Shown here: piece after piece, positions 1 through 64,000 of the stretch | Numbering within the stretch: position 1 is the first letter of the stretch | How the letters are laid out: each line of letters opens with the position of its first letter | Assembly: GCA_963826715.1 (NCBI GenBank) | Contig: CAWGYA010000008.1 | Coordinates: forward strand, 768,001 to 832,000 | Source of the DNA: Candidatus Bathyarchaeota archaeon | GTDB lineage: Archaea > Thermoproteota > Bathyarchaeia > Bathyarchaeales > Bathycorpusculaceae | DNA: 64,000 bases | Direction: 5' to 3' | The notes under the pieces: model-generated | Seen by the model: the letters and a program-made list of their open reading frames with translations, nothing else | The model's database searches: none | What the model was told of the DNA's origin: nothing | Position numbers and translations under genes: made by a program

Positions 1-429
1 ATGAAGGCGGAGGGAGCCAACTTAGGCGGCGAAGAAAATGGCGGAATCTTCTATGGACCTCATCACGCTGTTCGAGACGGAGCCATGACGACTGCACTGC
101 TGCTCGATATTATGGCTGATACAGGAAAATCCCTCGTTTCACTTGTCGCTGAAGAGCCCCAATACTTCATCGAGAAAGGCAAAATCGAATGCCCCGACAT
201 TAAAAAAGAACGTCTACTACAAAAAATCATTGAGCAAGTTAAAAATGAGAACATCAGCACAATCGATGGTGTCAAAATCTGGTTCAGTAACAGTAGTGCT
301 ATCTTGATTCGCCCTAGCGGAACCGAACCAGTCTTTAGACTCTATGCAGAAGCAAAAGATCAAGAAAAAGCAGTGAAGCTAGTCAAGGACTACACTTCAA
401 TGCTTGAAAGACTCCTAGCAACCCTATAG
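1..429 (+). CDS. Phosphohexomutase (phosphoglucosamine mutase / PMM-PGM family), C-terminal part; gene begins before the window
   Basis: GGEENGG sugar-binding motif, RDG, DGVKI and IRPSGTEP phosphate-binding loop; the ATG at position 1 is probably internal. Confidence 0.9.
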   Translation: MKAEGANLGGEENGGIFYGPHHAVRDGAMTTALLLDIMADTGKSLVSLVAEEPQYFIEKGKIECPDIKKERLLQKIIEQVKNENISTIDGVKIWFSNSSAILIRPSGTEPVFRLYAEAKDQEKAVKLVKDYTSMLERLLATL

Positions 430-452
430 TAGCCTTTAGCCGAGGAACTGTT

Positions 453-1772
453 GTGCCCGCATTTCAAGATTTAAAACCAATAGACTTAGACTCCAAAGAG
501 AAACGCTCAAAATACACCATTGCCATTGTCGGCTGCGGGCACAAGGGAATTTTTTATGCCAACTTATTCGCAGATATGGGTTTTCAAGTTGTCTGTACCG
601 ACGCCAATGCGAGTGTATTGAAAAAACTGGCAAAAGGCAAAACCCCCTTTGCTATACCTGAAGTCGAAGTAAAATTCAAAAATCATGTGACAAAAGAAAA
701 AATCTGCGTTATCAGTGAACTCAAAAATGCAGTTTCACAGAGCGCCGTGGTTGTGCTATCAATCAATATAAAGAGAGATGAGCAGAAAACAAACGATGAT
801 AACGGGCTCCTGAGTACATGCAAGCAGATTGGTTCAGCGATGCGACAAGGTACACTAGTGTTATACGGAGGAGTGGCGGCAATGGGTTTTATGGAGGGCA
901 TCAAAGAGACCCTGGAGAACACTTCGGGACTTAAAGCTGGACAACAATTCGGCTTAGCCTATTGCCCTCTAGTAATTCCTTTCCAGCCGGATTTGGGGTT
1001 TAAAGTTGCTGCAGCCGACAAAATGAGTTTGCAAGTCGCATCAGCAATATTAAAAACACTAACAAAAAAAGTCACTGAAATAAGCGATTTCAAGATCGCT
1101 GAGATAGCCATCCTTTTTAACTTAGCAAAGCAGGATTCCAGTGTGGCTCTGGCAAATGAGTTAGCGCTGTTCTGTGAAAACGCCAACGTAGACTGTTTTT
1201 CAGTTCTAAAAATCATAAACCAAGATGACCCTGCCTTTTATCCTGCAGTTGCAGATGAAAAAAACAGAACGCAAACGTATCTGCTACTTGAGACGGCCGA
1301 AAATTTCAATGCGAAGCTCAAGATTCCTGTGTTGGCGCGCCAAATCAACGAGGACATGGTGAAGTATGCGGTAAACTTGACCGCAGAAGCATTTCGGTTT
1401 AGCGGAAAAACTCTTCGGCGGGGTAAGGTTGCGGTTTTAGGGTCAGCAAATCCCGTGTCTGCAACGAGTGCTTTTATTAAATTGCTTGAGCAGAAAGGTG
1501 CCAAAGTTAGTCTTTATGATCCAGCTGCGAGAAAGGAGTCGCTGGATGCGAGGGTGGTTAAGCGTAGTCTTAATGAAGCTGTTGAAGGTACAGACTGTCT
1601 TGTTTTGTTATCAGAACTGGAAACGCTTGGTCGCTTTAACCTTAAAAAAATTAAAGTTCTAATGAAATCACCGTCGGTTATAGTGGATTTAATGGGTAAA
1701 TTTGAACCTGCCAAGGTGGAAACAGAAGGATTCATATACGCAGGGCTAGGAAGGGGAATAGAAAAGAAATGA
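453..1772 (+). CDS. UDP-sugar (UDP-GlcNAc/ManNAc 6-) dehydrogenase-like protein with degenerate catalytic motifs
   Basis: N-terminal Rossmann IAIVGCGHKG, LENTSGLKAG-F-LAYCP, ALANELALFCE, LARQINEDM and C-terminal V-LYDP/IVD domain; the PGxGGHC motif and catalytic Lys are absent. Confidence 0.75.
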   Translation: MPAFQDLKPIDLDSKEKRSKYTIAIVGCGHKGIFYANLFADMGFQVVCTDANASVLKKLAKGKTPFAIPEVEVKFKNHVTKEKICVISELKNAVSQSAVVVLSINIKRDEQKTNDDNGLLSTCKQIGSAMRQGTLVLYGGVAAMGFMEGIKETLENTSGLKAGQQFGLAYCPLVIPFQPDLGFKVAAADKMSLQVASAILKTLTKKVTEISDFKIAEIAILFNLAKQDSSVALANELALFCENANVDCFSVLKIINQDDPAFYPAVADEKNRTQTYLLLETAENFNAKLKIPVLARQINEDMVKYAVNLTAEAFRFSGKTLRRGKVAVLGSANPVSATSAFIKLLEQKGAKVSLYDPAARKESLDARVVKRSLNEAVEGTDCLVLLSELETLGRFNLKKIKVLMKSPSVIVDLMGKFEPAKVETEGFIYAGLGRGIEKK

Positions 1773-2719
1773 AGAAACTTGGTGTAGCAGTGATTGGTAC
1801 GGGTCAATGGGGTAAAAATCATGCCCGTGTCTACAAAGAACTCCAATCAACTGAGCTTATCGCTGTATGTGACATTAATATGGAGCGCGCCAAGACAATG
1901 GCGGACCACTATGGCGTTAAAGCCTACTCTGATAGCTCTGAGATGCTAAAAAACACACAGATCGAAGCCGTCAACGTTTGCACATGGTCTACCCTCCTAG
2001 CCAAGGAAGCCCAAAAGGCTCTGCACGCTGGCAAACATGTACTTGTTGAGAAACCAATGGCAACTACGCCTCAACAAGCTCAACAGCTAGTTGATACGGC
2101 AGAACAAAACGGTCTACATCTCTCAGTCGGTTTTCTAATGCGTTTTATTCCGGGTTTGCAGCAAATTCGCCAATCGGTTTTAGACAAGAAATTCGGTGAA
2201 CTTGTTTGTGCTACTGCCAAGCGGGTTTCTCAGTGGCCTGAAAGGATTGGCGATGTTGGTGTCGTTAAAGATACCGCCATCCATGATATAGATGTGATGA
2301 ACTATATTTTTAACCAGTATCCAACTTCAGTCTACGCTAAGATGGGTAGTATGCGCATAAAGAAATTCGAGGATTATGCCCAAATTATGCTAACTTATAA
2401 CGATGGTAAAACTGCGTTTATTGAATCCAATTGGTTAACACCGTATAAAACACGATCATTGACTGCAACATGCAGTGAAGCCATAATGAGACTTGACTAT
2501 ATTACACAGGAATTTTGGATTGAGCAGAAAACTGAGACCCTGCAACCACGGTTGCCTTTCCAGGAACCGCTTAAGTCCGAACTTTCGCACTTTGTAGAAT
2601 GTATTGTTGAGAAGAAAAAGCCACTGGTTACAGGTCAAGATGGTGTGAGAGCTCTACAGATAGCCACTGCTGCAATTCAATCTTCAGCTAAAAACAGGGC
2701 AATACAATTGAAAAAATAG
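1769..2719 (+). CDS. Gfo/Idh/MocA family oxidoreductase (UDP-sugar 3-dehydrogenase-like)
   Basis: VIGTGQWG, HVLVEKP and DTAIHDID motifs; ATGA overlap with upstream gene. Confidence 0.9.
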   Translation: MKKLGVAVIGTGQWGKNHARVYKELQSTELIAVCDINMERAKTMADHYGVKAYSDSSEMLKNTQIEAVNVCTWSTLLAKEAQKALHAGKHVLVEKPMATTPQQAQQLVDTAEQNGLHLSVGFLMRFIPGLQQIRQSVLDKKFGELVCATAKRVSQWPERIGDVGVVKDTAIHDIDVMNYIFNQYPTSVYAKMGSMRIKKFEDYAQIMLTYNDGKTAFIESNWLTPYKTRSLTATCSEAIMRLDYITQEFWIEQKTETLQPRLPFQEPLKSELSHFVECIVEKKKPLVTGQDGVRALQIATAAIQSSAKNRAIQLKK

Positions 2720-2723
2720 TTAT

Positions 2724-2993
2724 TTATTTTAGGTTGAAGGGTTTGCCTTCAGAAACAATCTTTGAAGGCGATTGTGCTTTCCATTTTTTGAGGAACGGCA
2801 AATCCTCTGATTCCTTACGCAACTCGTCTGGCAGCATTTCTGGGATTTCGTCGCGTATAGGGTACCATCGTTGGCATTTTGGGCATACAATTAGGCCCTC
2901 CACAATTTCGTCTTTCTCTTCGAAAACATGAAGTTCAAGTGGATGGTATTTATCGATGGGGCATGCGAGGATTTCCATTAGTTTTCGTTTCAT
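2724..2993 (-). CDS. trm112: Trm112 family methyltransferase activator
   Basis: MKRKLMEILACPIDK...CPKCQRWYPIRDEIPEML; ATG at 2993 preferred over the TTG at 3002. Confidence 0.9.
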   Translation of the reverse strand: MKRKLMEILACPIDKYHPLELHVFEEKDEIVEGLIVCPKCQRWYPIRDEIPEMLPDELRKESEDLPFLKKWKAQSPSKIVSEGKPFNLK

Positions 2994-3028
2994 GAGTTTC
3001 AACTATTTAGATTAGGAGGGTTGAGTTA

Positions 3029-3901
3029 TTAAAACTTGCTCGGTACCCGAATAACTTGAACATCGAGGACGGTCTGGTACCAATTCGGGCCTATACTTCG
3101 TACGACTCGGGAATTTGCGAATGTGTAACTGACGCCTAGGCTGTTAAGTTTCGTCGCAACTTTTTGCTTAGTTTTCTCAGTAGGGTCCTCTTTGTTGATA
3201 GTATGCTCAAAATCGTATATGTGAATCCAGCCCCCACTTTTTTTAAGTGCTGAAACCGCGTACGGTAAATACTCAAAGGCTAACTCAGGTAGTGGCATCA
3301 ACACTCGGTCCGCAATTCCCAACAAGTGATTTTCTTCGATTTCTTTAGCATCGCATAGAATTGGTATAACTTGTTCATAGAGACGATTAATTTGTACATT
3401 TTTAACCATTTCTTCGTAGGCGGCTGGATTAAGGTCTATGGAATATATTTTGGTCTGAGGTGAGGTTTTGGCTATAATAATGCTGAAGCAGCCCACACCT
3501 GCGAACATGTTGACAATAGTTTCTCCTGGGGAAACCTGGTGGGCTATTCGTAGTCGTTCATGACTGAGTCTCGGAGAAAAATAGCAATCCTTTATGTTTA
3601 CTGAGAAGACGCACCCTGCCTCTTTATGTTGGGTGCTGGCTTTGTTTTCGCCTGCTAATAATTGAAGTTTTCGGGTTCGGTGATTCCCCTTTACGGGACT
3701 TATCTGGATAAAAACAGTTTTTACGGATTTATGAGTCGCCATTATCTGCTTTGCCACTATCTCCGCGTTTAGACGGTCGCTCCCGAATGTTTTGATGATC
3801 GCTATGTTGCCGATGATGTCAAATGTATTGTATATTTTGTTTAGCTCCTGAGGCGGAATCGCAACAGCAAGCTTTTCTTTGAGGCGAACTCTCAACTGCA
3901 T
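3029..3901 (-). CDS. Trm5/Taw2 (Met-10+) family SAM-dependent tRNA G37-modifying transferase
   Basis: FDIIGNIAII, YFSPRLSHER, MFAGVG SAM motif, DLNP, ADRVLMPLP. Confidence 0.85.
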   Translation of the reverse strand: MQLRVRLKEKLAVAIPPQELNKIYNTFDIIGNIAIIKTFGSDRLNAEIVAKQIMATHKSVKTVFIQISPVKGNHRTRKLQLLAGENKASTQHKEAGCVFSVNIKDCYFSPRLSHERLRIAHQVSPGETIVNMFAGVGCFSIIIAKTSPQTKIYSIDLNPAAYEEMVKNVQINRLYEQVIPILCDAKEIEENHLLGIADRVLMPLPELAFEYLPYAVSALKKSGGWIHIYDFEHTINKEDPTEKTKQKVATKLNSLGVSYTFANSRVVRSIGPNWYQTVLDVQVIRVPSKF

Positions 3902-3974
3902 ATCCTCATTCTATTAATGTATTGGAAATGTTTAAAAGTAAAATGCTTTTCTTTGTAGGAACAGGCGTTAATCC

Positions 3975-4136
3975 ATGGAAAAATCAGGGATTGTTTATGA
4001 ATGCATGAGATGCGGCTCAAGAGTGCCCTCTGAAGAGTTAGAATTAAGAGGCGGAGAAACCAAATGCATCATTTGTGGCTATAGAATTCTAAAAAAGGTT
4101 AAGCCGCCAGTCGTGAAACGGGTTCAATCCAAATAG
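3975..4136 (+). CDS. rpoP: DNA-directed RNA polymerase subunit P (Rpo12), 53 aa, not in the ORF track
   Basis: Translated by hand: MEKSGIVYECMRCGSRVPSEELELRGGETKCIICGYRILKKVKPPVVKRVQSK*; Y-C-x2-CG...C-x2-CGYRIL-K zinc ribbon. Confidence 0.93.
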   Translation: MEKSGIVYECMRCGSRVPSEELELRGGETKCIICGYRILKKVKPPVVKRVQSK

Positions 4137-4147
4137 AATGGAAAAAA

Positions 4148-4190
4148 CTCGTGTTTGTCACGAGCACAAACTTTTGTTTTGTTTCTGATT
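4148..4190. terminator. Putative terminator between convergent rpoP and the Cys-rich ORF
   Basis: Inverted repeat CTCGTG-n5-CACGAG (4148-4164) with an A-run upstream and a T-rich tract downstream. Confidence 0.4.
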
Positions 4191-4477
4191 TAGTAGAAAT
4201 CGTCTCCAAGTTTACGCAGCGCTTTTCCCTTCATTTTAACTGAGGTATCAAAGAAGTCATCTTCTAAATCTTTTTCAACGGTTTTTCGTCTTACGGTTTC
4301 GCCACAGATTGCTCCAGGTAAAAGTCGTCTTTTCATACACATGGCATACATGCATTTAGCTAATGCACATGGTTCTTCGGCGTCTTTACACCAAACTGAG
4401 TCTCGTCTGAAGAGTGCAACGTTTTTTCCACATTTAAAAGATTGGCATGCTGGAGAACAAGCTTTTGTTTGAGCCAA
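4190..4477 (-). CDS. Small Cys-rich (putative metal-binding) hypothetical protein
   Basis: Eight Cys in about 50 residues; GAGGTG RBS precedes TTG at 4477. Confidence 0.7.
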   Translation of the reverse strand: MAQTKACSPACQSFKCGKNVALFRRDSVWCKDAEEPCALAKCMYAMCMKRRLLPGAICGETVRRKTVEKDLEDDFFDTSVKMKGKALRKLGDDFY

Positions 4478-4565
4478 CAGATACACCTCATGCTATCAAA
4501 ATTGTTTGCTGTTTTGTACTGCCTTGTTTTGGTTTATGTTTCTTGGAAGCCATATAAACTTTGTT

Positions 4566-6662
4566 CTATTGTGAGAGAAAATTAATTTGAGGCTTTAAAC
4601 GCAGTTTCGTTTTTTTATGCCGATAAACTTCAACTAAAGCAAACAGGCTAACGGCGACAATTATTATCACTATGGTGATGAGGGTGCTTGCTTGAATCAG
4701 CATACCGTTAACTGAAACATATTTATCGATTTTTATCTGAACGGTTGTTGGTTCGTTTACAGTTACCGTAACGGCTTGGGAGGCATCAGCTACTCCCGTT
4801 GCTTGAGCAGTAATTAGCATGCTCCCGCCGATAATGTTGTTAAAAGAGACTTTGCCATCGCTCGGAGTTATTGCTGAAACCTTTTCAGGACCCTTAAGCG
4901 TTACCTGAACACTGGGGATAGGTGCTCCGAATATGTCAACCACTGAAATAAAAAGTTGTATACCGTAGAGTGTACATCTAATTTCCTGTTGTATATCAGT
5001 GAAAATCGGCACATTAGATTCATTGAGTAATGAATTATCCTTGAAGATACGCAGTCGATAAACACCTAAAGTAGCCTGAGTTGTCGCCGAACCATTGCTG
5101 TTGGTTGTGGCCGAATAGAAGAGTCCATTTGAGAGCTCTACAAGTTCCAGGTGTGCTCCTGCAATCGCTTCTTGGTTATACCCCGACACGTTGATTGTTA
5201 AGTTTTTGTTGGGGCAAATAATCAAAATCTGAGAGTTTGCCTGCTTGGGGAGGTTGATAACTGTGTTGTTACCTGCATTGAAGACTTGATTGTAGATCGA
5301 GGCATCGATAGTGTATGTTGCGCCTGCTAAAGCGGAGGTTAACTTGAAACTGCCTGCCGGGTTAGTTATCCCTGTTGAGCTGCCTGTTTTGGATCCGCCG
5401 CTGCTGCTTTGATAATTAAATTTGATTATTAAGTTCACGTATGACATTTCGGCACCGTCAGCATTTCTTACGAGGATTTCTAGATTAGTGAGCTGGCATT
5501 GGAGTGTAAAGTTTCCATCGCCAGTAACGGTTATGTTTGATTCCGCAACCTTTACGTCTTGAAGATAGGCCATCAAAGTTTGGATTCCTTTTTCCAGTTT
5601 AAACGAAGCTGTGCCGTTGATGTCGCTGGTAGCATTTGTTTCCAAATTACTCGTAGTGTCTTTTGCCTTAACTAAAATATCTGGGACGACATCGCCTGAA
5701 AGATTTATGGTTTGCACTTTTACGTTGTAGCCCGCTACAGTAAAGGTTTGTTTGTCTACAATGCTTTTTTGAGGTCCCTCTGGAGTGATTTTAATTGTAC
5801 AAACGCCGATCGGTGTATTTGCTGTAACAGCCCAGTTCAGTGAAATGATGCCGCTGTTAGAAGCAGTAACTGTTTTGGAGTCAACTGTTTCACCTGACTT
5901 GCCGGTTATGGTTACTGTTGCGGCTTGGTTAGGTTGATACCCTATTGCCTTAATTGAGGCTGTATCTCCCCTGTGATATACCGCTTGGTCAAGAATGCCC
6001 ACGGTGAATTGGGTCTGTGCAAGGGAATTGTTGAAGATAACTGTGTATATTCCTGAATAATCCATCATAGCATCGGGCGAGAAACTGCTATCTGGAAAAG
6101 TTAATTCTGCACTTGCGGTTCCCTGAACATTAGGTGCACTTAGGGGCACTGTTTTAGTATAGGTAGTTCCGACAGCGTTGGGAAGCGAAACTGCTACAGT
6201 TGCGCCGTATAAAACGCCAAGTTGAGTTCCCGTTACTGCTGCTTCTAATGTTACAGTGCTTCCTTCCTGAACAATTGATGGTGTTGGGGTTATGCGGTAG
6301 CCTGTGGTGACCGTGAATACTCGAGTTGAGTTAACCTTTGTGGATAGGTCGTGCAGAGTGAGGGCATATAGATTGCTTGGGAGTTCAGGCACTGTGAAGT
6401 TTGCGTTAACTTTGAAAATCTCGGATTTACCACTTGCTACAACTGTTTTGCCTAACGTAATTTGGTAAGAGCCATTTGTGGTGTCTATGCTTCCAACTAA
6501 GTTAACGCTTGAGCCGTAAGGTCCACTTGCGGTAGCTGGGGTTATCTGTATTATGGCTACCCCTAAATTGCTGTTTTGCGCATCAGCCCCTAGAGGGCTT
6601 ATCAAAATTGGAAAAACTATGAGAAACAGTGCAGCGGCTGCAACAATTTTATTGTTGCTCAA
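4566..6662 (-). CDS. Membrane-anchored secreted surface protein with Ig-like / carboxypeptidase-regulatory-like beta repeats
   Basis: N-terminal signal peptide, Thr/Ser/Asn-rich beta repeats (TxxxGxA-F motifs), C-terminal TM helix plus basic tail. Confidence 0.75.
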   Translation of the reverse strand: MSNNKIVAAAALFLIVFPILISPLGADAQNSNLGVAIIQITPATASGPYGSSVNLVGSIDTTNGSYQITLGKTVVASGKSEIFKVNANFTVPELPSNLYALTLHDLSTKVNSTRVFTVTTGYRITPTPSIVQEGSTVTLEAAVTGTQLGVLYGATVAVSLPNAVGTTYTKTVPLSAPNVQGTASAELTFPDSSFSPDAMMDYSGIYTVIFNNSLAQTQFTVGILDQAVYHRGDTASIKAIGYQPNQAATVTITGKSGETVDSKTVTASNSGIISLNWAVTANTPIGVCTIKITPEGPQKSIVDKQTFTVAGYNVKVQTINLSGDVVPDILVKAKDTTSNLETNATSDINGTASFKLEKGIQTLMAYLQDVKVAESNITVTGDGNFTLQCQLTNLEILVRNADGAEMSYVNLIIKFNYQSSSGGSKTGSSTGITNPAGSFKLTSALAGATYTIDASIYNQVFNAGNNTVINLPKQANSQILIICPNKNLTINVSGYNQEAIAGAHLELVELSNGLFYSATTNSNGSATTQATLGVYRLRIFKDNSLLNESNVPIFTDIQQEIRCTLYGIQLFISVVDIFGAPIPSVQVTLKGPEKVSAITPSDGKVSFNNIIGGSMLITAQATGVADASQAVTVTVNEPTTVQIKIDKYVSVNGMLIQASTLITIVIIIVAVSLFALVEVYRHKKTKLRLKPQINFLSQ

Positions 6663-6866
6663 AGCATATAGCTCTCCCAGTTAGGCAGCTAATCATCAAC
6701 TCATGAGTAACTACGAGAGCATTTTAAAGGTTTACCTAAAATTTGAGAAGCAAATCTCTGGAATATTATTCAGCCTCTATTTTTTAATTCATGAAATCTG
6801 CAGCTGGAAATAGGGATTTTTAAATGCCTGTTTTTTCTATGTTACAGAAAGCTCTGGTGTTACCTC

Positions 6867-7829
6867 TTGAATCAAGCTCCTCCATCTCCGCTTTTAGCTT
6901 CTCTAAAAAAACAAAAATATCACCTAATTGGACACCATTCAGCGGTGAAGCGGTGTAAATGGTTGTATGAATCTATAGTTAACAACCGCCCATGTTATAA
7001 ACAGAAGTTTTACGGTATACAAAGTCACCGCTGTATGCAGATGACTCCCTCGCTATATAGCTGTACCCAGCAATGTCTCTTTTGCTGGCGAGCGCAAAGC
7101 GGGGACTTGGACGAACATTGGGATGAAATGCAAAACCCCAACAGAGACACGCCTCAGGAGATTGTCGCGGGCTGTTTTAAGGCGCAGGAAAAAATTATCT
7201 CAGGATACAAGGGAAATGAAAAAACGGATTGGCGCAAATTTCAAGAGGCGCAACGCCCCAATCAAGTTGCAATAAGCTTAACCGGCGAACCCACGCTATT
7301 CGAGTCACTGGGGGAGTTAATTAGCCTTTTCCATCAAAGGGGCGCAACAACTTTTCTGGTGACTAATGGTACGTTGCCCACGAAACTTTCCAGACTCAGT
7401 CAAGACCCCAGCCAGCTTTATGTGTCGCTTTGTGCCCCCAATCAAGAAGTCTACAATAAAGTTTGTCGACCACAGTTTCCTCATGCTTGGGAAAAATTAA
7501 ACGAGACGTTGGGGCTTCTGCAGAGTTTCAGTTGCCCAACCGCTGTCCGTATGACCTTGGTGAAAGACCATAATATGGCTCTTATTGACCAATACGCTAA
7601 GATAGTGGAGAAAGCCAACCCTACTTATATCGAAGCCAAAGCTTACATGCATATAGGATTTTCGAATCTGCGTTTGGGTTTTGATCGCATGCCGATGCAT
7701 CAAGATGTGCAGGTTTTCGCTAAGAATCTTGCTGAGAAAACAGGGTATAAGATCATTAATGAAGCGCCTGAGAGTCGTGTGGTGTTGCTCAGTAGGCTGG
7801 AAAAACCTATCAAAGTCGGCGCCAATTAA
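6867..7829 (+). CDS. taw1: 4-demethylwyosine synthase (radical SAM) Taw1/TYW1
   Basis: HSAVKRCKW, CYKQKFYGIQSHRCMQMTP, CxxxCxxC (CTQQCLFC), ISLTGEPTL, FLVTNG, YIEAKAYM. Confidence 0.95.
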   Translation: MNQAPPSPLLASLKKQKYHLIGHHSAVKRCKWLYESIVNNRPCYKQKFYGIQSHRCMQMTPSLYSCTQQCLFCWRAQSGDLDEHWDEMQNPNRDTPQEIVAGCFKAQEKIISGYKGNEKTDWRKFQEAQRPNQVAISLTGEPTLFESLGELISLFHQRGATTFLVTNGTLPTKLSRLSQDPSQLYVSLCAPNQEVYNKVCRPQFPHAWEKLNETLGLLQSFSCPTAVRMTLVKDHNMALIDQYAKIVEKANPTYIEAKAYMHIGFSNLRLGFDRMPMHQDVQVFAKNLAEKTGYKIINEAPESRVVLLSRLEKPIKVGAN

Positions 7830-8034
7830 GGCCACTACTCGCCTATAAGGGATCAGAAACCTAAAAGGGAACGAGAAAAGTGATGGTTTTACGGGGGTTT
7901 GCATTTTTTTTTAACTGCTATGCGTGATTTTGTGGGGTATATGCTTAACTGGTTTTGGGAAAAACGCTTTTTCAGGGGGTAACGTAAATTAAGTAATTGA
8001 ATCTCTATTTGCATATAAAATTCTTGTGATTATT

Positions 8035-8814
8035 ATGAAAGTTGCAGTTGCAGGTAAAGGCGGCGTCGGCAAAACTCTTATTGCCGGGGGACTGGCAAGC
8101 GGGTTTGCGGCGCGTCATCTTAAAACAATCGCGATAGATGCAGACTCATCTCCAAACTTAGGTTTAACGTTGGGTTTGACTGCGGAAGAAACCCGAAAAA
8201 TCGTGCCCATATCCGACAACAAGGATCTAGTCGAATCTAAAACGAGCACCGGTTATTCTGGTGTTTACAACCTTAACTTCAGCGTTGATGATATTGTTAA
8301 GCAGTATTCTGTGCCTACCCCTCTGGGTGCAAACTTGATAGTTATGGGGACTGTTCATTCCATGGGTGCAGGTTGTATGTGTGCTCCAACAGCAGTTATC
8401 CGGGCACTTCTTAGACATTTAGTGGTAGAAATTAACGAAGCAGTGGTTTTGGACCTTGAAGCCGGAGTGGAACATATCGGCAGAGGTACAGCACGGCAGG
8501 TTGATGCATTGCTAATTGTGGCGGATTCTAACTTGAAATCGCTTGAAATTGCCAAACACATCCACGACATGGCATCTGCGGCTGATATGAAACATCTCTA
8601 CCTTATTGGCAACCGTGTAATGAACGACGAACAAAAACAAGCCATTCAAAAATTCGCTGACCAAAACGGTATCATTGTGCTTGCCTATGTGCCCTGGGAT
8701 CAGAAAGTCATTGAATTCGACATGCTAGGCGTTACTCCGCTGAAAAACAAGGAAATTGAAGCGGTTAAGTCCATTGATAATATATGTGAGCTTTTGCTAA
8801 AGGAAAAAACATAG
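8035..8814 (+). CDS. cooC: CO dehydrogenase nickel-insertion ATPase, CooC family
   Basis: VAGKGGVGKT deviant Walker A, IDAD, GCMC Ni-binding motif, DLEAGVEH; upstream of the cdh operon. Confidence 0.9.
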   Translation: MKVAVAGKGGVGKTLIAGGLASGFAARHLKTIAIDADSSPNLGLTLGLTAEETRKIVPISDNKDLVESKTSTGYSGVYNLNFSVDDIVKQYSVPTPLGANLIVMGTVHSMGAGCMCAPTAVIRALLRHLVVEINEAVVLDLEAGVEHIGRGTARQVDALLIVADSNLKSLEIAKHIHDMASAADMKHLYLIGNRVMNDEQKQAIQKFADQNGIIVLAYVPWDQKVIEFDMLGVTPLKNKEIEAVKSIDNICELLLKEKT

Positions 8815-8935
8815 TTTTCTATGGTGGTATACCCTGTTAGGTAATAGCCTTATGCGCCTTTATTGGACCCGCTTATTCCTTATTTGAAGTATTATGGTGG
8901 GCGTGTGTGGCGTAAATTGAGTGGGAGTGACAATA

Positions 8936-9499
8936 ATGAAGCCATACGAGTTTAAGAAAATTGAAACTGCATTGATTATCTACTGGTCAAAAACTGGCAA
9001 CACCGAGAAAGTAGCAAATGCTATAAAGCAAGGTCTAGAAGATGCAAAAATTCATATAATCATTAAGAAGCCGGAGGAAGCCGAAAATTTAGACTTCTTA
9101 GATTACGACTTAGTTTGCGTAGGGTGCCCCTCCCATTCTTGGCATGCCCCCGAACAGATGTCGAATTTTCTGAAGAAAAAATTTAATTTCTACAGAGAAA
9201 ACGGGAAAATTAAGCTTGGTGCCCCACTATTCCAGGGCAAAAAAGCAATAGTTTTTGTAACCTATTCAGGTCCGCATACAGGAATTAATGAGGCAATTCC
9301 TGTTGGGAAGGATATAGGTCAATACCTTGAGCATATAGGCTTCTCTGTTATCGCTGAATGGTATGTTTTAAGTGAATTTCATGGTTCAAAAGAATTCAGT
9401 ACTCAAGGTCGATTAGGTGATATTAGGGGTAAACCCACGGTAGAGCAATTGCAGGTTGTTAAAGAAAACGTAAATCAATTATTTTTAAAAACTCCATAA
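8936..9499 (+). CDS. Flavodoxin-like protein
   Basis: IIYWSKTGNTEKVA FMN phosphate loop, YDLVCVGCP, GKKAIVFVTY; GGAGTGA RBS before ATG 8936. Confidence 0.8.
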   Translation: MKPYEFKKIETALIIYWSKTGNTEKVANAIKQGLEDAKIHIIIKKPEEAENLDFLDYDLVCVGCPSHSWHAPEQMSNFLKKKFNFYRENGKIKLGAPLFQGKKAIVFVTYSGPHTGINEAIPVGKDIGQYLEHIGFSVIAEWYVLSEFHGSKEFSTQGRLGDIRGKPTVEQLQVVKENVNQLFLKTP

Positions 9500-9627
9500 T
9501 TCCTTGTCTTCAAGTTTAAATTTTTAAGCTGTCGAAAAACAGATAGAAACCTAAGTTAGGAACCATAGACAATATATTCGAGTTTTGGCTTAAAAATTAG
9601 GATAGAACTCTTTGAGGTTTATTGGAA

Positions 9628-10392
9628 ATGAAAACTCTTGTTACTATTGGTCGCGGTGGAACAGGAAAATCCAGCTTCACCGCTTTGATGGCGAAATGTT
9701 TCATTGAGAAAGGTCATGCGCCGCTGCTTCTAGTTGATGCTGACCCAGATCAGAATTTGGCTGAGATGCTGGGTGTTGACCTCAAAGAAGCAGGAAAATC
9801 TACTATAGCCGAACTCTTGGTGAATACCTTCATAGAGAAAGGTGGCACGACAGTCGGTGTTCCTCCAACAGAGCGTATAGAAAGTCGTATTTGGGAAAAC
9901 GGGTTGTATGAAAGCAAAAATTTCGATTTTATTTCTGTAGGCACTAAATGGATTGAAGGTTGCTATTGTATGCCTAATTCCGCGCTTAAGGGTGCATTGG
10001 AATCTTTAACTAAAAACTATAAATACATTCTAGTTGATTCGCCTGCGGGTTTGGAAAACCTTAACAGACGTATAACATCAGATGTCGATGACATCTTTGA
10101 TATACTGGATCACTCAAAGAAATCTCAAGATCATGTGCGCCGCGCTTATAAAATCGCAAAAGAAGTGGATATGAAATTTAAGAATTTCTACCTTGTTGGA
10201 GGCTATAGATTCCCAGCAGAATTGGGTAAAGTGGCCGAAGAGGACTTGAAATTTAAGTACCTGGGCAAAATCGAGGCAGATGAACACTTGGACGATTACG
10301 TTTTGAACGGGAAATCACTGCTTGAGTTACCTAACGAAAATAAAGCGTATCTTTCTGTGCAGAAAATCCTTAACAGTTTAGGTTACCTGTAA
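9628..10392 (+). CDS. Second CooC/AcsF-family maturation ATPase
   Basis: GRGGTGKS, VDADPD, EGCYC motif, DSPAGLE; immediately upstream of cdhA. Confidence 0.85.
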   Translation: MKTLVTIGRGGTGKSSFTALMAKCFIEKGHAPLLLVDADPDQNLAEMLGVDLKEAGKSTIAELLVNTFIEKGGTTVGVPPTERIESRIWENGLYESKNFDFISVGTKWIEGCYCMPNSALKGALESLTKNYKYILVDSPAGLENLNRRITSDVDDIFDILDHSKKSQDHVRRAYKIAKEVDMKFKNFYLVGGYRFPAELGKVAEEDLKFKYLGKIEADEHLDDYVLNGKSLLELPNENKAYLSVQKILNSLGYL

Positions 10393-10415
10393 GCGCCGCT
10401 TTTTTTACATAACTT

Positions 10416-10520
10416 TTTTTAAACCTTTCTTTTCTATCGGTCATACCTGACTTTTGCAAAAAGAATCTGGAAAGGTTTAAAAAGATAGTAAGAAGGTTTA
10501 GATGTAAACCTTTACTGAGG
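10416..10520 (+). promoter_or_regulatory. cdh operon promoter region with BRE/TATA-like element, repeated AAGGTTTA motifs and RBS
   Basis: GAAAGGTTTAAAAA at 10470-10483 and its exact reverse complement at 10416-10429; AAGGTTTA-n4-TAAACCTT at 10493-10512; GAGG at 10517-10520 before the TTG start. Confidence 0.5.
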
Positions 10521-10528
10521 TTTCCAAT

Positions 10529-12877
10529 TTGACCACTAAAAACGTCCGTGTAAAAATAGACGAAATGAAGACCAACTCTGGTCTCATTAAAAACCTTGAG
10601 TTATCCATTGGCAAAGTTATTAATGACAACTATAATGAGCCGATGGGTCCAACTCCTATGCCCTCTATAACCGCTCTCCGCGATTGGGACATGAAGCTTC
10701 TTAATAAGTACAAGCCTTTCTATATGCCCGATTGCGATTCATGCTGTCTTTGTACTTTTGGTAAATGTGACTTGACAGCTGGAAAACGTGGAGCTTGCGG
10801 TTTAGAAATAGGGGCGCAATCATCCCGTATTGTGATGTTAGCATGTGCAATTGGAGCAGCATGTCACACAGCACACTCAAGGCACTTAGTTCATCATTTG
10901 ATCGAAAAATATGGCCGCAGGTATCCCTTAGATGTCGGCGGATTGAATGTGAAAGTTGAAGCGCCAGTCTGTCGCCTTGTAACTGGTATTAAGCCTGAAA
11001 CACTCGGCGATCTGGATGATATTTTAACTTATACAGAAGAGCAGATTACCCAAATTCTTGCAACTGGACACACCGGTCAAGAAAGCAACAACTTAGACTT
11101 TGAATCGAAAGCACTCCATGTCGGTATGGTTGATCATGTAGGTATGGAAGTTGGCGATATCGCTCAAATTTCAGTATTCGGGTATCCAAAAGCTGACCCT
11201 GAAGCGCCACTCGTAAAACTTGGCATCGGTAGTGTTGACCGCACCAAACCCGTCATTATGTGCATCGGCCACAACGTTGTTCCCTCTATCGGAATAATTG
11301 ACTATGCAAAAGAAACCAAAGTTGATGAAAAAATCGAAGTAGTCGGTTTATGCTGTACAGCCCATGACATGACGCGTTACTACAACCGTGCAAGAGTTGT
11401 TGGTCCAATCAGTTGGGAACTTAGATTCATTCGTGCAGGTTTAGCAGACGTAGTGGTGCTTGATGAACAATGTATCCGAACTGATGTTGCAGAAGAAGCT
11501 GCAAAAGTTAATGCACCAGTTATTGCAGCCTCGGAGAAGAACTGTGTTGGCTTCAAGAATCGTACCAATGATCCAACAGACGAAATAGTTTCTGATCTTG
11601 TCAGTGGCAAAGTCAAAGGTGTTCTAGTTCTTGATCCTGAAAAAGTTGGCGAAGTTGCTGTTCGTGTTGCTCAGGCAGTTGCTCCTGTTCGTAAACGTAA
11701 AACTGTGCTTCCAAGTGCAGAGGAAGTTGTGGCAATTGCTAAGGCTTGCACGCAATGTAAGCAATGTCAACGCAACTGTCCACAGGACCACGCTGTTCCA
11801 GCAGCCATTAAAGCGGCAGCTGCAGGTGATCTCTCACTGTTAACGGACCTCTATGAAGTTTGTATCGGATGCGGAAGATGCGAACAATCGTGCCCACAGA
11901 AAATCATGATACACAGCCTTATCGTTAAAGCAGGCGAAAAATCGATGGAATGCGAAGACAATCTTTGCCGAGTAGGCAGAGGTGCAGTCTCAGACGTCGA
12001 AATCCGCAATGTTGGCAGCCCAATTGTCCTGGGAGAAATCCCTGGCATCGTAGCAGTCATAGGATGCAGTAACTATCCGAAAGGCGGGAAAGACGTTTAT
12101 GATATATGCAGAGAATTCGCTAGCAGACGATACATTGTTGTATTATCCGGCTGTTCTGCCATGTCAGCAGGCAGCTACCGTAATAGCGAAGGCAAAACCC
12201 TGTATGAAGAATTCCCAGGTGGATTTGAAGCAGGAGGAGTCCTCAATGTTGGCTCTTGCGTAGCAAACAGCCACATCGCAGGTGCAGCAATTAAAGTTGC
12301 GAACATCTTCGCAAAACGCCCACTTAGAGGAAACTATGAAGAAATCGCAGACTACATACACAACCGTCTCGGCGCAGTCGGCTTAGCCTGGGGTGCATAT
12401 TCACAGAAGGCAGCTGCAATTGCATCAGGCTTCTGGCGCTTAGGTATACCCGTCTTAGTTGGTCCGCACGGAAGCAAATACAGACGTATGCTCCTTGGCC
12501 GGAAAGAAGACCCGTCAAACTGGGAAGTTCTCGATGCACGCACAGGCGAAACTGTCAACGTTGGTCCCGCGCCAGAACACCTCTTCAACGTATCTGAAAC
12601 CAAAGAAGAATGTATGGTTCAGATCGCAAAACTCTGCATCAGACCTAACGACACCTGGAAAGGGCGCAGCATTAAATTGAGCCACTATGTTGACCTCAGC
12701 AAACGCTACTTAGGCGTCATGCCAAATGATCTGCATCTATTTGTGAGAACAATGGCTGATGTCCCCATGACTATGAAAGATGAATTCGAGAAAATCTTGG
12801 CAGCAAACAACTGGAAAGAAACAGTAATTCCAGATCCAACTCTGCTTCCGAGAATGGTACGGAAAATGAAGGAGTAA
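10529..12877 (+). CDS. cdhA: CO dehydrogenase/acetyl-CoA synthase complex alpha subunit
   Basis: CCLCTFGKC, IGHN, GLCCTAHD, two CxxCxxCxxxCP ferredoxin motifs, GCSN, VGSCVAN; TTG start. Confidence 0.97.
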   Translation: MTTKNVRVKIDEMKTNSGLIKNLELSIGKVINDNYNEPMGPTPMPSITALRDWDMKLLNKYKPFYMPDCDSCCLCTFGKCDLTAGKRGACGLEIGAQSSRIVMLACAIGAACHTAHSRHLVHHLIEKYGRRYPLDVGGLNVKVEAPVCRLVTGIKPETLGDLDDILTYTEEQITQILATGHTGQESNNLDFESKALHVGMVDHVGMEVGDIAQISVFGYPKADPEAPLVKLGIGSVDRTKPVIMCIGHNVVPSIGIIDYAKETKVDEKIEVVGLCCTAHDMTRYYNRARVVGPISWELRFIRAGLADVVVLDEQCIRTDVAEEAAKVNAPVIAASEKNCVGFKNRTNDPTDEIVSDLVSGKVKGVLVLDPEKVGEVAVRVAQAVAPVRKRKTVLPSAEEVVAIAKACTQCKQCQRNCPQDHAVPAAIKAAAAGDLSLLTDLYEVCIGCGRCEQSCPQKIMIHSLIVKAGEKSMECEDNLCRVGRGAVSDVEIRNVGSPIVLGEIPGIVAVIGCSNYPKGGKDVYDICREFASRRYIVVLSGCSAMSAGSYRNSEGKTLYEEFPGGFEAGGVLNVGSCVANSHIAGAAIKVANIFAKRPLRGNYEEIADYIHNRLGAVGLAWGAYSQKAAAIASGFWRLGIPVLVGPHGSKYRRMLLGRKEDPSNWEVLDARTGETVNVGPAPEHLFNVSETKEECMVQIAKLCIRPNDTWKGRSIKLSHYVDLSKRYLGVMPNDLHLFVRTMADVPMTMKDEFEKILAANNWKETVIPDPTLLPRMVRKMKE

Positions 12878-12892
12878 ATGGAGGAGAACTAT

Positions 12893-13438
12893 ATGTCCTG
12901 TGAACCATGGCAATGTGCAGAAATAGCATCAACTAAAAAAGCAAACCCCATCCAAAAGCCCGAGATAGCAGTTGCAATGATCAAAAGAGCCCAACGCCCC
13001 CTTCTTATTGTGGGCAGCAACGTTACTGAACGTTGGATGGAGGGCAAACCAGCAATCGAATACATCATTGACTTTGCAAACGCAAGCAAAGTTCCAGTTG
13101 TAGCAACCGCCCATATGGTGGGCGAATTCATCAAACGCGGTTACCAGCCTGCTGGTTTCATGAATGCAATGGAAATTAGTCAACGCGTCGGCGACCCAAC
13201 CTGGATGGGTCTGGACGGCAAAGGTCACCCAGATCTCGTTATGTATGTTGGTATGCCCTACTATATGGAAGCACTTATTCTATCTGGTCTCAAGCATTTT
13301 GCACCAACGCTCAAAACCATGACTCTTGATAATATGTATCATGTGCATGCTAGCTGGTCTTTTCCCAACGCAACCCTTGAAGAGTGGGCTGTAAATCTCA
13401 AAGTAATGACCTCAAAATTTAATGAAGGAGGAAATTAA
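12893..13438 (+). CDS. cdhB: ACDS epsilon subunit
   Basis: AMIKRAQRPLLIVG, W-GLDGKG-DLV, LSGLKHFAP; GGAGGAG RBS before ATG 12893 (the track uses 12878). Confidence 0.93.
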   Translation: MSCEPWQCAEIASTKKANPIQKPEIAVAMIKRAQRPLLIVGSNVTERWMEGKPAIEYIIDFANASKVPVVATAHMVGEFIKRGYQPAGFMNAMEISQRVGDPTWMGLDGKGHPDLVMYVGMPYYMEALILSGLKHFAPTLKTMTLDNMYHVHASWSFPNATLEEWAVNLKVMTSKFNEGGN

Positions 13439-13440
13439 AA

Positions 13441-14859
13441 ATGTCAATGTTTAAAGATATACCTGTTGAAGTTGGCGTAATATACGAAGGCGAACGTATC
13501 CGAAGAAATGACATGCAAGTAGAGCTCGGCGGACCCACAGTTAAAGAAAAATTTGAACTCGCTAAAGTAAAACCCATGGACCAGGTCGATGATGGCAAAA
13601 TTACCATCATAGGCCCAGACTTAAAAGACCTCAAAGAGGGCGGTGCATATCCGTTCGGCATTCTTGTTGAAGCAGCAGGTGCTAAACTCGATGCGGGTCT
13701 TGAAGGTGTCATTGAAAGGCGCATTCACGGTTACCTCAATTACATTGAGGGCTTCATGCACCTAAACCAGCGTTATGACATTTGGATACGCATCGGCAAA
13801 AAAGCCTTCCAGAAAGGCTTAAACAGCTTTGAGCCAATCGGTAAAGTTCTCTATCGTCTCTTCAAGAGCGAATTGCCAATCATCGAAAAAGTGCAGATAA
13901 CATTCGTAACTGACACTGCTAAACTCAACGAAATGTTCCCAGATGCAGTTCAATCATATGAATCACGCGACGCAAAAGCTCGTGGACTCAAAGACAGTGA
14001 AGTTGACACATTCTATGGTTGCGCTCTATGCCAATCATTCGCACCCAGCCACGTATGCGTTATTACACCCCAACGATACAGCAATTGCGGTGCCATCAGC
14101 TGGTTTGACGGCAAAGCCTCAGCAAGCATCGACCCGAAAGGTCCAGTTTTTGCAATTCCAAGAGGCGAAATGATTAATGAAGAAAAAGGCGAATTCACCG
14201 GTGTTAACGAAGCAGCAAAGAAACGTAGCATGGGCGAAGTTAACAAAGTCTGGCTTTATACAGCCTTTGATCACCCACACACTTCATGTGGATGCTTCGA
14301 AGCAGTAGCTTTCTACATCCCAGAAGTTGACGGCTTAGGCATAGTACAACGTAACTTCAAAGGCGCAACGGTAAACGGCTTGCCCTTCAGTACCATCGCA
14401 GACTCTGCGGCAGGTGGACGTCAAATTGACGGATTCCATGGTATGTCCATCGAGTATATGCGAAGCAAGAAATTCTTTGCAGCAGACGGTGGATGGAACC
14501 GCATCGTTTGGGTGCCTAAAGAAGTAAAAGATCGCGTTAAAGAATTCATCCCGGCAGAAATCGTTGATAAAATTGCAACTGAAGAAGATGCAAAGAATGT
14601 TGAAGAACTCCAAGCTTTCCTGAAAGCAAAGAATCATCCAGTGGTTGCAAAATGGGAAGCAGAAGCAGCTCCAGAAGCCCAAGAAACGTCCGTTGTACAG
14701 GTATCTGAGGAAGCAGCAGGTACTATGATGCCAGTTATGTCTGCAGGTACAATGCCAATCATGGCTGGTGGCTTTAAGATAATTCTTAAAGACGCAAAGA
14801 TCTATGCAAACAAAGTTATCATTCAAACCCTCGACAAAGACGGCAAAGACAAACGGTGA
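13441..14859 (+). CDS. cdhC: ACDS beta subunit (acetyl-CoA synthase)
   Basis: YEGERIR, ERRIH, FYGCALCQSF, HTSCGCFE A-cluster ligands. Confidence 0.97.
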   Translation: MSMFKDIPVEVGVIYEGERIRRNDMQVELGGPTVKEKFELAKVKPMDQVDDGKITIIGPDLKDLKEGGAYPFGILVEAAGAKLDAGLEGVIERRIHGYLNYIEGFMHLNQRYDIWIRIGKKAFQKGLNSFEPIGKVLYRLFKSELPIIEKVQITFVTDTAKLNEMFPDAVQSYESRDAKARGLKDSEVDTFYGCALCQSFAPSHVCVITPQRYSNCGAISWFDGKASASIDPKGPVFAIPRGEMINEEKGEFTGVNEAAKKRSMGEVNKVWLYTAFDHPHTSCGCFEAVAFYIPEVDGLGIVQRNFKGATVNGLPFSTIADSAAGGRQIDGFHGMSIEYMRSKKFFAADGGWNRIVWVPKEVKDRVKEFIPAEIVDKIATEEDAKNVEELQAFLKAKNHPVVAKWEAEAAPEAQETSVVQVSEEAAGTMMPVMSAGTMPIMAGGFKIILKDAKIYANKVIIQTLDKDGKDKR

Positions 14860-14865
14860 TTCTTT

Positions 14866-16092
14866 ATGACTCACCACGACACAGACAAAAAGAAAGAAGC
14901 TGACGGGCTACAGCTCAGTGAAGAGCTCTTGGCGGCCCTGGCTAAATTCAAGCAAATAGAGCTTGAAGATTTCCAGATGGACGTTAAAGATCTCGAAATA
15001 ATCTTTGAGCCAGGAATGGCTGGGCAAATTATGCCTAAACTGAAGCTTCCCACAGCTATTGCAGGCGGCAAACCTGTTAGTATGCTTTCAAGAGCTTTCA
15101 TGCCTCCAGTTGAGAAATACGTTAACACAATCAGTACAGTCAAACTTGGCGCAACTAAAAGCGAAGGCGGCACACGCGGTAAAACCTACACTATCGGCGG
15201 AGAGCTCTCTCCTGCTTTCTATACTTTTGAGAACTCTATCCCGCACAAGCCAATTGTTACCTTAGACGTTTTCGATATGGAAGTTCCCCTATCCAAAGCG
15301 GTTAAGATGCACGTTAAAGAAGTCGTCGGCGACCCAGCAGCTTGGGCAAAACTTGCGGTCGAAAAGTTCGGCGCAGATATGGTAACAATGCACCTAATCA
15401 GTGTTGACCCCTTGTTAAAGGATGCATCACCCAAAGACGCATGCAAAACCATCGAAAAAGTATTGCAAGCAGTTGATGTACCACTTGTAATCGGTGGATG
15501 TGGTGACCCAGTTAAAGACACCGCGCTATTCGAAGAAGTGTGTGCACAATTTCCAGGTGAACGCTTTCTCATAAGTTCAGTCACTCGCGACATGGATGTT
15601 GACAAATGCGGCGAATTCATCAAGAAATCAGGTCATGCAGTTCTCGCATTTACACCAATGGATCTTAATTTTGCACGCGAATTAAACCGGCACCTCTTTG
15701 ATCACTTAACACGCGAAGACATCATTATGGACTTAACAACCGCAGCTTTAGGTTACGGTTTAGACTATGCTTTTACTAACATGGAACGTGCACGTATCGG
15801 CGGATTAATGGGTGATGTTGAATTGGCGCAACCTATGTCTTCTGGTACAACTAATGCATGGGCAGCCCGTGAAGCTTGGCTTAAGATGTCAGCTGATTGG
15901 GAACCCCGCGAGCTTAGAGGTCCACTTTGGGAAGTCACAACTGCACTCACTCTGTTAACGGCAGGTGTGGATTTGTTCATGATGATGCACCCCGCAGCCG
16001 TCAAAACCCTCAAAGACGTAATCAACTACCTGACAGCTAACAAGAAAGCCGACCCAGCAAAGTTTCTTGATTGGGTCAAGGTAAAGGCTTAA
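14866..16092 (+). CDS. cdhD: ACDS delta subunit (corrinoid Fe-S protein small subunit)
   Basis: LGATKSEGGTRG, AVDVPLVIGG-GDP, ALGYGLDY, GTTNAWAAREAW, MMHP. Confidence 0.96.
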   Translation: MTHHDTDKKKEADGLQLSEELLAALAKFKQIELEDFQMDVKDLEIIFEPGMAGQIMPKLKLPTAIAGGKPVSMLSRAFMPPVEKYVNTISTVKLGATKSEGGTRGKTYTIGGELSPAFYTFENSIPHKPIVTLDVFDMEVPLSKAVKMHVKEVVGDPAAWAKLAVEKFGADMVTMHLISVDPLLKDASPKDACKTIEKVLQAVDVPLVIGGCGDPVKDTALFEEVCAQFPGERFLISSVTRDMDVDKCGEFIKKSGHAVLAFTPMDLNFARELNRHLFDHLTREDIIMDLTTAALGYGLDYAFTNMERARIGGLMGDVELAQPMSSGTTNAWAAREAWLKMSADWEPRELRGPLWEVTTALTLLTAGVDLFMMMHPAAVKTLKDVINYLTANKKADPAKFLDWVKVKA

Positions 16093-16098
16093 GGAGCG

Positions 16099-17532
16099 AT
16101 GACTGATATGGCAGAAAAGAAAAAAGGCGGAATAAAAGAACTCAGTCCAATAGCTATCTACAAGAATTTACCCAAAACTAACTGCAAAGAATGCGGTCAA
16201 GACAACTGCATGGCATTCGCTACAAAAATTGTCAACCGTGAAGTCGAACTCGAAGCATGCAAGCCAGTGCTAAAACCGGAATTCGCAAAACAGTATGCTA
16301 CACTAAAAGATATGCTCAAACCAGCTGTTAAAGAAGTAACCATCGGTGTTGGAGAGAAAGCTAAGAAAATCGGCGGCAAACTTGTCATGTACCGCCATGA
16401 GCTTACCTACAAGAATCCAACAGCAATAGCTATCGACGTAACTGACGAAATGCCTGAAAACGAACTTGTCGCCCGTGTACAAAAGACTGAAAATTTCAGC
16501 TTTGAATACATTGGTAACACCCTCAAACTTGACATGATTGCAGTTCGATGCACCTCTGACGATGCCGACAAATTCAAGGTATGCGTTAAGAAGGTCTCCG
16601 AAGCCACCAAACTACCCTTAATACTCTGCTCTATGAACCCTCAAATCATGGAAGCAGGCATTATGGCAGCACCCAAAGTACGCCCACTTCTGTATGCAGC
16701 AACTACAGCAAACTGGAAAGAAATGGCTGAACTCGCAATTATGTACGATGCCCCGCTGGTTGCCTCATCACCAAATGACCTAAACAGTCTCGTCTCATTA
16801 GCAAAGACTCTGCAAGATTATGGCGTTAAAGACATAGTTCTTGATCCAGGCACTTTTGCAAACGAAGGTCTGCAAGACACAATCAACAATTTCACAATGC
16901 TACGACGCGCAGCCACCAAAGCCGGCGATGACTTAGCTGGCTTACCTCTATTGGGGGTTCCAATGGCAGCTTGGGCTAACAAAGGTGAAACCGCAGACGA
17001 CCTAATCAAATGGCGCGAATCATACATCGCATCAATGCTAATTGTCCGCTATGCAGACGCACTCATTATGCACGGCAACGACGGCTGGTCATTACTTCCG
17101 CTTGTAGTTCTACGCCAAAACATTTACACCGACCCGCGCAAACCCGTCGCAGTTGCACCAGGCCTAAAAATCTACGGCACCCCAGACGAGAACTCACCTG
17201 TCATGTTCACCTCAAACTTCGCATTAACCTTCTACACCGTAGCCTCAGACATCGAAAGCAACAAACTAAATGCATACCTAATCGTTGTAGACGCAGAAGG
17301 CAGTGCAATCGACAGCGGAGTTGCAGGACGAAAACTCACAGCTGAGAAAATTGCGGATGCAATCAAAACCTCAGGTATCGAAAGCAAAGTTAAGCATCGC
17401 GTAATCATCAGTCCAGGAAAGGCATCCCGTATCAGCGGTGAAATCGAGGAACTCAGTGGCTGGAAAGTTCAAGTTGGACCACGCGACAGCAGTGAGATAC
17501 CTAAATACATAATCGATAAATGGCAACCATAA
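16099..17532 (+). CDS. cdhE: ACDS gamma subunit (corrinoid Fe-S protein large subunit)
   Basis: LPKTNCKECG-NCMAFA Fe-S motif, RQNIYTDP, TSNFALT, W-V-VGPRDSS. Confidence 0.96.
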   Translation: MTDMAEKKKGGIKELSPIAIYKNLPKTNCKECGQDNCMAFATKIVNREVELEACKPVLKPEFAKQYATLKDMLKPAVKEVTIGVGEKAKKIGGKLVMYRHELTYKNPTAIAIDVTDEMPENELVARVQKTENFSFEYIGNTLKLDMIAVRCTSDDADKFKVCVKKVSEATKLPLILCSMNPQIMEAGIMAAPKVRPLLYAATTANWKEMAELAIMYDAPLVASSPNDLNSLVSLAKTLQDYGVKDIVLDPGTFANEGLQDTINNFTMLRRAATKAGDDLAGLPLLGVPMAAWANKGETADDLIKWRESYIASMLIVRYADALIMHGNDGWSLLPLVVLRQNIYTDPRKPVAVAPGLKIYGTPDENSPVMFTSNFALTFYTVASDIESNKLNAYLIVVDAEGSAIDSGVAGRKLTAEKIADAIKTSGIESKVKHRVIISPGKASRISGEIEELSGWKVQVGPRDSSEIPKYIIDKWQP

Positions 17533-17536
17533 ACCA

Positions 17537-17590
17537 TTTTCTTTTTTCCTTTTTTTAATTTTTTAGTGGTTCAGAACTTCTTTTTTAACT
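17537..17590 (+). terminator. Oligo-T terminator of the cdh operon
   Basis: Several T-runs (TTTTCTTTTTTCCTTTTTTTAATTTTTT) directly after the cdhE stop. Confidence 0.65.
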
Positions 17591-17787
17591 GCTTGGTTTT
17601 CTAGATTTTGGTGATTTTTGTTGGGTTGGTTCAGCATCTTTATTTGAGTTGTTCGTATGTCTCAACCCTGACTTGCTTTAACGTTTCTTGTGTTAAAATT
17701 ACCATAGGTTTTACTTAAATTTGTACTAAAAATTGATAAACCCCCCTTGTTTACTACATGCTTACTTAACGCGAGAAGGGAATAAAA

Positions 17788-19269
17788 ATAGGCTGCGGCA
17801 TCTTTGGTGCAATAAATTATGAAAGTCAACCCGTTTTCCCTTATATTTACTGGGGACTAAGGGCACAGAATCATCGAGGTCACCAATCGCATGGTTTCCT
17901 CACTTTCAATAATAAACAATATTTTACCTATAAAAACCTCGACCTTGTGCCGAAAGTTAAAAGCACCGCAATAACTGAATGGTTTGGGCGATTGCCTGGA
18001 CATATAGGCATAGGAAATGTTCGCTATACCACATCAGGCAAATGTGATGAAGTTTCTATACTCCAAGGCACACAACCAGTCACAGCCTCGGTGGATGGAA
18101 TCAAACTTGCGCTATCCTTCAATGGCAATATTGTGAACACTTTGCCACTTAAGAAAGAGATGAGCGAGAATTTTTCTGATTTCTACTATAACTGCGATTC
18201 TGATATCGTCTGCCACAAAATGTTACTAGCCCTCAAGCAGGGAAAAGATTTGGCGGAGGCGGCAAGGTACGTTATGGAAAGCCTAGATGGCGCGTTTTCT
18301 GTAACAGGAATAACAGGTGAGGGTGACTTTTTTGCTTTCAAAGATCCTCATGGCATAAAGCCCCTTTGTGCTGGACATGATCCTGAAGGCAAAACCTTAG
18401 CTTTTTCCTCCGAGACAGTAAGTCTTGACATGAACAGTTTTGTGCGTGATTTTGAATTAAATCCTGGAGAATTCGTGCTGGCTACCAAAGATGGCTTTAA
18501 GCGAAGCCAACTTATTAACAATCCCCGTCCAGCTTTCTGTGCTTTTGAATATGCTTACTTCGCTAGACCTGACTCACGCTTTGACGGCAAATATGTTTAT
18601 GAAATCCGCGAGGATTTTGGACGTAACATCGTAAAAGAAAACCCTGAAGTGGTTAAAGACGGTGACATTATCATGTCGGTGCCAGAAACCGGTGATGACT
18701 CCGCGATGGGGGTCCATGAAGAGTCAGGATTGCGGTGGGAACGTGCTTCTAGGCGGCATCGCTATGTTACTGAACGTGCCTTCATTTTGCTTAATCTGGA
18801 ACGGTATTCGACGATTGATAAAAAAATCAACATTTTAGGTCCCAAAGTTAAAGATAAACGTGTTATCATCACTGAAGACAGCGTAGTCCGGGGTGACACA
18901 ACCAAAGTTATAATCGAAAAGATGCGCAAGGCAGGTGCCAAAAAGGTCTATGTTTTTGTGACTTTTCCCCGCATTATAGGACCCTGTTTCTATGGCATCG
19001 ACATGTCTAGTTACGGGCAACTTATCGGCTCCCGCAACAACTCTGAAGAGATCGCTAAAATTATTGGAGCCGACGGTGTTTGTTACCAATCCATTGAGAG
19101 CTTAATTCACGCTACAGGGCAGACCGAGGATCAACTTTGTTTAGCCTGCATTACTGGTAAATATCCTACACCGTGTGCTCAGAGGATGGCTGATGCCATG
19201 AAGAGACGCTTCATAGAAGGCTATGAAGAGAAAGGCAGAATTTATGAGAACGAAGAGTCTCAGCCGTAA
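17788..19269 (+). CDS. purF: Amidophosphoribosyltransferase (Fe-S type); frame extends upstream of the track's GTG and apparently starts at ATA
   Basis: In-frame upstream translation (ATA)-G-CGIFG...QNHRGHQS from 17788; CAFEYAYFARPDS, EDSVVRGDT, CFYGIDM, CLACITGKYP; in-frame TAA at 17767-17769 with no ATG/GTG/TTG before the Cys codon. Confidence 0.92.
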   Translation: MGCGIFGAINYESQPVFPYIYWGLRAQNHRGHQSHGFLTFNNKQYFTYKNLDLVPKVKSTAITEWFGRLPGHIGIGNVRYTTSGKCDEVSILQGTQPVTASVDGIKLALSFNGNIVNTLPLKKEMSENFSDFYYNCDSDIVCHKMLLALKQGKDLAEAARYVMESLDGAFSVTGITGEGDFFAFKDPHGIKPLCAGHDPEGKTLAFSSETVSLDMNSFVRDFELNPGEFVLATKDGFKRSQLINNPRPAFCAFEYAYFARPDSRFDGKYVYEIREDFGRNIVKENPEVVKDGDIIMSVPETGDDSAMGVHEESGLRWERASRRHRYVTERAFILLNLERYSTIDKKINILGPKVKDKRVIITEDSVVRGDTTKVIIEKMRKAGAKKVYVFVTFPRIIGPCFYGIDMSSYGQLIGSRNNSEEIAKIIGADGVCYQSIESLIHATGQTEDQLCLACITGKYPTPCAQRMADAMKRRFIEGYEEKGRIYENEESQP

Positions 19270-19317
19270 TTGCTTTAAGCGTTCCCTCACAGAATAGTGC
19301 AGTAACGGTGTATCTGG

Positions 19318-20733
19318 ATGGAAAAGACAGGTGTACTCTTGGTTTCTTATGGCGCACGAGAAGTCGCAATGGCAGATGCGCTTCTTCGCAGTCCAAACCA
19401 TCAAGTTGAGCTCTATGTTGCTGACAAACAACGCAATCCGTTTAACGCCAAACATGCCACTAAACACGTGGTAATTCCTGGTCTTGATGTGCATGAAATT
19501 TGTAAATTCGCGCAAACTAACAAGGATCATCTTGATTTTGTTTTAGTAGGATCTGAGAATCCAATAATTAAAGGCATTCGGGACCTCATTGAAGAGAAAG
19601 TCGGCATACCTGTTATATGCCCAAAAAAAGCTTATGCCATTGAAGAGAGCAAAGTTGCTCAACGTCTGCTCTTTGAGGAGATTGCTCCGGAAGCTAATCC
19701 CAGATTTCAAGTTTTTGACCCTGCAAACTACAACTCAACTTCTGATGTTAAATCTGCTGTCTACAAGTGGCTAGATGAGCTTGATAATCAAGCTGTTGTG
19801 AAACCGGATAGACCTGCCTTGGGCAAGGGTGTGGGTGTTTGGGGTGATCATTTTGCTAGCCGAGAGGAGCTTTTTGATCATTTTCTCTCCAGCTTCAAAT
19901 TTGGCTCCGTTCTTATCGAGGAGAAAGTGCCAGGTGAGGAATCTAGTTGCATGGGCTTTTCTGATGGTAAACACTTTATTCCTTTGCCTGATACTCGCGA
20001 CTATAAACGTGCCTTCAACGGTGATCAAGGTCCGAACACCGGTGGAATGGGTTCCTATAAGGATAGTGAAGATTACTTGCCGTTTCTCACTTTGGCTGAT
20101 CGTGAAGCAGAATTGGCGTTAGCCAATAGAGTGTTTTGTGGTTGGAAAAAGAAAATTTCAGATGATACTGCTCTTCGGGGTGTGCCGCTTTATCTTGCTT
20201 TCATGCATACGGGTAGAGGCATTAAGATTTTGGAAATCAACAGTCGCCCGGGTGATCCTGAAATCATGAACCTCCTACCCGTTATCGAAGATGACTTTGT
20301 TGATGTTTGTCTTAAAATGGTGGAAGGGAACTTGATGGGTGTTGCAATGGAGCAGGCGGCGACGGTTTTAACCTACAAGGTTCCAGCAGATTACGGTGGA
20401 TACGCAAATGTTTACCCCACTTTGGTGGATAAAATCGCTGTTGATAGTCCAGTTGATCTGTCCAAGGCTGAAGCGTTGACAAAGAAATATGGCGACAACA
20501 TTCGCATCTATCCGGGCTCAATGGAAGTTCGTGGTGGTAAAAATTATGCCCTGAAATCCCGTGCTATAGGTCTTTTGGGGATCGGTGATTCTATTGAGGA
20601 AGCTCGCCAAATCAGCCAGGAGGGTGCTAAGGCCATAAGTGGTGGGGCGCTTTGGAACCGAACTGACATCGCTACAGGGCAGCATATTTCTAAAAGTATC
20701 CGTCACATGGAGCAACTGAGATGCAAAGCATAA
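19318..20733 (+). CDS. purD: Phosphoribosylamine-glycine ligase
   Basis: GAREVA, IEESK, VVKP...GKGV, DYKRAFNGDQGPNTGGMGSY, EINSRPGDPE. Confidence 0.95.
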   Translation: MEKTGVLLVSYGAREVAMADALLRSPNHQVELYVADKQRNPFNAKHATKHVVIPGLDVHEICKFAQTNKDHLDFVLVGSENPIIKGIRDLIEEKVGIPVICPKKAYAIEESKVAQRLLFEEIAPEANPRFQVFDPANYNSTSDVKSAVYKWLDELDNQAVVKPDRPALGKGVGVWGDHFASREELFDHFLSSFKFGSVLIEEKVPGEESSCMGFSDGKHFIPLPDTRDYKRAFNGDQGPNTGGMGSYKDSEDYLPFLTLADREAELALANRVFCGWKKKISDDTALRGVPLYLAFMHTGRGIKILEINSRPGDPEIMNLLPVIEDDFVDVCLKMVEGNLMGVAMEQAATVLTYKVPADYGGYANVYPTLVDKIAVDSPVDLSKAEALTKKYGDNIRIYPGSMEVRGGKNYALKSRAIGLLGIGDSIEEARQISQEGAKAISGGALWNRTDIATGQHISKSIRHMEQLRCKA

Positions 20734-21812
20734 AGAAAATTGTTGTTTCGGACTGTGAGGGTCCAATATCTAAAAATGATAATGCCTATGAACTTTCGGC
20801 GCATTTCATTCCAGATGGAGATAAACTCTTTGCTAACATAAGCAAGTATGATGATGTTCTTGCAGAGGTGCTGCATAGGCCAAATTATGCTGCGGGTAGT
20901 ACTCTGAAGCTGATTTTGCCTTTCTTTAAAGCCTATGATGCGACTGATCGGCAAATCGAGGATTATTCAGCCCAAAACATCCTTCTTATCCCACAAACAA
21001 AAGATACTATTAGGCACATGCAGGAGTACGCCGAAGTGTTCATCGTCAGCACAAGCTATGTGCACTACATAAATGCCCTCTGCAAAGCGATTGATTTTCC
21101 AATTAACCACACATATTGCACAAAAGTAGCTCTCGACGCCTATAGTATAACGCCTGAGGAGAAGGTGCTTTTAAAGGAGATTGGGACAGAAATCTCTAAA
21201 ATGCCTCTCATCGAAATACCTGTCAACGCGAAAACTGAGGCTGATTTTTCAGATGCCGATCAAGCATTAATCAAGCGGTTAGACGAAATCTTTTGGGAAA
21301 TACTTCCTAAATTGAGTGTGGGTAAATTGCTTTCTGAAGTAAAGACGGTGGGTGGCGAACAGAAGGCTGAAGCCATCAAGGATGTTGTAAATCGGTTAGG
21401 CATGAGGTTCTCTGAAGTCATGTATGTTGGTGATAGTATAACAGATGTTGAAGCCTTTAAGTTGGTGCGCAAGTTTGGTGGGTTAGCTGTGTCTTTTAAT
21501 GGCAACAGTTATGCTGTTCGGAACGCCGATGTCGCTATAATGTCTGAGGGTAACTTGGTTACGGCTTTGCTTGCTGATCGCTTCTGTAGACTTGGAAAAG
21601 AGCAAACATTAAAGGCGCTTTCATATTGGTGTAAATCTGCGGTTGAACAGAGTGGCGTAAGTATTGATCTTTTAAGGCAGCTCTATGCGATTTATCCTGG
21701 GGCGCTTCCCAGAGTTGAATTGGTAACGTTGCATAATGTTGATGGTCTTGTTAGGGAGAGTGCTGAATTCCGCAGAACTGTTAGAGGAGTAGCAATAGGG
21801 AGACTTGGATAA
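20721..21812 (+). CDS. HAD-superfamily phosphohydrolase, COG4030 / 'EhaR'-like
   Basis: Motif I variant SDCEGP, ISKYDD-LA...Y-AG-TLKL-LPF, IVSTSY, YVGDSITD, AVSFNGN-YA; overlaps purD by 13 bp. Confidence 0.8.
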   Translation: MQSIKKIVVSDCEGPISKNDNAYELSAHFIPDGDKLFANISKYDDVLAEVLHRPNYAAGSTLKLILPFFKAYDATDRQIEDYSAQNILLIPQTKDTIRHMQEYAEVFIVSTSYVHYINALCKAIDFPINHTYCTKVALDAYSITPEEKVLLKEIGTEISKMPLIEIPVNAKTEADFSDADQALIKRLDEIFWEILPKLSVGKLLSEVKTVGGEQKAEAIKDVVNRLGMRFSEVMYVGDSITDVEAFKLVRKFGGLAVSFNGNSYAVRNADVAIMSEGNLVTALLADRFCRLGKEQTLKALSYWCKSAVEQSGVSIDLLRQLYAIYPGALPRVELVTLHNVDGLVRESAEFRRTVRGVAIGRLG

Positions 21813-21813
21813 A

Positions 21814-22719
21814 ATGGACAATAAAATTGATGATACGTTTATTGAAGCCTTTGCTGGAATATTTTGTCGCGTAATTGTAACTGCAGATGACGAGGAAACC
21901 GTCCGTAAAGCTGCTGAAGACTCAACTTCTACTCCGTCGGTTGTTATAGGTAGAACTGAGGGCGGCGTAGAAAAATACTTATCTGAAAAACAAACCCCTG
22001 ATGGACGCAAAGGGGCTATTCTTCAGTTCTGGGGTGGAATTAATCCCAAGAAAACTTTTTCTGAGTCGCTTAAAAAGTTTGAAATGGAGCTTTCTTATCG
22101 AATTCGTCAAGATATTCTGGTTAAGCCGTTCACAGCTGTTTACGATGCTCTTCCCCGAGCCGAGGGCAAGTTTGATATGATGGAGCGTGTTGGGCATTGT
22201 GGTGATGGTTTTGAATGGGTTGAAACGCGGTATGGTAGAGAAGTTATAGTTGTGCCTTTGATGGTTCCGGATTTTGTCATCGAACATTATATTGGTTATG
22301 CCCAGGGTGTGATGGGGGGTAACTTTTGGATTATGTGCTCCACAAAAGAAGCGCTTAAACAAGCGGGAAATAAAGCCCTAAAGGCTATTCATAAGGTATA
22401 TGGTGCAGTAACAACTTTTGACATATGTTCTGCAGGTTCAAAACCCGAAACCCACTTCCTGCAAATCGGGCCCACAACTAACCAATTTTACTGTCCTTCG
22501 CTCAAGGCTCGTTTGGGAAAAGAATCCCAGGTTCCTGACGGCGTTAAATATATCGCTGAAATCGTTTACGATGGTCTATCTTTAGATGCAGTTAAAGAAG
22601 CTACCAAAGTAGGCATCAAAGCAGTTCTTGATGTTGAGGGTGTGGTGCGGGTTTCTGCAGGTAATTATGGTGGCAAACTAGGTCAATATAAGATACGGTT
22701 GAGTGAGTTGTTTGTATGA
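21814..22719 (+). CDS. Formylmethanofuran:tetrahydromethanopterin formyltransferase-like protein (divergent Ftr paralogue, 'EhaS'-like)
   Basis: IDDTFIEAF, TPDGR-GA, GDGFE, GV-GGNF, SAGNYGGKLG; non-canonical TSTPSVVIGRTEGG and RIRQDILVKP; ATG 1 nt after the HAD stop. Confidence 0.85.
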   Translation: MDNKIDDTFIEAFAGIFCRVIVTADDEETVRKAAEDSTSTPSVVIGRTEGGVEKYLSEKQTPDGRKGAILQFWGGINPKKTFSESLKKFEMELSYRIRQDILVKPFTAVYDALPRAEGKFDMMERVGHCGDGFEWVETRYGREVIVVPLMVPDFVIEHYIGYAQGVMGGNFWIMCSTKEALKQAGNKALKAIHKVYGAVTTFDICSAGSKPETHFLQIGPTTNQFYCPSLKARLGKESQVPDGVKYIAEIVYDGLSLDAVKEATKVGIKAVLDVEGVVRVSAGNYGGKLGQYKIRLSELFV

Positions 22720-23627
22720 CAAAGTTTGATGTAATTGGTTTTGGTGCACTCAACATTGACACACTTTTAAAAGTAGACAAGATTGCAGGTGCCGAGGAAG
22801 AGAGCTTTATCCGTGACTACACTGAAGCATGTGGTGGTTCAGCAGCTAACACAATAGTTGGCTTGGCTAGATTGGGTTGTAACGTAGGTTTTGTAGGCAA
22901 AGTTGCTGATGACCCTGAGGGGCAACTTCAAATTGACTGCTTCAAAGCTGAAGGCGTGGACACTGACGGTCTTATTCATTCGGCAAAAGGCAAAAGCGGT
23001 GTCTGCTTGGGGTTTGTTGACAAGAAAGGTGCGCGTGCACTCTATATCAACCCCGGGGTCAACGATTCAATAGAATTTCGAGAGTTAAAATCCACATATA
23101 TTTCTCAAACCCAAATCCTGCATCTATCGTCCTTTGTTGGAGAAAAATCTTTCAGATCGCAAAAGAAGCTCTTGAGCTATCTACCTGACGGCATAAAAAT
23201 CAGCTTTGATCCAGGTGCCCTATACGCTCAGAGAGGCTTTGCAGCTATTGAACCAATCATTCAAAATTCTTTTGTTATGATGCCTAACTCTCTTGAACTT
23301 GAACTAATAACTGGTGAAAGTGACATACCTAAAGGCGCTGAATTGCTGCTTGGTATGGGTGTTAAAATTGTCGCTGTCAAACTTGGTGCCAAAGGATGCT
23401 ACGTTACCAACGGTCAAGAGAAGGGCATAGTAGGACCCTTCAAAGTCCAAGCGGTTGATACAACTGGCGCTGGAGATGCCTTTAATGCAGGTTTCCTGTA
23501 TGGTCTACTTAACGATAAGGCTCTCTTCGAATGTGGCAGATTGGGTAATTTTGTTGCTTCTAGAAGCGTAATTAGGATGGGGGCTCGGGAAGGCTTGCCG
23601 CACAAAGAGGATTTATCAAGAGTCTAG
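22716..23627 (+). CDS. PfkB/ribokinase-family carbohydrate or nucleoside kinase ('EhaT'-like)
   Basis: GGSAANT, FDPG, VKLGAKG, DTTGAGDAFNAGF; ATGA overlap with the Ftr-like gene. Confidence 0.92.
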   Translation: MTKFDVIGFGALNIDTLLKVDKIAGAEEESFIRDYTEACGGSAANTIVGLARLGCNVGFVGKVADDPEGQLQIDCFKAEGVDTDGLIHSAKGKSGVCLGFVDKKGARALYINPGVNDSIEFRELKSTYISQTQILHLSSFVGEKSFRSQKKLLSYLPDGIKISFDPGALYAQRGFAAIEPIIQNSFVMMPNSLELELITGESDIPKGAELLLGMGVKIVAVKLGAKGCYVTNGQEKGIVGPFKVQAVDTTGAGDAFNAGFLYGLLNDKALFECGRLGNFVASRSVIRMGAREGLPHKEDLSRV

Positions 23628-23711
23628 TCATCTCGGAAAAGGTTGATTAATATTTTTCTTGTAGGGTTACGTTGGAAATGGTTAGTTATAATTTAAAAGA
23701 GGAAGGTGAAT

Positions 23712-24170
23712 TTATTGTTCGCCGGTTATGGAAATTTGGACGCTAAAGTTTGTTACGTCGGTTATGCTAGATGAGACTGTTAGAGTTATGGTTGCGGTGG
23801 TTACTTGACCTGGTGTAAGTACTGTGTTTTCTCTGTTCCAAGTTATTATTATTGGTCCATTAGCGCTTGACGGGTTCCAACTTGATGTTGCCATACTTAG
23901 TGAAAGTGATACTCCAGCGCCAGTATTTTTAACATAGATTGTTTGTGTCGTACTTTCTCCCGGTGTTAGATTTCCCCAACTAATTGTGCTTAGCGTAGTG
24001 GTACATGCACTGTCAGAGTAAACCCCGAGATTTGCTGATACATCAACTGTTCCAGTTGTGGAGAGGTTTCGATTTGTACTTAAGGCTGCGTAAGTTGTGG
24101 CTGTGAGAACAGTTGCTACTACAATTAATACTGTTATGCTCAAAACGATTTTTTTATTTGTAAAACCCAT
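23712..24170 (-). CDS. Small secreted Thr/Ser-rich beta protein, TasA/camelysin-like
   Basis: Signal peptide ending TTYA-A, then GTVDVSA...GNLTPGE...IYVKNTG. Confidence 0.6.
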   Translation of the reverse strand: MGFTNKKIVLSITVLIVVATVLTATTYAALSTNRNLSTTGTVDVSANLGVYSDSACTTTLSTISWGNLTPGESTTQTIYVKNTGAGVSLSLSMATSSWNPSSANGPIIITWNRENTVLTPGQVTTATITLTVSSSITDVTNFSVQISITGEQ

Positions 24171-24389
24171 ACTTATCACATGTCTCAAGTGTTAATACTT
24201 GTTACAATAGACTGCTTTAAAAACTTTTGTTAAAACACGGTAAATATGCTGATTTGTACAACAATAATACTCTCTAATTTACTTTAATTTGTCATTCTTG
24301 GCTACCTCCCGTAGAACTGATTTGCTATCATTCAGAATAACTATTATATAGTTGGTAACAGCGTTAAAATTACACAGGCGATTGATTAC

Positions 24390-24818
24390 TTGCAAACCGA
24401 CAGTGACTCCGCTAAGGGATCTGATGAGCATTCTTCTCGAGGTAAGAGTCAAAACCAAAAGCGCCTTGTTGAGGAATTAATTGTTCAATGGAAACTCTTG
24501 TGGGGAGAACGGTTTGATGACAAAATAAGGGCTGAAGGCATTTCTGTAACTGATTATGCGAGTTTGTTTGTGGAGCAAGGAATGGTTATTCATGCAACCA
24601 AAGATTTCAAGGCTTTGAACTTCAAAGATATTTTAGAAAAGCACATGGTTGAAAATCCTGAACGATATATCCAACCTAATGTTAATTTAGGTGGTTGGAA
24701 CAAGTTTATAAAAACAGAAGTTATAGGTCAAAGGACTAAAATGAAAAACTCTCAACCTAAAAAGCCATCTATTCAGACGCAAAAAAAGAGTAAACGCGGT
24801 TGGCTTCATACAACCTAA
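24390..24818 (+). CDS. Hypothetical protein
   Basis: 142-codon ORF with protein-like composition and basic C-terminus ending RGWLH. Confidence 0.6.
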   Translation: MQTDSDSAKGSDEHSSRGKSQNQKRLVEELIVQWKLLWGERFDDKIRAEGISVTDYASLFVEQGMVIHATKDFKALNFKDILEKHMVENPERYIQPNVNLGGWNKFIKTEVIGQRTKMKNSQPKKPSIQTQKKSKRGWLHTT

Positions 24819-25249
24819 TTTAGGATTTAAGGCTGTATCTATTTATTATTTGAAGGTCAAAATCGTGCTATTGGAAAACTGTATTTTTTATTGAGGTTAG
24901 TTTTAAGTGTTTTTGTTACGCAATTTGGATCCTCGGCGTGAGGTTTTGGGTTTTTGGGCAGAAAAATTTTCGAAGGTGATTTTTCATCTCCTTGGAAGAT
25001 ATTTTTGGAGTATGGTTTTGCGAGTTTCTTTCAGAGGATGCTTTTTTGGGGTTACTGGAAAAAATTCTGGATTCTTCTAGATGATTTTATATAGAAGTTT
25101 TCTGCTGGATTAACTAACGATATCCTATTGCTTATATGGAAACATTGGGAACGGCAACAATCAGAATATTGACCTATTGATTCTCGTCCACTCCTGTCAG
25201 GGAGGGATTGTTATAGGATAAGTTATGTTCATCCACTTTTAGACTTTTA

Positions 25250-25591
25250 TTGGACGCGTGGATTATCTTGGCTAATTATCGACAAAGGTTAGATATTATA
25301 GCTGATATACTTGAAGTTGTAAGTGTTGATGCTAAAAAGACTCAGATTATGTTTAAGGCAAACTTGAGTTACAAAGCATTAACTAAATATCTATCTGACG
25401 TAATAAAAGCCTCACTCGTTACATATGAGCAGAAACGACAATGTTATAGGCTTACTGATAAAGGACATAATTTTTTGAATACTTACAAAGTTTATTGTAA
25501 AACTAACAAGCAAATTATGAAGCGTGAAGAAACCAAGAAAGCTTTAGATGCATTATGTCCATGTAGTAAATTCAGTCAGACTTTAGATTGA
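25250..25591 (+). CDS. Winged helix-turn-helix transcriptional regulator (archaeal HTH_45-like)
   Basis: YRQRLDIIADIL...KKTQIMFKANLSY...YL...Y-LT-KG; start may be the TTG at 25268. Confidence 0.85.
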   Translation: MDAWIILANYRQRLDIIADILEVVSVDAKKTQIMFKANLSYKALTKYLSDVIKASLVTYEQKRQCYRLTDKGHNFLNTYKVYCKTNKQIMKREETKKALDALCPCSKFSQTLD

Positions 25592-25644
25592 ATGCAATAT
25601 CTTAACTTTTGTCAATGTTGATTGTCGCTTCTTGAGGTGATGGC

Positions 25645-26145
25645 TTGAATAGACAGGCGTTTTTGATAATTATTGCGCTCTCTATTTTACTAGTAATTTC
25701 GAGTTCCTATATTGTGCTCGTTAGTGCAGAAAATGATAATAGTGAAATAAACGCTGCTCGTTTATCTATTGACCAAGCTTTCTTGAATGTTTTGACTGCT
25801 GAAGAAGCAGGTGGAAATGTTACTGAGCTACTGTTTAAGTTAAACGGTGCTGGACAACTTTTAGCAGATGCTGAAAATATCTATAAAAGTGGCAGTTCAG
25901 AGAATGTTACTTATGCTGCCCGAAATGCTATCGCACTTGCTAATCAAATTAACGATGAGGCTATTGCTCTTCGCAACGTCAATATTTTAGCGTCGCAGAA
26001 CAATCTTTGGTTCACTTTGGCTTTTTCACTTGTCGGGGCAGTTGTTTTTGCGTGCGCTATCTTTTTTATTTGGCGTTGGTTCAAGCGCCGTTTTATAACC
26101 AGATTTCTTGACATGAGACCAGAGGTGTTAGATGATGCACCTTGA
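25645..26145 (+). CDS. Membrane-anchored helical secreted protein
   Basis: GAGGTGA RBS, signal peptide, AEEAGGNVTEL helical region, C-terminal TM plus basic residues. Confidence 0.7.
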   Translation: MNRQAFLIIIALSILLVISSSYIVLVSAENDNSEINAARLSIDQAFLNVLTAEEAGGNVTELLFKLNGAGQLLADAENIYKSGSSENVTYAARNAIALANQINDEAIALRNVNILASQNNLWFTLAFSLVGAVVFACAIFFIWRWFKRRFITRFLDMRPEVLDDAP

Positions 26146-26728
26146 TAATTACAAGATTATCTTTATTGCAGTTGGTTTAATCGGTATCTTGTTGTTTTCC
26201 TGGCCAACTATCGGTCTGTTAGTAAAGCCTCCTCTGGGGGAAGTATTCTCTGAACTCTACATTCTTGGACCTAATCATTCGTTCGATGACGTCCCTTTTA
26301 ACATTACAGCGGGAGTAACATATTCTGTCTTTTTGGGAGTAGGAAACCATTTGGGCTCCTCTAGTTACTACACGACCTTCGTAAAGTTTGGCAATGAGAC
26401 TGAACCTCTTCCTAATGTAACGCCAGGAATACCCAGTCCCTTGCCTGCACTATATGAATATGATTTTTTTATTAATAATGGTGGTAATTGGGAGACTCCT
26501 TTCACCTTCAAAATTAACGATGTAAGTTTTTCTGCTGATAAGTCCTCTCTGAATAATATTACTATTAATGGGCGGGATTTTCGAGTAAACGAAGCATCTG
26601 TTTGGAATGTAAATAAAACTGGTTATTATTATAATCTTATTGTGGAGCTATGGCTGTTTAACTCTACTTTAGGTGTTTCTCAATTTCATAATCGTTCTGT
26701 TAATTTAATTTTGAATATGACTGGTTAG
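26132..26728 (+). CDS. DUF1616-like protein (extracellular C-terminal half)
   Basis: Single N-terminal TM then FSELYILGP...LGVGNH-G...Y; overlaps the upstream gene. Confidence 0.7.
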   Translation: MMHLDNYKIIFIAVGLIGILLFSWPTIGLLVKPPLGEVFSELYILGPNHSFDDVPFNITAGVTYSVFLGVGNHLGSSSYYTTFVKFGNETEPLPNVTPGIPSPLPALYEYDFFINNGGNWETPFTFKINDVSFSADKSSLNNITINGRDFRVNEASVWNVNKTGYYYNLIVELWLFNSTLGVSQFHNRSVNLILNMTG

Positions 26729-27337
26729 AGCTTTTTAAAAATTGGCAAAGCATCCATACTGCAGTTTCCTATATAATGACACACTTTTTGTGTCCCTGAT
26801 TGAAACGTCTTTTGTGGAAGGAGAATTTGTCATTCATAACAGTTTTGAAGGGACCCAATTGTAATGCTGCAAACTTCAAAAATAGGTATTTGGAGTACGG
26901 TAATCGATTTAACATTGATTTCTCTCTATAAGGTTTGAAGGGATATTCTGACTTTCTGACAACTGTAGCTACTTTCCATCCGTTGTTGGATTAATTTCTC
27001 AGTTTATGAGATTTGAATTTTCTTAAGAGATCATTAGAGTGGATCTTTTGTGAGAACATTTTACGATTTCAAAATTTTGATAATTAACTTAGGCTAAATA
27101 ATTATGTTATAAACGGCTTAAACTTGAGGTCTCCATTTCAGATTGTTATCGAATTAGAGATAAAAACTCAAATTGGAGCACTATCTTATCATTTTGAGGA
27201 TAATTAATCAGTTTTGTAGCGTAAAATTTACACGTTATAAAAATTTGTTGATGATGTTTTTTTATTTATCGAATACGTCTATATTATTTAAAAGGTAATG
27301 ATATTACTCATAAGAGAAAACCCGAGGAAAAGAACAA

Positions 27338-28216
27338 ATGAAAATATTACTTTCTGGAGCCGCAGGAATGCTTGGCAGTGCATTATGCCCTACTTTAAAG
27401 GATAGAAAACATGATGTAATTGCTACAGATTTGATGCCCCCCACAGATGAAATTAAATTCCTTGATGTTAGAAATTTTAATCAAGTAGACGACATGGTGA
27501 AACTCATCAAGCCAAATATCGTTATGCATTTAGCAGCGGAAACAGATGTTGATCGATGTGAACTTGAACCTGATCATGCCTTTTTGACTAATACTATCGG
27601 GACCCAAAATGTTAGCATTGCTTGCCAAAAGCAGAATATCATAATGGTTTACATTAGCACCATAGGTGTTTTTCATGGTGACAAGGTGGAGCCATATACA
27701 GAGTTTGATACCCCAAATCCAATAAATATTTATGGTCAAAGCAAGCTCGAGGGTGAAAAAATCGTTCAGTGTCTTTTAAATAGGTATTATATAGTTCGGG
27801 CTGGTTGGATGATTGGTGGTGGACCTAAAAGGGACAAAAAGTTCATAGGCAAAATAATACGAAAAATGGATGAGACTCACAGTTTGAAGGCTGTTAATGA
27901 TAAGATCGGAAGTCCCACGTACACAGTAGATTTTTCCAGATGCTTAGCTGATCTTATTGAAACGGGTTATTTTGGTCTTTATCACTGTACCAATAAGGGA
28001 TATTGTTCAAGATTTGATGTTGCTAAAAAAATCGTTGAGATTTTTGGTAGATCTGATGTTACTATAGAACCTGTTAGTTCTGCGCATTTCCCTTTGCCTG
28101 CTGCACGTGCGAGATCAGAAATGTCTAGAAATTATAAGCTAGATCTAATAGGTATGAGCCCAACAAGAAATTGGGAAGATGCTCTTGAACATTATATAAA
28201 TACCTCTTGGAAGTAA
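27338..28216 (+). CDS. rfbD: dTDP-4-dehydrorhamnose reductase family SDR
   Basis: GAAGMLG, HLAAETDVD-CE, YIST, P-NIYGQSKL-GE, DKIGSPTY, A-R. Confidence 0.88.
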   Translation: MKILLSGAAGMLGSALCPTLKDRKHDVIATDLMPPTDEIKFLDVRNFNQVDDMVKLIKPNIVMHLAAETDVDRCELEPDHAFLTNTIGTQNVSIACQKQNIIMVYISTIGVFHGDKVEPYTEFDTPNPINIYGQSKLEGEKIVQCLLNRYYIVRAGWMIGGGPKRDKKFIGKIIRKMDETHSLKAVNDKIGSPTYTVDFSRCLADLIETGYFGLYHCTNKGYCSRFDVAKKIVEIFGRSDVTIEPVSSAHFPLPAARARSEMSRNYKLDLIGMSPTRNWEDALEHYINTSWK

Positions 28217-28303
28217 ATTCAAAAATTTTTTCGGATTTTTCTTATTTTATTTATCCCTCTTTAAATAAATACAATTATTCCTTAAATTAGCCTTTGTGAT
28301 AAT

Positions 28304-29410
28304 ATGAGAATTGCCTTTTTAGCAACCATGGGAATTCCCGCTCGCTATGGTGGCTTTGAGACGTGTGTGGAAGAGGTCGCTACTAGACTTGCTAAACAAG
28401 GACATGAAGTAATCGTGTATTGCGGTTATTGGGGTTCTAAGCCAAAACTAAAATCCTATAAAAACATTCAGCTAGTTTATTTTCCCTGTTTAAAAAATAA
28501 ATTCCTTGATTTTCCACTTCGTGCAATGCTTTCTACCTTAGATTTACTACGACGAAGAGTTAATATTGCTCACTTTTATGGTTCTGATGCTTGGCCGTTT
28601 ACGCTGTTAACTAGACTAATGTCGATAAAAACCGTTCTTACTCTGGATGGGTTAGTTTGGAAAAGATCAAGTTACCCTACATTAGTGCAGAAGATATTGT
28701 TTCTGACAGCTAGCCTTGCTTTTTATTTTCCGAATTCTACAATAGTTGATTCCATGTTTGTTCAACATTGGTATCAACAAAATATCGGCAAGAGCCCCGT
28801 CTATGTTCCTTATGGCGCTAATATTAATCTGAATAAGCCCGAAGAGAAAAACTTAGTTAAGAGAGGCTTGTCTAATGGAAAATACATCTTATTTGTTGGA
28901 AGGTTGGTAAGGGAGAAAGGTGTTCATTATCTGGTTGAGGCGTTTAAAATGCTCAAAACCAACTATAACTTGGTGATCGTTGGCTCAGATCCATATAACA
29001 AAGACTATGAGTTATATTTAAAAAAGATAGCAAATGAAAAAACGGTTTTTTTAGGGAAGGTTTACGGAAAAGAGGTTGAGACTCTGTATTCTGGGGCTTA
29101 CCTTTATGTTACACCCTCTGATCTCGAAGGGACATCTCCTGCCCTTCTTACTGCAATGGCTTTTGGAAAGTGTGTGCTAGTTAGTGATATTCCTGAAAAT
29201 CAGGAAACTGTTGGAGATGCTGGATTCTTATTTAAGCAGGGGGATGTTGACGATTTATCTCAAAAATTAAATTTTCTTATAGAAAATCCTACTATTGTTG
29301 AGCAAACTGGGTTGAAAGCAGTAAATCGTATAAAAACAACTTATAATTGGGACTTGATAGCTAGTCAAATCGCAAAAATTTATGCTAAACAATTTGCATT
29401 TACTAGCTAG
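28304..29410 (+). CDS. Glycosyltransferase family 4
   Basis: GIPARYGGFET, LFVGRLVREKG, PS-LEG-SPALL-AMA-G, SDIPEN-E. Confidence 0.92.
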   Translation: MRIAFLATMGIPARYGGFETCVEEVATRLAKQGHEVIVYCGYWGSKPKLKSYKNIQLVYFPCLKNKFLDFPLRAMLSTLDLLRRRVNIAHFYGSDAWPFTLLTRLMSIKTVLTLDGLVWKRSSYPTLVQKILFLTASLAFYFPNSTIVDSMFVQHWYQQNIGKSPVYVPYGANINLNKPEEKNLVKRGLSNGKYILFVGRLVREKGVHYLVEAFKMLKTNYNLVIVGSDPYNKDYELYLKKIANEKTVFLGKVYGKEVETLYSGAYLYVTPSDLEGTSPALLTAMAFGKCVLVSDIPENQETVGDAGFLFKQGDVDDLSQKLNFLIENPTIVEQTGLKAVNRIKTTYNWDLIASQIAKIYAKQFAFTS

Positions 29411-29636
29411 ATCTATCAAAATTAATGTTAATCCAGCATAAATGGATAAAGTAGTCATTGAATAAAGTGTCAGGCAATTGGGAGAGTCTCAAAAAATTTT
29501 TGAGAAAATAGGTTCTAACTTTTAATGAATGACTTGGTCATAAATGCTCTTTTTTATTATCCTCACGCTATATTTGTTATAGCAGCTAGAAAACCTTAAA
29601 TGAAATCTGACAATAGAGAAATTGGTGAAATAATTC

Positions 29637-30788
29637 TTGAAGACAAAAGTGGCAGTTGTTGGAACTGGTGCAATGGGCCGGGGAATTGTTCAGGTGGTTC
29701 AAAGATCCCTTGATATGGAAATTGTCGCAATTGCAGATATAGATCCTCAGGCTATAGAGAATGTCAAACCATTTCTACCAGCGGATGCCTTAGCAACAAC
29801 TAATCCTTATGATGTCTTCAATAAAAAACCTGATGTCTTGGTTGAGGCTTCACCAAGTATTACTGATGCTGCTCTATTGCTTAGTTCTGCTATTGCCAAA
29901 GGAATTCACGTCGTTCTAATGAACGGTGAAGTTGACCAGGTCTTTGGACGTTTATTGGCAAAGAAGGCCAAAGCAAATGGGGTAATTCTAACTTCTGACG
30001 CCGGAGACCAGCACGGTGTTTTGCTTCGCAAAATCGAAGAGGTTCAATCTATGGGCTTAAAAGTAATCATGGCTGGCAATAATAAGGGATTTTTGAACAA
30101 GCATGCAAATCCCACCTTACTTATAGAAGAGGCTGCAAAAAGGCGTCTTTCACCTAGTCAGTGTACAGCATACACTGATGGAACAAAGCTATCGATTGAG
30201 ATGGCCATAGTCGCAAATGCGACTGGATTCGGTCTATTACAAACTGGTATGTGTGGTCCACGAGTAGAATGTGTGGACGACGCTTTGAATGCTTTTGATT
30301 TAGACAAATGCCGAGAGCTTGGCGGGGTTGTTGACTACGTTTTGGGTGCCAAACCTGGAGGTAGTGTCTTTGTGATAGGTTACTCAGATGACCCTGGAGA
30401 TAAATTCTTCTTGGATTATTATAAGATGGGGGAGGGGCCGTACTATCTTTTCTTGAGACCTTATCATTTATGTCATTTTGAGACCCCGTATGCTATTCAG
30501 AGGCTTATTAAGTATAAAGAACCTGTTTTGGTTCAGAATAGTCGGGTTTTAGAGGTTGGTAGTCGTGCCAAAATTGATCTTAAAAAGGGCACTGCTTTGG
30601 ACGGCATCGGCGGTTATCATTTGTATGGCGTGTTGGAAAAACCAAGTAGTTTACCAATAGGGTTATCTAAAAATACAACCCTGAAAAGGGAAAAGAAGAA
30701 AGATGAACCAATCGAATGGGATGACGTTGATTTTCCAAAGGATGACCCTCGATTGGCGCTATGGGCGGAGCAAGAAAAAATTAGTTAA
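29637..30788 (+). CDS. NAD(P)-dependent oxidoreductase with C-terminal SAF-like domain (homoserine dehydrogenase-like)
   Basis: VVGTGAMG, HVVLMN-E-D, GDQHG, DGTKLSIEM, YKMGEGPYY-F-RPYHL, AK-DL-G-LDGIGGY. Confidence 0.85.
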   Translation: MKTKVAVVGTGAMGRGIVQVVQRSLDMEIVAIADIDPQAIENVKPFLPADALATTNPYDVFNKKPDVLVEASPSITDAALLLSSAIAKGIHVVLMNGEVDQVFGRLLAKKAKANGVILTSDAGDQHGVLLRKIEEVQSMGLKVIMAGNNKGFLNKHANPTLLIEEAAKRRLSPSQCTAYTDGTKLSIEMAIVANATGFGLLQTGMCGPRVECVDDALNAFDLDKCRELGGVVDYVLGAKPGGSVFVIGYSDDPGDKFFLDYYKMGEGPYYLFLRPYHLCHFETPYAIQRLIKYKEPVLVQNSRVLEVGSRAKIDLKKGTALDGIGGYHLYGVLEKPSSLPIGLSKNTTLKREKKKDEPIEWDDVDFPKDDPRLALWAEQEKIS

Positions 30789-30916
30789 TAGTTTATATTG
30801 TTTAAGATGAAAGTACTAGTTTGTGACGCCAATATCTTAATTTAAGGGTGACTCGGTATTGGAAATAATTTTCTGTTATATTTTGGTCTAATATTTAATT
30901 TGGGTGTTTCGGTTAA

Positions 30917-32266
30917 ATGGATGAGTTTATTTTTAATTCTTCTATGAGCGGTAACAAACTTTTCAGTACAGTGACCGTTCCAAAAAGCTTACTGAAATAC
31001 TTCAATTCCAATAAATTATATGTTCATTATGATACTTCTATCTCTGCTGACTTGAGTATTCTTAATATACCCTTAATTTCAAATATTCTGCCCTTAGCAT
31101 GGTTAACTGGAAAGGATGTGCATGTTGAGACTCTTGATAAGAATTATGTTCAAGCAATGAACGCACTTAAACATGAGTTTAATTTGATATTTCCGCGGGG
31201 AAGGTTCAAAACAAAGATTGTAGTCGATGATTTAGTTGAGAACGAGACTAAATCTAAAGAGACTGCTCTTCTGTTTACGGGCGGAATTGATTCTACATAC
31301 TCAATGATAGACAAAATCAGTCTCAAACCTCGACTCATAATGTTTTCAGGTATACAACATTATCAATTGCACCCATCATTCGAAAAGCGCGACAGATTTG
31401 TAACAGAAATATATCGTAAATTCGCTGATCGCCAGGGACTTGATATAAATTTTGTCAAAACAAATATCATAGGAGTACTTAATGACATCCGAATAGCACA
31501 CGATTTCCATAAGATTCTACGCGGTACTAGCTTATGGTTGGGTCTACAATTTCCTCTTGTCCTACTGAGTCTTCCTGCACCACTATCAATAGGTCGATTC
31601 AATAAATTGCTTATTTCCGGCAGTGTTGATCCAACCCATAATTATTCATTGTATCCTCACTCTTCACAACCTCGGATAGATGAAAAATTTGCTTGGGCTG
31701 ATCTTAAGGTAACTCATCATGGATACATTCATAGATTCAGTAAAACTGGTTTAATAAAAGAGTACTCAAAAAATAACAAAATTGAGATAAATGTTTGTAA
31801 TAAACCCCCACCAAATTTGTTGAACTGTAGTGCTTGCGAAAAATGTTATCGTACTATTGCATCTTTGGTTCTAGAAGGTGTAGATCCTAATCAATGTGGT
31901 TTCAATGTGAACGATTCAACTTTTAAGTTGATGCAGCAGATGTTTATAAAAAAGAAAGCTGACTCTCTTGCCGTTGACTCAATCTGGAGAAAATTACAGG
32001 TTCTTGTTCCTGATAAAGTTGAACAAGATTTCTTTGGTTCGAGAAATTTCTTCTTATGGTTCAAAAAAATTAATATTGATACCGTTCGAAAGAAGCGAGA
32101 TGTCTATTGGATTGTCTATAATTCGCTTCCTTTTCCCTTAGCTTTATTATATGATGGTTTGTTTTATTCTGTAAGGAAACGTTTTTCGATTAAAATTAAC
32201 CGCACAGTAGATCCATTTTCGTCTTTTATTTCATTGATTCGTTCCTCTCCTGATAAAGTAAATTAA
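30917..32266 (+). CDS. PP-loop (adenine nucleotide alpha-hydrolase-like) protein with Cys cluster
   Basis: LLFTGGIDSTYS; VC...NCSACEKCYRT. Confidence 0.7.
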   Translation: MDEFIFNSSMSGNKLFSTVTVPKSLLKYFNSNKLYVHYDTSISADLSILNIPLISNILPLAWLTGKDVHVETLDKNYVQAMNALKHEFNLIFPRGRFKTKIVVDDLVENETKSKETALLFTGGIDSTYSMIDKISLKPRLIMFSGIQHYQLHPSFEKRDRFVTEIYRKFADRQGLDINFVKTNIIGVLNDIRIAHDFHKILRGTSLWLGLQFPLVLLSLPAPLSIGRFNKLLISGSVDPTHNYSLYPHSSQPRIDEKFAWADLKVTHHGYIHRFSKTGLIKEYSKNNKIEINVCNKPPPNLLNCSACEKCYRTIASLVLEGVDPNQCGFNVNDSTFKLMQQMFIKKKADSLAVDSIWRKLQVLVPDKVEQDFFGSRNFFLWFKKINIDTVRKKRDVYWIVYNSLPFPLALLYDGLFYSVRKRFSIKINRTVDPFSSFISLIRSSPDKVN

Positions 32267-32333
32267 TTGTTATCTGCTGTTTGTAATCGATTAATAAAAT
32301 ATATCTGATTAAAACAAGGTCGGCTGGACTGAT

Positions 32334-34022
32334 ATGTTCTTAGTTGCGGTAACGAATTCTGATATATCGGCTAATTTTTCATCTGAAAAATGTGAAACAT
32401 TTGTTTTTCAGAAAAAAAATTTAACGATTGTCTACGATAATTTTCTATCAACAATTGTTTCTAAAAATGGATTATCAGTTATCGAGTCACCGCTTATCTC
32501 TAATAGTGGTGCAAGTGAAATAATTCTCTCTCAAGCACAAATTGATAGGGAAAGGGGAATCATAGAATTCTCCAGACCCTTCGTATCTGGTCGACCAATA
32601 TATTATCATGTGGATGCAGAAGGTAACTTTTATTGTTCTACTCATATTTCAATGATTAGACAAGCTGGGATAGTCATTCAGGAAAACAAGAAAGTTTTAC
32701 CTGAATTTTTTGTTTTTCGGTTTGTATTGCCTCCTCAAACGCTATACAAAAATATTTACCAACTTGGCGAATGTTATCGTTTACATGTGAAATTTCTTGA
32801 TGGAAAATGTAAATTAGAAACCATAAATGTTCTTAATCCGTATAGTTGTAAAGATAAAAGTAAATTCAAAGATTTCCGTGAAAGAATTTACGATTTAGCT
32901 TCAAAATCTATTGCGCCTTTAGGAGTCAACAAGGATCGTATTGCTCTTTTATTGAGCGGTGGATTAGACTCATCTCTGTTGCTTAAGATTTGTGAAGATC
33001 AAGACTTTAAAATTAATGAGACCTATTCGACTGGTTATCCTTTTGAAGCTTTCGAAAAAGATTACGCAACGTCGAGTGCAAAATATTTTGGAAAAGCACA
33101 TAAGTACTATGAAATTACCCTCGAACAATATCTTCCAGGCTTAGTTGAGGCAATTTCTGCAGCTGAGCAACCGCTTCCACATATGCAATCAGTTCTTATG
33201 CATTTGCTGTTTAAAAATGGGCTTCCGAAAAACAAAGATATTGTATTAAATGGTCAAGGAACGGAGTTAAGTTGCAATAGTACAAATATTATAATTTATG
33301 AGTTTAAGCGAAAATCGTTGAAAACTGAACTTCTTAAGTTCATGGGGAAATTGCCCGTTTTTTCCGCTTGGCGGGGACCGCGGTGGGCTGTTGATTATCA
33401 ATCAAGGATTGATTGTGGAATTGAAGATCCTCACAGTATTATATGGACCCAAGATCCTATTGGGAGTTTAAGTTGGACTGCTAATCATTTTAATGTGAAA
33501 CAATCGGATATAATTAAGAAACCGCTTGAGGAACTTAAGCAGTTTGGCGAACATTCCTTGTATGAAGTTGTGGCGATATACGATTTTATAGGTGCTAATC
33601 ATGCTACAGAATCTACTTGGTCCATGTTGGGTGAGAAGCAAAAGAAAATTGTGTATTATCCTTTTAATTCTCTTAGTCTATTGAACTATATTTTTTCGAT
33701 ACCTGATGCTATCGATTATAAAAAGTATAAATATGTTTTCAAGGAGGTTGCTACTCGTTATGGGGTCCCAGATTTCATTGTCAACCGGCGAAAACTGGGT
33801 TTCAATCCCTTGACAAATCTTAAGTTGTTGAAAGAAAAAGTCTTTGAGCCATTGATTCCTGTTGCTTTAAAGGTATTTGATATAAATCAGATTCGCGAAG
33901 TGAGGCCTGTCGATTGGGGGTATGATTTTTGGACTCTTTGGAATATTTTGAATTATTCAATTTGGAAACGCTTGTGGATAAATAATGAACCTATAGATGT
34001 TTTACTTCAAGAATTGACTTAG
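32334..34022 (+). CDS. Asparagine synthase-related amidotransferase (glycan-modifying), lacking the N-terminal Cys
   Basis: GRPIYY, P-TLYKNI, LLLSGGLDSS, VLNGQG-E, YPF, R-KLGF. Confidence 0.8.
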   Translation: MFLVAVTNSDISANFSSEKCETFVFQKKNLTIVYDNFLSTIVSKNGLSVIESPLISNSGASEIILSQAQIDRERGIIEFSRPFVSGRPIYYHVDAEGNFYCSTHISMIRQAGIVIQENKKVLPEFFVFRFVLPPQTLYKNIYQLGECYRLHVKFLDGKCKLETINVLNPYSCKDKSKFKDFRERIYDLASKSIAPLGVNKDRIALLLSGGLDSSLLLKICEDQDFKINETYSTGYPFEAFEKDYATSSAKYFGKAHKYYEITLEQYLPGLVEAISAAEQPLPHMQSVLMHLLFKNGLPKNKDIVLNGQGTELSCNSTNIIIYEFKRKSLKTELLKFMGKLPVFSAWRGPRWAVDYQSRIDCGIEDPHSIIWTQDPIGSLSWTANHFNVKQSDIIKKPLEELKQFGEHSLYEVVAIYDFIGANHATESTWSMLGEKQKKIVYYPFNSLSLLNYIFSIPDAIDYKKYKYVFKEVATRYGVPDFIVNRRKLGFNPLTNLKLLKEKVFEPLIPVALKVFDINQIREVRPVDWGYDFWTLWNILNYSIWKRLWINNEPIDVLLQELT

Positions 34023-34100
34023 GCTTATTTTAGATTAATTTAAGTTTGTTTGGTAACGTAATATTTGATTGAAATAAAATAATTAAAGAGGGACATATTT

Positions 34101-34991
34101 CTGACAAAAATTGCTTATTTTATAACTGCCTATAAAGAGCCTGACAGTATAATTAGGTTAGTTAATATTTTGAGCCGTGGCTCAGATTATTTTTACGTTC
34201 ATTTTGATAAAGCTAAATCTCAATACTTTGAATCATGGAAACGGCGCATAGAAGAAGGATGCAAAACTAAGAATGTTACGATTGTTTCAGAATTTAATTG
34301 TAAATGGTCTTCTTTTGGGATAGTTGATGCAACTTTAAGCGCTATGAACTTTTTTAGTAATCTAAATTATGATTACTTGATAAATCTCACTGGTGAGGAT
34401 TATCCTATAAAATCTACAAGGCAAATTGATTGTTTTTTCGAAAAGAAAGATTTAGGGTTCTTAACATTCTGGATGCTGCCGTACGCTGGATGGTATAAAG
34501 GTGGGCTAAATCGAATCAACAATCGGTTCTTCTGCCTTCCAAAACGGGGATACCCTTACGTTAGATTATTACAGATTCCCCGTATTAAAAAGGGATTGCC
34601 TGGTAATTTTCAGGCTTACGGTGGATGGAGTTTGTTTTGCTTGCCTAAAGTCATGGTTGACTATATTGTTGATTTTACGAGAAATAATTCGAATTTCAAA
34701 TCGTTCTTTAAGCATGTGCACGCTCCAGGTGAAATGTATTTTCAAACAGTATTGCTGAATTCTTGTTTTGCGAACAGAATAATTAACGATAATAAGCGGT
34801 ATCTCGATTTTATTGATGCTCATCCGCGAGCTTTAACAATGAAAGATTTTATAACTCTAAAGGAAAGTGGCTGTCTATTTGCACGCAAGTTTAATGAAAA
34901 CGTCGATAAAGAACTATTGGATCGGATTGATAAGGAGATAATGAGTGAGAATGGCTTACCTGGTTTATCTGCCTCTCACGAACTGGTATAA
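34101..34991 (+). CDS. Glycosyltransferase family 14 (core-2/I-branching type); probable CTG start
   Basis: In-frame extension LTKIAYFITAYKEP from CTG 34101 after GAGGG; YVHFDK, INLTGEDYPIKS, P-E-YFQT, LFARKF. Confidence 0.88.
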   Translation: MTKIAYFITAYKEPDSIIRLVNILSRGSDYFYVHFDKAKSQYFESWKRRIEEGCKTKNVTIVSEFNCKWSSFGIVDATLSAMNFFSNLNYDYLINLTGEDYPIKSTRQIDCFFEKKDLGFLTFWMLPYAGWYKGGLNRINNRFFCLPKRGYPYVRLLQIPRIKKGLPGNFQAYGGWSLFCLPKVMVDYIVDFTRNNSNFKSFFKHVHAPGEMYFQTVLLNSCFANRIINDNKRYLDFIDAHPRALTMKDFITLKESGCLFARKFNENVDKELLDRIDKEIMSENGLPGLSASHELV

Positions 34992-35011
34992 ATTTTGGTG
35001 ATTGTAGTTTA

Positions 35012-36217
35012 ATGGATAAAATAACTTTTTTTATGATTTCAAGTTTTTACCCTCCATATCATATTGGCGGGGACGCAACTCATGTTAAATATCTATCTGA
35101 AAAATTGGTGGATATGGGTCATGAAGTGCATGTTTTACATAGTTTTGATGCCTACAAGATTAAAAGAGGTAACCAATTACCTTTAATGAAGGCTGAAGAT
35201 AAAAAAAATCTTTTTATTCATACAATAAAATCACCTATTAGAAATTTTGATCCATTGATGGTTTATACTCTTGGTAATTCACCTTATGTTAGCAAAATTT
35301 TCTCTCAATTGATTGATGATATTAAACCCCAGGTTGTTCATCACCATAACATTTCACTACTTGGTTTCAATTTGCTTAAAGCGCGACGTGATTATACTTC
35401 AGTCTATACAGCGCACGACTACTGGTTAACATGTCAAACAAGCAACCTTTTCAAATATCAGAAGAAAATATGTGATGTTAAAAATTGTCATTATTGTTCA
35501 ATTCGATCAAAAAGATATCCCCAATTTTGGAGATTATTCCCTAACTTTAATACGGCTATACAGAATTTGGATTTAATAATTTCGCCAAGTGAGTATGTTA
35601 AATCTCAGCTACATGAAATACCTGTAAATAAAATCGTTATACCTAACTTTGTACCAGAACCGCCCAAAAATATCCCTAAATATCCGATTCAAAAATATTT
35701 CTTGTATTTGGGGATGTTAGAGAAACATAAAGGCATTCTTGAGTTGTTGGAGATATTTAAAAAGTCTAAAAACCAGTTGAAGAGTAAATTAGTTGTTGCT
35801 GGTGGTGGAAGCCTTAAACCCTTTATTCTAGATTATATTAATAGGAATTCATTAGCTGATTCTGTTTCTTTTTTGGGCTTTGTTGATTCTAAAACAAAAT
35901 ATGCCTTATACAAAAATGCAATCGCAGTAATTATTCCTTCAATTTGGCCAGAGAATGCTCCATTGGTTGCTTTGGAGGCTCTCTCTGTTGGGACTCCCGT
36001 TATAGGCTCAAATAAAGGTGGGTTACCCGAAATTTTGGCAAAGTTTGATAGGCAGTTAATTTTTAATAATTGGGCTGACCTTAAAAATATTTTATTGCTA
36101 TTGGACACTCAAAATGAATCTCGCAAGATTGACAAAAAAACTTTTGATACGTACTTCTCTCCTCAGGTCTACGTCGATAGTTATTTGAAAGCAATTAAAC
36201 GCAGTTCTTTTCGATGA
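35012..36217 (+). CDS. Glycosyltransferase family 4
   Basis: YPPYHIGG, VVHHHN, TAHDYW, HKG, PSIWPENAPLVALEA, GGLPE. Confidence 0.92.
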   Translation: MDKITFFMISSFYPPYHIGGDATHVKYLSEKLVDMGHEVHVLHSFDAYKIKRGNQLPLMKAEDKKNLFIHTIKSPIRNFDPLMVYTLGNSPYVSKIFSQLIDDIKPQVVHHHNISLLGFNLLKARRDYTSVYTAHDYWLTCQTSNLFKYQKKICDVKNCHYCSIRSKRYPQFWRLFPNFNTAIQNLDLIISPSEYVKSQLHEIPVNKIVIPNFVPEPPKNIPKYPIQKYFLYLGMLEKHKGILELLEIFKKSKNQLKSKLVVAGGGSLKPFILDYINRNSLADSVSFLGFVDSKTKYALYKNAIAVIIPSIWPENAPLVALEALSVGTPVIGSNKGGLPEILAKFDRQLIFNNWADLKNILLLLDTQNESRKIDKKTFDTYFSPQVYVDSYLKAIKRSSFR

Positions 36218-36277
36218 TTAAATGTAGGTGATTATATCTTAAAGACTCGTGTATCCAGAAGACTTTCGGTACTTTGG

Positions 36278-37426
36278 TTGAGCTTTACTATGCTAGATTC
36301 GGATCTTCATAAAACTGCTATGATAAACATTCTTGAACAGTTTGCCAAGTTGGGTCATCAAGTATCTCTTTTTGCTCTCCAGTCAAAAAAAGTATACCAA
36401 AACGATGATCGAAGAATTAAAATCATGGCTGTTCCCATTAGATATAAACCTTTTATTTCGACCTTTCTTTTTATGATATTACAAGTTTTATTTCTTCCAT
36501 TTTATCTTTTATACTCAAAAACATCTTTTGTAATATATGATCCTGATATTCATATTCTAAGTAGTTTTCCTGTCATATTGGTTGCAAAACTCACTAGAAA
36601 AAAGGTAATTTTAGATATTCGATCCGTTCCTGTTGAAACTGTTGGTCTTAGAGGCTATTTGAGGACTTTTTGGTTTTCATGTTCAATATTAATTGCCCGA
36701 AAATTTTTTGACGGAATTACGATAATAACGCCATCAATGAAAGAAAAGATATGTACTGACTATAATCTTAACTCTCGTGAAGTTGGTGTTTGGACCTCTG
36801 GTGTATCCCAGGATATTTTTGATCCTTCAAAATATGAAAATAGTTCTTTAAGAAAACAATTTAATCTTGAAGGTAAATTCGTTGTTTTTTATCATGGCGT
36901 TTTTACACCTACTCGTGCATTAAAAGAAACCCTTCAAGCTATAGAATTGTTAGTGCCTGAGTATCCTGATATAATGGTTTTTCTTTTAGGTTCAGGGCCA
37001 TCTTTAGATGATTTAAAGGCTTTTGTGCAGAAAGAAAATCTTTGGGCGCATGTTGTTTTTGCTGAACCGGTAGATCATTCAAAAGTTCCAGAGTATATTT
37101 GTAGTATATGTGATGTAGGAATTATTCCTTTGCCTGATCATCCATATTGGCGCTTTCAAAGTCCACTTAAACTTTTGGAATATTTGGCGATGGGAAAAAT
37201 TGTTGTTTTGACGGACATTCCTGCCCATAGGGCAGTAATGGGGGATTCAAGGTGCGGAGTTTATATACCTTCTGTGACACCAGATGACTTGGCAAAAGGC
37301 ATTAAGACGGCTTTTTTGATTAAAAATAATAGTGAAAATTGTGGGAAAATTAGTAGATCATTGATTCGAAATTATACTTGGGAAAAAGTTGCATCTGAAT
37401 TGGAAGATTATATGTATTCTATCTAG
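36278..37426 (+). CDS. Glycosyltransferase family 4
   Basis: VFYHG-F---R, LLGSGP, SPLKLLEYLAMGK, YTWE; frame is open upstream, so the true start may be earlier. Confidence 0.88.
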   Translation: MSFTMLDSDLHKTAMINILEQFAKLGHQVSLFALQSKKVYQNDDRRIKIMAVPIRYKPFISTFLFMILQVLFLPFYLLYSKTSFVIYDPDIHILSSFPVILVAKLTRKKVILDIRSVPVETVGLRGYLRTFWFSCSILIARKFFDGITIITPSMKEKICTDYNLNSREVGVWTSGVSQDIFDPSKYENSSLRKQFNLEGKFVVFYHGVFTPTRALKETLQAIELLVPEYPDIMVFLLGSGPSLDDLKAFVQKENLWAHVVFAEPVDHSKVPEYICSICDVGIIPLPDHPYWRFQSPLKLLEYLAMGKIVVLTDIPAHRAVMGDSRCGVYIPSVTPDDLAKGIKTAFLIKNNSENCGKISRSLIRNYTWEKVASELEDYMYSI

Positions 37427-37506
37427 TTTTTGTATTTGAATTATGTATCTGCAATTTTTAAAGTTTATATTTAAGGTAGAATTACTTTCTGTATGGTATA
37501 TTAAGC

Positions 37507-38265
37507 TTGAAGATGTTTAAGGGTTTTACAAAAAGGTATGCTATTCATCTAATGGTTGTATTATTGGTTTATACGCTTGTTTTATTGCCTGTATATGGGC
37601 AGGTTGCTCAGCAAGTTGTAGTATTATCTGGTGGAGCTATTTTATACCCCAATGTTAGCCCTACTCAAATACCGACTCCTGTGTTGCATAATTTGGCTTC
37701 GATTCCAAGTCATTGGTACTTAACTTATAGTACTGGGCCTCAGATAATCCATTTGGATTCTTCAGTTACGTACAACGGTGAAGCAAGTGTTCGTCTTGAT
37801 AAGCATACAAGTGCTGATGTCAATACTGCTAGAGAATGTAACACTGGTGCATACTCCATTAAACCGGGGGATCATATCGTTTTTAGTTGTTGGATGAAGA
37901 CGACTGAAAGCGGCTATGGTGACACTAACCCGTTCTCTGGAGCAAGAATAGGTATAGATTTTTGGAATTCTGGTGGTAGGATTAATGGTTTAGCAAGTGA
38001 TGGCCAACATGGACTATACCCTAATGAACAATCATCTGCTGTTCAAAAGTTTTATGTACCGTGGGGTAGTGATTGGACACTTAAAATAATTGATTTTATT
38101 GTACCTCAAAAAATGACTGCTGATGGGTTTTTTGGATATCCTGCTGGGACAAGTCAAACACCCAGCGCTATGATTCTTTGGATGCAGGTTTGGAGCAGCA
38201 CTTATGGCTCAACTGATCCAGGGCACGCATGGTTCGCCAACGCACAACTATACATAAACCCATAG
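37507..38265 (+). CDS. Secreted protein with carbohydrate-binding-module-like domain (paralogue A)
   Basis: Signal peptide; IKPGDHIVFSCWMKT...WT...DFIVP...GHAWFANAQLYINP, a pattern resembling CBM4/9-type jelly-rolls. Confidence 0.7.
   Translation: MKMFKGFTKRYAIHLMVVLLVYTLVLLPVYGQVAQQVVVLSGGAILYPNVSPTQIPTPVLHNLASIPSHWYLTYSTGPQIIHLDSSVTYNGEASVRLDKHTSADVNTARECNTGAYSIKPGDHIVFSCWMKTTESGYGDTNPFSGARIGIDFWNSGGRINGLASDGQHGLYPNEQSSAVQKFYVPWGSDWTLKIIDFIVPQKMTADGFFGYPAGTSQTPSAMILWMQVWSSTYGSTDPGHAWFANAQLYINP
37888..37952 (+). repeat. 65-bp inverted repeat, copy of 48049-48113
   Basis: Manual alignment to the reverse complement: 64/65 identical. Confidence 0.9.
38155..38264 (+). repeat. 110-bp inverted repeat, copy of 47782-47891
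   Basis: Manual alignment to the reverse complement: 109/110 identical. Confidence 0.9.
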
Positions 38266-38508
38266 TTTCACTAACATGATTGCTCAAGAATAAATAGAAA
38301 ACTACTAAAAATTAGTACGTTGATGCTGAGAGAGGAAAATTGTTGAAAATCGAGTATCTTGACCTTGTGTGCGGAAGATTTTAATAATTTTCAAAATAAT
38401 AAACTATCGTGCTAACCAGTCGATATTCCAACAAATCCATACTTTTAGGCTTACTGACCTTATGGGTCAGCTTGCTTTTAGCTTAACTGAAAAAGTGAGG
38501 TCACTATT

Positions 38509-40068
38509 TTGCGGAAAAATGCTTTATTATTAATTCCTTTCTTTACCGGCATAATACTTCTTCTTTATTCTTGGTTTATTAGCTATCCTTTATTCATCGA
38601 CTCTGGAAGTGACTACACATTTTATCACATTTCACCTTTGTATTGGGTCAGCGTACCCTTGTTAATGGGTTCTATGTTCTTATTGGGATTAACTGTAAAA
38701 AACAAAATTATTAGATGGCTTTTAGCAATAGGCATTGTTCTAACAATTTACTCTATCTACTTTTTTTATCAGAGTATGCCAACGTCTGATTCTCAGTACT
38801 TTAGAGGCTTGAATGAATATCTGTTTGAAACAGGAAGCTTGGCTCCTTCGCAACTAGACCATCTATATTATGAGTGGCCTTCTTTTTTCATTTTATCGTA
38901 TATTGGAACACATTTACCTGGAATCTCTCTTAACTTCTTTGAATACTTACTTTTTACTATAATAGCTGTATTTTTATGTGGAGGCTTATATGTTTATTTT
39001 TCAAAACGTTATGAGCAAGGAACCCTTTTGGGGATCATCGCCTTTTTTATTACCCTATTTTATTTTCTGAATTTTCAAGCCGTCCCTTTTTCTCTAGCTT
39101 TTGGTCTTTTCTTCCTCATATTAATGCTGGAGACTTCTCCTAAAACAAACTCCATTCTCGCAATAATTCTTTTTCTATACATTAGTCTCATAATTACGCA
39201 CTCATTTGTTCCCTTGTTTTTTATTATCTATCTATTTACTCGAACTTTTCTGGATAAGAGTCGGTTGTATGCTTATCTATCCATTTTTTCTGTGGCGAGT
39301 TACTTCATAGTACAATTAACCCTAGCACGTTTTTCGTTTGAACAAGCTCTCCACAAAATCCTAAATCCTCCAACAGAATATGTCTCGATCGCCGCTAATA
39401 CATTAGCTCCAGTTACGAACCCAATTGATTTGCTCGCTCAATTTTTTTCTAGAACTATAGTCATATCATTTGCTATAATATGCCTATTTGGTTTTCTTTA
39501 CTTATTTAGAAAGAAAAAAATTACAAATTTTGACAAAGCTGTACTATTTACCGGTCTCGGTTATACTATTTTGGGAATTGGTTTAAATCTTCTAGGATGG
39601 CGTGCATTAGCCGTGGTTCTGATTCCTATTTCTTTAGGGGTTGCTTACTTATTTGAAAACAAAAGATTCAAAAAATATTTAAAGATAATATCACTGTTTC
39701 TAATTTTACTTTTCTTCTTCATTCCTCTCCATCAACAAACATTTGCTAGTGAGGTTCATTACCAAACGGCGTCTGCGAAAACTGCTGAAGAATTTTTCAT
39801 TAATCATCATAACTGGACTGAACAAAGTCATATAATTGCTGGTTTTAGAGTTTCCACTTATGTCACACCAAAATTAGATTCATATATATATATTTATACA
39901 GATTTAGAAACAGTTGCTCACGCTGACTCGATAATTTTCACGGAAGAATTATCAAGGGATTTTGTTGCAAGGAACATGACATTAAATTCTTTAATTATAG
40001 ATCAAAATTTTGACTCACTTTATAATGATGGGCTGTCTTCATTATTAGTGAAACCTTATGAAAAATAG
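38509..40068 (+). CDS. Polytopic membrane protein (GT-C / polysaccharide polymerase-like)
   Basis: Many hydrophobic helices, luminal loop SDSQYF...YYEWPSFF, THSF; located in a glycan locus. Confidence 0.6.
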   Translation: MRKNALLLIPFFTGIILLLYSWFISYPLFIDSGSDYTFYHISPLYWVSVPLLMGSMFLLGLTVKNKIIRWLLAIGIVLTIYSIYFFYQSMPTSDSQYFRGLNEYLFETGSLAPSQLDHLYYEWPSFFILSYIGTHLPGISLNFFEYLLFTIIAVFLCGGLYVYFSKRYEQGTLLGIIAFFITLFYFLNFQAVPFSLAFGLFFLILMLETSPKTNSILAIILFLYISLIITHSFVPLFFIIYLFTRTFLDKSRLYAYLSIFSVASYFIVQLTLARFSFEQALHKILNPPTEYVSIAANTLAPVTNPIDLLAQFFSRTIVISFAIICLFGFLYLFRKKKITNFDKAVLFTGLGYTILGIGLNLLGWRALAVVLIPISLGVAYLFENKRFKKYLKIISLFLILLFFFIPLHQQTFASEVHYQTASAKTAEEFFINHHNWTEQSHIIAGFRVSTYVTPKLDSYIYIYTDLETVAHADSIIFTEELSRDFVARNMTLNSLIIDQNFDSLYNDGLSSLLVKPYEK

Positions 40069-40160
40069 GTTTAAGACACCTCTTATGTTAAAATGAGTAT
40101 TCATTCGAGAAATTTTTAAGAAAGGAGAGATTCAAGTTAACACCTAACGATGAAACATCT

Positions 40161-40814
40161 ATGAGTCGAGTAGTTGCGAAGTTCTTCAGGGCACGACAAC
40201 TCTTGACTGATATTTCACTATTATTATTTAGGCGACATCAATTAAAGAACAAGAATTTTTCGGTAATCTGCAACAACTGCTTAGCTGGTGTGGGCATATA
40301 CAAAAAATTGAGAATGAAATATAGTACACCAACCATTGGTTTATGGTTTTATGCAGATGACTATATTCGCTTCTTAGAAAATATAGAATGGTACATTAAT
40401 CAGCCATTAACCTTTACTAAAACCTCTAAATACCCAGAGGTAAACGAGGCTCAGAAGTTACAAAAATACCCGATCGGAGTTTTAGGGTGGGATGTAGAGA
40501 TACAGTTTAATCACTATAGGACTGAAGATGAAGCGAAAAAAAAGTGGGAAAGACGATCCAAGAGAATAAACAAAAAAAATCTTTTCTTAATCTTTTCTGA
40601 TAGATATGCGTTCAAAGAGGAATATTTGGCAAGATATGAGCGGTTGCCTTATCCTAAGCTCTTTTTTTCAGCTAAACCCAGAAAATCTGAGGTTGTAATT
40701 TTTGTTAGAGAATATAAAAATGAAACCGAAGTAGGTAATTCAAAAATCAACAGGTACTACGAAAAATATGTTGATCTAATTAAATGGCTAAATGGAGAAC
40801 CTTATAAAAAATAA
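40161..40814 (+). CDS. DUF1919 family exopolysaccharide biosynthesis protein
   Basis: FSVICNNC-AG, Y-TPTIGL, DDYIRFL, YPIG-L-DVEI-F-HY, KW-RR-RIN. Confidence 0.85.
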   Translation: MSRVVAKFFRARQLLTDISLLLFRRHQLKNKNFSVICNNCLAGVGIYKKLRMKYSTPTIGLWFYADDYIRFLENIEWYINQPLTFTKTSKYPEVNEAQKLQKYPIGVLGWDVEIQFNHYRTEDEAKKKWERRSKRINKKNLFLIFSDRYAFKEEYLARYERLPYPKLFFSAKPRKSEVVIFVREYKNETEVGNSKINRYYEKYVDLIKWLNGEPYKK

Positions 40815-41029
40815 TATATTCTAAAACTTTAACATGGCAAAAATGTAAAATATTTACAGAAATGAACGGTTAACTGTATCCAAATGGTTTCTTGTATTTC
40901 TTTTGAATCAAAAAATCCTCAAAGATATTTTATTCTTATTGAGTTATGCTTAAATTTTTCAGCTAACTAATCTGTGTGTGTATTCTATTCAATTAACACA
41001 TAAATAAATGACTTATTTTGGTAATTGCT

Positions 41030-41899
41030 TTACAATAACTTATCTATCATATCTAAAATTTTATAATCTATTTTTGAATCAAACTTTCTTGCGAAAAGTT
41101 TTTCACTTTTTAGTAATATATCATAATGCTTAGAGGTAAATACGCCGACATTTCCAATACTGTTTCCATCAGTCCAGTTGATTATTCTTTTGTCATCATT
41201 AATTATACGTTTTGAATATGGTGAATTTAACATTATAGTTGTAAAAAACATTTCAGCAGGTGCAAAAGTGGTTTTAAAAAATTTTGCAATCGCTGGATTT
41301 TGGCTTTCAAACTGAATTAAATACTCAACTAATTCTTTGGGGAGGCAAAACCAATTCGTACCTCCATAGGGCTCAAGTCCACAAGGCAATTTTCTTCTTA
41401 AGCGCGGAAACCTCAAAATCTTCACATAAGGATATTTCGAATGATGAATAAAAATGAAATTATTATTAATCCTATTCATCCCCCCTTTATACCAGTGTTG
41501 ATATGGCATTTTCCAATGACTCATGTATCCAAAGTACTCATTTTTTAACTCAGATTTAATGAATTGTTTGGATTTTAAGGGATAACAATCTCCGCTTAAA
41601 TTCACAAAAAAACTATATTTGTAGGCGCTAAAATACTGCATTGCTTCCAAAGTAGATTCAGTAAGACCAAATGAGCCCCAATTAACTGCTGTTTTGGAAA
41701 CAACTTCAATCCTTAAATTGTCGCATTCTTTCTCAATGTATTTTTTCCAAAGCATAAATTTGGCAGAGCCTATCTTCTTATCAAAGTGAACGTAAAAAAG
41801 ATCCTCTGGTGAGGCAAGTCGTTTCACCAAACGAACAACTCTTTCAGGTTCTTTGAAAGTAGAAATGAGGTAAGCTATTCCCGGCATGTTTTTAATCAA
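41030..41899 (-). CDS. Glycosyltransferase family 14 (core-2/I-branching type), paralogue of 34101-34991
   Basis: IAYLI, YVHFDK, WGSF, NLSGDCYPLKS, E-FF-T, LFARKF; alternative ATG at 41887. Confidence 0.88.
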   Translation of the reverse strand: MIKNMPGIAYLISTFKEPERVVRLVKRLASPEDLFYVHFDKKIGSAKFMLWKKYIEKECDNLRIEVVSKTAVNWGSFGLTESTLEAMQYFSAYKYSFFVNLSGDCYPLKSKQFIKSELKNEYFGYMSHWKMPYQHWYKGGMNRINNNFIFIHHSKYPYVKILRFPRLRRKLPCGLEPYGGTNWFCLPKELVEYLIQFESQNPAIAKFFKTTFAPAEMFFTTIMLNSPYSKRIINDDKRIINWTDGNSIGNVGVFTSKHYDILLKSEKLFARKFDSKIDYKILDMIDKLL

Positions 41900-41929
41900 G
41901 ACTTTTTTGCTTTAGAAGCTTTAAGATAA

Positions 41930-42898
41930 CTAATATCCATCTTTCTTATTAACTATGTTTAACATTGGTTTTTTTTGTATAAACAAAAGCAAGTTTTCGC
42001 AAAATAGATTAGTGATTCTTTCATTAAATAGTTTAGAAACTCCTGCCATATGTGGGGTAATTATCACGTTTTCTAATTCCCAAAATTTTGAATTTATTGG
42101 CAGTGGTTCCTCATTGAAAGTGTCTATGGCCGCTCCTGCGATCTTACCTTGCTCTAATGCGCTTAGTAGTTTATCCTCATCAATTATTTTGCCTCTGCTG
42201 ACATTTATCAAGTAAGCGGTTTTTTTCATTGAGAGTAATTGATGTTCACCGATTAGTCCTTTAGTTTCTTCAGTTAATGGAAGTGTCAAAACTATGAAAT
42301 CGGACTTTGTCAGAAACTGATCTAAATCTTGCAATAAAAATAACTCGTCCAGATAAGACGGTTTTGTGATTAAATTCTTCTTTACACCAAGTACGTTCAT
42401 TCCAAGGCATTTGGCTTTTTTTGCCAGCTCTTTTCCGGTATTACCGATACCTATTATCCCAAGAGTTTTTCCAGCCAATTCCTCGAGTAGTTCTGATGAA
42501 TACCCACCATATCGATTCCATTTTTTCTTAGATTTATTTTCAATGAATAAATCCATTCTTCTTGTTAAAAAAAGCATGAACATAATTATATGCTCTGAAA
42601 TTGCTGTCGAAAATATTCCTCCCGCATTTGTTATTATAACTTCACTTGTGAGAAGTTCATGATAATAGAATCGGTCGATTCCAACACCTGTACACTGAAT
42701 CCATTTGAGTTTCTTAGCTTTTAAGAGCATTTCTCTTGAAAATTTTCCCGCAAATAACACGTCAGCTTCTTCTATTAACATTAATAACTCTGATTCATCG
42801 CTACATTTCTTTAACTTTATATCTTTTGAAATATCTTGAATTTTTTCCATATACTTGTCTGGTATGTCAAAAGAAATGAGAATGTTCAGTTTTTTCAT
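41930..42898 (-). CDS. D-isomer-specific 2-hydroxyacid dehydrogenase
   Basis: GIIGIGNTG, LPLTEET, INVSRG, DTF-EEPL, TPHMAG; ATG 42898 with GGAGA RBS avoids the overlap with the divergent gene. Confidence 0.92.
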   Translation of the reverse strand: MKKLNILISFDIPDKYMEKIQDISKDIKLKKCSDESELLMLIEEADVLFAGKFSREMLLKAKKLKWIQCTGVGIDRFYYHELLTSEVIITNAGGIFSTAISEHIIMFMLFLTRRMDLFIENKSKKKWNRYGGYSSELLEELAGKTLGIIGIGNTGKELAKKAKCLGMNVLGVKKNLITKPSYLDELFLLQDLDQFLTKSDFIVLTLPLTEETKGLIGEHQLLSMKKTAYLINVSRGKIIDEDKLLSALEQGKIAGAAIDTFNEEPLPINSKFWELENVIITPHMAGVSKLFNERITNLFCENLLLFIQKKPMLNIVNKKDGY

Positions 42899-42962
42899 CG
42901 CTATATCTCCATGGGACAAACACTTATTAGTAGATATATTAAGAACAAATTTAAACAAGTGA

Positions 42963-43742
42963 TTGACTTTGGAGTTTTTCCTATTCACTAAAGATTTAGA
43001 TTTAGCGTTAAGAGCAGAAAGCGCAGGTATAGATAATATAGTTGTTGATTGGGAATCAAGAGGCAAGAGCCAAAGGCAACATGGTCACAATTTAGAAATA
43101 AACGCGGACACTACTGAAAATCTATGTAGTCTGGCAAAAGTTCTTAGAATACCAATTACAACCAGGTTAAACTCATTATCTAATAATACGCCTCGCGAAG
43201 TCGATTTAGCTCTTGAAAATGGTTCAAAAATCTTAATGTTACCGATGGCAAAGACTTCAAAGGATGCTGAAACGTTTTTAGATATCGTTGATGGGCGGGC
43301 AAAAACAATTATCCAGATTGAAACACCGAGTCTTGTTAACGAAATTTCTACTTTCAACTCTTTGGATTGGGATTATGCCTATATTGGTTTAAATGATTTG
43401 ATGGTTGCAAGTGGAAGACATAGTATATGGGAAGCGATTGCGGATGGAACAGCTGAGAGAATCTGCAAAAATTTGAAAGGTAGACTTTTTGGGTTTGGCG
43501 GATCAACTATCCTTGGTGGAGGTGAGCCAATTCTGAATGTTTTGATAATTCATGAGTTAGTACGTCTTGGAGGAAAAATGACGATTTTGAGACGTACTTT
43601 TAAGAATGAGTTATTGGACCGTGATTTGAAGTTGGAAATCGATTCATTAAGAAAATTCATAGAGTGCAGTGAACGAAGAGGGCAAAGAGCTATAGCTTTT
43701 GATCATGAGCACTTGATGAGGATAATTAATTTATCGGTTTAA
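42963..43742 (+). CDS. HpcH/HpaI aldolase / citrate lyase family protein
   Basis: VVDWE-GK-RQ, RLN, LMLPM-K, IQIET, YIGLNDL, FGFGG. Confidence 0.8.
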   Translation: MTLEFFLFTKDLDLALRAESAGIDNIVVDWESRGKSQRQHGHNLEINADTTENLCSLAKVLRIPITTRLNSLSNNTPREVDLALENGSKILMLPMAKTSKDAETFLDIVDGRAKTIIQIETPSLVNEISTFNSLDWDYAYIGLNDLMVASGRHSIWEAIADGTAERICKNLKGRLFGFGGSTILGGGEPILNVLIIHELVRLGGKMTILRRTFKNELLDRDLKLEIDSLRKFIECSERRGQRAIAFDHEHLMRIINLSV

Positions 43743-43843
43743 AATTAACTCGCTTTGCTTCAATTTTTGTTCAATACTTAATAATTATAGTACAATAAAT
43801 TTAACAACTTCTACTTTGCCATAAATATAATCAATAAGGTCGC

Positions 43844-44719
43844 TTGTATTTGCCAGAAAACGATCCGAAAAAAGAAATAATAAAAAAAATAATAGCTGAA
43901 AAGAAACCTGAATCTATAAAGCAAGCTATTTTTCTAGTTCATGAAGAATTTGGCATACCTGAAAAAGAGATTTTTTTTGCAATCCAAGAATTGAATGAAA
44001 GTAAAGAACTTTTTTTGGATGAACTAAAATTTCCAGAGTCAGTTACTGACTACCTGTTTTCTCTAAGAGGTGCATGGTATTGGTTAATCATGTTTCTATC
44101 TTTTTTTACTGTAATATTGATTTTTTTAGTTCCCGAGAATTCATTTCCACAAATTTACGCACGCAATTTTCTAGGGCTTCTTTTTGTTGCATATTTGCCT
44201 GGCTATTCAGTAATCAAAACTCTATATCCTATTAGTCTCCCTGTAAAAACTCGGTATCTGACGCTAGACACAGTTGAACGCATCGTTTTAAGTCTAGGTC
44301 TTAGCTTATCGATCACCCCCCTTGTCGGTTTGATTCTTTATAATACGCCGTTTGGTCTGAATTTAGAGCCTGTCACGATAAGTCTTTTTGCTTTAACGAC
44401 TTTTTTTGCGACATTGGGGCTATTTCGGGAATATCAGGCTAGAAAAGCTATGTTTTTGCGAAGAGTGATTTTAGTAAGTGACTATGAGTTTGTTGATGAT
44501 ACAATTAGATTTTTTTCTATTCAGGGATTGATAAATAAACGCAGAATTATTGTCAAGGAAATTCCTGTTGGCGAAATATCTAGTATAGATAGTTATGGGA
44601 ATGAATTGAGTGTTACGTCTACTAATGGTATTGCTCATATATTTTATCTTAATCGAAATCAATCGTTTGTCGAATTGAAAACTAGAATTCGGGATATTAT
44701 TAACAAAAGAGCCCAGTAA
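43844..44719 (+). CDS. DUF1616-like membrane domain fused to a small C-terminal beta domain
   Basis: LGLLFVAYLPGY...LDTVERIVLSLGLS...LVGLIL-TPFG; C-terminus homologous to the N-terminus of 46658-47566. Confidence 0.75.
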   Translation: MYLPENDPKKEIIKKIIAEKKPESIKQAIFLVHEEFGIPEKEIFFAIQELNESKELFLDELKFPESVTDYLFSLRGAWYWLIMFLSFFTVILIFLVPENSFPQIYARNFLGLLFVAYLPGYSVIKTLYPISLPVKTRYLTLDTVERIVLSLGLSLSITPLVGLILYNTPFGLNLEPVTISLFALTTFFATLGLFREYQARKAMFLRRVILVSDYEFVDDTIRFFSIQGLINKRRIIVKEIPVGEISSIDSYGNELSVTSTNGIAHIFYLNRNQSFVELKTRIRDIINKRAQ

Positions 44720-44828
44720 ATCTAATTTTTGTTTTTTTGTTTCAAAATTTAGATTTTTGATGCCGTTTTGTTTTTTCAACAATACTGAAAGATGTCTTGA
44801 AAATGAAAAAGATTTTTAATCTTTTGAT

Positions 44829-46199
44829 TTATGGATTTATATATAGTTCAGCGTTAGCGAACCATGCTATGCCTTGGAAAGTCACGGGGATTGCTTGTAA
44901 CCACATAATCATGCCTGTTATTTTTGTAGATTCCGCTAGAGGTGTACCATCCATCGCTTTCGTGTAGATTGTGGACGGTACAATTATGTCCCATGTTATA
45001 TGTGTCCATGTTGTCGTTCCCCAGCTAACACTGCTGCTTGCAACCTCGGCACCGGCATGCGGATAGCCGTCCACAATAACGCTTGCTCCGTTTCCGTTCG
45101 GGGCATAGAAGTCTAAGCCGAGCCTGGAACCCTTAAAATCTACATCTTCACCTACATATTTTATTGAATCCGTTTTTGCCCAGACTTTTGCTATAATGTG
45201 GTCTCCTGGTTTTACAGAGTACCCTTTACAATTAACCTCGCGGTTGACATTTATGTCAGCCGTAGTGTGTTTTTGAAGTCTTATGCTTGGATTTCCATTG
45301 TAGGTTATGCTTTGATCAAGAAAAGCAATTTGTGTTCCTGTTCCAAAAATGATGTTTCCTTGATAGTCTGGCCAACTCCATGGAATTGTGGCCAAGTTTG
45401 TCAGTGGTCTTGGTGTGGACGTTGGAGTTGGTGTGGGGGTTATGGTTGGTTTGGGGGTGGGTGTTGGAGTAGGTGTTTGTGTGGGGGTTGGGTTCGGAGT
45501 TGGTTTGGGTGTTGATGTTGGAGTAGGTGTTGGTGTGGGGGTTGTGGTTGGTTTGGGGGTGGGTGTTGGAGTGGGGGTTGGGTTCGGAGTTGGTATAGGC
45601 GTGGATGTTGGAGTAGGTGTTGGTGTGGGGGTTGGGTTCGGAGTTGGAGTAGCTGTTGGAGGAGTCAAGGTTGGTAAGGGTGTTGGTGTGTTAATAATCA
45701 TGGGTAGAGGTTGTTGGATTGGTATAGCTGTGGGTGTTGGTTCCGGTGATGCAGATGGTGTTGGTGGAGTTGTGGGGTTAACATTTTCTTGTGGTGATAC
45801 TGTTGTTGGGTAATTAAAGGGGTTAAGTTTTTTATTCTGGCTATTATTTTCCTGCGCAATATTTGGTATAGGCTTAGGTGTTTCTGATGGTGATGTTTGA
45901 AGGATAGTTAGGGCTGGGATTTGATTTGCCATCGTTTGGTTTTTGTTCACCGTTAAAAAATCTATGTTCTCTCCGCCAACAAAATTTATTGCTGACGCAA
46001 AGGAAAACATCACTAGTAGGCATAATAGCAATGTTTCTCCAATTTTTGCGTTGTTTGACAGTGGGCGGATGGCGTTCCGAGAGGCAGTTGGAAGTATATG
46101 TAGTGTCGTTAACAATATTTGTTGTAAGTGGCGTTTTTCTACGTGCTCTTTTATTGAGTGGAATTTCTTTTGTGTATATTTTAAGTTCAGCCTTCTCAC
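44829..46199 (-). CDS. Surface protein with long Pro/Thr linker and CBM-like C-terminal domain (paralogue B)
   Basis: Hydrophobic anchor, long (PT)n stalk, [11 protein letters not shown]...[12 protein letters not shown]; start uncertain. Confidence 0.75.
45405..45785 (-). repeat. Coding low-complexity Pro-Thr tandem repeat
   Basis: Repeated GGTGTTGGTGTGGGGGTT / GGGTTCGGAGTTGG units on the + strand encoding [11 protein letters not shown] on the - strand. Confidence 0.85.
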
Positions 46200-46657
46200 T
46201 ATTTCCCTCTCTCCGACTTACCGATTGCTTGAAATTAGTTTCCTGTACCTTTTTGTAGCTTTTCTATAAAAAGAACCTTGTGGTATCGTTTAGTTTGCGT
46301 TTGCTTCTCGGGAAGTCAAATTAGCTGAAAGTTGGTTTGTTTTTTGAAATTTTTAAACAATACGAGAAATAGTTACTAGATGATTTTTAAGAATGTCTTT
46401 TAAGGATCTTTTTCAAAATTTAAATTGCCTACCGGTCTTACCATATTTTCAATTTATACTATTTTAAAAACTGCAATTTTTAAAGTAGGAATTCTGGACT
46501 TAATTGAGTAAACTTGAAAATATTGCGCTTTAAGGGAGGCTTTTAGAAGTTTTAAATTCAGTTAGAGCAATAAATGATCGTTGCCAAATGTTTTTTTATA
46601 CAAGGAACTTTATTAAATCATTTTTAGTTAATTACATGATAAGTTTGAGGTATTTAC

Positions 46658-47566
46658 GTGGCAAGCTCCAATAAAGACTCTTCACCAGATTCCCTTTTCC
46701 CTAGGCGAGTCTTTACAGTATCTGACTATGAGGTTTCCAACGATGTCTTGAAGTTTTTTATTCTAAAAGGTTTATTCTGGAAGAAGCAGGTTTTGGTGAA
46801 GGAGATACCCGTTCATGAGATAGATAGCGTGGAGAGTTATTGGAATGAGCTAAGTGTGACTTGGAACGGAGTTACAAACATATTTTTTAAAAAAAATAGT
46901 TTTGAATCTTTCAGTGATCTTCGGGATAAACTCCGTGGGATGCTTAAAGAGTACCAAGAAACTTTGGAATCCAATGAGAGAGCAAGTCTGATAAAGAAGG
47001 ATTTGATCGGGATAATTCCTATTGTTGATGGTTGTTTTGATATACTGATGAGTTTACGTGAAAAAGGAGTTAGTTGGTTATCAGTTAAAAAATACTATTA
47101 TAATAATTTAAGTCGAAACTGCAATTTAAAAAATGAAATCTTGCCTTCAATAGTCTTGGATTTTTCCGAGTTATCTGAAGCTATAGACAAAGAATTGCCT
47201 AGAAAAGTCGCAAAAGAGATTCACAGTATTCTTGAAATAATCCATGATTATTTTTATGGTTTTAGTTCGCAGATCGTTGAGTTTCCTGAAGGGCATCCGA
47301 ACTTTCAGGATATGATCTCTTTTGTTGATTCTTATTACACTCTTAACGATATCCTGTTTGGAAAAGTGTTGGGTGAAGTTGAAAATCCTCGAGAGAATGA
47401 ATATCTTGAAGGTTTGTTGAAAAAGTTATTTGATGAAACCAACTTTAAAGTTAATTTTGACGAGCTTAAGACTTGTTTTAGTGCACTAAGCAGTGAGGAT
47501 GATTCTGAAGGTATAATAGCTGATGCCAGGGGCATTTTCAGAGAAAAACTATCCGAATTAAAGTAA
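46658..47566 (+). CDS. Hypothetical cytoplasmic protein; N-terminal domain shared with 43844-44719
   Basis: 302-codon ORF with GAGGT RBS; RRVFTVSDYE...VKEIPV-EI-S-SY-NELSVT. Confidence 0.7.
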   Translation: MASSNKDSSPDSLFPRRVFTVSDYEVSNDVLKFFILKGLFWKKQVLVKEIPVHEIDSVESYWNELSVTWNGVTNIFFKKNSFESFSDLRDKLRGMLKEYQETLESNERASLIKKDLIGIIPIVDGCFDILMSLREKGVSWLSVKKYYYNNLSRNCNLKNEILPSIVLDFSELSEAIDKELPRKVAKEIHSILEIIHDYFYGFSSQIVEFPEGHPNFQDMISFVDSYYTLNDILFGKVLGEVENPRENEYLEGLLKKLFDETNFKVNFDELKTCFSALSSEDDSEGIIADARGIFREKLSELK

Positions 47567-47780
47567 TTAAGCATCTTATCGTTTATTTTCTAAAATCTAT
47601 TTTCTTTTTTATATTTTTGATTGGTATGTATGTTTATTGATAGTGAGTTATTTTATTGCTTTATTATTTTGAGGGTGATTTACTTTTTGATAGTAATATT
47701 TATCAATTATTGTCCCTCGAATGCTTAGCTAAAAAAAGCACAATTGGTAGCTAAAAAAAAGAAAAGTTGAAAGTTGCTGT

Positions 47781-48542
47781 TTATGGGTTTATGTATAGTT
47801 GTGCGTTGGCGAACCATGCGTGCCCTGGATCAGTTGAGCCATAAGTGCTGCTCCAAACCTGCATCCAAAGAATCATACCGCTGGGTGTTTGGCCACTGAT
47901 TGTTTGTGGTACTGTAAAATCTATGGTTCTTTGTGTCCACTGTGATGTTCCCCAGTTAACATAGTTTATTCTTACTCCTTGGTCAGTGTCAGGGTATGTC
48001 GGTGATTGTACGGAGCCAATTCTTTGGCCATTTCTATAGAAGTCTATGCCTATTCTTGCTCCAGAGTACGGGTTAGTGTCACCATAGCCGCTTTCAGTCG
48101 TCTTCATCCAACAGGTGAAAACGATGTGCTGACCTGGTTTAACAGAGATCCCGTCGCTGTTGATTTCTCTTGCTGAATTGATATCTGTGATAGTGTGGCG
48201 ATCTATGCGAATGCTTGCTTGATTGTTGTATGTCACTGTAGAGTCCAAATGGATGATTTGTGGACCTGTACCGTAGGTTAACTCCCATTTAATTGGTTGT
48301 TGTAGGTTATTTATTGGTACAACATTGGTCGTCGCTGGTGCAGTAGTAACTGGCGTAGTTGTTATTTGTACAGATGTTGATGTAGCTGTCGAACTGGATT
48401 GCTGATTCGAGTAGTGCCAATAATGGTGCCGGTAGGTATGTGCCTCTGCAGTTCCAATTTGAACTGGCAGAGCTACTGAGCTACAGGACAATAGTGCAAC
48501 TGAGACCACAAGAGCTGCAAAAATTATGATTTTTCTGTTCAT
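47781..48542 (-). CDS. Secreted protein with CBM-like domain (paralogue C)
   Basis: Signal peptide, His-rich and Ser/Thr linker, same domain as A ending GHAWFANAQLYINP. Confidence 0.75.
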   Translation of the reverse strand: MNRKIIIFAALVVSVALLSCSSVALPVQIGTAEAHTYRHHYWHYSNQQSSSTATSTSVQITTTPVTTAPATTNVVPINNLQQPIKWELTYGTGPQIIHLDSTVTYNNQASIRIDRHTITDINSAREINSDGISVKPGQHIVFTCWMKTTESGYGDTNPYSGARIGIDFYRNGQRIGSVQSPTYPDTDQGVRINYVNWGTSQWTQRTIDFTVPQTISGQTPSGMILWMQVWSSTYGSTDPGHAWFANAQLYINP

Positions 48543-49121
48543 TGAATGTCCCTCGCTTTAATCAATCTTAAAAAGCTTGGAGCTTTTTTTACGATTTTTT
48601 GTATTTCGAATCCTCTCTCTTTCAAAGCAAATTCTTCCTTAATTTCTGCAACTTATCAATTGCGTCAATTTTATAGATTGTTGCGAATTTGTATTGTGAA
48701 TCTTGTCAAGTTGTATTTATTTTTTTGTTAAGTCTGGTTTGCAAATTTTATTAAATGAAGATCTTGTTTTAAGCTGAAGATAATTGATGCTTTGTGGTTA
48801 GTTAAACAATGAAATAATTTTTCCTGGTTTACATTGATCTTTTTCGAGATCTTTTTTAGATTTAATTCTACTCGAATTCCATTTGGATAATTTGTGAGAT
48901 GGGTCATGCTGCATCTAAGGACTTTGGAAAAAATGGAGGTAGAATCAAAGTTGATGAAGATGTCGGATATTTCAATGCCGATTGTGCCCGATAAAAACTA
49001 TAATTATTCAGCCATGGGCTAGTTAGTTGTCTACTATTGCTTTCCCATTGACTAGTAAGTTTATCGTTTTAAAATAGGGCGGGTAACGTTAAATGAGGTT
49101 TTTGGGGATGAATCCTTATTC

Positions 49122-49784
49122 TTATGTTATTCGGGTGGCTGTTTCTATTATGAATCCTTTTCTGCCTAAATTATATGTTAATCTTCTTGTTGGAATAATT
49201 GTTCCAGCCATTTTTCTAATGATTAGGTGTCGCATTGTTGAGTCTGCTGCCCAATTTAATGCAAAGTTTACTGAACCTTCCGCGTAATGATTCATTGTGG
49301 TTTCGGCTTGTGGGTCTTGCATCCCTTCGGTGAGCAGGAGCAGATGGAAGTTTTGGCTGTTTCGGTTTTGATCGGTCATGTTGGTTATTAGACTAACTAT
49401 TTCTTTGATCTTGTGTCCAAGGAGCAATTCCGAGGTTGAATCTATAGCAACGATTCTTGATTGTTTCATTTCATCTAAAATTGTGTTAGAAAGTGAAGTC
49501 GCTGTGATGTTTTTGAGACTTTTGAATGCCCATGTTCCTGTTTCTTCAAAGGGTGTTGTGTCCCATCCGTAGGCAGACATGTCTTCTCTTATGCTTTCAG
49601 CTGTGGCGTTTACAGTGAAGTAAGTTACTGGGCAAGATTTTACTCTATTGAATAGGACTTGTCTGGCAAAGATTTCGTTTCCTGATCCTGGGGAACCTGT
49701 GAGCAGTATGACCTTTGGGGGTAGTCCTCCCATAAGAAATTCATCAAGCCCCGCAATTCCGGTCTTCACAGGTTTCATGATCAA
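49122..49784 (-). CDS. KaiC/RAD55 (RecA-superfamily) ATPase-like protein with degenerate Walker A
   Basis: TGIAGLDE-L-GGLP, G-PGSGNE (K replaced by N), IVAIDS, R-L-IRKM-G. Confidence 0.85.
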   Translation of the reverse strand: MIMKPVKTGIAGLDEFLMGGLPPKVILLTGSPGSGNEIFARQVLFNRVKSCPVTYFTVNATAESIREDMSAYGWDTTPFEETGTWAFKSLKNITATSLSNTILDEMKQSRIVAIDSTSELLLGHKIKEIVSLITNMTDQNRNSQNFHLLLLTEGMQDPQAETTMNHYAEGSVNFALNWAADSTMRHLIIRKMAGTIIPTRRLTYNLGRKGFIIETATRIT

Positions 49785-49990
49785 TCAAGTCTTTTTTACC
49801 AACGAATAGGTTGTGCTTGATTATAACTTTTCTATTTTCAAATATTAATTAACTATCCAGATTGAACACTATAGGGAAAACTCGTTATTTTTTTAAATTC
49901 TTAGCGTCCTGTCAAAGGTGACTTTATGATTCAGTTTATTTCGTGTTTAAGTGAAATAAAGTAAATGCTTGCTTTTGAAATTTGTTAAGT

Positions 49991-50380
49991 TTAGGTTTTT
50001 GTTTTTTTCTGCTTTTTTTCTAGCGCATCTAGTCTTTTGGAGACTGTTTCAAAGTTATTTTGAATTATGCTCTCTAATTTGTCGAATCGGCTATTTAGAT
50101 CCTCTTGGTTGAGCTGTGTATTAGCGGCTTTTTTGTTTCTTCCAAAAAATAAACCGATGCCGCCCACAATAAACAAAACAACTGAGAGTATTATCCATGG
50201 TGTCATTGCAGAAAAGAATGATGCAAGAAAATCATCGGCTGATCCTGATGATCCAATAAGCATTGCAGTTGAAGGATTAATCATGTCAGTTAAACCATTG
50301 ACGAAGACAACAAATATGACAAGCGTTGCTAAACAACAAAAAAAGTATCCTGCGATCGTCAAAACTTTCATAAAATGCAT
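49991..50380 (-). CDS. Small membrane protein (two TM helices plus C-terminal coiled coil)
   Basis: Two hydrophobic segments; RFDKLESII...RLDALEK heptads. Confidence 0.65.
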   Translation of the reverse strand: MHFMKVLTIAGYFFCCLATLVIFVVFVNGLTDMINPSTAMLIGSSGSADDFLASFFSAMTPWIILSVVLFIVGGIGLFFGRNKKAANTQLNQEDLNSRFDKLESIIQNNFETVSKRLDALEKKQKKTKT

Positions 50381-50488
50381 TATATATTCAATTTCTTTTA
50401 AGACTTCCCTAATAAATCTTCAAACAACAATTAGCTGTTTTTAGTCAAAAATTACTGGAAATTGAAAAAAAGAATTTTGTATAGAAAA

Positions 50489-52648
50489 TTAGTATTTGTT
50501 ATTTAGTTGTTGTTTTAGTTCTTGTAGCTTTCTAGTTTTCGCCAAGTTACTTCGTCTAACTAAGAACAATATGATGCCCAAAACAATTACAATGGCTACT
50601 GCAAGTGAAACTGCAACAATTAATATCATGCCTGTGTTTGTTTGTGTCTCGGCTGATAGTAGAGTTATTGATAGTGATAGTGGCTGTCCAGTATAGTCTA
50701 TTGTTGCGTTCATTGATGGATAACCCACTTTGTTGACATTAAAGGTGTACGATCCTAATGTGGCGTTTTCAAAGGTTACATATCCTGTTGCATTCGTAAT
50801 TTCCACCAAAGTGCCCACTCCATCTGGTTGGCTTATTGATGAGACTACTGTATCGTTTAATGGGATTTCATTGATGTCTTTGATGCAAAATTGTATTCTT
50901 CCTGTAGTATTGCTTGTTTGATTACTATTTGTGGTTTGAGTTGGTGTAGTGGTGGGGCTTGGAGTCGGTGTCGCTGTTGGACTAATGGTTGGTGATACCG
51001 TTATTTGTAATGTATCTTGGTAGCTTAGGTATCCTATTTTTGAGACATATACCGTAATTGTACAAGTTGTTGTTTGAGCGAAGTTTGGAGCTGTGAAGGT
51101 TGTATTGTAGTGACCGTTTGCTTGATCAACTTTTGAGCTAAATGAACCTCCGTTATTTGATGAGAATGTGACTGTTGCATCAGGGGCTGCTGATCCCGCG
51201 GCACTTACGTAGGCTGTTAATGCTACATCTTTGCCGCTATCTACCGTTTGGGGGGTCCCTGTTAGTGCTACTTGTAAGGATAAATAATCGATTAGATAGG
51301 TTGTAATTTTTGTTTGTCCAGTGGAGTAATCTGATGCTTGGGCTGTGATGTATGTTTCACCTGGGTTGTTTGTAACGGCAAAGTTTCCGGTTGCTTGTGT
51401 TTTGCCAAATGGAATTGTTAAAGTTGAGCTAATGGTTCCAACTGTTGGTTGTGACGAGAATAAATTAACATTAACCGCTGCCTGCGGATCTTTTGCAGGG
51501 CGTCCTTGCGCATCTTGTAGTTGTACATGGATTGCTTGATATTCTACGTTATCTGCTGGCAACTTTGCAGGAACACAGTAGACAGCTAGTTTTGAGGGTA
51601 CAAAACCTGTTGTTGTTATAGTTTGTTGGTCCGCTATAAGGTCAGTTCCAACTGCTGTAATTGTTGTGCTTCCTGCCTTGAATGTTGTATTGAATGTCGC
51701 TATCCCAAAAGATTGTGCTTGAGGTATTGTTATTGAGGCTATTTTGCCTATGCTTTGATCATTTGTCGCTACCGTTATACTGGTGGGTACCTGGGCTAAT
51801 GCGCAGTAACCCGAAGCGTTTTGTAATTCGACTGCTATTTGTCGATAAGATTTTTGATCAGCGAGAACTTGGGGAGAGCCAACGAATATTTTGAGGTGAT
51901 TTGGATTTGTTGCCACCGGTGTTGTGGTTATTGTAACTTGTTTAGATGAATATCCTTGGGAAACCGCTGTAATAACTGCTGATTTAGTCGTACCTGCTGT
52001 TTCAGCAAAAGTGGTTGTGGTAAAATTTGCCAAAGCAAAAGTTTCCCCTTCAAGGATTAATACTGTTTGGCTGACTGTTCCCACACTTGTGTCTGAGCAG
52101 GATAGAGATACTTCTACTCCATCTTGAGGAGCTCGGGCAGGTGAACCAGATGAATCTTGAAGTTGGACCAAAATAGCTTCGTGTAAGTTTCCATCAGCTG
52201 GGAGAGTGGATGGAAAACCATATACTGCGATTGATACTGGAATAGGGCCAATTGTAGTGATGGATGTTTGAACAGTTGCGTATCCAGTCGCGGATGCGGA
52301 TATCGTGGTGGTTCCTGGGCTGAAGGTGGAGTTGAAGTTCGCTGATGCAAATGTTTCTTCTTTGGGAATAACGACTGATGAATCAACTGTACCAATATTT
52401 GTTAATGAAGATGACAGGCTTATCGTTGTTTCCTGTAGGGCTCGGGCAGGGTTACCGTTTGAATCCTGTAGTTGTACAAAAATGCAGTTGTAGGTGTTGT
52501 TATCTGCAAGAACACTAAGTGGACCGGTTGAAATGCTGAGTTTAGAAGCAGTTCCGGTTGTGGCGGAAGTTGAATTTTGATTTAAAGCTGAAAAAGCTCC
52601 TGCCAAAATAAGTGTGACTAAAATGGTTACTAATAATTTCTTAGACAT
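50489..52648 (-). CDS. Membrane-anchored adhesin-like protein with tandem invasin/Big-1-like Ig repeats
   Basis: Signal peptide; four repeats of L-AD...I-VQLQD--G-PA; PT linker; C-terminal TM plus basic tail. Confidence 0.78.
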   Translation of the reverse strand: MSKKLLVTILVTLILAGAFSALNQNSTSATTGTASKLSISTGPLSVLADNNTYNCIFVQLQDSNGNPARALQETTISLSSSLTNIGTVDSSVVIPKEETFASANFNSTFSPGTTTISASATGYATVQTSITTIGPIPVSIAVYGFPSTLPADGNLHEAILVQLQDSSGSPARAPQDGVEVSLSCSDTSVGTVSQTVLILEGETFALANFTTTTFAETAGTTKSAVITAVSQGYSSKQVTITTTPVATNPNHLKIFVGSPQVLADQKSYRQIAVELQNASGYCALAQVPTSITVATNDQSIGKIASITIPQAQSFGIATFNTTFKAGSTTITAVGTDLIADQQTITTTGFVPSKLAVYCVPAKLPADNVEYQAIHVQLQDAQGRPAKDPQAAVNVNLFSSQPTVGTISSTLTIPFGKTQATGNFAVTNNPGETYITAQASDYSTGQTKITTYLIDYLSLQVALTGTPQTVDSGKDVALTAYVSAAGSAAPDATVTFSSNNGGSFSSKVDQANGHYNTTFTAPNFAQTTTCTITVYVSKIGYLSYQDTLQITVSPTISPTATPTPSPTTTPTQTTNSNQTSNTTGRIQFCIKDINEIPLNDTVVSSISQPDGVGTLVEITNATGYVTFENATLGSYTFNVNKVGYPSMNATIDYTGQPLSLSITLLSAETQTNTGMILIVAVSLAVAIVIVLGIILFLVRRSNLAKTRKLQELKQQLNNKY

Positions 52649-52649
52649 T

Positions 52650-53006
52650 TTATTGCCTCATTTTCAATTCTTGTTTTTCTATTTCAGAAATTGCTGAATG
52701 ATGGTTATTTTGACATAACGCACAAGTTATGTTAGATACTTCGAGATGATAGTGCTGCTTGGATTGGTTACATCCCTCAACTCGGCATTCGCTTATTAGT
52801 GGGAGTCTATTTTTTTCTCGTTTTCTTAGCGAAAAGTAGGAGCATTGACCATTTTTGGAAAATTCGCAATTTTCCCTCTTCATTTCGCCAAAGAATGTTA
52901 CGTTTGAGAGGATCTCGATAAGAGTAAGTATTTCTTGTTTTCTTTGTTCTTCAATTTTGTCAAATCTTTCGTTTAGCTCATCTATCTGCCTATCCATACG
53001 TAACAT
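52650..53006 (-). CDS. Small protein with N-terminal coiled coil and Cys/His cluster
   Basis: C-x7-C...C-x4-C...HYH...CALC; abuts the downstream adhesin gene. Confidence 0.65.
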   Translation of the reverse strand: MLRMDRQIDELNERFDKIEEQRKQEILTLIEILSNVTFFGEMKRENCEFSKNGQCSYFSLRKREKNRLPLISECRVEGCNQSKQHYHLEVSNITCALCQNNHHSAISEIEKQELKMRQ

Positions 53007-53055
53007 CCAAGGGTTAATTATGGAAGTTTGCTTATATAGTAAGAAAAAAGAAGAG

Positions 53056-53856
53056 TTAACAAATAGCGCAGTTGAGTGCAGTGGCGGCTTTTTGATATTT
53101 TAGAGTCGGCGGTACTATAACGGCTACCAATCTTCTAACCCTAACTTCATTTGTATAAACTGTTCTTGGGGAAATATGAAATGCATCGCCAATTTTTTCT
53201 TTGGTGATTTTGCTTTTTCTTTTTTTGCACGCATTATAGAAGACTCCAGCAGCAAGCCCGATAGGGTTTCCTCCCGCTCTTCTTACCTGAATAAGTGTGC
53301 TCTCTGCCTGTAAAATCAAGTCTTTGTCTTCAGTTATTTTGCCTGCATATTCATGCAAGTAGTCAATGGTTGTTTTACGTGGAATTTTGATAGGAGCTTT
53401 TCTGGAGTTTAGTGCTTTGCTTAATAGCCAAGTTTGTTTCATTACTGATTTGTTGTCTAGGCTGAGTTCTCTGCTAATGTCTTTAATGGGTCTCATTTTA
53501 TCGTATTCTTTTAGCACTAAATGCATCAGGGCTGCGACGGTTGCTCTTTTATTTTTTGAAAGTTTTTGAGAACTTGATAATAGCTGATTTTGTTTTCTTA
53601 TTGTCCGAGCTGCTTCTTCTCGGTATGGAAAATTTGGAATGTTTAATTGGCAAGAAACGGACCTTAGTGTAGTTAGCCATTCCTTCATAGTTTCAGAATC
53701 TTGTTGGCTATAATTCGAATACCACTCAGGGGTCCATTGACTGAAACTTTTGACGATGGGAGTGTGATCTATGACTAATCCACATTGACTGCATATTTTT
53801 TCTCCCTCTAAACCTTCGGGATAAACAACTGCACTGCCGCATTTCTTGCAATCCAT
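53056..53856 (-). CDS. tfb: Divergent transcription initiation factor TFB paralogue
   Basis: CKKCG...CSQCGLV zinc ribbon, PEW, two cyclin-like repeats (ATVAAL-L; GGNPIGLAAG-Y), C-terminal HTH. Confidence 0.8.
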   Translation of the reverse strand: MDCKKCGSAVVYPEGLEGEKICSQCGLVIDHTPIVKSFSQWTPEWYSNYSQQDSETMKEWLTTLRSVSCQLNIPNFPYREEAARTIRKQNQLLSSSQKLSKNKRATVAALMHLVLKEYDKMRPIKDISRELSLDNKSVMKQTWLLSKALNSRKAPIKIPRKTTIDYLHEYAGKITEDKDLILQAESTLIQVRRAGGNPIGLAAGVFYNACKKRKSKITKEKIGDAFHISPRTVYTNEVRVRRLVAVIVPPTLKYQKAATALNCAIC

Positions 53857-54110
53857 ACTTTATGATCTCCAGATACGATAGTAGCGATTACTTAGCTGGA
53901 GTCGAGTATAGACTTATAAGAATTGAGTACTGAGAATTCATAAATTCGCTTAAATTTGCTGATAATTTATTGCTAATTGATACTTTTTATATGTTATTTA
54001 TTTCATAATTTTAAATTTTGCCGCATCTAAAACTTATCGATTTGAGGCTTTTTCAATTTTGCTCCATTAATTTTTGCCAGAGAATTTTGAATATTGAACA
54101 CTACTTTACA

Positions 54111-54166
54111 CCCTTTATAAGGGAGCCACTAAAAGAAATATCAAACCAAAGTTTCACGCGGAGGTG
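54111..54166 (+). promoter_or_regulatory. Putative pilin promoter and RBS
   Basis: TTTATAA inside the inverted repeat CCCTT-TAT-AAGGG (54111-54123); GGAGGTG at 54160-54166. Confidence 0.5.
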
Positions 54167-54177
54167 TAAAACAAAAA

Positions 54178-54639
54178 ATGATGAACAAAAAAATATTCAA
54201 TAACAAAAAAGCAATTTCACCAATTTTCGCAACCCTAATACTCATCGCTATTGCAGTAATTGCAGGTGTAGTAGTTTATACATTTACTTCTGGAACGCTT
54301 TCAACTATGACCGGAGGCGGAACTGCTGGACAAGAGAAAATTTCAGTACAAAGTGCATCCGTTGATAGTGATACTGGAAAGGTTCTTAGTGTGATTCTTC
54401 AGCAAACTGGCGGTCCAAATGCAACTATTAACGGTATGATAGTTAAAGACGGTTCTGGAAACACAGTTGCTTCTGACACAGCACTTAACGTACCTCTGGA
54501 TGTCGGTACTTTGACAACTATTGAGGGTACAAGCTCTGTTGCACTAACCGCAGGGAAAACCTATACAGTTACAGTGACTACAGCAGCTGGCGGCACTTTC
54601 CTATCACCATCCTTCAATAGCGCATATACCCCAACTTAA
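54178..54639 (+). CDS. Archaeal type IV pilin (probable major pilin)
   Basis: Class III signal peptide KKA/ISPIFATLILIAIAV; own RBS and downstream terminator. Confidence 0.9.
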   Translation: MMNKKIFNNKKAISPIFATLILIAIAVIAGVVVYTFTSGTLSTMTGGGTAGQEKISVQSASVDSDTGKVLSVILQQTGGPNATINGMIVKDGSGNTVASDTALNVPLDVGTLTTIEGTSSVALTAGKTYTVTVTTAAGGTFLSPSFNSAYTPT

Positions 54640-54680
54640 TGGAGCTAAAAATCTCCATAATTATTTTTTTCCTATTTTCT
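54639..54680 (+). terminator. Hairpin plus T-tract after the major pilin
   Basis: ATGGAG-n8-CTCCAT stem (54639-54658) followed by TTATTTTTTT. Confidence 0.55.
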
Positions 54681-54899
54681 GTAAGTAGTCAAATTTTTAG
54701 AATAATCATCTACTTAAAATATTAATTATTCAATGTTTTCTGTTCACCGATCTTCGTCATTTTTATCGCTCTCCAAAAATTTCGGTTTTGCTAAAATACA
54801 TAGTTTATTAATTAACTCCTGAAATGAATAGCTGGAAAGCTAAAAGTGAATGGTACATAGATTGCAGATGGCCAAGAAACTGCTTAGCTAAAATGTTAG

Positions 54900-55406
54900 G
54901 TGCACCAAATGAGAAAAATTAGTAGCTGGTCGCATGATAAATGTGCGCTTAGTCCAATATTTGCAACTGTTTTGCTAGCTGTGATCATTATTAGCCTTGG
55001 TTCTGTGACTTTTTATTTTTCTAATAATTTGACTACGACTGCTACAAATGAATTTGTTGACATTACATCTAATAGTAAGCAATCTGTCTCGGAGCGAATT
55101 GCTTTTGAAAATGTTGTGTACACAACTGCCAATTCAACTTTGAATGTTTACATTCTTAATTGTGGAAGTGCAAGCAATCTGCGGTTAAATACGCTTTTTG
55201 TTTATGATGCAAATCGTCAACTTGTGGATTATGGTATTATCTCAAATTTCTATGACATGAATAATCAGGAAGTTCCAAAAACTCTCAATATTGGGCAAGA
55301 GGGATATTTTAGCTTCCCGTTAACGTCGGGTTTGCCCTTTGGCTCATATACAATTCATCTAATAACCGAAAGTGGAAGTACATTTGATTATGATTTCACC
55401 CCATAA
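54900..55406 (+). CDS. Minor type IV pilin-like protein
   Basis: DKCA/LSPIFATVLLAVIII class III-like signal, ERIAFE-V, YILNCG, ITESG; alternative ATG at 54909. Confidence 0.8.
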   Translation: MHQMRKISSWSHDKCALSPIFATVLLAVIIISLGSVTFYFSNNLTTTATNEFVDITSNSKQSVSERIAFENVVYTTANSTLNVYILNCGSASNLRLNTLFVYDANRQLVDYGIISNFYDMNNQEVPKTLNIGQEGYFSFPLTSGLPFGSYTIHLITESGSTFDYDFTP

Positions 55407-57778
55407 TTTCAGACGAAATAGAAAAGGCGTTGGCACAATATTTGCCATGGTGTTTTTCCTAATAATAGTCATGATTGTTTTCGGCAGCTTTGTGGTTATT
55501 CTTAACCAAAATACCGGTCTGCAACAAACAATAACGCAGGCAAACCAAATGGATAGTGACAAAGCAAAGGAAGAACTAACTATAACTGGTCAAGCAACTT
55601 ATGTGAGTGAAAATACAGTTGATGTTACATGTAACCTTGATAATACTGGTAGACTCCCAGTGCAAGTTGTGCGTTTATGGGTTAAAGATCTTGCAAATGG
55701 TAACACTGGTACTTTGTCGTTTTCAAATCCTAACTCCGAAATCATAATACCGCAAGGTGAAAATCATGCCGGGAGCTTTTCCGTTACAGTCTCAGAGGCT
55801 ACATCGGATGATACATTCATATTTTGGTTTATTACAGCACGAGGTAACCAGTTTACTCTTCAAGATTACGGAGACGCATTTGACATAACAAATCAAGTCA
55901 CAGAAATAACTGCAAGTATAATGGGTGATTTTCTTCCTGATTACCATTCGGTTCAATGGGGCGAATGCCTGCAAGTAGGTAGCAATTATGAAGTGAGTCA
56001 CTGGACTTCAGGATGGACAATTCCTCAAGATGAAGACTTCAATATGGTTTGGAGAGTAAATTGTTCATACAAAGGAAGTACTCCTCTTACATTAGATCAG
56101 AATTCAATGTTGTTTTTTATACCTTCAATGGCTAGAAATCCAGGTGAACATGCTCTAAATCCGTTTATGTGCTACATAGTTGAAAGTACGACTGTAGGCG
56201 GGGTTTCTCAAATTGCTCCCTATCCTGGACATGAATTAACCATTCTGCCAAAAACGAATGTAACCCTTTATTTTGGAACTCAAGTTGCAGGCTATGGGTC
56301 TGACGATGATTATGGATTCAGTAATCTTATTTTTGGAGATATGGACGCTTCGATGATGAGTTTAACTATATACGGAAAATCACCTAGTGCCTATGCTCAA
56401 TCATTTCCATTATTTGCGGTAATACCTCGTTTATTGAGGATAACATTAGATTCATATGATGATACTATTGGATCGACTGTATCTGTCACAGGAGTTGGCT
56501 TTGCAAGGAACTCAATAATTACTCTAAAATATGATTCAAATACCTTATCAACTTCGCCCTCGTCGATAACTTCTGAGTAATCAAGGAGATTTCTCAGCAT
56601 CTTTCATAGTTCCCCCATCAACTGCAGGTGCCCATATAGTGAGTGCAATCGATTCGACATCTGAAACGGCCCAAGCCTCATTCACTGTTGTACCAGCAAT
56701 ATCTGCAAATCCCCAAAGTGGACCAAAATATACACTAATAGCCTTATCTGGAACAGGATTTGCAGCTTCATCGCAAATAACTATCACTTTCGGTGGTTAC
56801 TCTATTTCAAACCAACCGATTACAGATTCAACTGGTTCATTCTCTGGGACATTCAATGTTCCAAGCTCGACACTTGTAGGTAACAATAGCATTATAGCAA
56901 CCGATTCAATTGGAAATTCAGATTCAACCTTTTTTGTAGTTGTACTTCCAACTATCAGCCTTACTCCTGGTGGTGGACCAGCCGGAACATCTGTTACTAT
57001 CTCAGGATCTAACTTTGTACCAAACTCGGTAACAACAATACGGTTCAATGGAGCCACAGTAGCAACACTTACCTCTACTAACACAGGTGCAATTCCATTT
57101 GGGACAACTTTCACAATACCGTCTTTGCCGACAGGTAGCTACATTGTAACTGGCACAGATTCATTTGGCAACATTGGGACAACTTATTTCAACATAAATA
57201 TAATTCAAAATCTAATCCTAAATTCAGGGTTTGAAAATAGTGGAACATGGACAGCAACTGTAGCCGAAGGCGCTATAGCTATAATTAATGACAATTCCTG
57301 GATGAACAGCGGAATTTATTCAGCAAATACCAACACGGTAGGCGTTATAAAGAATGAAAATGCATTCGCAACAATATCTCAATCTCTTTCATTAACAGAA
57401 GTCTCAAAAATAACCAATTCAGCTAACTCACTATCAGGATACTTGCATAATGCTGCCTCTGCTACAAGCGGTACTGATACAGTCGAACTAAGATTAGTGG
57501 CCAGCAACGGAAATGTCCTTTCATACTATTGGGGTATTAACGGCGCCTTTTCAGATTCGCCATCTAATAAGTACTACTATATGGGCACAGTAAGCAACAT
57601 AGGCGCATCAACATACTTTAGCGCAAACTTATACCAAGACTGGCTAGCAAAATGGTCAACAGGCGGAACAATGCAGATAAACCAAATACAACTGGTTTCA
57701 GCGGGACACAGCAATGGAAATAACGATTACGGCCAATCAATCAACTGGGACGACTTGCAACTTCTGTTTAGCCCTTGA
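55390..57778 (+). pseudogene. Large pilin-like adhesin (class III signal, IPT/TIG-like repeats, CBM-like C-terminus) split by a 1-nt insertion near 56577
   Basis: RKG/VGTIFAMVFF signal; deleting G56577 joins ORFs 55372-56580 and 56639-57778 into ...ITSDNQGDFSASFIVP..., matching the next repeat ITDSTGSFSGTFNVP. Confidence 0.8.
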
Positions 57779-57977
57779 TCGATGCTTATTCGCTTATATT
57801 TCTTATTTTTAATTGTTAGAAATAATTAATTATGGGGAGAAAATCTCTATCATTTAATACAGAATTATGTCGATCAATGAAAAATAATAAAATTGACGTA
57901 GACTTAGCTCTAATACGAATTAAGGATTTACACACTTTATATGTTCTTTGGGATAATGCAATCTTGGAGACACTTAC

Positions 57978-59591
57978 TTGAAGCTCTGGAAACTTAGAGG
58001 ACGAGCAGATCAAATACTTGAAAAAAAAGTGAAAATAGCATTTGACACTACACCTGCTCTGGGGACTAAGGCTTCTCTTCAGGCTCCAACCGAAACTGAA
58101 ATTTCAGAAACTTTCAAGGAACATTATCCCTTATTAGCTCCTTTCTCGCATGCGGCAATTGTGGAAGATGAAAAAAATGAAGTCAAATATTCCCTTTTGG
58201 AACCCACATTAACCGATTATGATAAGGAATGTTTAGAGGAAATTAAGACAATTCTATGGGACGAACTTTCTGTAAATACAAAAAGCATGAAGAAACCAAA
58301 CGAATCCCATGAATTTTTACGAGACCGAATCTTAGAAACTGCAGTAAAATACAAAATTACTGTCGATGGAAATACCCTTGGCAAATATCAATATTTTATT
58401 GCACGAGATTTTTTGGGTTTTGGAAAGATTGACGGCATCATGAGAGATGAGAATATTGAAGACGTTTCTTGTGATGGTGTTAACTCACCTGTATTTGTTT
58501 GGCATCGAAAATATGAATCCATTCCATCAAACGTGGTTTTTTCAACTCCTCAAGAGCTTGAAAACTTTGTCTTCAAACTTGCATACCTTTGTGGACGACA
58601 TATTTCCATTGCTCAGCCAATCCTAGATGGAACATTAACTGACGGTAGTAGGGCTCAAGTAACATATGGAACAGAGGTTACACCCAAAGGAAGTACCTTT
58701 ACAATCAGGAAGTTTAAGAAAAGTCCTCTTACAATTACTGACTTGATAATTTATAAGGCTCTTTCGGCAGAAATTGCGGCTTACTATTGGTTTATTATCG
58801 AAAATAGGCACTCAGTTTTGATCGGTGGAGACATTGGTGGCGGAAAAACCTCTATGCTAAACGCTGTCAGTTTATTCATCCGACCCACTCTAAAAATTGT
58901 CAGCATAGAAGACACACAAGAAATACGCTTACCACACCAAAACTGGGAAATGATGGTTACGAGACAGGGTTTAGGAACTGGAGCAGGTGCAGTGGGTGAA
59001 GCCGGCATTGGTAGTATTAGTATGTTCGACTTACTTCGTGCTGCCTTAAGACAGAGACCAGATTTTATAATTGTGGGTGAAATCAGAGGTGAGGAAGCTT
59101 ATGCTTTATTCCAAGCTATGGCTACAGGACACTTAGGATTAACAACTGTCCACGCAGAACATGTCCAAGGTGTCTTGCATAGACTTACAACTAAACCAAT
59201 GAACATCCCAAAAACCCAAGTAGAAAACTTGAATGCAATCTCAATTGTAAGGCGCCTAGTGGTAAACAACATCTCCTTGAGACGAACTATAAGTGTCTCG
59301 GAAATGCTCGGCTGGGATAAACAAAAAGATGACTTCAAAACTCAGGACATTTTCCTGTGGAATGCTGAAAAAGACATTTACGTGAAACAAAGTAGGAGTC
59401 CATTACTAGATCGAATTGCGGCACAATGGGGGTATGCTCCTGAAGAAATAGATCAAGAGCTAAAAATGAGGCAAACAATACTGGAATTCATGGTTAGAAA
59501 ACATATTCGTTCATATGAGGATGTATCTAAATTAATATTGGACTACTTCTCGAATCCTGAACTTGTCTATCGAAAAGCAAAAGTGAGCTAA
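57978..59591 (+). CDS. Type IV pilus / type II-IV secretion assembly ATPase (FlaI/TadA family)
   Basis: IEDVSCDG, TIRKF, GDIGGGKT Walker A, SIEDT-E, LRQRPD-IIVGEIRG, AMATGH, TTVHA. Confidence 0.95.
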   Translation: MKLWKLRGRADQILEKKVKIAFDTTPALGTKASLQAPTETEISETFKEHYPLLAPFSHAAIVEDEKNEVKYSLLEPTLTDYDKECLEEIKTILWDELSVNTKSMKKPNESHEFLRDRILETAVKYKITVDGNTLGKYQYFIARDFLGFGKIDGIMRDENIEDVSCDGVNSPVFVWHRKYESIPSNVVFSTPQELENFVFKLAYLCGRHISIAQPILDGTLTDGSRAQVTYGTEVTPKGSTFTIRKFKKSPLTITDLIIYKALSAEIAAYYWFIIENRHSVLIGGDIGGGKTSMLNAVSLFIRPTLKIVSIEDTQEIRLPHQNWEMMVTRQGLGTGAGAVGEAGIGSISMFDLLRAALRQRPDFIIVGEIRGEEAYALFQAMATGHLGLTTVHAEHVQGVLHRLTTKPMNIPKTQVENLNAISIVRRLVVNNISLRRTISVSEMLGWDKQKDDFKTQDIFLWNAEKDIYVKQSRSPLLDRIAAQWGYAPEEIDQELKMRQTILEFMVRKHIRSYEDVSKLILDYFSNPELVYRKAKVS

Positions 59592-59592
59592 C

Positions 59593-60474
59593 ATGAAATT
59601 TGAACCATGGACAATAGCTTACGATTTATTCAATAAAAAACTTCAGAAGGTATATCCTAAATTTCAGGAGTTACACATTCAACTAAAACAAGGCGGGGTA
59701 TTAATTGCATTTAAGGCATATATTGCTTTTATGGTTTTTTCTTCAATCATTGCCTTTGCAGTAGCTCTAACTTTATCGATTTTGTTCTTGCCACTTTTAA
59801 TGGGGATTTCTTATTTATCTGCAACTAACTTTGTTTTTAGTCTGACGATAGCAGCATCAACAGCCTTATTAACGCTAATTATAATGTATATTTATCCTAG
59901 TATAAAATCTAACAATAGAAAAGGTCCAATTGACAGAAATTTACCTTACACAGCTAACTTTTTAACTCTTCTTTCAAGTTCAAATGTTCCTCCGAGCGTT
60001 ATTTTTGAGTCAGTAGCAAAGATCAATACCCTCAAAGAAACACACTTAGAATTTGGCAACATAATAAGAGACATAGAAGTTTTTGGCAAGGACCTTATGA
60101 CCTCAATATTAGATAACGCCCGATTAACGCCTCATGATCAACTCAGAGAAATATTGTTGGGGTATGTAGCGACAGTAAGAACTGGCGGAAATCCTACAGA
60201 GTATCTTAAAATAACAACTGAACAAATTACCAAAGAAAGAATGTCTAAATTGGATATGATGCTTGAATCCCTATCTGCCATGGCAGAAATATATATTATG
60301 GTATTAGTTGCTGCTCCCCTGCTGTTCGCCGTGCTCTTTGTAACCCTTGGCATGATAGGCAGCGGTGACATTGCTGGCATGAACATGGGAACGCTCCTTT
60401 ATCTATTAACTTACATAGGCATTCCAATTATGGGCGCTGTAATGATGGTAATTATGTCATCATTCGAGAAGTGA
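59593..60474 (+). CDS. Type II secretion system F / TadC-FlaJ family membrane platform protein
   Basis: TM segments, IDRNLPY, G-DL, TP, TGG, LES-AEIY. Confidence 0.9.
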   Translation: MKFEPWTIAYDLFNKKLQKVYPKFQELHIQLKQGGVLIAFKAYIAFMVFSSIIAFAVALTLSILFLPLLMGISYLSATNFVFSLTIAASTALLTLIIMYIYPSIKSNNRKGPIDRNLPYTANFLTLLSSSNVPPSVIFESVAKINTLKETHLEFGNIIRDIEVFGKDLMTSILDNARLTPHDQLREILLGYVATVRTGGNPTEYLKITTEQITKERMSKLDMMLESLSAMAEIYIMVLVAAPLLFAVLFVTLGMIGSGDIAGMNMGTLLYLLTYIGIPIMGAVMMVIMSSFEK

Positions 60475-60480
60475 TTAACG

Positions 60481-61305
60481 ATGAGAATGATCAAGAAAAC
60501 TATAAGAAAAATCGAGATAGCTTCAATCATAGCAGCGGTGATCTTTCTCGTTGTTTCAATGGTATTCTATCTTACATCTCCAACTTTAGATTACATGTTG
60601 GTTATAGCCCTCACAATAGCTGTTGCGCCTTCAAGTTTTGCCCAAATAATCCACAATCGTTGGAGACACAAAATTGAAAAAGCAACCCCTGAATTTCTCA
60701 GGGATTTAGCAACAGCCTCAAGAACCGGAATCCCTCTTCAAACAGCATTAGAACACGCATCTAACCGAATGTATGGTCCACTAACAGCTGAACTGAAAAT
60801 ATTAGTTGCGCATATGAGTTGGGGTATGAATTTTAATGAAGCCCTAACCAAGTTCAGTGACAGAGTAGACTTACCTCTTATCAATAAAGCAACTATCTTG
60901 ATAAATGAAGCAGGAACTCATGGAGGGGACTTGTCTGACATTTTTGATTCAACTGCAAAATACCTGGAAAACATTAACTCTTGGGCAGCTAAAAGGCAAA
61001 TGCAGACTTTCCCATATATTGCCATATTTTATTTCTCAGTTTTCATGTTCTTATTCATAATAATTGTTATATCTAACATGATGTTTGCCCCACTAGCCCA
61101 AACTACAGGTGACACATCATTCATCAAGCCGATTCTTACACAAGCGGAATCTAGGCGAGTGTTTCTGCATGCATCACTGTTGGAATGCTTATTTGGAGGA
61201 TTAATTGCTGGAAAAATAAATGAAGATTCCTTTGTTGATGGTTTGAAACACGTAATGGTGTTATCGATCGCATCAGGAGTGGCATTCTATCTGTTTCTTC
61301 GATGA
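60481..61305 (+). CDS. Second T2SS-F / TadB-C family membrane platform protein
   Basis: PEFLRDLA---RTG-L--AL, YG-LT-EL, SWG, GG-L, GLIAGKI...GLKH. Confidence 0.9.
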   Translation: MRMIKKTIRKIEIASIIAAVIFLVVSMVFYLTSPTLDYMLVIALTIAVAPSSFAQIIHNRWRHKIEKATPEFLRDLATASRTGIPLQTALEHASNRMYGPLTAELKILVAHMSWGMNFNEALTKFSDRVDLPLINKATILINEAGTHGGDLSDIFDSTAKYLENINSWAAKRQMQTFPYIAIFYFSVFMFLFIIIVISNMMFAPLAQTTGDTSFIKPILTQAESRRVFLHASLLECLFGGLIAGKINEDSFVDGLKHVMVLSIASGVAFYLFLR

Positions 61306-61349
61306 TAAAATAATACAATAACGAACAAAACAAAACTCTCGTAGCGACG

Positions 61350-62552
61350 ATGTTGAAAATGAAAAAAGCACAAGTCGAAGGTCAAACTAAAGAAGAAGAT
61401 TTCCAAAAAAACAGTGAAAACTCTGCCTTAAGTGGCAAAGATGCTGCACAAGAGCTAAATATTGAGGATAAAATCGAGCTCCAGAGACGAGAGGCATATA
61501 TTGAACACAAAACTCGTGACTTCTTGAGAGAACTGTTACAAGATCCTGAAAAAAGAGAGTTAATTCCACTTTACACACCTGGAATCGGGTATGTATACCA
61601 GTTAACTGAAAAAGGGGTTGCCCAAAAAGCACCAATTGAACTTTCAAAAGTTTTACTTGAAAATCTGGCTATATTAGATATTTTGCAAAAAAATTTCTTT
61701 GATTCAGTTTCCTCTTGTCCACATTGCGATTCCATAATTGTTACAATGCATCACAAATGCCCAAAATGTAAGAGTCATAATGTAGAAAAAACCAATCTGA
61801 CAGAACACATTCGATGTGGCCATATCGATCAAAGAAGCATGTACATTAACGATCACTGTCCAAAATGTGGTGAACTTCTCATTGAAGGCCAATACCGAAA
61901 CATGGGCAGATGGTATGTCTGCAAACAATGCAACGAACGATTTGAAAATCCCGAGTTTGACATGATCTGCCGAACCTGTAAGAAAACCTTTTCTATCAAA
62001 GAAGCAAATGTTCAAGAGATTTCAAAATTCACTCTAAACTTGAAACGAGTGAAAGAAATTAGGCAAAACGTCGCAAGTCTAGAAAACATACGCAAAGTAT
62101 TAACTGACTTAGGTTTCCAAGTCCAAATTCCAGGATTAGCAATCGGTGAAAAAAGTGAAATGCAACATCACTTCAGTCTCATAGCTAAGAAAATAGTTAA
62201 TGGCAAAGACGTAATCATAGCTCTTGATCATGCAGTAAGTGAATCAGAAGTCACGACCTCACCAATAATACTATACATCTATAAAACATCAGAAATCAAG
62301 GTTGACATTCCAATTTTTGTCGCAATGCCCCAGTTAAATGAGAGCGCAAAGAAAGTAGCACTTGGTCACAATATTATGGTCATTGATAGTTCAACCGAAG
62401 AAAAAGAAATCATGGAAAAAATAGAGCTTGCAGTTAATAAAAGAGGCAACCAAACAACTGAAATCAATGAATCAAAAGTTACCCAACCGCAACCTAAAGC
62501 CGATTCAATATCTATTTTCAGTAGATTACTTGGAAAAAAGGTGGTAATTTAA
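61350..62552 (+). CDS. Multi-zinc-ribbon protein, TackOD1-like
   Basis: CPHC, CPKC, HIRC, CPKC, CKQC and CRTC pairs preceded by GYVY and followed by an alpha/beta C-terminal domain. Confidence 0.65.
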   Translation: MLKMKKAQVEGQTKEEDFQKNSENSALSGKDAAQELNIEDKIELQRREAYIEHKTRDFLRELLQDPEKRELIPLYTPGIGYVYQLTEKGVAQKAPIELSKVLLENLAILDILQKNFFDSVSSCPHCDSIIVTMHHKCPKCKSHNVEKTNLTEHIRCGHIDQRSMYINDHCPKCGELLIEGQYRNMGRWYVCKQCNERFENPEFDMICRTCKKTFSIKEANVQEISKFTLNLKRVKEIRQNVASLENIRKVLTDLGFQVQIPGLAIGEKSEMQHHFSLIAKKIVNGKDVIIALDHAVSESEVTTSPIILYIYKTSEIKVDIPIFVAMPQLNESAKKVALGHNIMVIDSSTEEKEIMEKIELAVNKRGNQTTEINESKVTQPQPKADSISIFSRLLGKKVVI

Positions 62553-62572
62553 ACAAGAGGTTATAGACTGAT

Positions 62573-62616
62573 GGGGTTTTAATCCTCTGATTAACCCCTT
62601 AACTTAATTTTTTTTT
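62573..62616 (+). terminator. Hairpin plus T-tract ending the pilus operon
   Basis: GGGGTT...AACCCC stem (62573-62598) followed by T9 at 62608-62616. Confidence 0.6.
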
Positions 62617-63192
62617 GAGTATTCATTTTTTTTGCAAAATCTTAGATACGGATTCGCTCTAAAAAATAGTGGAGAAGGCGAATCTGCGCGAACCAATTAA
62701 ATCAGTCAAAAATTTTGTCAAGCGACCCCGAAAATTTTGACAAATTGAATGATTCCTATAAAGTTGATAGCGCGAAATTTTTTGGAATTGTAGCGAAATT
62801 GAATGCTCAAGAAAACGAAGAAGATTCAGTCAAAAATTTTGAAACCTTATCTAAAAGGATAAAAATTTTGGAAAGCAAAGAACAAATTTTTGCGGATCTG
62901 AAAACGAATAATTGTTTTTTATAAAATGGTTGCTATGTGGCAAAAAACAAAATGGGTTCTTGTCCATGCGAACTCTATAAAACATAAGATAATTTTGTCA
63001 AACCCAACTTTATTATTTGAATGGATATTTCACAACTTCGCTTTTATTATTTCAAAAGGAGAACGTGATAGCAAAAAGTGGCTTTACGCGGATTGGTTAT
63101 CAGATTAAGTGTGAACGCTAAATTTTGGTTGATGCCTTAATGAGTACAATAAACTGTCTTAGTGTGGAATCAAAAGATTAGACAGGTTTTGT

Positions 63193-63663
63193 CTATTCTT
63201 TAGTGTTTAGGTTCAGGCTTTTTCTTATTTCGTTGAGACAAGCTTTGAAAGACATTTCATTTGCGATCCAATTCGGAAGTGTCAAATCTGCCTCAGTATA
63301 TTTAGTGTTGACTTTTACTTTTGACTGAAGATTCTTTGCAAATTTTAGTTCCAGTCGACTGCCGCCTAACCCAAAAATTTTGTGGATTATGCCTAAGAAA
63401 TCTTCCATCTTGTCTGGGATGTCTTTTTTCTGGATATTAAAAGCTGCTAATTGCTGATATAAGGTGTTTTTAACTGGTTCACCCAGTGATGTTAACGTTT
63501 CATCTATGGCTAAAATTAATTGTTGTTCTAGCTTTTTTTCTGTTATACTTTTTGTGGATGTATCTATGGTGACGGCGAAAGCGGAATCAGGGTTAGAGCT
63601 AACGTTAGCTAAATTAAGCTCTTCAGTAGTTACTCCTGGTAATGACATTTTTGGTTTATTCAC
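63193..63663 (-). CDS. Small helical protein, DUF3227/NitrOD5-like
   Basis: AIDETL-SLG-...LY-L...I-K-DIP-...F-I-KIFG-G-LE pattern. Confidence 0.6.
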   Translation of the reverse strand: MNKPKMSLPGVTTEELNLANVSSNPDSAFAVTIDTSTKSITEKKLEQQLILAIDETLTSLGEPVKNTLYQQLAAFNIQKKDIPDKMEDFLGIIHKIFGLGGSRLELKFAKNLQSKVKVNTKYTEADLTLPNWIANEMSFKACLNEIRKSLNLNTKE

Positions 63664-64000
63664 CTAAACCCCTTTTTCCATCATAATTTTGGTTGTTTAA
63701 GTTACTTAGGGTGATGTCGGATATATAAATATTTAACAGTCAATCAATATTGAAAATATTGATTCTAAATAAAAAATCTCCGTGACCTCCAATTTTTTGT
63801 TGGCGGCTGATGCTTGATTTTAATTTTTAGATCTTCTAAGATATGAATTCTGTGTTCACAACGTTTATTTGAGTTATTTATTAAGCGTCTTATCTAAGAA
63901 CGTGTATGACCGTACTTGATACTGTTAGTGCTGTAGGAATATTGGAAGATTCATCTACTGGAAAAAATGATGCTGAGAGCTTTTATTCAATTGCTGATAG

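What the first reader, a model, noticed from the sequence alone, without database searches (positions are those of the whole stretch)
17788..23627. purF-purD-HAD-Ftr-like-PfkB operon: candidate folate-independent GAR formylation route (reassigning the 'EhaRST' triad)
Seen: directly after purF and purD (steps 1-2 of purine synthesis) come three translationally coupled genes: a COG4030-type HAD phosphohydrolase (13-bp overlap with purD), a divergent Ftr paralogue (ATG 1 nt after the HAD stop) and a PfkB kinase (ATGA overlap). No purN or purT (step 3) is in the window. The Ftr-like protein keeps the fold motifs but replaces canonical TGF-TSVI-C-EAG and RIGQCV-T-P with TSTPSVVIGRTEGG and RIRQDILVKP, which suggests a changed acceptor. 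Recalled knowledge, to be verified: the same three families close the Methanothermobacter eha hydrogenase operon as ehaR/ehaS/ehaT with no shown hydrogenase role, and several methanopterin-using archaea lack both purN and purT. Inference: the triad is a purine module that formylates GAR from formyl-methanofuran or formyl-H4MPT, possibly by dephosphorylation, formylation and rephosphorylation. This would link the adjacent Wood-Ljungdahl operon to nucleotide synthesis. No hydrogenase genes are present here.
Basis: partly seen in the sequence, partly recalled or inferred. Interest (0 to 1): 0.92.

Follow-up and report, generated by a model that had tools for sequence, protein, structure and literature searches.

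The report
Candidate third route for purine step three
Next to the first two purine-synthesis genes sits a phosphatase, formyltransferase and sugar-kinase trio that appears to replace the usual third enzyme of the pathway, which would fill a gap left open in several archaea since 2011.

Summary
purF, purD, a HAD hydrolase, a divergent Ftr paralogue (Ftr2) and a PfkB kinase form one tightly packed operon, with the overlaps as described.

The genome (96% complete) has a separate canonical Ftr, FwdA and two purP. No purN, purT or purH was found.

Comparative genomics supports the reading as a GAR-formylation module:
- **Bathyarchaeia:** of 131 genomes, 52 carry Ftr2. All 52 carry the HAD, and 50 of 52 lack any PF00551 or PurT-like hit. 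Of the 79 without Ftr2, 61 have one.
- **Gene order:** HAD-Ftr2-PfkB is kept in 20 of 20 diverse loci.
- **Displacement:** five Ftr2-less Bathyarchaeia keep HAD-PfkB. In three of them a divergent PurN (PurN*) lies between purD and the HAD and FolD follows PfkB; in the other two the pieces are split. This is displacement of Ftr2 in place.
- **Asgard archaea:** all 25 of 151 HAD-bearing genomes carry Ftr2. One operon reads purF-purD-HAD-Ftr2-PfkB-purL-purQ.
- **Desulfobacterota:** PfkB-PurN*-HAD trios occur. None of 73 HAD-bearing genomes has canonical PurN, against 158 of 227 others.

Exceptions are one Asgard subclade that also has PurN, and three Asgard genomes with Ftr2 but no HAD.

The formyl donor and the roles of HAD and PfkB are inferred, not shown. 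I found no report of this in the literature I searched.

The parts
17788..19269 (+). purF, amidophosphoribosyltransferase (step 1). It has a short leader before the catalytic Cys and no canonical start codon; ATA lies at 17788.
   Evidence: TIGR01134 at 315 bits, with GATase_6 and GATase_7; the ATA aligns with the ATG of orthologue L021, and the other five orthologues printed there have leaders of 6-8 residues.
19318..20733 (+). purD, GAR synthetase (step 2), of a divergent subtype.
   Evidence: GARS_N, GARS_A and GARS_C; TIGR00877 at 233.6 bits, below 288; in HAD-type genomes the GARS_A match starts at model position 12-49 (mostly 18-40) and scores 84-130 bits, except G031 (2-194, 163 bits). 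In most PurN or PurT genomes it is full length at 140-243 bits, though six of them (family f15, G049, G054) score like the HAD type.
20721..21812 (+). Proposed GAR 5'-phosphatase.
   Evidence: only the C-terminal HAD motifs match known models; homologue of PDB 1Y8A (AF1437), E 2.7e-31; motif I DxEGP, S110, K215 and GDSITD are invariant in 29 archaeal and bacterial sequences. Genome co-occurrence.
21814..22719 (+). Ftr2, a divergent paralogue of formylmethanofuran:H4MPT formyltransferase. Proposed formyltransferase of purine step 3.
   Evidence: a separate clade, SH-aLRT 100; model pLDDT 87.6, TM 0.86-0.87 to Ftr structures; the catalytic Glu is kept as E249, with nine class-specific substitutions.
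22716..23627 (+). PfkB-family kinase, ribokinase-like. Proposed 5'-kinase that acts on the formylated riboside.
   Evidence: PF00294; ribokinase model at 167 bits, below 299.65. GGSxxN and TGAGD invariant; the best solved relative scores only 100.6 bits.
10529..17532 (+). cdhABCDE CODH/acetyl-CoA synthase operon. This is context only and is not part of the module.
   Evidence: Pfam; the adjacency is kept in 27 of 80 close relatives and in 0 of 20 diverse loci.

Best explanation
HAD, Ftr2 and PfkB together supply step 3 of de novo purine synthesis, the conversion of GAR to FGAR. They do so in organisms that lack both PurN and PurT.

Ftr2 is the formyltransferase. It takes a formyl group carried on methanofuran or tetrahydromethanopterin and puts it on the glycinamide amine.

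The most likely order of events is inferred, not shown:
1. The HAD enzyme removes the 5'-phosphate of GAR.
2. Ftr2 formylates the resulting riboside.
3. The PfkB kinase restores the 5'-phosphate with ATP, giving FGAR for PurL.

The net cost is one ATP, the same as for PurT.

The same three-part module exists with a divergent folate-type PurN (PurN*, often with FolD) in place of Ftr2. That version occurs in some Bathyarchaeia and in many Desulfobacterota.

My odds are about 0.85 that the module provides step 3. They are about 0.5 for the full mechanism with the phosphate removed and restored. The confidence given below is for the full mechanism.
For: **Own genome.** Two Ftr genes are present. 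No PF00551 hit. No PurT. No PurH. Two purP, FwdA and two Prs are present. So the folate-free pathway is complete except for step 3, and PRPP supply needs no extra genes.

**Gene order.**
- HAD-Ftr2-PfkB is kept in 20 of 20 diverse Bathyarchaeial loci, with purD adjacent in 18.
- 56 of 80 named loci have exactly purF-purD-HAD-Ftr2-PfkB.
- Asgard L152 reads purF-purD-HAD-Ftr2-PfkB-purL-purQ.
- Asgard L142 and L149 read purQ-purL-purF-purD-Ftr2.

**Bathyarchaeia, 131 genomes.**
- 52 carry Ftr2. Of these, 50 have neither a PF00551 nor a PurT-like hit.
- 79 lack Ftr2. Of these, 61 have one of the two.
- Of the 18 with none of the three, purD was not found in 14 listed genomes.
- Switches occur inside families f11 and f21.

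**HAD follows Ftr2.**
- 52 of 52 Ftr2 genomes in Bathyarchaeia carry the HAD.
- In Asgards, 25 of 25 HAD genomes carry Ftr2 and 0 of 122 Ftr2-less genomes carry the HAD.
- This holds even where HAD-PfkB sit in a purF-(purD)-HAD-PfkB operon and Ftr2 lies elsewhere.

**Displacement in place.** The 5 Bathyarchaeia with HAD but no Ftr2 carry PurN* and FolD. In three (G034, G028, G124) the order is purF-purD-PurN*-HAD-PfkB-FolD. In G002 and G010 purD-PurN* and HAD/PfkB-FolD lie on separate contigs or about 12 kb apart.

**Bacteria.**
- 74 of 301 Desulfobacterota carry the HAD.
- PfkB-PurN*-HAD is adjacent in 9 of 20 loci, and PurN*-HAD in 2 more.
- 0 of 73 true HAD genomes have canonical PurN at E <= 1e-30, against 158 of 227 others.
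- 5 of 5 tested HAD genomes lack PurT. Their only PF00551 hits are 316-357-aa proteins at 148-167 bits, which I read from recall as Fmt, plus weaker 38-91-bit hits that include the PurN*-type.

**Enzyme features.**
- Ftr2 keeps the Ftr fold and the catalytic Glu.
- It has lost three conserved aromatic residues (F129C, W145I, Y248P).
- PurN* keeps the His and Asp, but its N-terminal loop differs from canonical SG[RN]G[ST]N.
- HAD and PfkB keep their catalytic motifs.

**Logic.** The two formyl donors differ, so the shared HAD and PfkB must act on the acceptor side. From general knowledge, PfkB kinases phosphorylate primary hydroxyls. GAR has no free primary hydroxyl unless it is first dephosphorylated.

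**Literature.** A GAR formyltransferase is missing in Archaeoglobi, Methanobacteriales and M. kandleri (PMC3261824, section 8). Ftr2 is reported in ANME-1, Archaeoglobales, M. kandleri and Methanothermobacter, and the same paper notes no PurN or PurT in ANME-1, Archaeoglobales and Methanobacteriales, without connecting the two facts (PMC9012536, passages).
Against: - There is no biochemical or genetic test.
- Asgard subclade B carries Ftr2 and HAD together with canonical PurN. Eleven of its members were fetched. G237, G243, G267 and G270 were added by identity only, without fetching, and 12 of the 15 are PurN-positive.
- Three Asgard genomes (G146, G157, G168) have Ftr2 but no HAD. G146 and G168 were seen to hold it inside a pur operon; the G157 locus was not fetched. 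G234 also has none. So HAD is not always needed, or another enzyme stands in.
- Two Ftr2 Bathyarchaeia have a weak PF00551 hit (G130, 79 bits) or a weak PurT-like hit (G001, 175 bits).
- Many PF00551 hits in Bathyarchaeia are not canonical PurN. They score 42-93 bits, and their role is untested.
- The PurT-like hits all lie below the NCBIfam cut-off.
- Kin are not independent, so the counts overstate the evidence.
- Brown 2011 says the formyl-H4MPT species it names, N10-formyl-H4MPT, is not believed to be a working formyl donor. The transfer between formyl-H4MPT and a furfurylamine is near neutral, +4.4 kJ/mol toward methylofuran (PMC6926001).
- A phosphatase and a kinase on one pathway risk a futile cycle.
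- Ftr2 gained an invariant Arg (G98R). This could bind the phosphate of GAR directly.
- In bacteria the trio is not beside pur genes.
- I did not check that the HAD-bearing bacteria have the rest of the pathway.
- Euryarchaeota were not surveyed here.
Confidence: 0.5

Rival explanations
1. Ftr2 (or PurN*) is the GAR formyltransferase and acts on GAR itself. HAD and PfkB do a separate, accessory job tied to the early pathway. That job could be salvage or repair of dephosphorylated intermediates, or control of flux.
For: Asgard G146 and G168 have purQ-purL-purF-purD-Ftr2 and no HAD in the genome; G157 also has Ftr2 and no HAD, but its locus was not fetched. Their Ftr2 nests with HAD-linked Ftr2 in the tree. 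Asgard subclade B keeps HAD beside purD (L175) although most members have canonical PurN. Ftr2 has a class-specific invariant Arg98 that could hold a phosphate. PurL already pulls FGAR forward with ATP (general knowledge).
Against: HAD almost never occurs without Ftr2 or PurN*: 0 of 122 Asgards, 0 of 74 Bathyarchaeia and 0 of 158 PurN-bearing Desulfobacterota. An accessory role in the general pathway would not predict this. The three genes are adjacent or overlapping across two domains. PurN* has lost the canonical N-terminal loop.
Confidence: 0.3
2. The trio formylates some other ribosyl-amine or makes a cofactor, for example a step of methanopterin or methanofuran synthesis or a modified nucleoside. 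On this view it sits near pur genes only because it shares precursors such as PRPP.
For: In Desulfobacterota the trio is not next to pur genes and its flanks vary. In Methanothermobacter it is cotranscribed with a hydrogenase operon (PMC3087415). Several methanopterin steps involve ribosyl phosphates (recalled).
Against: The module works with either an MFR/H4MPT-type or a folate-type formyltransferase plus FolD. This argues against making one particular cofactor. It is complementary to PurN and PurT in three phyla. In Asgard L152 it lies between purD and purL. Desulfobacterota with the trio have no other candidate for step 3 in the 5 genomes tested.
Confidence: 0.1
3. Ftr2 is simply a second isoenzyme of the Wood-Ljungdahl formyltransferase. 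On this view it is co-located with the cdh operon, and HAD and PfkB are unrelated neighbours.
For: It scores above the NCBIfam subfamily cut-off for Ftr (329.5 against 297). It keeps the fold and the catalytic Glu. cdhABCDE lies directly upstream.
Against: It is a separate clade with nine class-specific substitutions, three of them losses of aromatic residues. The cdh adjacency is absent in 20 of 20 diverse loci, while the purD adjacency is kept in 18 of 20. It co-occurs strictly with the HAD. PurN* plus FolD replace it in place.
Confidence: 0.07
4. The three proteins are accessory subunits of an Eha-type energy-converting hydrogenase, as the names EhaR, EhaS and EhaT imply.
For: ehaS and ehaT are cotranscribed with ehaA-R in Methanothermobacter (PMC3087415, section 9.4).
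Against: The trio occurs in Bathyarchaeia, Asgards and Desulfobacterota in pur operons or alone. No hydrogenase gene was seen in the loci I examined. Kaster 2011 gives no evidence of a hydrogenase role beyond cotranscription.
Confidence: 0.03

Closest known systems
PurN (folate-dependent GAR transformylase, EC 2.1.2.2)
   Same: It performs the same proposed pathway step, GAR to FGAR, by transfer of a carrier-bound formyl group. A divergent PurN (PurN*) occupies the same operon slot in some relatives.
   Different: Ftr2 has an unrelated fold, that of the Ftr family. It presumably uses an MFR- or H4MPT-bound formyl group rather than 10-formyl-THF. It is always accompanied by a HAD hydrolase and a PfkB kinase, which canonical PurN is not.
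PurT (formate- and ATP-dependent GAR transformylase)
   Same: It is a folate-independent solution for step 3. It costs one ATP, as the proposed three-enzyme route would.
   Different: PurT is a single ATP-grasp enzyme that uses free formate. It is unrelated in sequence to any of the three proteins here. No PurT was found in this genome.
Ftr / FhcD (formylmethanofuran:H4MPT formyltransferase; PDB 1FTR, 1M5H, 1M5S, 6S6Y)
   Same: The two Pfam domains are shared, and the fold matches at TM 0.86-0.87. Sequence identity is about 35-38%. The catalytic Glu is conserved: E245 in M. kandleri by my count, and E252 in FhcD per PMC6926001.
   Different: Ftr2 is a separate clade at SH-aLRT 100. Its class-specific changes are A30L, I44V, A50G, G98R, F129C, W145I, L218I, A220P and Y248P. 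It carries an insertion of about 9 residues, scores below the fhcD equivalog cut-off, and lies in a pur context instead of a C1-pathway context.
EhaR/EhaS/EhaT of Methanothermobacter
   Same: [quoted passage not shown] An Atlas cluster auto-named EhaR resembles the HAD at score 0.98 (a lead only). Methanobacteriales lack purN and purT (PMC3261824).
   Different: In Methanothermobacter the genes end a hydrogenase operon. Here they follow purF-purD. I could not fetch the Methanothermobacter sequences, so orthology with this Ftr2 clade is untested.
AF1437 of Archaeoglobus fulgidus (PDB 1Y8A, hypothetical protein)
   Same: It is the only solved relative of the HAD protein (E 2.7e-31, residues 9-301). 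It shares the DxEGP motif I.
   Different: No function is assigned in the PDB title. Identity is low. I did not see its genomic context.
Ribokinase and nucleoside kinases of the PfkB family
   Same: The PfkB fold is shared. The N/D pair near the N-terminus, GG..N and TGAGD are present.
   Different: It scores 167 bits against a cut-off of 299.65 for ribokinase, and at most 100.6 bits to any solved structure. GGSAAN stands in place of the GGKGAN seen in the aligned ribokinase 1VM7. Reading that Lys as a ribose contact is recalled, not tested.

Membership tests
Ftr family (formylmethanofuran:H4MPT formyltransferase) | Both Pfam domains, FTR (PF01913) and FTR_C (PF02741) | tested here: met
   146.1 and 178.6 bits, both full length.
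Ftr family (formylmethanofuran:H4MPT formyltransferase) | Ftr fold | tested here: met
   pLDDT 87.6, TM 0.86-0.87 to 1M5S, 1FTR and 1M5H.
Ftr family (formylmethanofuran:H4MPT formyltransferase) | Catalytic glutamate that stabilises the oxyanion | tested here: met
   E249 is shared by at least 90% of each class (33 Ftr2, 17 Ftr1) and is invariant in the 14 Bathyarchaeial Ftr2 of alignment A1. It aligns with the E of VYEIV in 1FTR. Its role is taken from PMC6926001.
Ftr family (formylmethanofuran:H4MPT formyltransferase) | Orthology with the characterised Ftr/FhcD (equivalog score and clade) | tested here: not met
   TIGR03119 scores 233, below 292.6. The protein falls in a separate clade, SH-aLRT 100. 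The genome has another, canonical Ftr.
Ftr family (formylmethanofuran:H4MPT formyltransferase) | Uses H4MPT as acceptor and formyl-MFR as donor | not testable with these tools
   This needs an enzyme assay. Class-specific loss of F129, W145 and Y248 hints at a changed site.
HAD superfamily phosphatases | Four catalytic motifs (nucleophile Asp, Ser/Thr, Lys, acidic pair) | tested here: met
   D11, S110, K215 and G237-D242 are invariant in 29 sequences. Motif I reads DxE instead of DxD.
HAD superfamily phosphatases | Membership of a named, characterised HAD subfamily | tested here: not met
   All NCBIfam hits lie below their cut-offs; the best is HAD-IB at 35.4, below 45. The only solved relative is an uncharacterised protein.
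PfkB carbohydrate/nucleoside kinases | PfkB domain with the GG and TGAGD motifs | tested here: met
   PF00294 at 183.4 bits. G40, G41, T250-D254 are invariant.
PfkB carbohydrate/nucleoside kinases | Ribokinase equivalog | tested here: not met
   TIGR02152 scores 167.1, below 299.65.
GAR transformylase function (step 3 of purine synthesis) | Present where PurN and PurT are not found, and absent where they are | tested here: met
   Bathyarchaeia: 50 of 52 against 61 of 79. Desulfobacterota: 0 of 73 against 158 of 227. Not met in Asgard subclade B, where 12 of 15 also have PurN; 4 of those 15 were assigned to the subclade by identity only.
GAR transformylase function (step 3 of purine synthesis) | Clustered with other pur genes in pathway order | tested here: met
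   Not met in Desulfobacterota.
GAR transformylase function (step 3 of purine synthesis) | Catalyses formylation of GAR or its riboside | not testable with these tools
   Needs an enzyme assay or genetics.
EhaRST (terminal genes of the eha hydrogenase operon) | Located in, and cotranscribed with, an energy-converting hydrogenase operon | tested here: not met
   Here the flanks are cdhABCDE upstream and a convergent ORF downstream. No hydrogenase gene was seen in the fetched loci that I annotated.
EhaRST (terminal genes of the eha hydrogenase operon) | Sequence orthology with Methanothermobacter EhaR, EhaS and EhaT | not tested
   No Euryarchaeal sequence could be fetched. The evidence is only literature annotation and one Atlas cluster name.

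The most novel reading that the evidence does not exclude
A third, multi-enzyme solution for purine step 3 exists in both Archaea and Bacteria. GAR is dephosphorylated by a dedicated HAD phosphatase. The free riboside is formylated by an Ftr-family enzyme from the methanofuran/methanopterin C1 pool, or by a divergent PurN from 10-formyl-THF. A dedicated PfkB kinase then restores the phosphate.

This would do three things. It would name the GAR formyltransferase that has been missing in Archaeoglobi, Methanobacteriales, Methanopyrus and ANME-1. It would reassign EhaR, EhaS and EhaT. It would tie the anaplerotic hydrogenase Eha to the drain of formyl-MFR into purines.
Probability: 0.45. Interest if true: 0.95.

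Novelty: new variant of a known kind. Interest (0 to 1): 0.9.

Why it matters
De novo purine synthesis is a textbook pathway, yet Brown et al. (2011) could not name the enzyme for step 3 in Archaeoglobi, Methanobacteriales and Methanopyrus. Chadwick et al. (2022) repeated the gap for ANME-1.

This locus gives a concrete candidate. I backed it with operon structure, near-exclusive complementarity to PurN and PurT in three phyla, and displacement in place by a PurN-like enzyme with FolD.

If it is right, several things follow:
- The methanofuran/methanopterin C1 pool feeds purine C8 directly, without free formate or folate.
- The unexplained EhaR, EhaS and EhaT 'hydrogenase subunits' get a function.
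- Thousands of genes annotated as Ftr, as 'HAD hydrolase' and as 'ribokinase' would need new names.
- A pathway passing through a dephosphorylated intermediate would be a new piece of pathway logic.

The folate-type version can be tested at once in an E. coli purN purT background.

Tried and rejected
**Rejected readings**
- Hydrogenase subunit reading: rejected, because the trio occurs without hydrogenase genes in the loci examined.
- PRPP-supply reading for PfkB and HAD: rejected, because the genome has two Prs genes.
- Fusion proteins: a search for longer proteins containing the HAD found none. The tool itself calls this weak evidence.

**Searches that led nowhere**
- PfkB orthologues in HAD-less Asgards: the family is too broad to tell.
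- Complex prediction on HAD plus PfkB, each with its own alignment: no verdict, score 0.00. This is not evidence either way.
- The look-up of sequencing runs for RNA: no RNA holder listed.
- Atlas search with Ftr2: it returned only generic Ftr clusters.
- The search for related loci on named genomes returned only Bathyarchaeia-like loci. I therefore got no handle on Euryarchaeota and could not profile Archaeoglobi, Methanobacteriales, Methanopyri or ANME-1 myself. That part rests on the literature.

**Literature searches for a prior report**. The terms covered:
- GAR, formyltransferase, methanopterin, purT, purN;
- ehaR, ehaS, ehaT;
- formylmethanofuran with glycinamide ribonucleotide;
- eha with ribokinase and purine;
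- Ftr2 and Ftr-like;
- COG4030, AF1437, EhaR, MTH402;
- purN and purT with Desulfovibrio;
- glycinamide riboside.

None turned up a paper linking Ftr2, this HAD or this PfkB to purine synthesis. The library lacks most subscription journals. White 1997 (PMC179124) was not held. Acharya 2006 on the Ftr complexes was not looked up by id, and the one search that could have listed it did not; I took it for a subscription paper. Supplements were closed, so Brown 2011 Additional File 1, Chadwick 2022 S2 Data and Hemmann 2019 Fig. S8 (Ftr binding residues) were not seen, and they may bear on these claims.

Full report
**1. What is in the window.**

The ORF list and translations and the Pfam and NCBIfam scans show five co-directional genes:

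| Gene | Coordinates | Notes |
|---|---|---|
| purF | 17788-19269 | ATA at the start position |
| purD | 19318-20733 | divergent subtype |
| HAD-superfamily hydrolase | 20721-21812 | 363 aa |
| Ftr-family protein (Ftr2) | 21814-22719 | 301 aa |
| PfkB kinase | 22716-23627 | 303 aa |

purD and HAD overlap by 13 nt. One nucleotide separates the HAD stop from the Ftr2 ATG. Ftr2 and PfkB overlap as ATGA.

Upstream lies cdhABCDE. Downstream is a convergent ORF.

One detail differs from the finding. purF has no ATG, GTG or TTG ahead of its catalytic Cys. The ATA at 17788 aligns with the ATG of a same-genus orthologue.

**2. The rest of the genome.**

The assembly is 2.64 Mb in 8 contigs and 96% complete.

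Present:
- a second Ftr of the canonical type, far away on the same contig;
- FwdA;
- two tandem purP;
- two Prs.

Not found:
- any Formyl_trans_N protein;
- PurT (best hit 43 bits against a cut-off of 502);
- PurH.

So the organism has a folate-free purine pathway with no known enzyme for step 3. Source names of close homologues place it in Bathyarchaeia.

**3. Ftr2 is a distinct clade that is still an enzyme.**

Searches of 131 Bathyarchaeial and 151 Asgard genomes with Ftr2 gave two separate classes:
- 46-100% identity and at least 226 bits;
- at most 43% identity and at most 197 bits.

A tree of 55 sequences separates the two classes with SH-aLRT 100 (quick IQ-TREE, no bootstrap).

An AlphaFold model built from 14 sequences has pLDDT 87.6. 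It matches solved Ftr structures at TM 0.86-0.87.

The glutamate said to stabilise the oxyanion is E252 in FhcD (PMC6926001, passages read). By my count in the alignment it is E245 in M. kandleri Ftr. It is conserved as E249.

Nine positions are fixed differently in the two classes: A30L, I44V, A50G, G98R, F129C, W145I, L218I, A220P and Y248P. Three of these are losses of aromatic residues, and one lies next to the catalytic Glu. I read this as a remodelled substrate site. I could not map the positions onto the ligand-bound structure.

**4. Gene order.**

I chose twenty Bathyarchaeial loci to span 50-77% identity.
- All 20 keep HAD-Ftr2-PfkB.
- 18 have purD adjacent, and most have purF as well.

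Of 80 loci from named species genomes, 56 read exactly purF-purD-HAD-Ftr2-PfkB. Most of the rest are cut by contig ends or are split BLAST hits.

Two long loci depart from the pattern:
- L111 has Ftr2 flanked only by short HAD and PfkB fragments.
- L119 has Ftr2-PfkB beside purL and purQ.

The cdh adjacency is kept only among close relatives, in 27 of 80 loci. It is absent in all 20 diverse loci.

**5. Complementarity in Bathyarchaeia (tallied).**

| Group | n | Has PF00551 or PurT-like hit | Has neither |
|---|---|---|---|
| Ftr2 present | 52 | 2 (G130: 79-bit PF00551; G001: 175-bit PurT-like) | 50 |
| Ftr2 absent | 79 | 61 (50 PF00551, 11 PurT-like) | 18 |

- All 52 Ftr2 genomes carry the HAD.
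- Of the 18 genomes with none of the three, purD was not found in 14 listed genomes. One further genome without purD was not listed by the tool. Three clearly keep purD (G041, G050, G095).
- Switches occur within families. Family f11 holds Ftr2, PurT and PurN types. Family f21 holds Ftr2 and PurN* types.

Caveats:
- Only about 15 of the 51 PF00551 genomes have a full-length hit above 110 bits that looks like canonical PurN.
- All PurT-like hits lie below the curated cut-off.
- Relatives are not independent.

**6. Displacement in place.**

Five Bathyarchaeia have the HAD but no Ftr2: G002, G010, G028, G034 and G124. All five have a PF00551 hit.

Their loci read purF-purD-PurN*-HAD-PfkB-FolD, or the same parts split over two places.

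PurN* is a protein of 278-330 aa whose best model is PurN, at 51-75 bits against a cut-off of 150. It keeps the catalytic His and Asp named in Brown 2011. Its N-terminal loop reads FS[ST]GRDxAAR, where canonical PurN from the same phyla reads SG[RN]G[ST]N. That this loop holds the GAR phosphate in E. coli PurN is recalled, not tested.

FolD makes 10-formyl-THF (general knowledge). So a folate-type donor system replaces Ftr2 in the same operon, while HAD and PfkB stay.

**7. Asgard archaea.**

Of 151 genomes, 29 carry an Ftr2-clade gene and 25 carry the HAD.
- All 25 HAD genomes are among the 29 Ftr2 genomes.
- None of the 122 Ftr2-less genomes has the HAD.

The 20 loci I fetched fall into four contexts:
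- **Pur operons (3 loci).** L152 reads purF-purD-HAD-Ftr2-PfkB-purL-purQ. L142 and L149 read purQ-purL-purF-purD-Ftr2 followed by an M20 deacylase.
- **Group A (5 loci).** Small genomes with no PurN. Ftr2 lies beside a ModE-like gene.
- **Group B (11 loci).** A long-branch subclade in a different context.
- **One other locus**, L150.

In groups A and B the HAD sits elsewhere, inside purF-(purD)-HAD-PfkB operons.

Evidence against strict complementarity:
- 12 of the 29 Ftr2 genomes also have canonical PurN. Eight are fetched group B genomes; the other four (G237, G243, G267, G270) I assigned to group B by identity alone.
- G146, G157 and G168 have no HAD, and neither does G234.

PurT-like genes are rare in this phylum, 3 of 151, and none of the three genomes has Ftr2.

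**8. Bacteria.**

An Atlas lead pointed to Thermodesulfobacteriota. In 301 Desulfobacterota genomes, 74 have a HAD homologue at 32-53% identity. One of these hits is a Bathyarchaeia-like contaminant contig.

In 20 fetched loci:
- 9 have PfkB-PurN*-HAD adjacent;
- 2 have PurN*-HAD;
- 4 have HAD with PfkB;
- 5 have the HAD without either neighbour.

The flanks vary and hold no pur genes.

Canonical PurN at E <= 1e-30 occurs in 159 of the 301 genomes. It occurs in none of the 73 true HAD genomes, against 158 of the 227 others.

Five HAD genomes were tested further. They have no PurT-like gene. Their only PF00551 hits are 316-357-aa proteins at 148-167 bits, which I read from recall as Fmt, plus weaker 38-91-bit hits that include the PurN*-type. 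Source databases name PurN* variously as PurN, formyltransferase family protein or hypothetical protein.

**9. Reading.**

Three lines of evidence agree that the module supplies step 3:
- its position between purD and purL;
- its near-exclusive complementarity with PurN and PurT in three phyla;
- the exchange of Ftr2 for PurN* plus FolD.

HAD and PfkB accompany both donor types, so they must act on the purine substrate and not on the C1 carrier. PfkB-family kinases act on primary hydroxyls (general knowledge), and GAR has no free primary hydroxyl.
1. The HAD removes the 5'-phosphate of GAR.
2. The formyltransferase acts on the riboside.
3. The kinase rebuilds FGAR.

The catalytic motifs of both enzymes are invariant across 28-29 archaeal and bacterial sequences.

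The donor for Ftr2 may be formyl-MFR, with GAR in the H4MPT site. It may instead be N5-formyl-H4MPT, with the glycinamide amine mimicking the aminomethyl group of methanofuran. I cannot decide between them.

Brown 2011 reports that M. stadtmanae derives C8 from C2 of acetate. By my inference this fits a pterin-bound C1 unit as well as it fits folate.

**10. Prior knowledge.**

- Brown 2011 (section 8 read) lists the missing GAR formyltransferase.
- Kaster 2011 (section 9.4 read) treats EhaS and EhaT as hydrogenase subunits on the ground of cotranscription.
- Chadwick 2022 (passages read) describes Ftr2 paralogues, and separately the lack of PurN and PurT in ANME-1, Archaeoglobales and Methanobacteriales. 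It does not connect the two.

Nine full-text searches found no paper that makes the link (see Tried and rejected).

**11. Verdict.**

The step-3 assignment is likely, at about 0.85. The phosphate-cycling mechanism is the best current guess, at about 0.5. Both can be tested directly.

Noticed in passing
window 17767-17796: purF has no ATG, GTG or TTG between the upstream stop and the catalytic Cys codon. ATA at 17788 aligns with the ATG of a same-genus orthologue (L021). This is either a near-cognate start or a base error. The other five orthologues printed have leaders of 6-8 residues before the Cys.
   Followed up: partly
window 19318-20733, and purD of the genomes: PurD in genomes with the HAD module is a divergent subtype. 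Its GARS_A match starts at model position 12-49 (mostly 18-40) and scores 84-130 bits, except G031. In most PurN or PurT genomes the match is full length at 140-243 bits, though six of them (family f15, G049, G054) score like the HAD type. The substrate of PurD might also differ.
   Followed up: no
L178 6359-7204 (-); L211 2638-3456 (+), and relatives: A divergent PurN subfamily (PurN*, about 270-330 aa) is shared by Bathyarchaeia and Desulfobacterota at 41-49% identity. It has an altered N-terminal loop, an insert of roughly 10-25 residues and a longer C-terminus. It is always found with the HAD.
   Followed up: partly
L142 495-1781 (-); L149 6679-7968 (-): An M20 ArgE/DapE-family deacylase follows Ftr2 in the two fetched Asgard pur operons whose genomes lack the HAD. 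Its role is unknown.
   Followed up: no
L133 6460-7035 (+), and the group A Asgard loci: A gene with HTH_1 and TOBE domains, ModE-like, lies just upstream of Ftr2 (directly in L138 and L143, one or two ORFs away in L133, L134 and L136) in small Asgard genomes.
   Followed up: no
L158, L164, L169, L170: A third, small Ftr clade lies on the Ftr1 side of the tree. It occurs in one Bathyarchaeon and in several Asgards that then have three Ftr genes.
   Followed up: no
L047: The whole operon appears twice, head to head, on one contig of 21,969 bases. This is probably a palindromic assembly artefact.
   Followed up: no
L111 9854-11019: Ftr2 is flanked only by a 42-residue HAD C-end fragment and a 43-residue PfkB N-end fragment, inside a 2.7-Mb chromosome labelled 'Euryarchaeota archaeon'. 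This is either a relic or a chimera.
   Followed up: partly
L108 and L118: Short contigs with Bathyarchaeia-like Ftr2 (73-74% identity) are binned in a Desulfobacterales MAG and a Thorarchaeota MAG. This is probably binning contamination. I used them only as handles to reach those phyla.
   Followed up: partly
window 8026-10392: Two CbiA/ParA-type P-loop ATPases, probably nickel-insertion accessory proteins, and a flavodoxin precede cdhA.
   Followed up: no
window about 24000 onward: G+C falls from 0.43-0.46 to about 0.33-0.38. The region holds RmlD-like, glycosyltransferase and other envelope-sugar genes.
   Followed up: no
L037 (G052): In this genome the HAD match starts at residue 110 inside a 604-residue open frame. 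purF lies on the opposite strand without its first 100 residues, and purD was not found. The operon may be decaying or rearranged.
   Followed up: no
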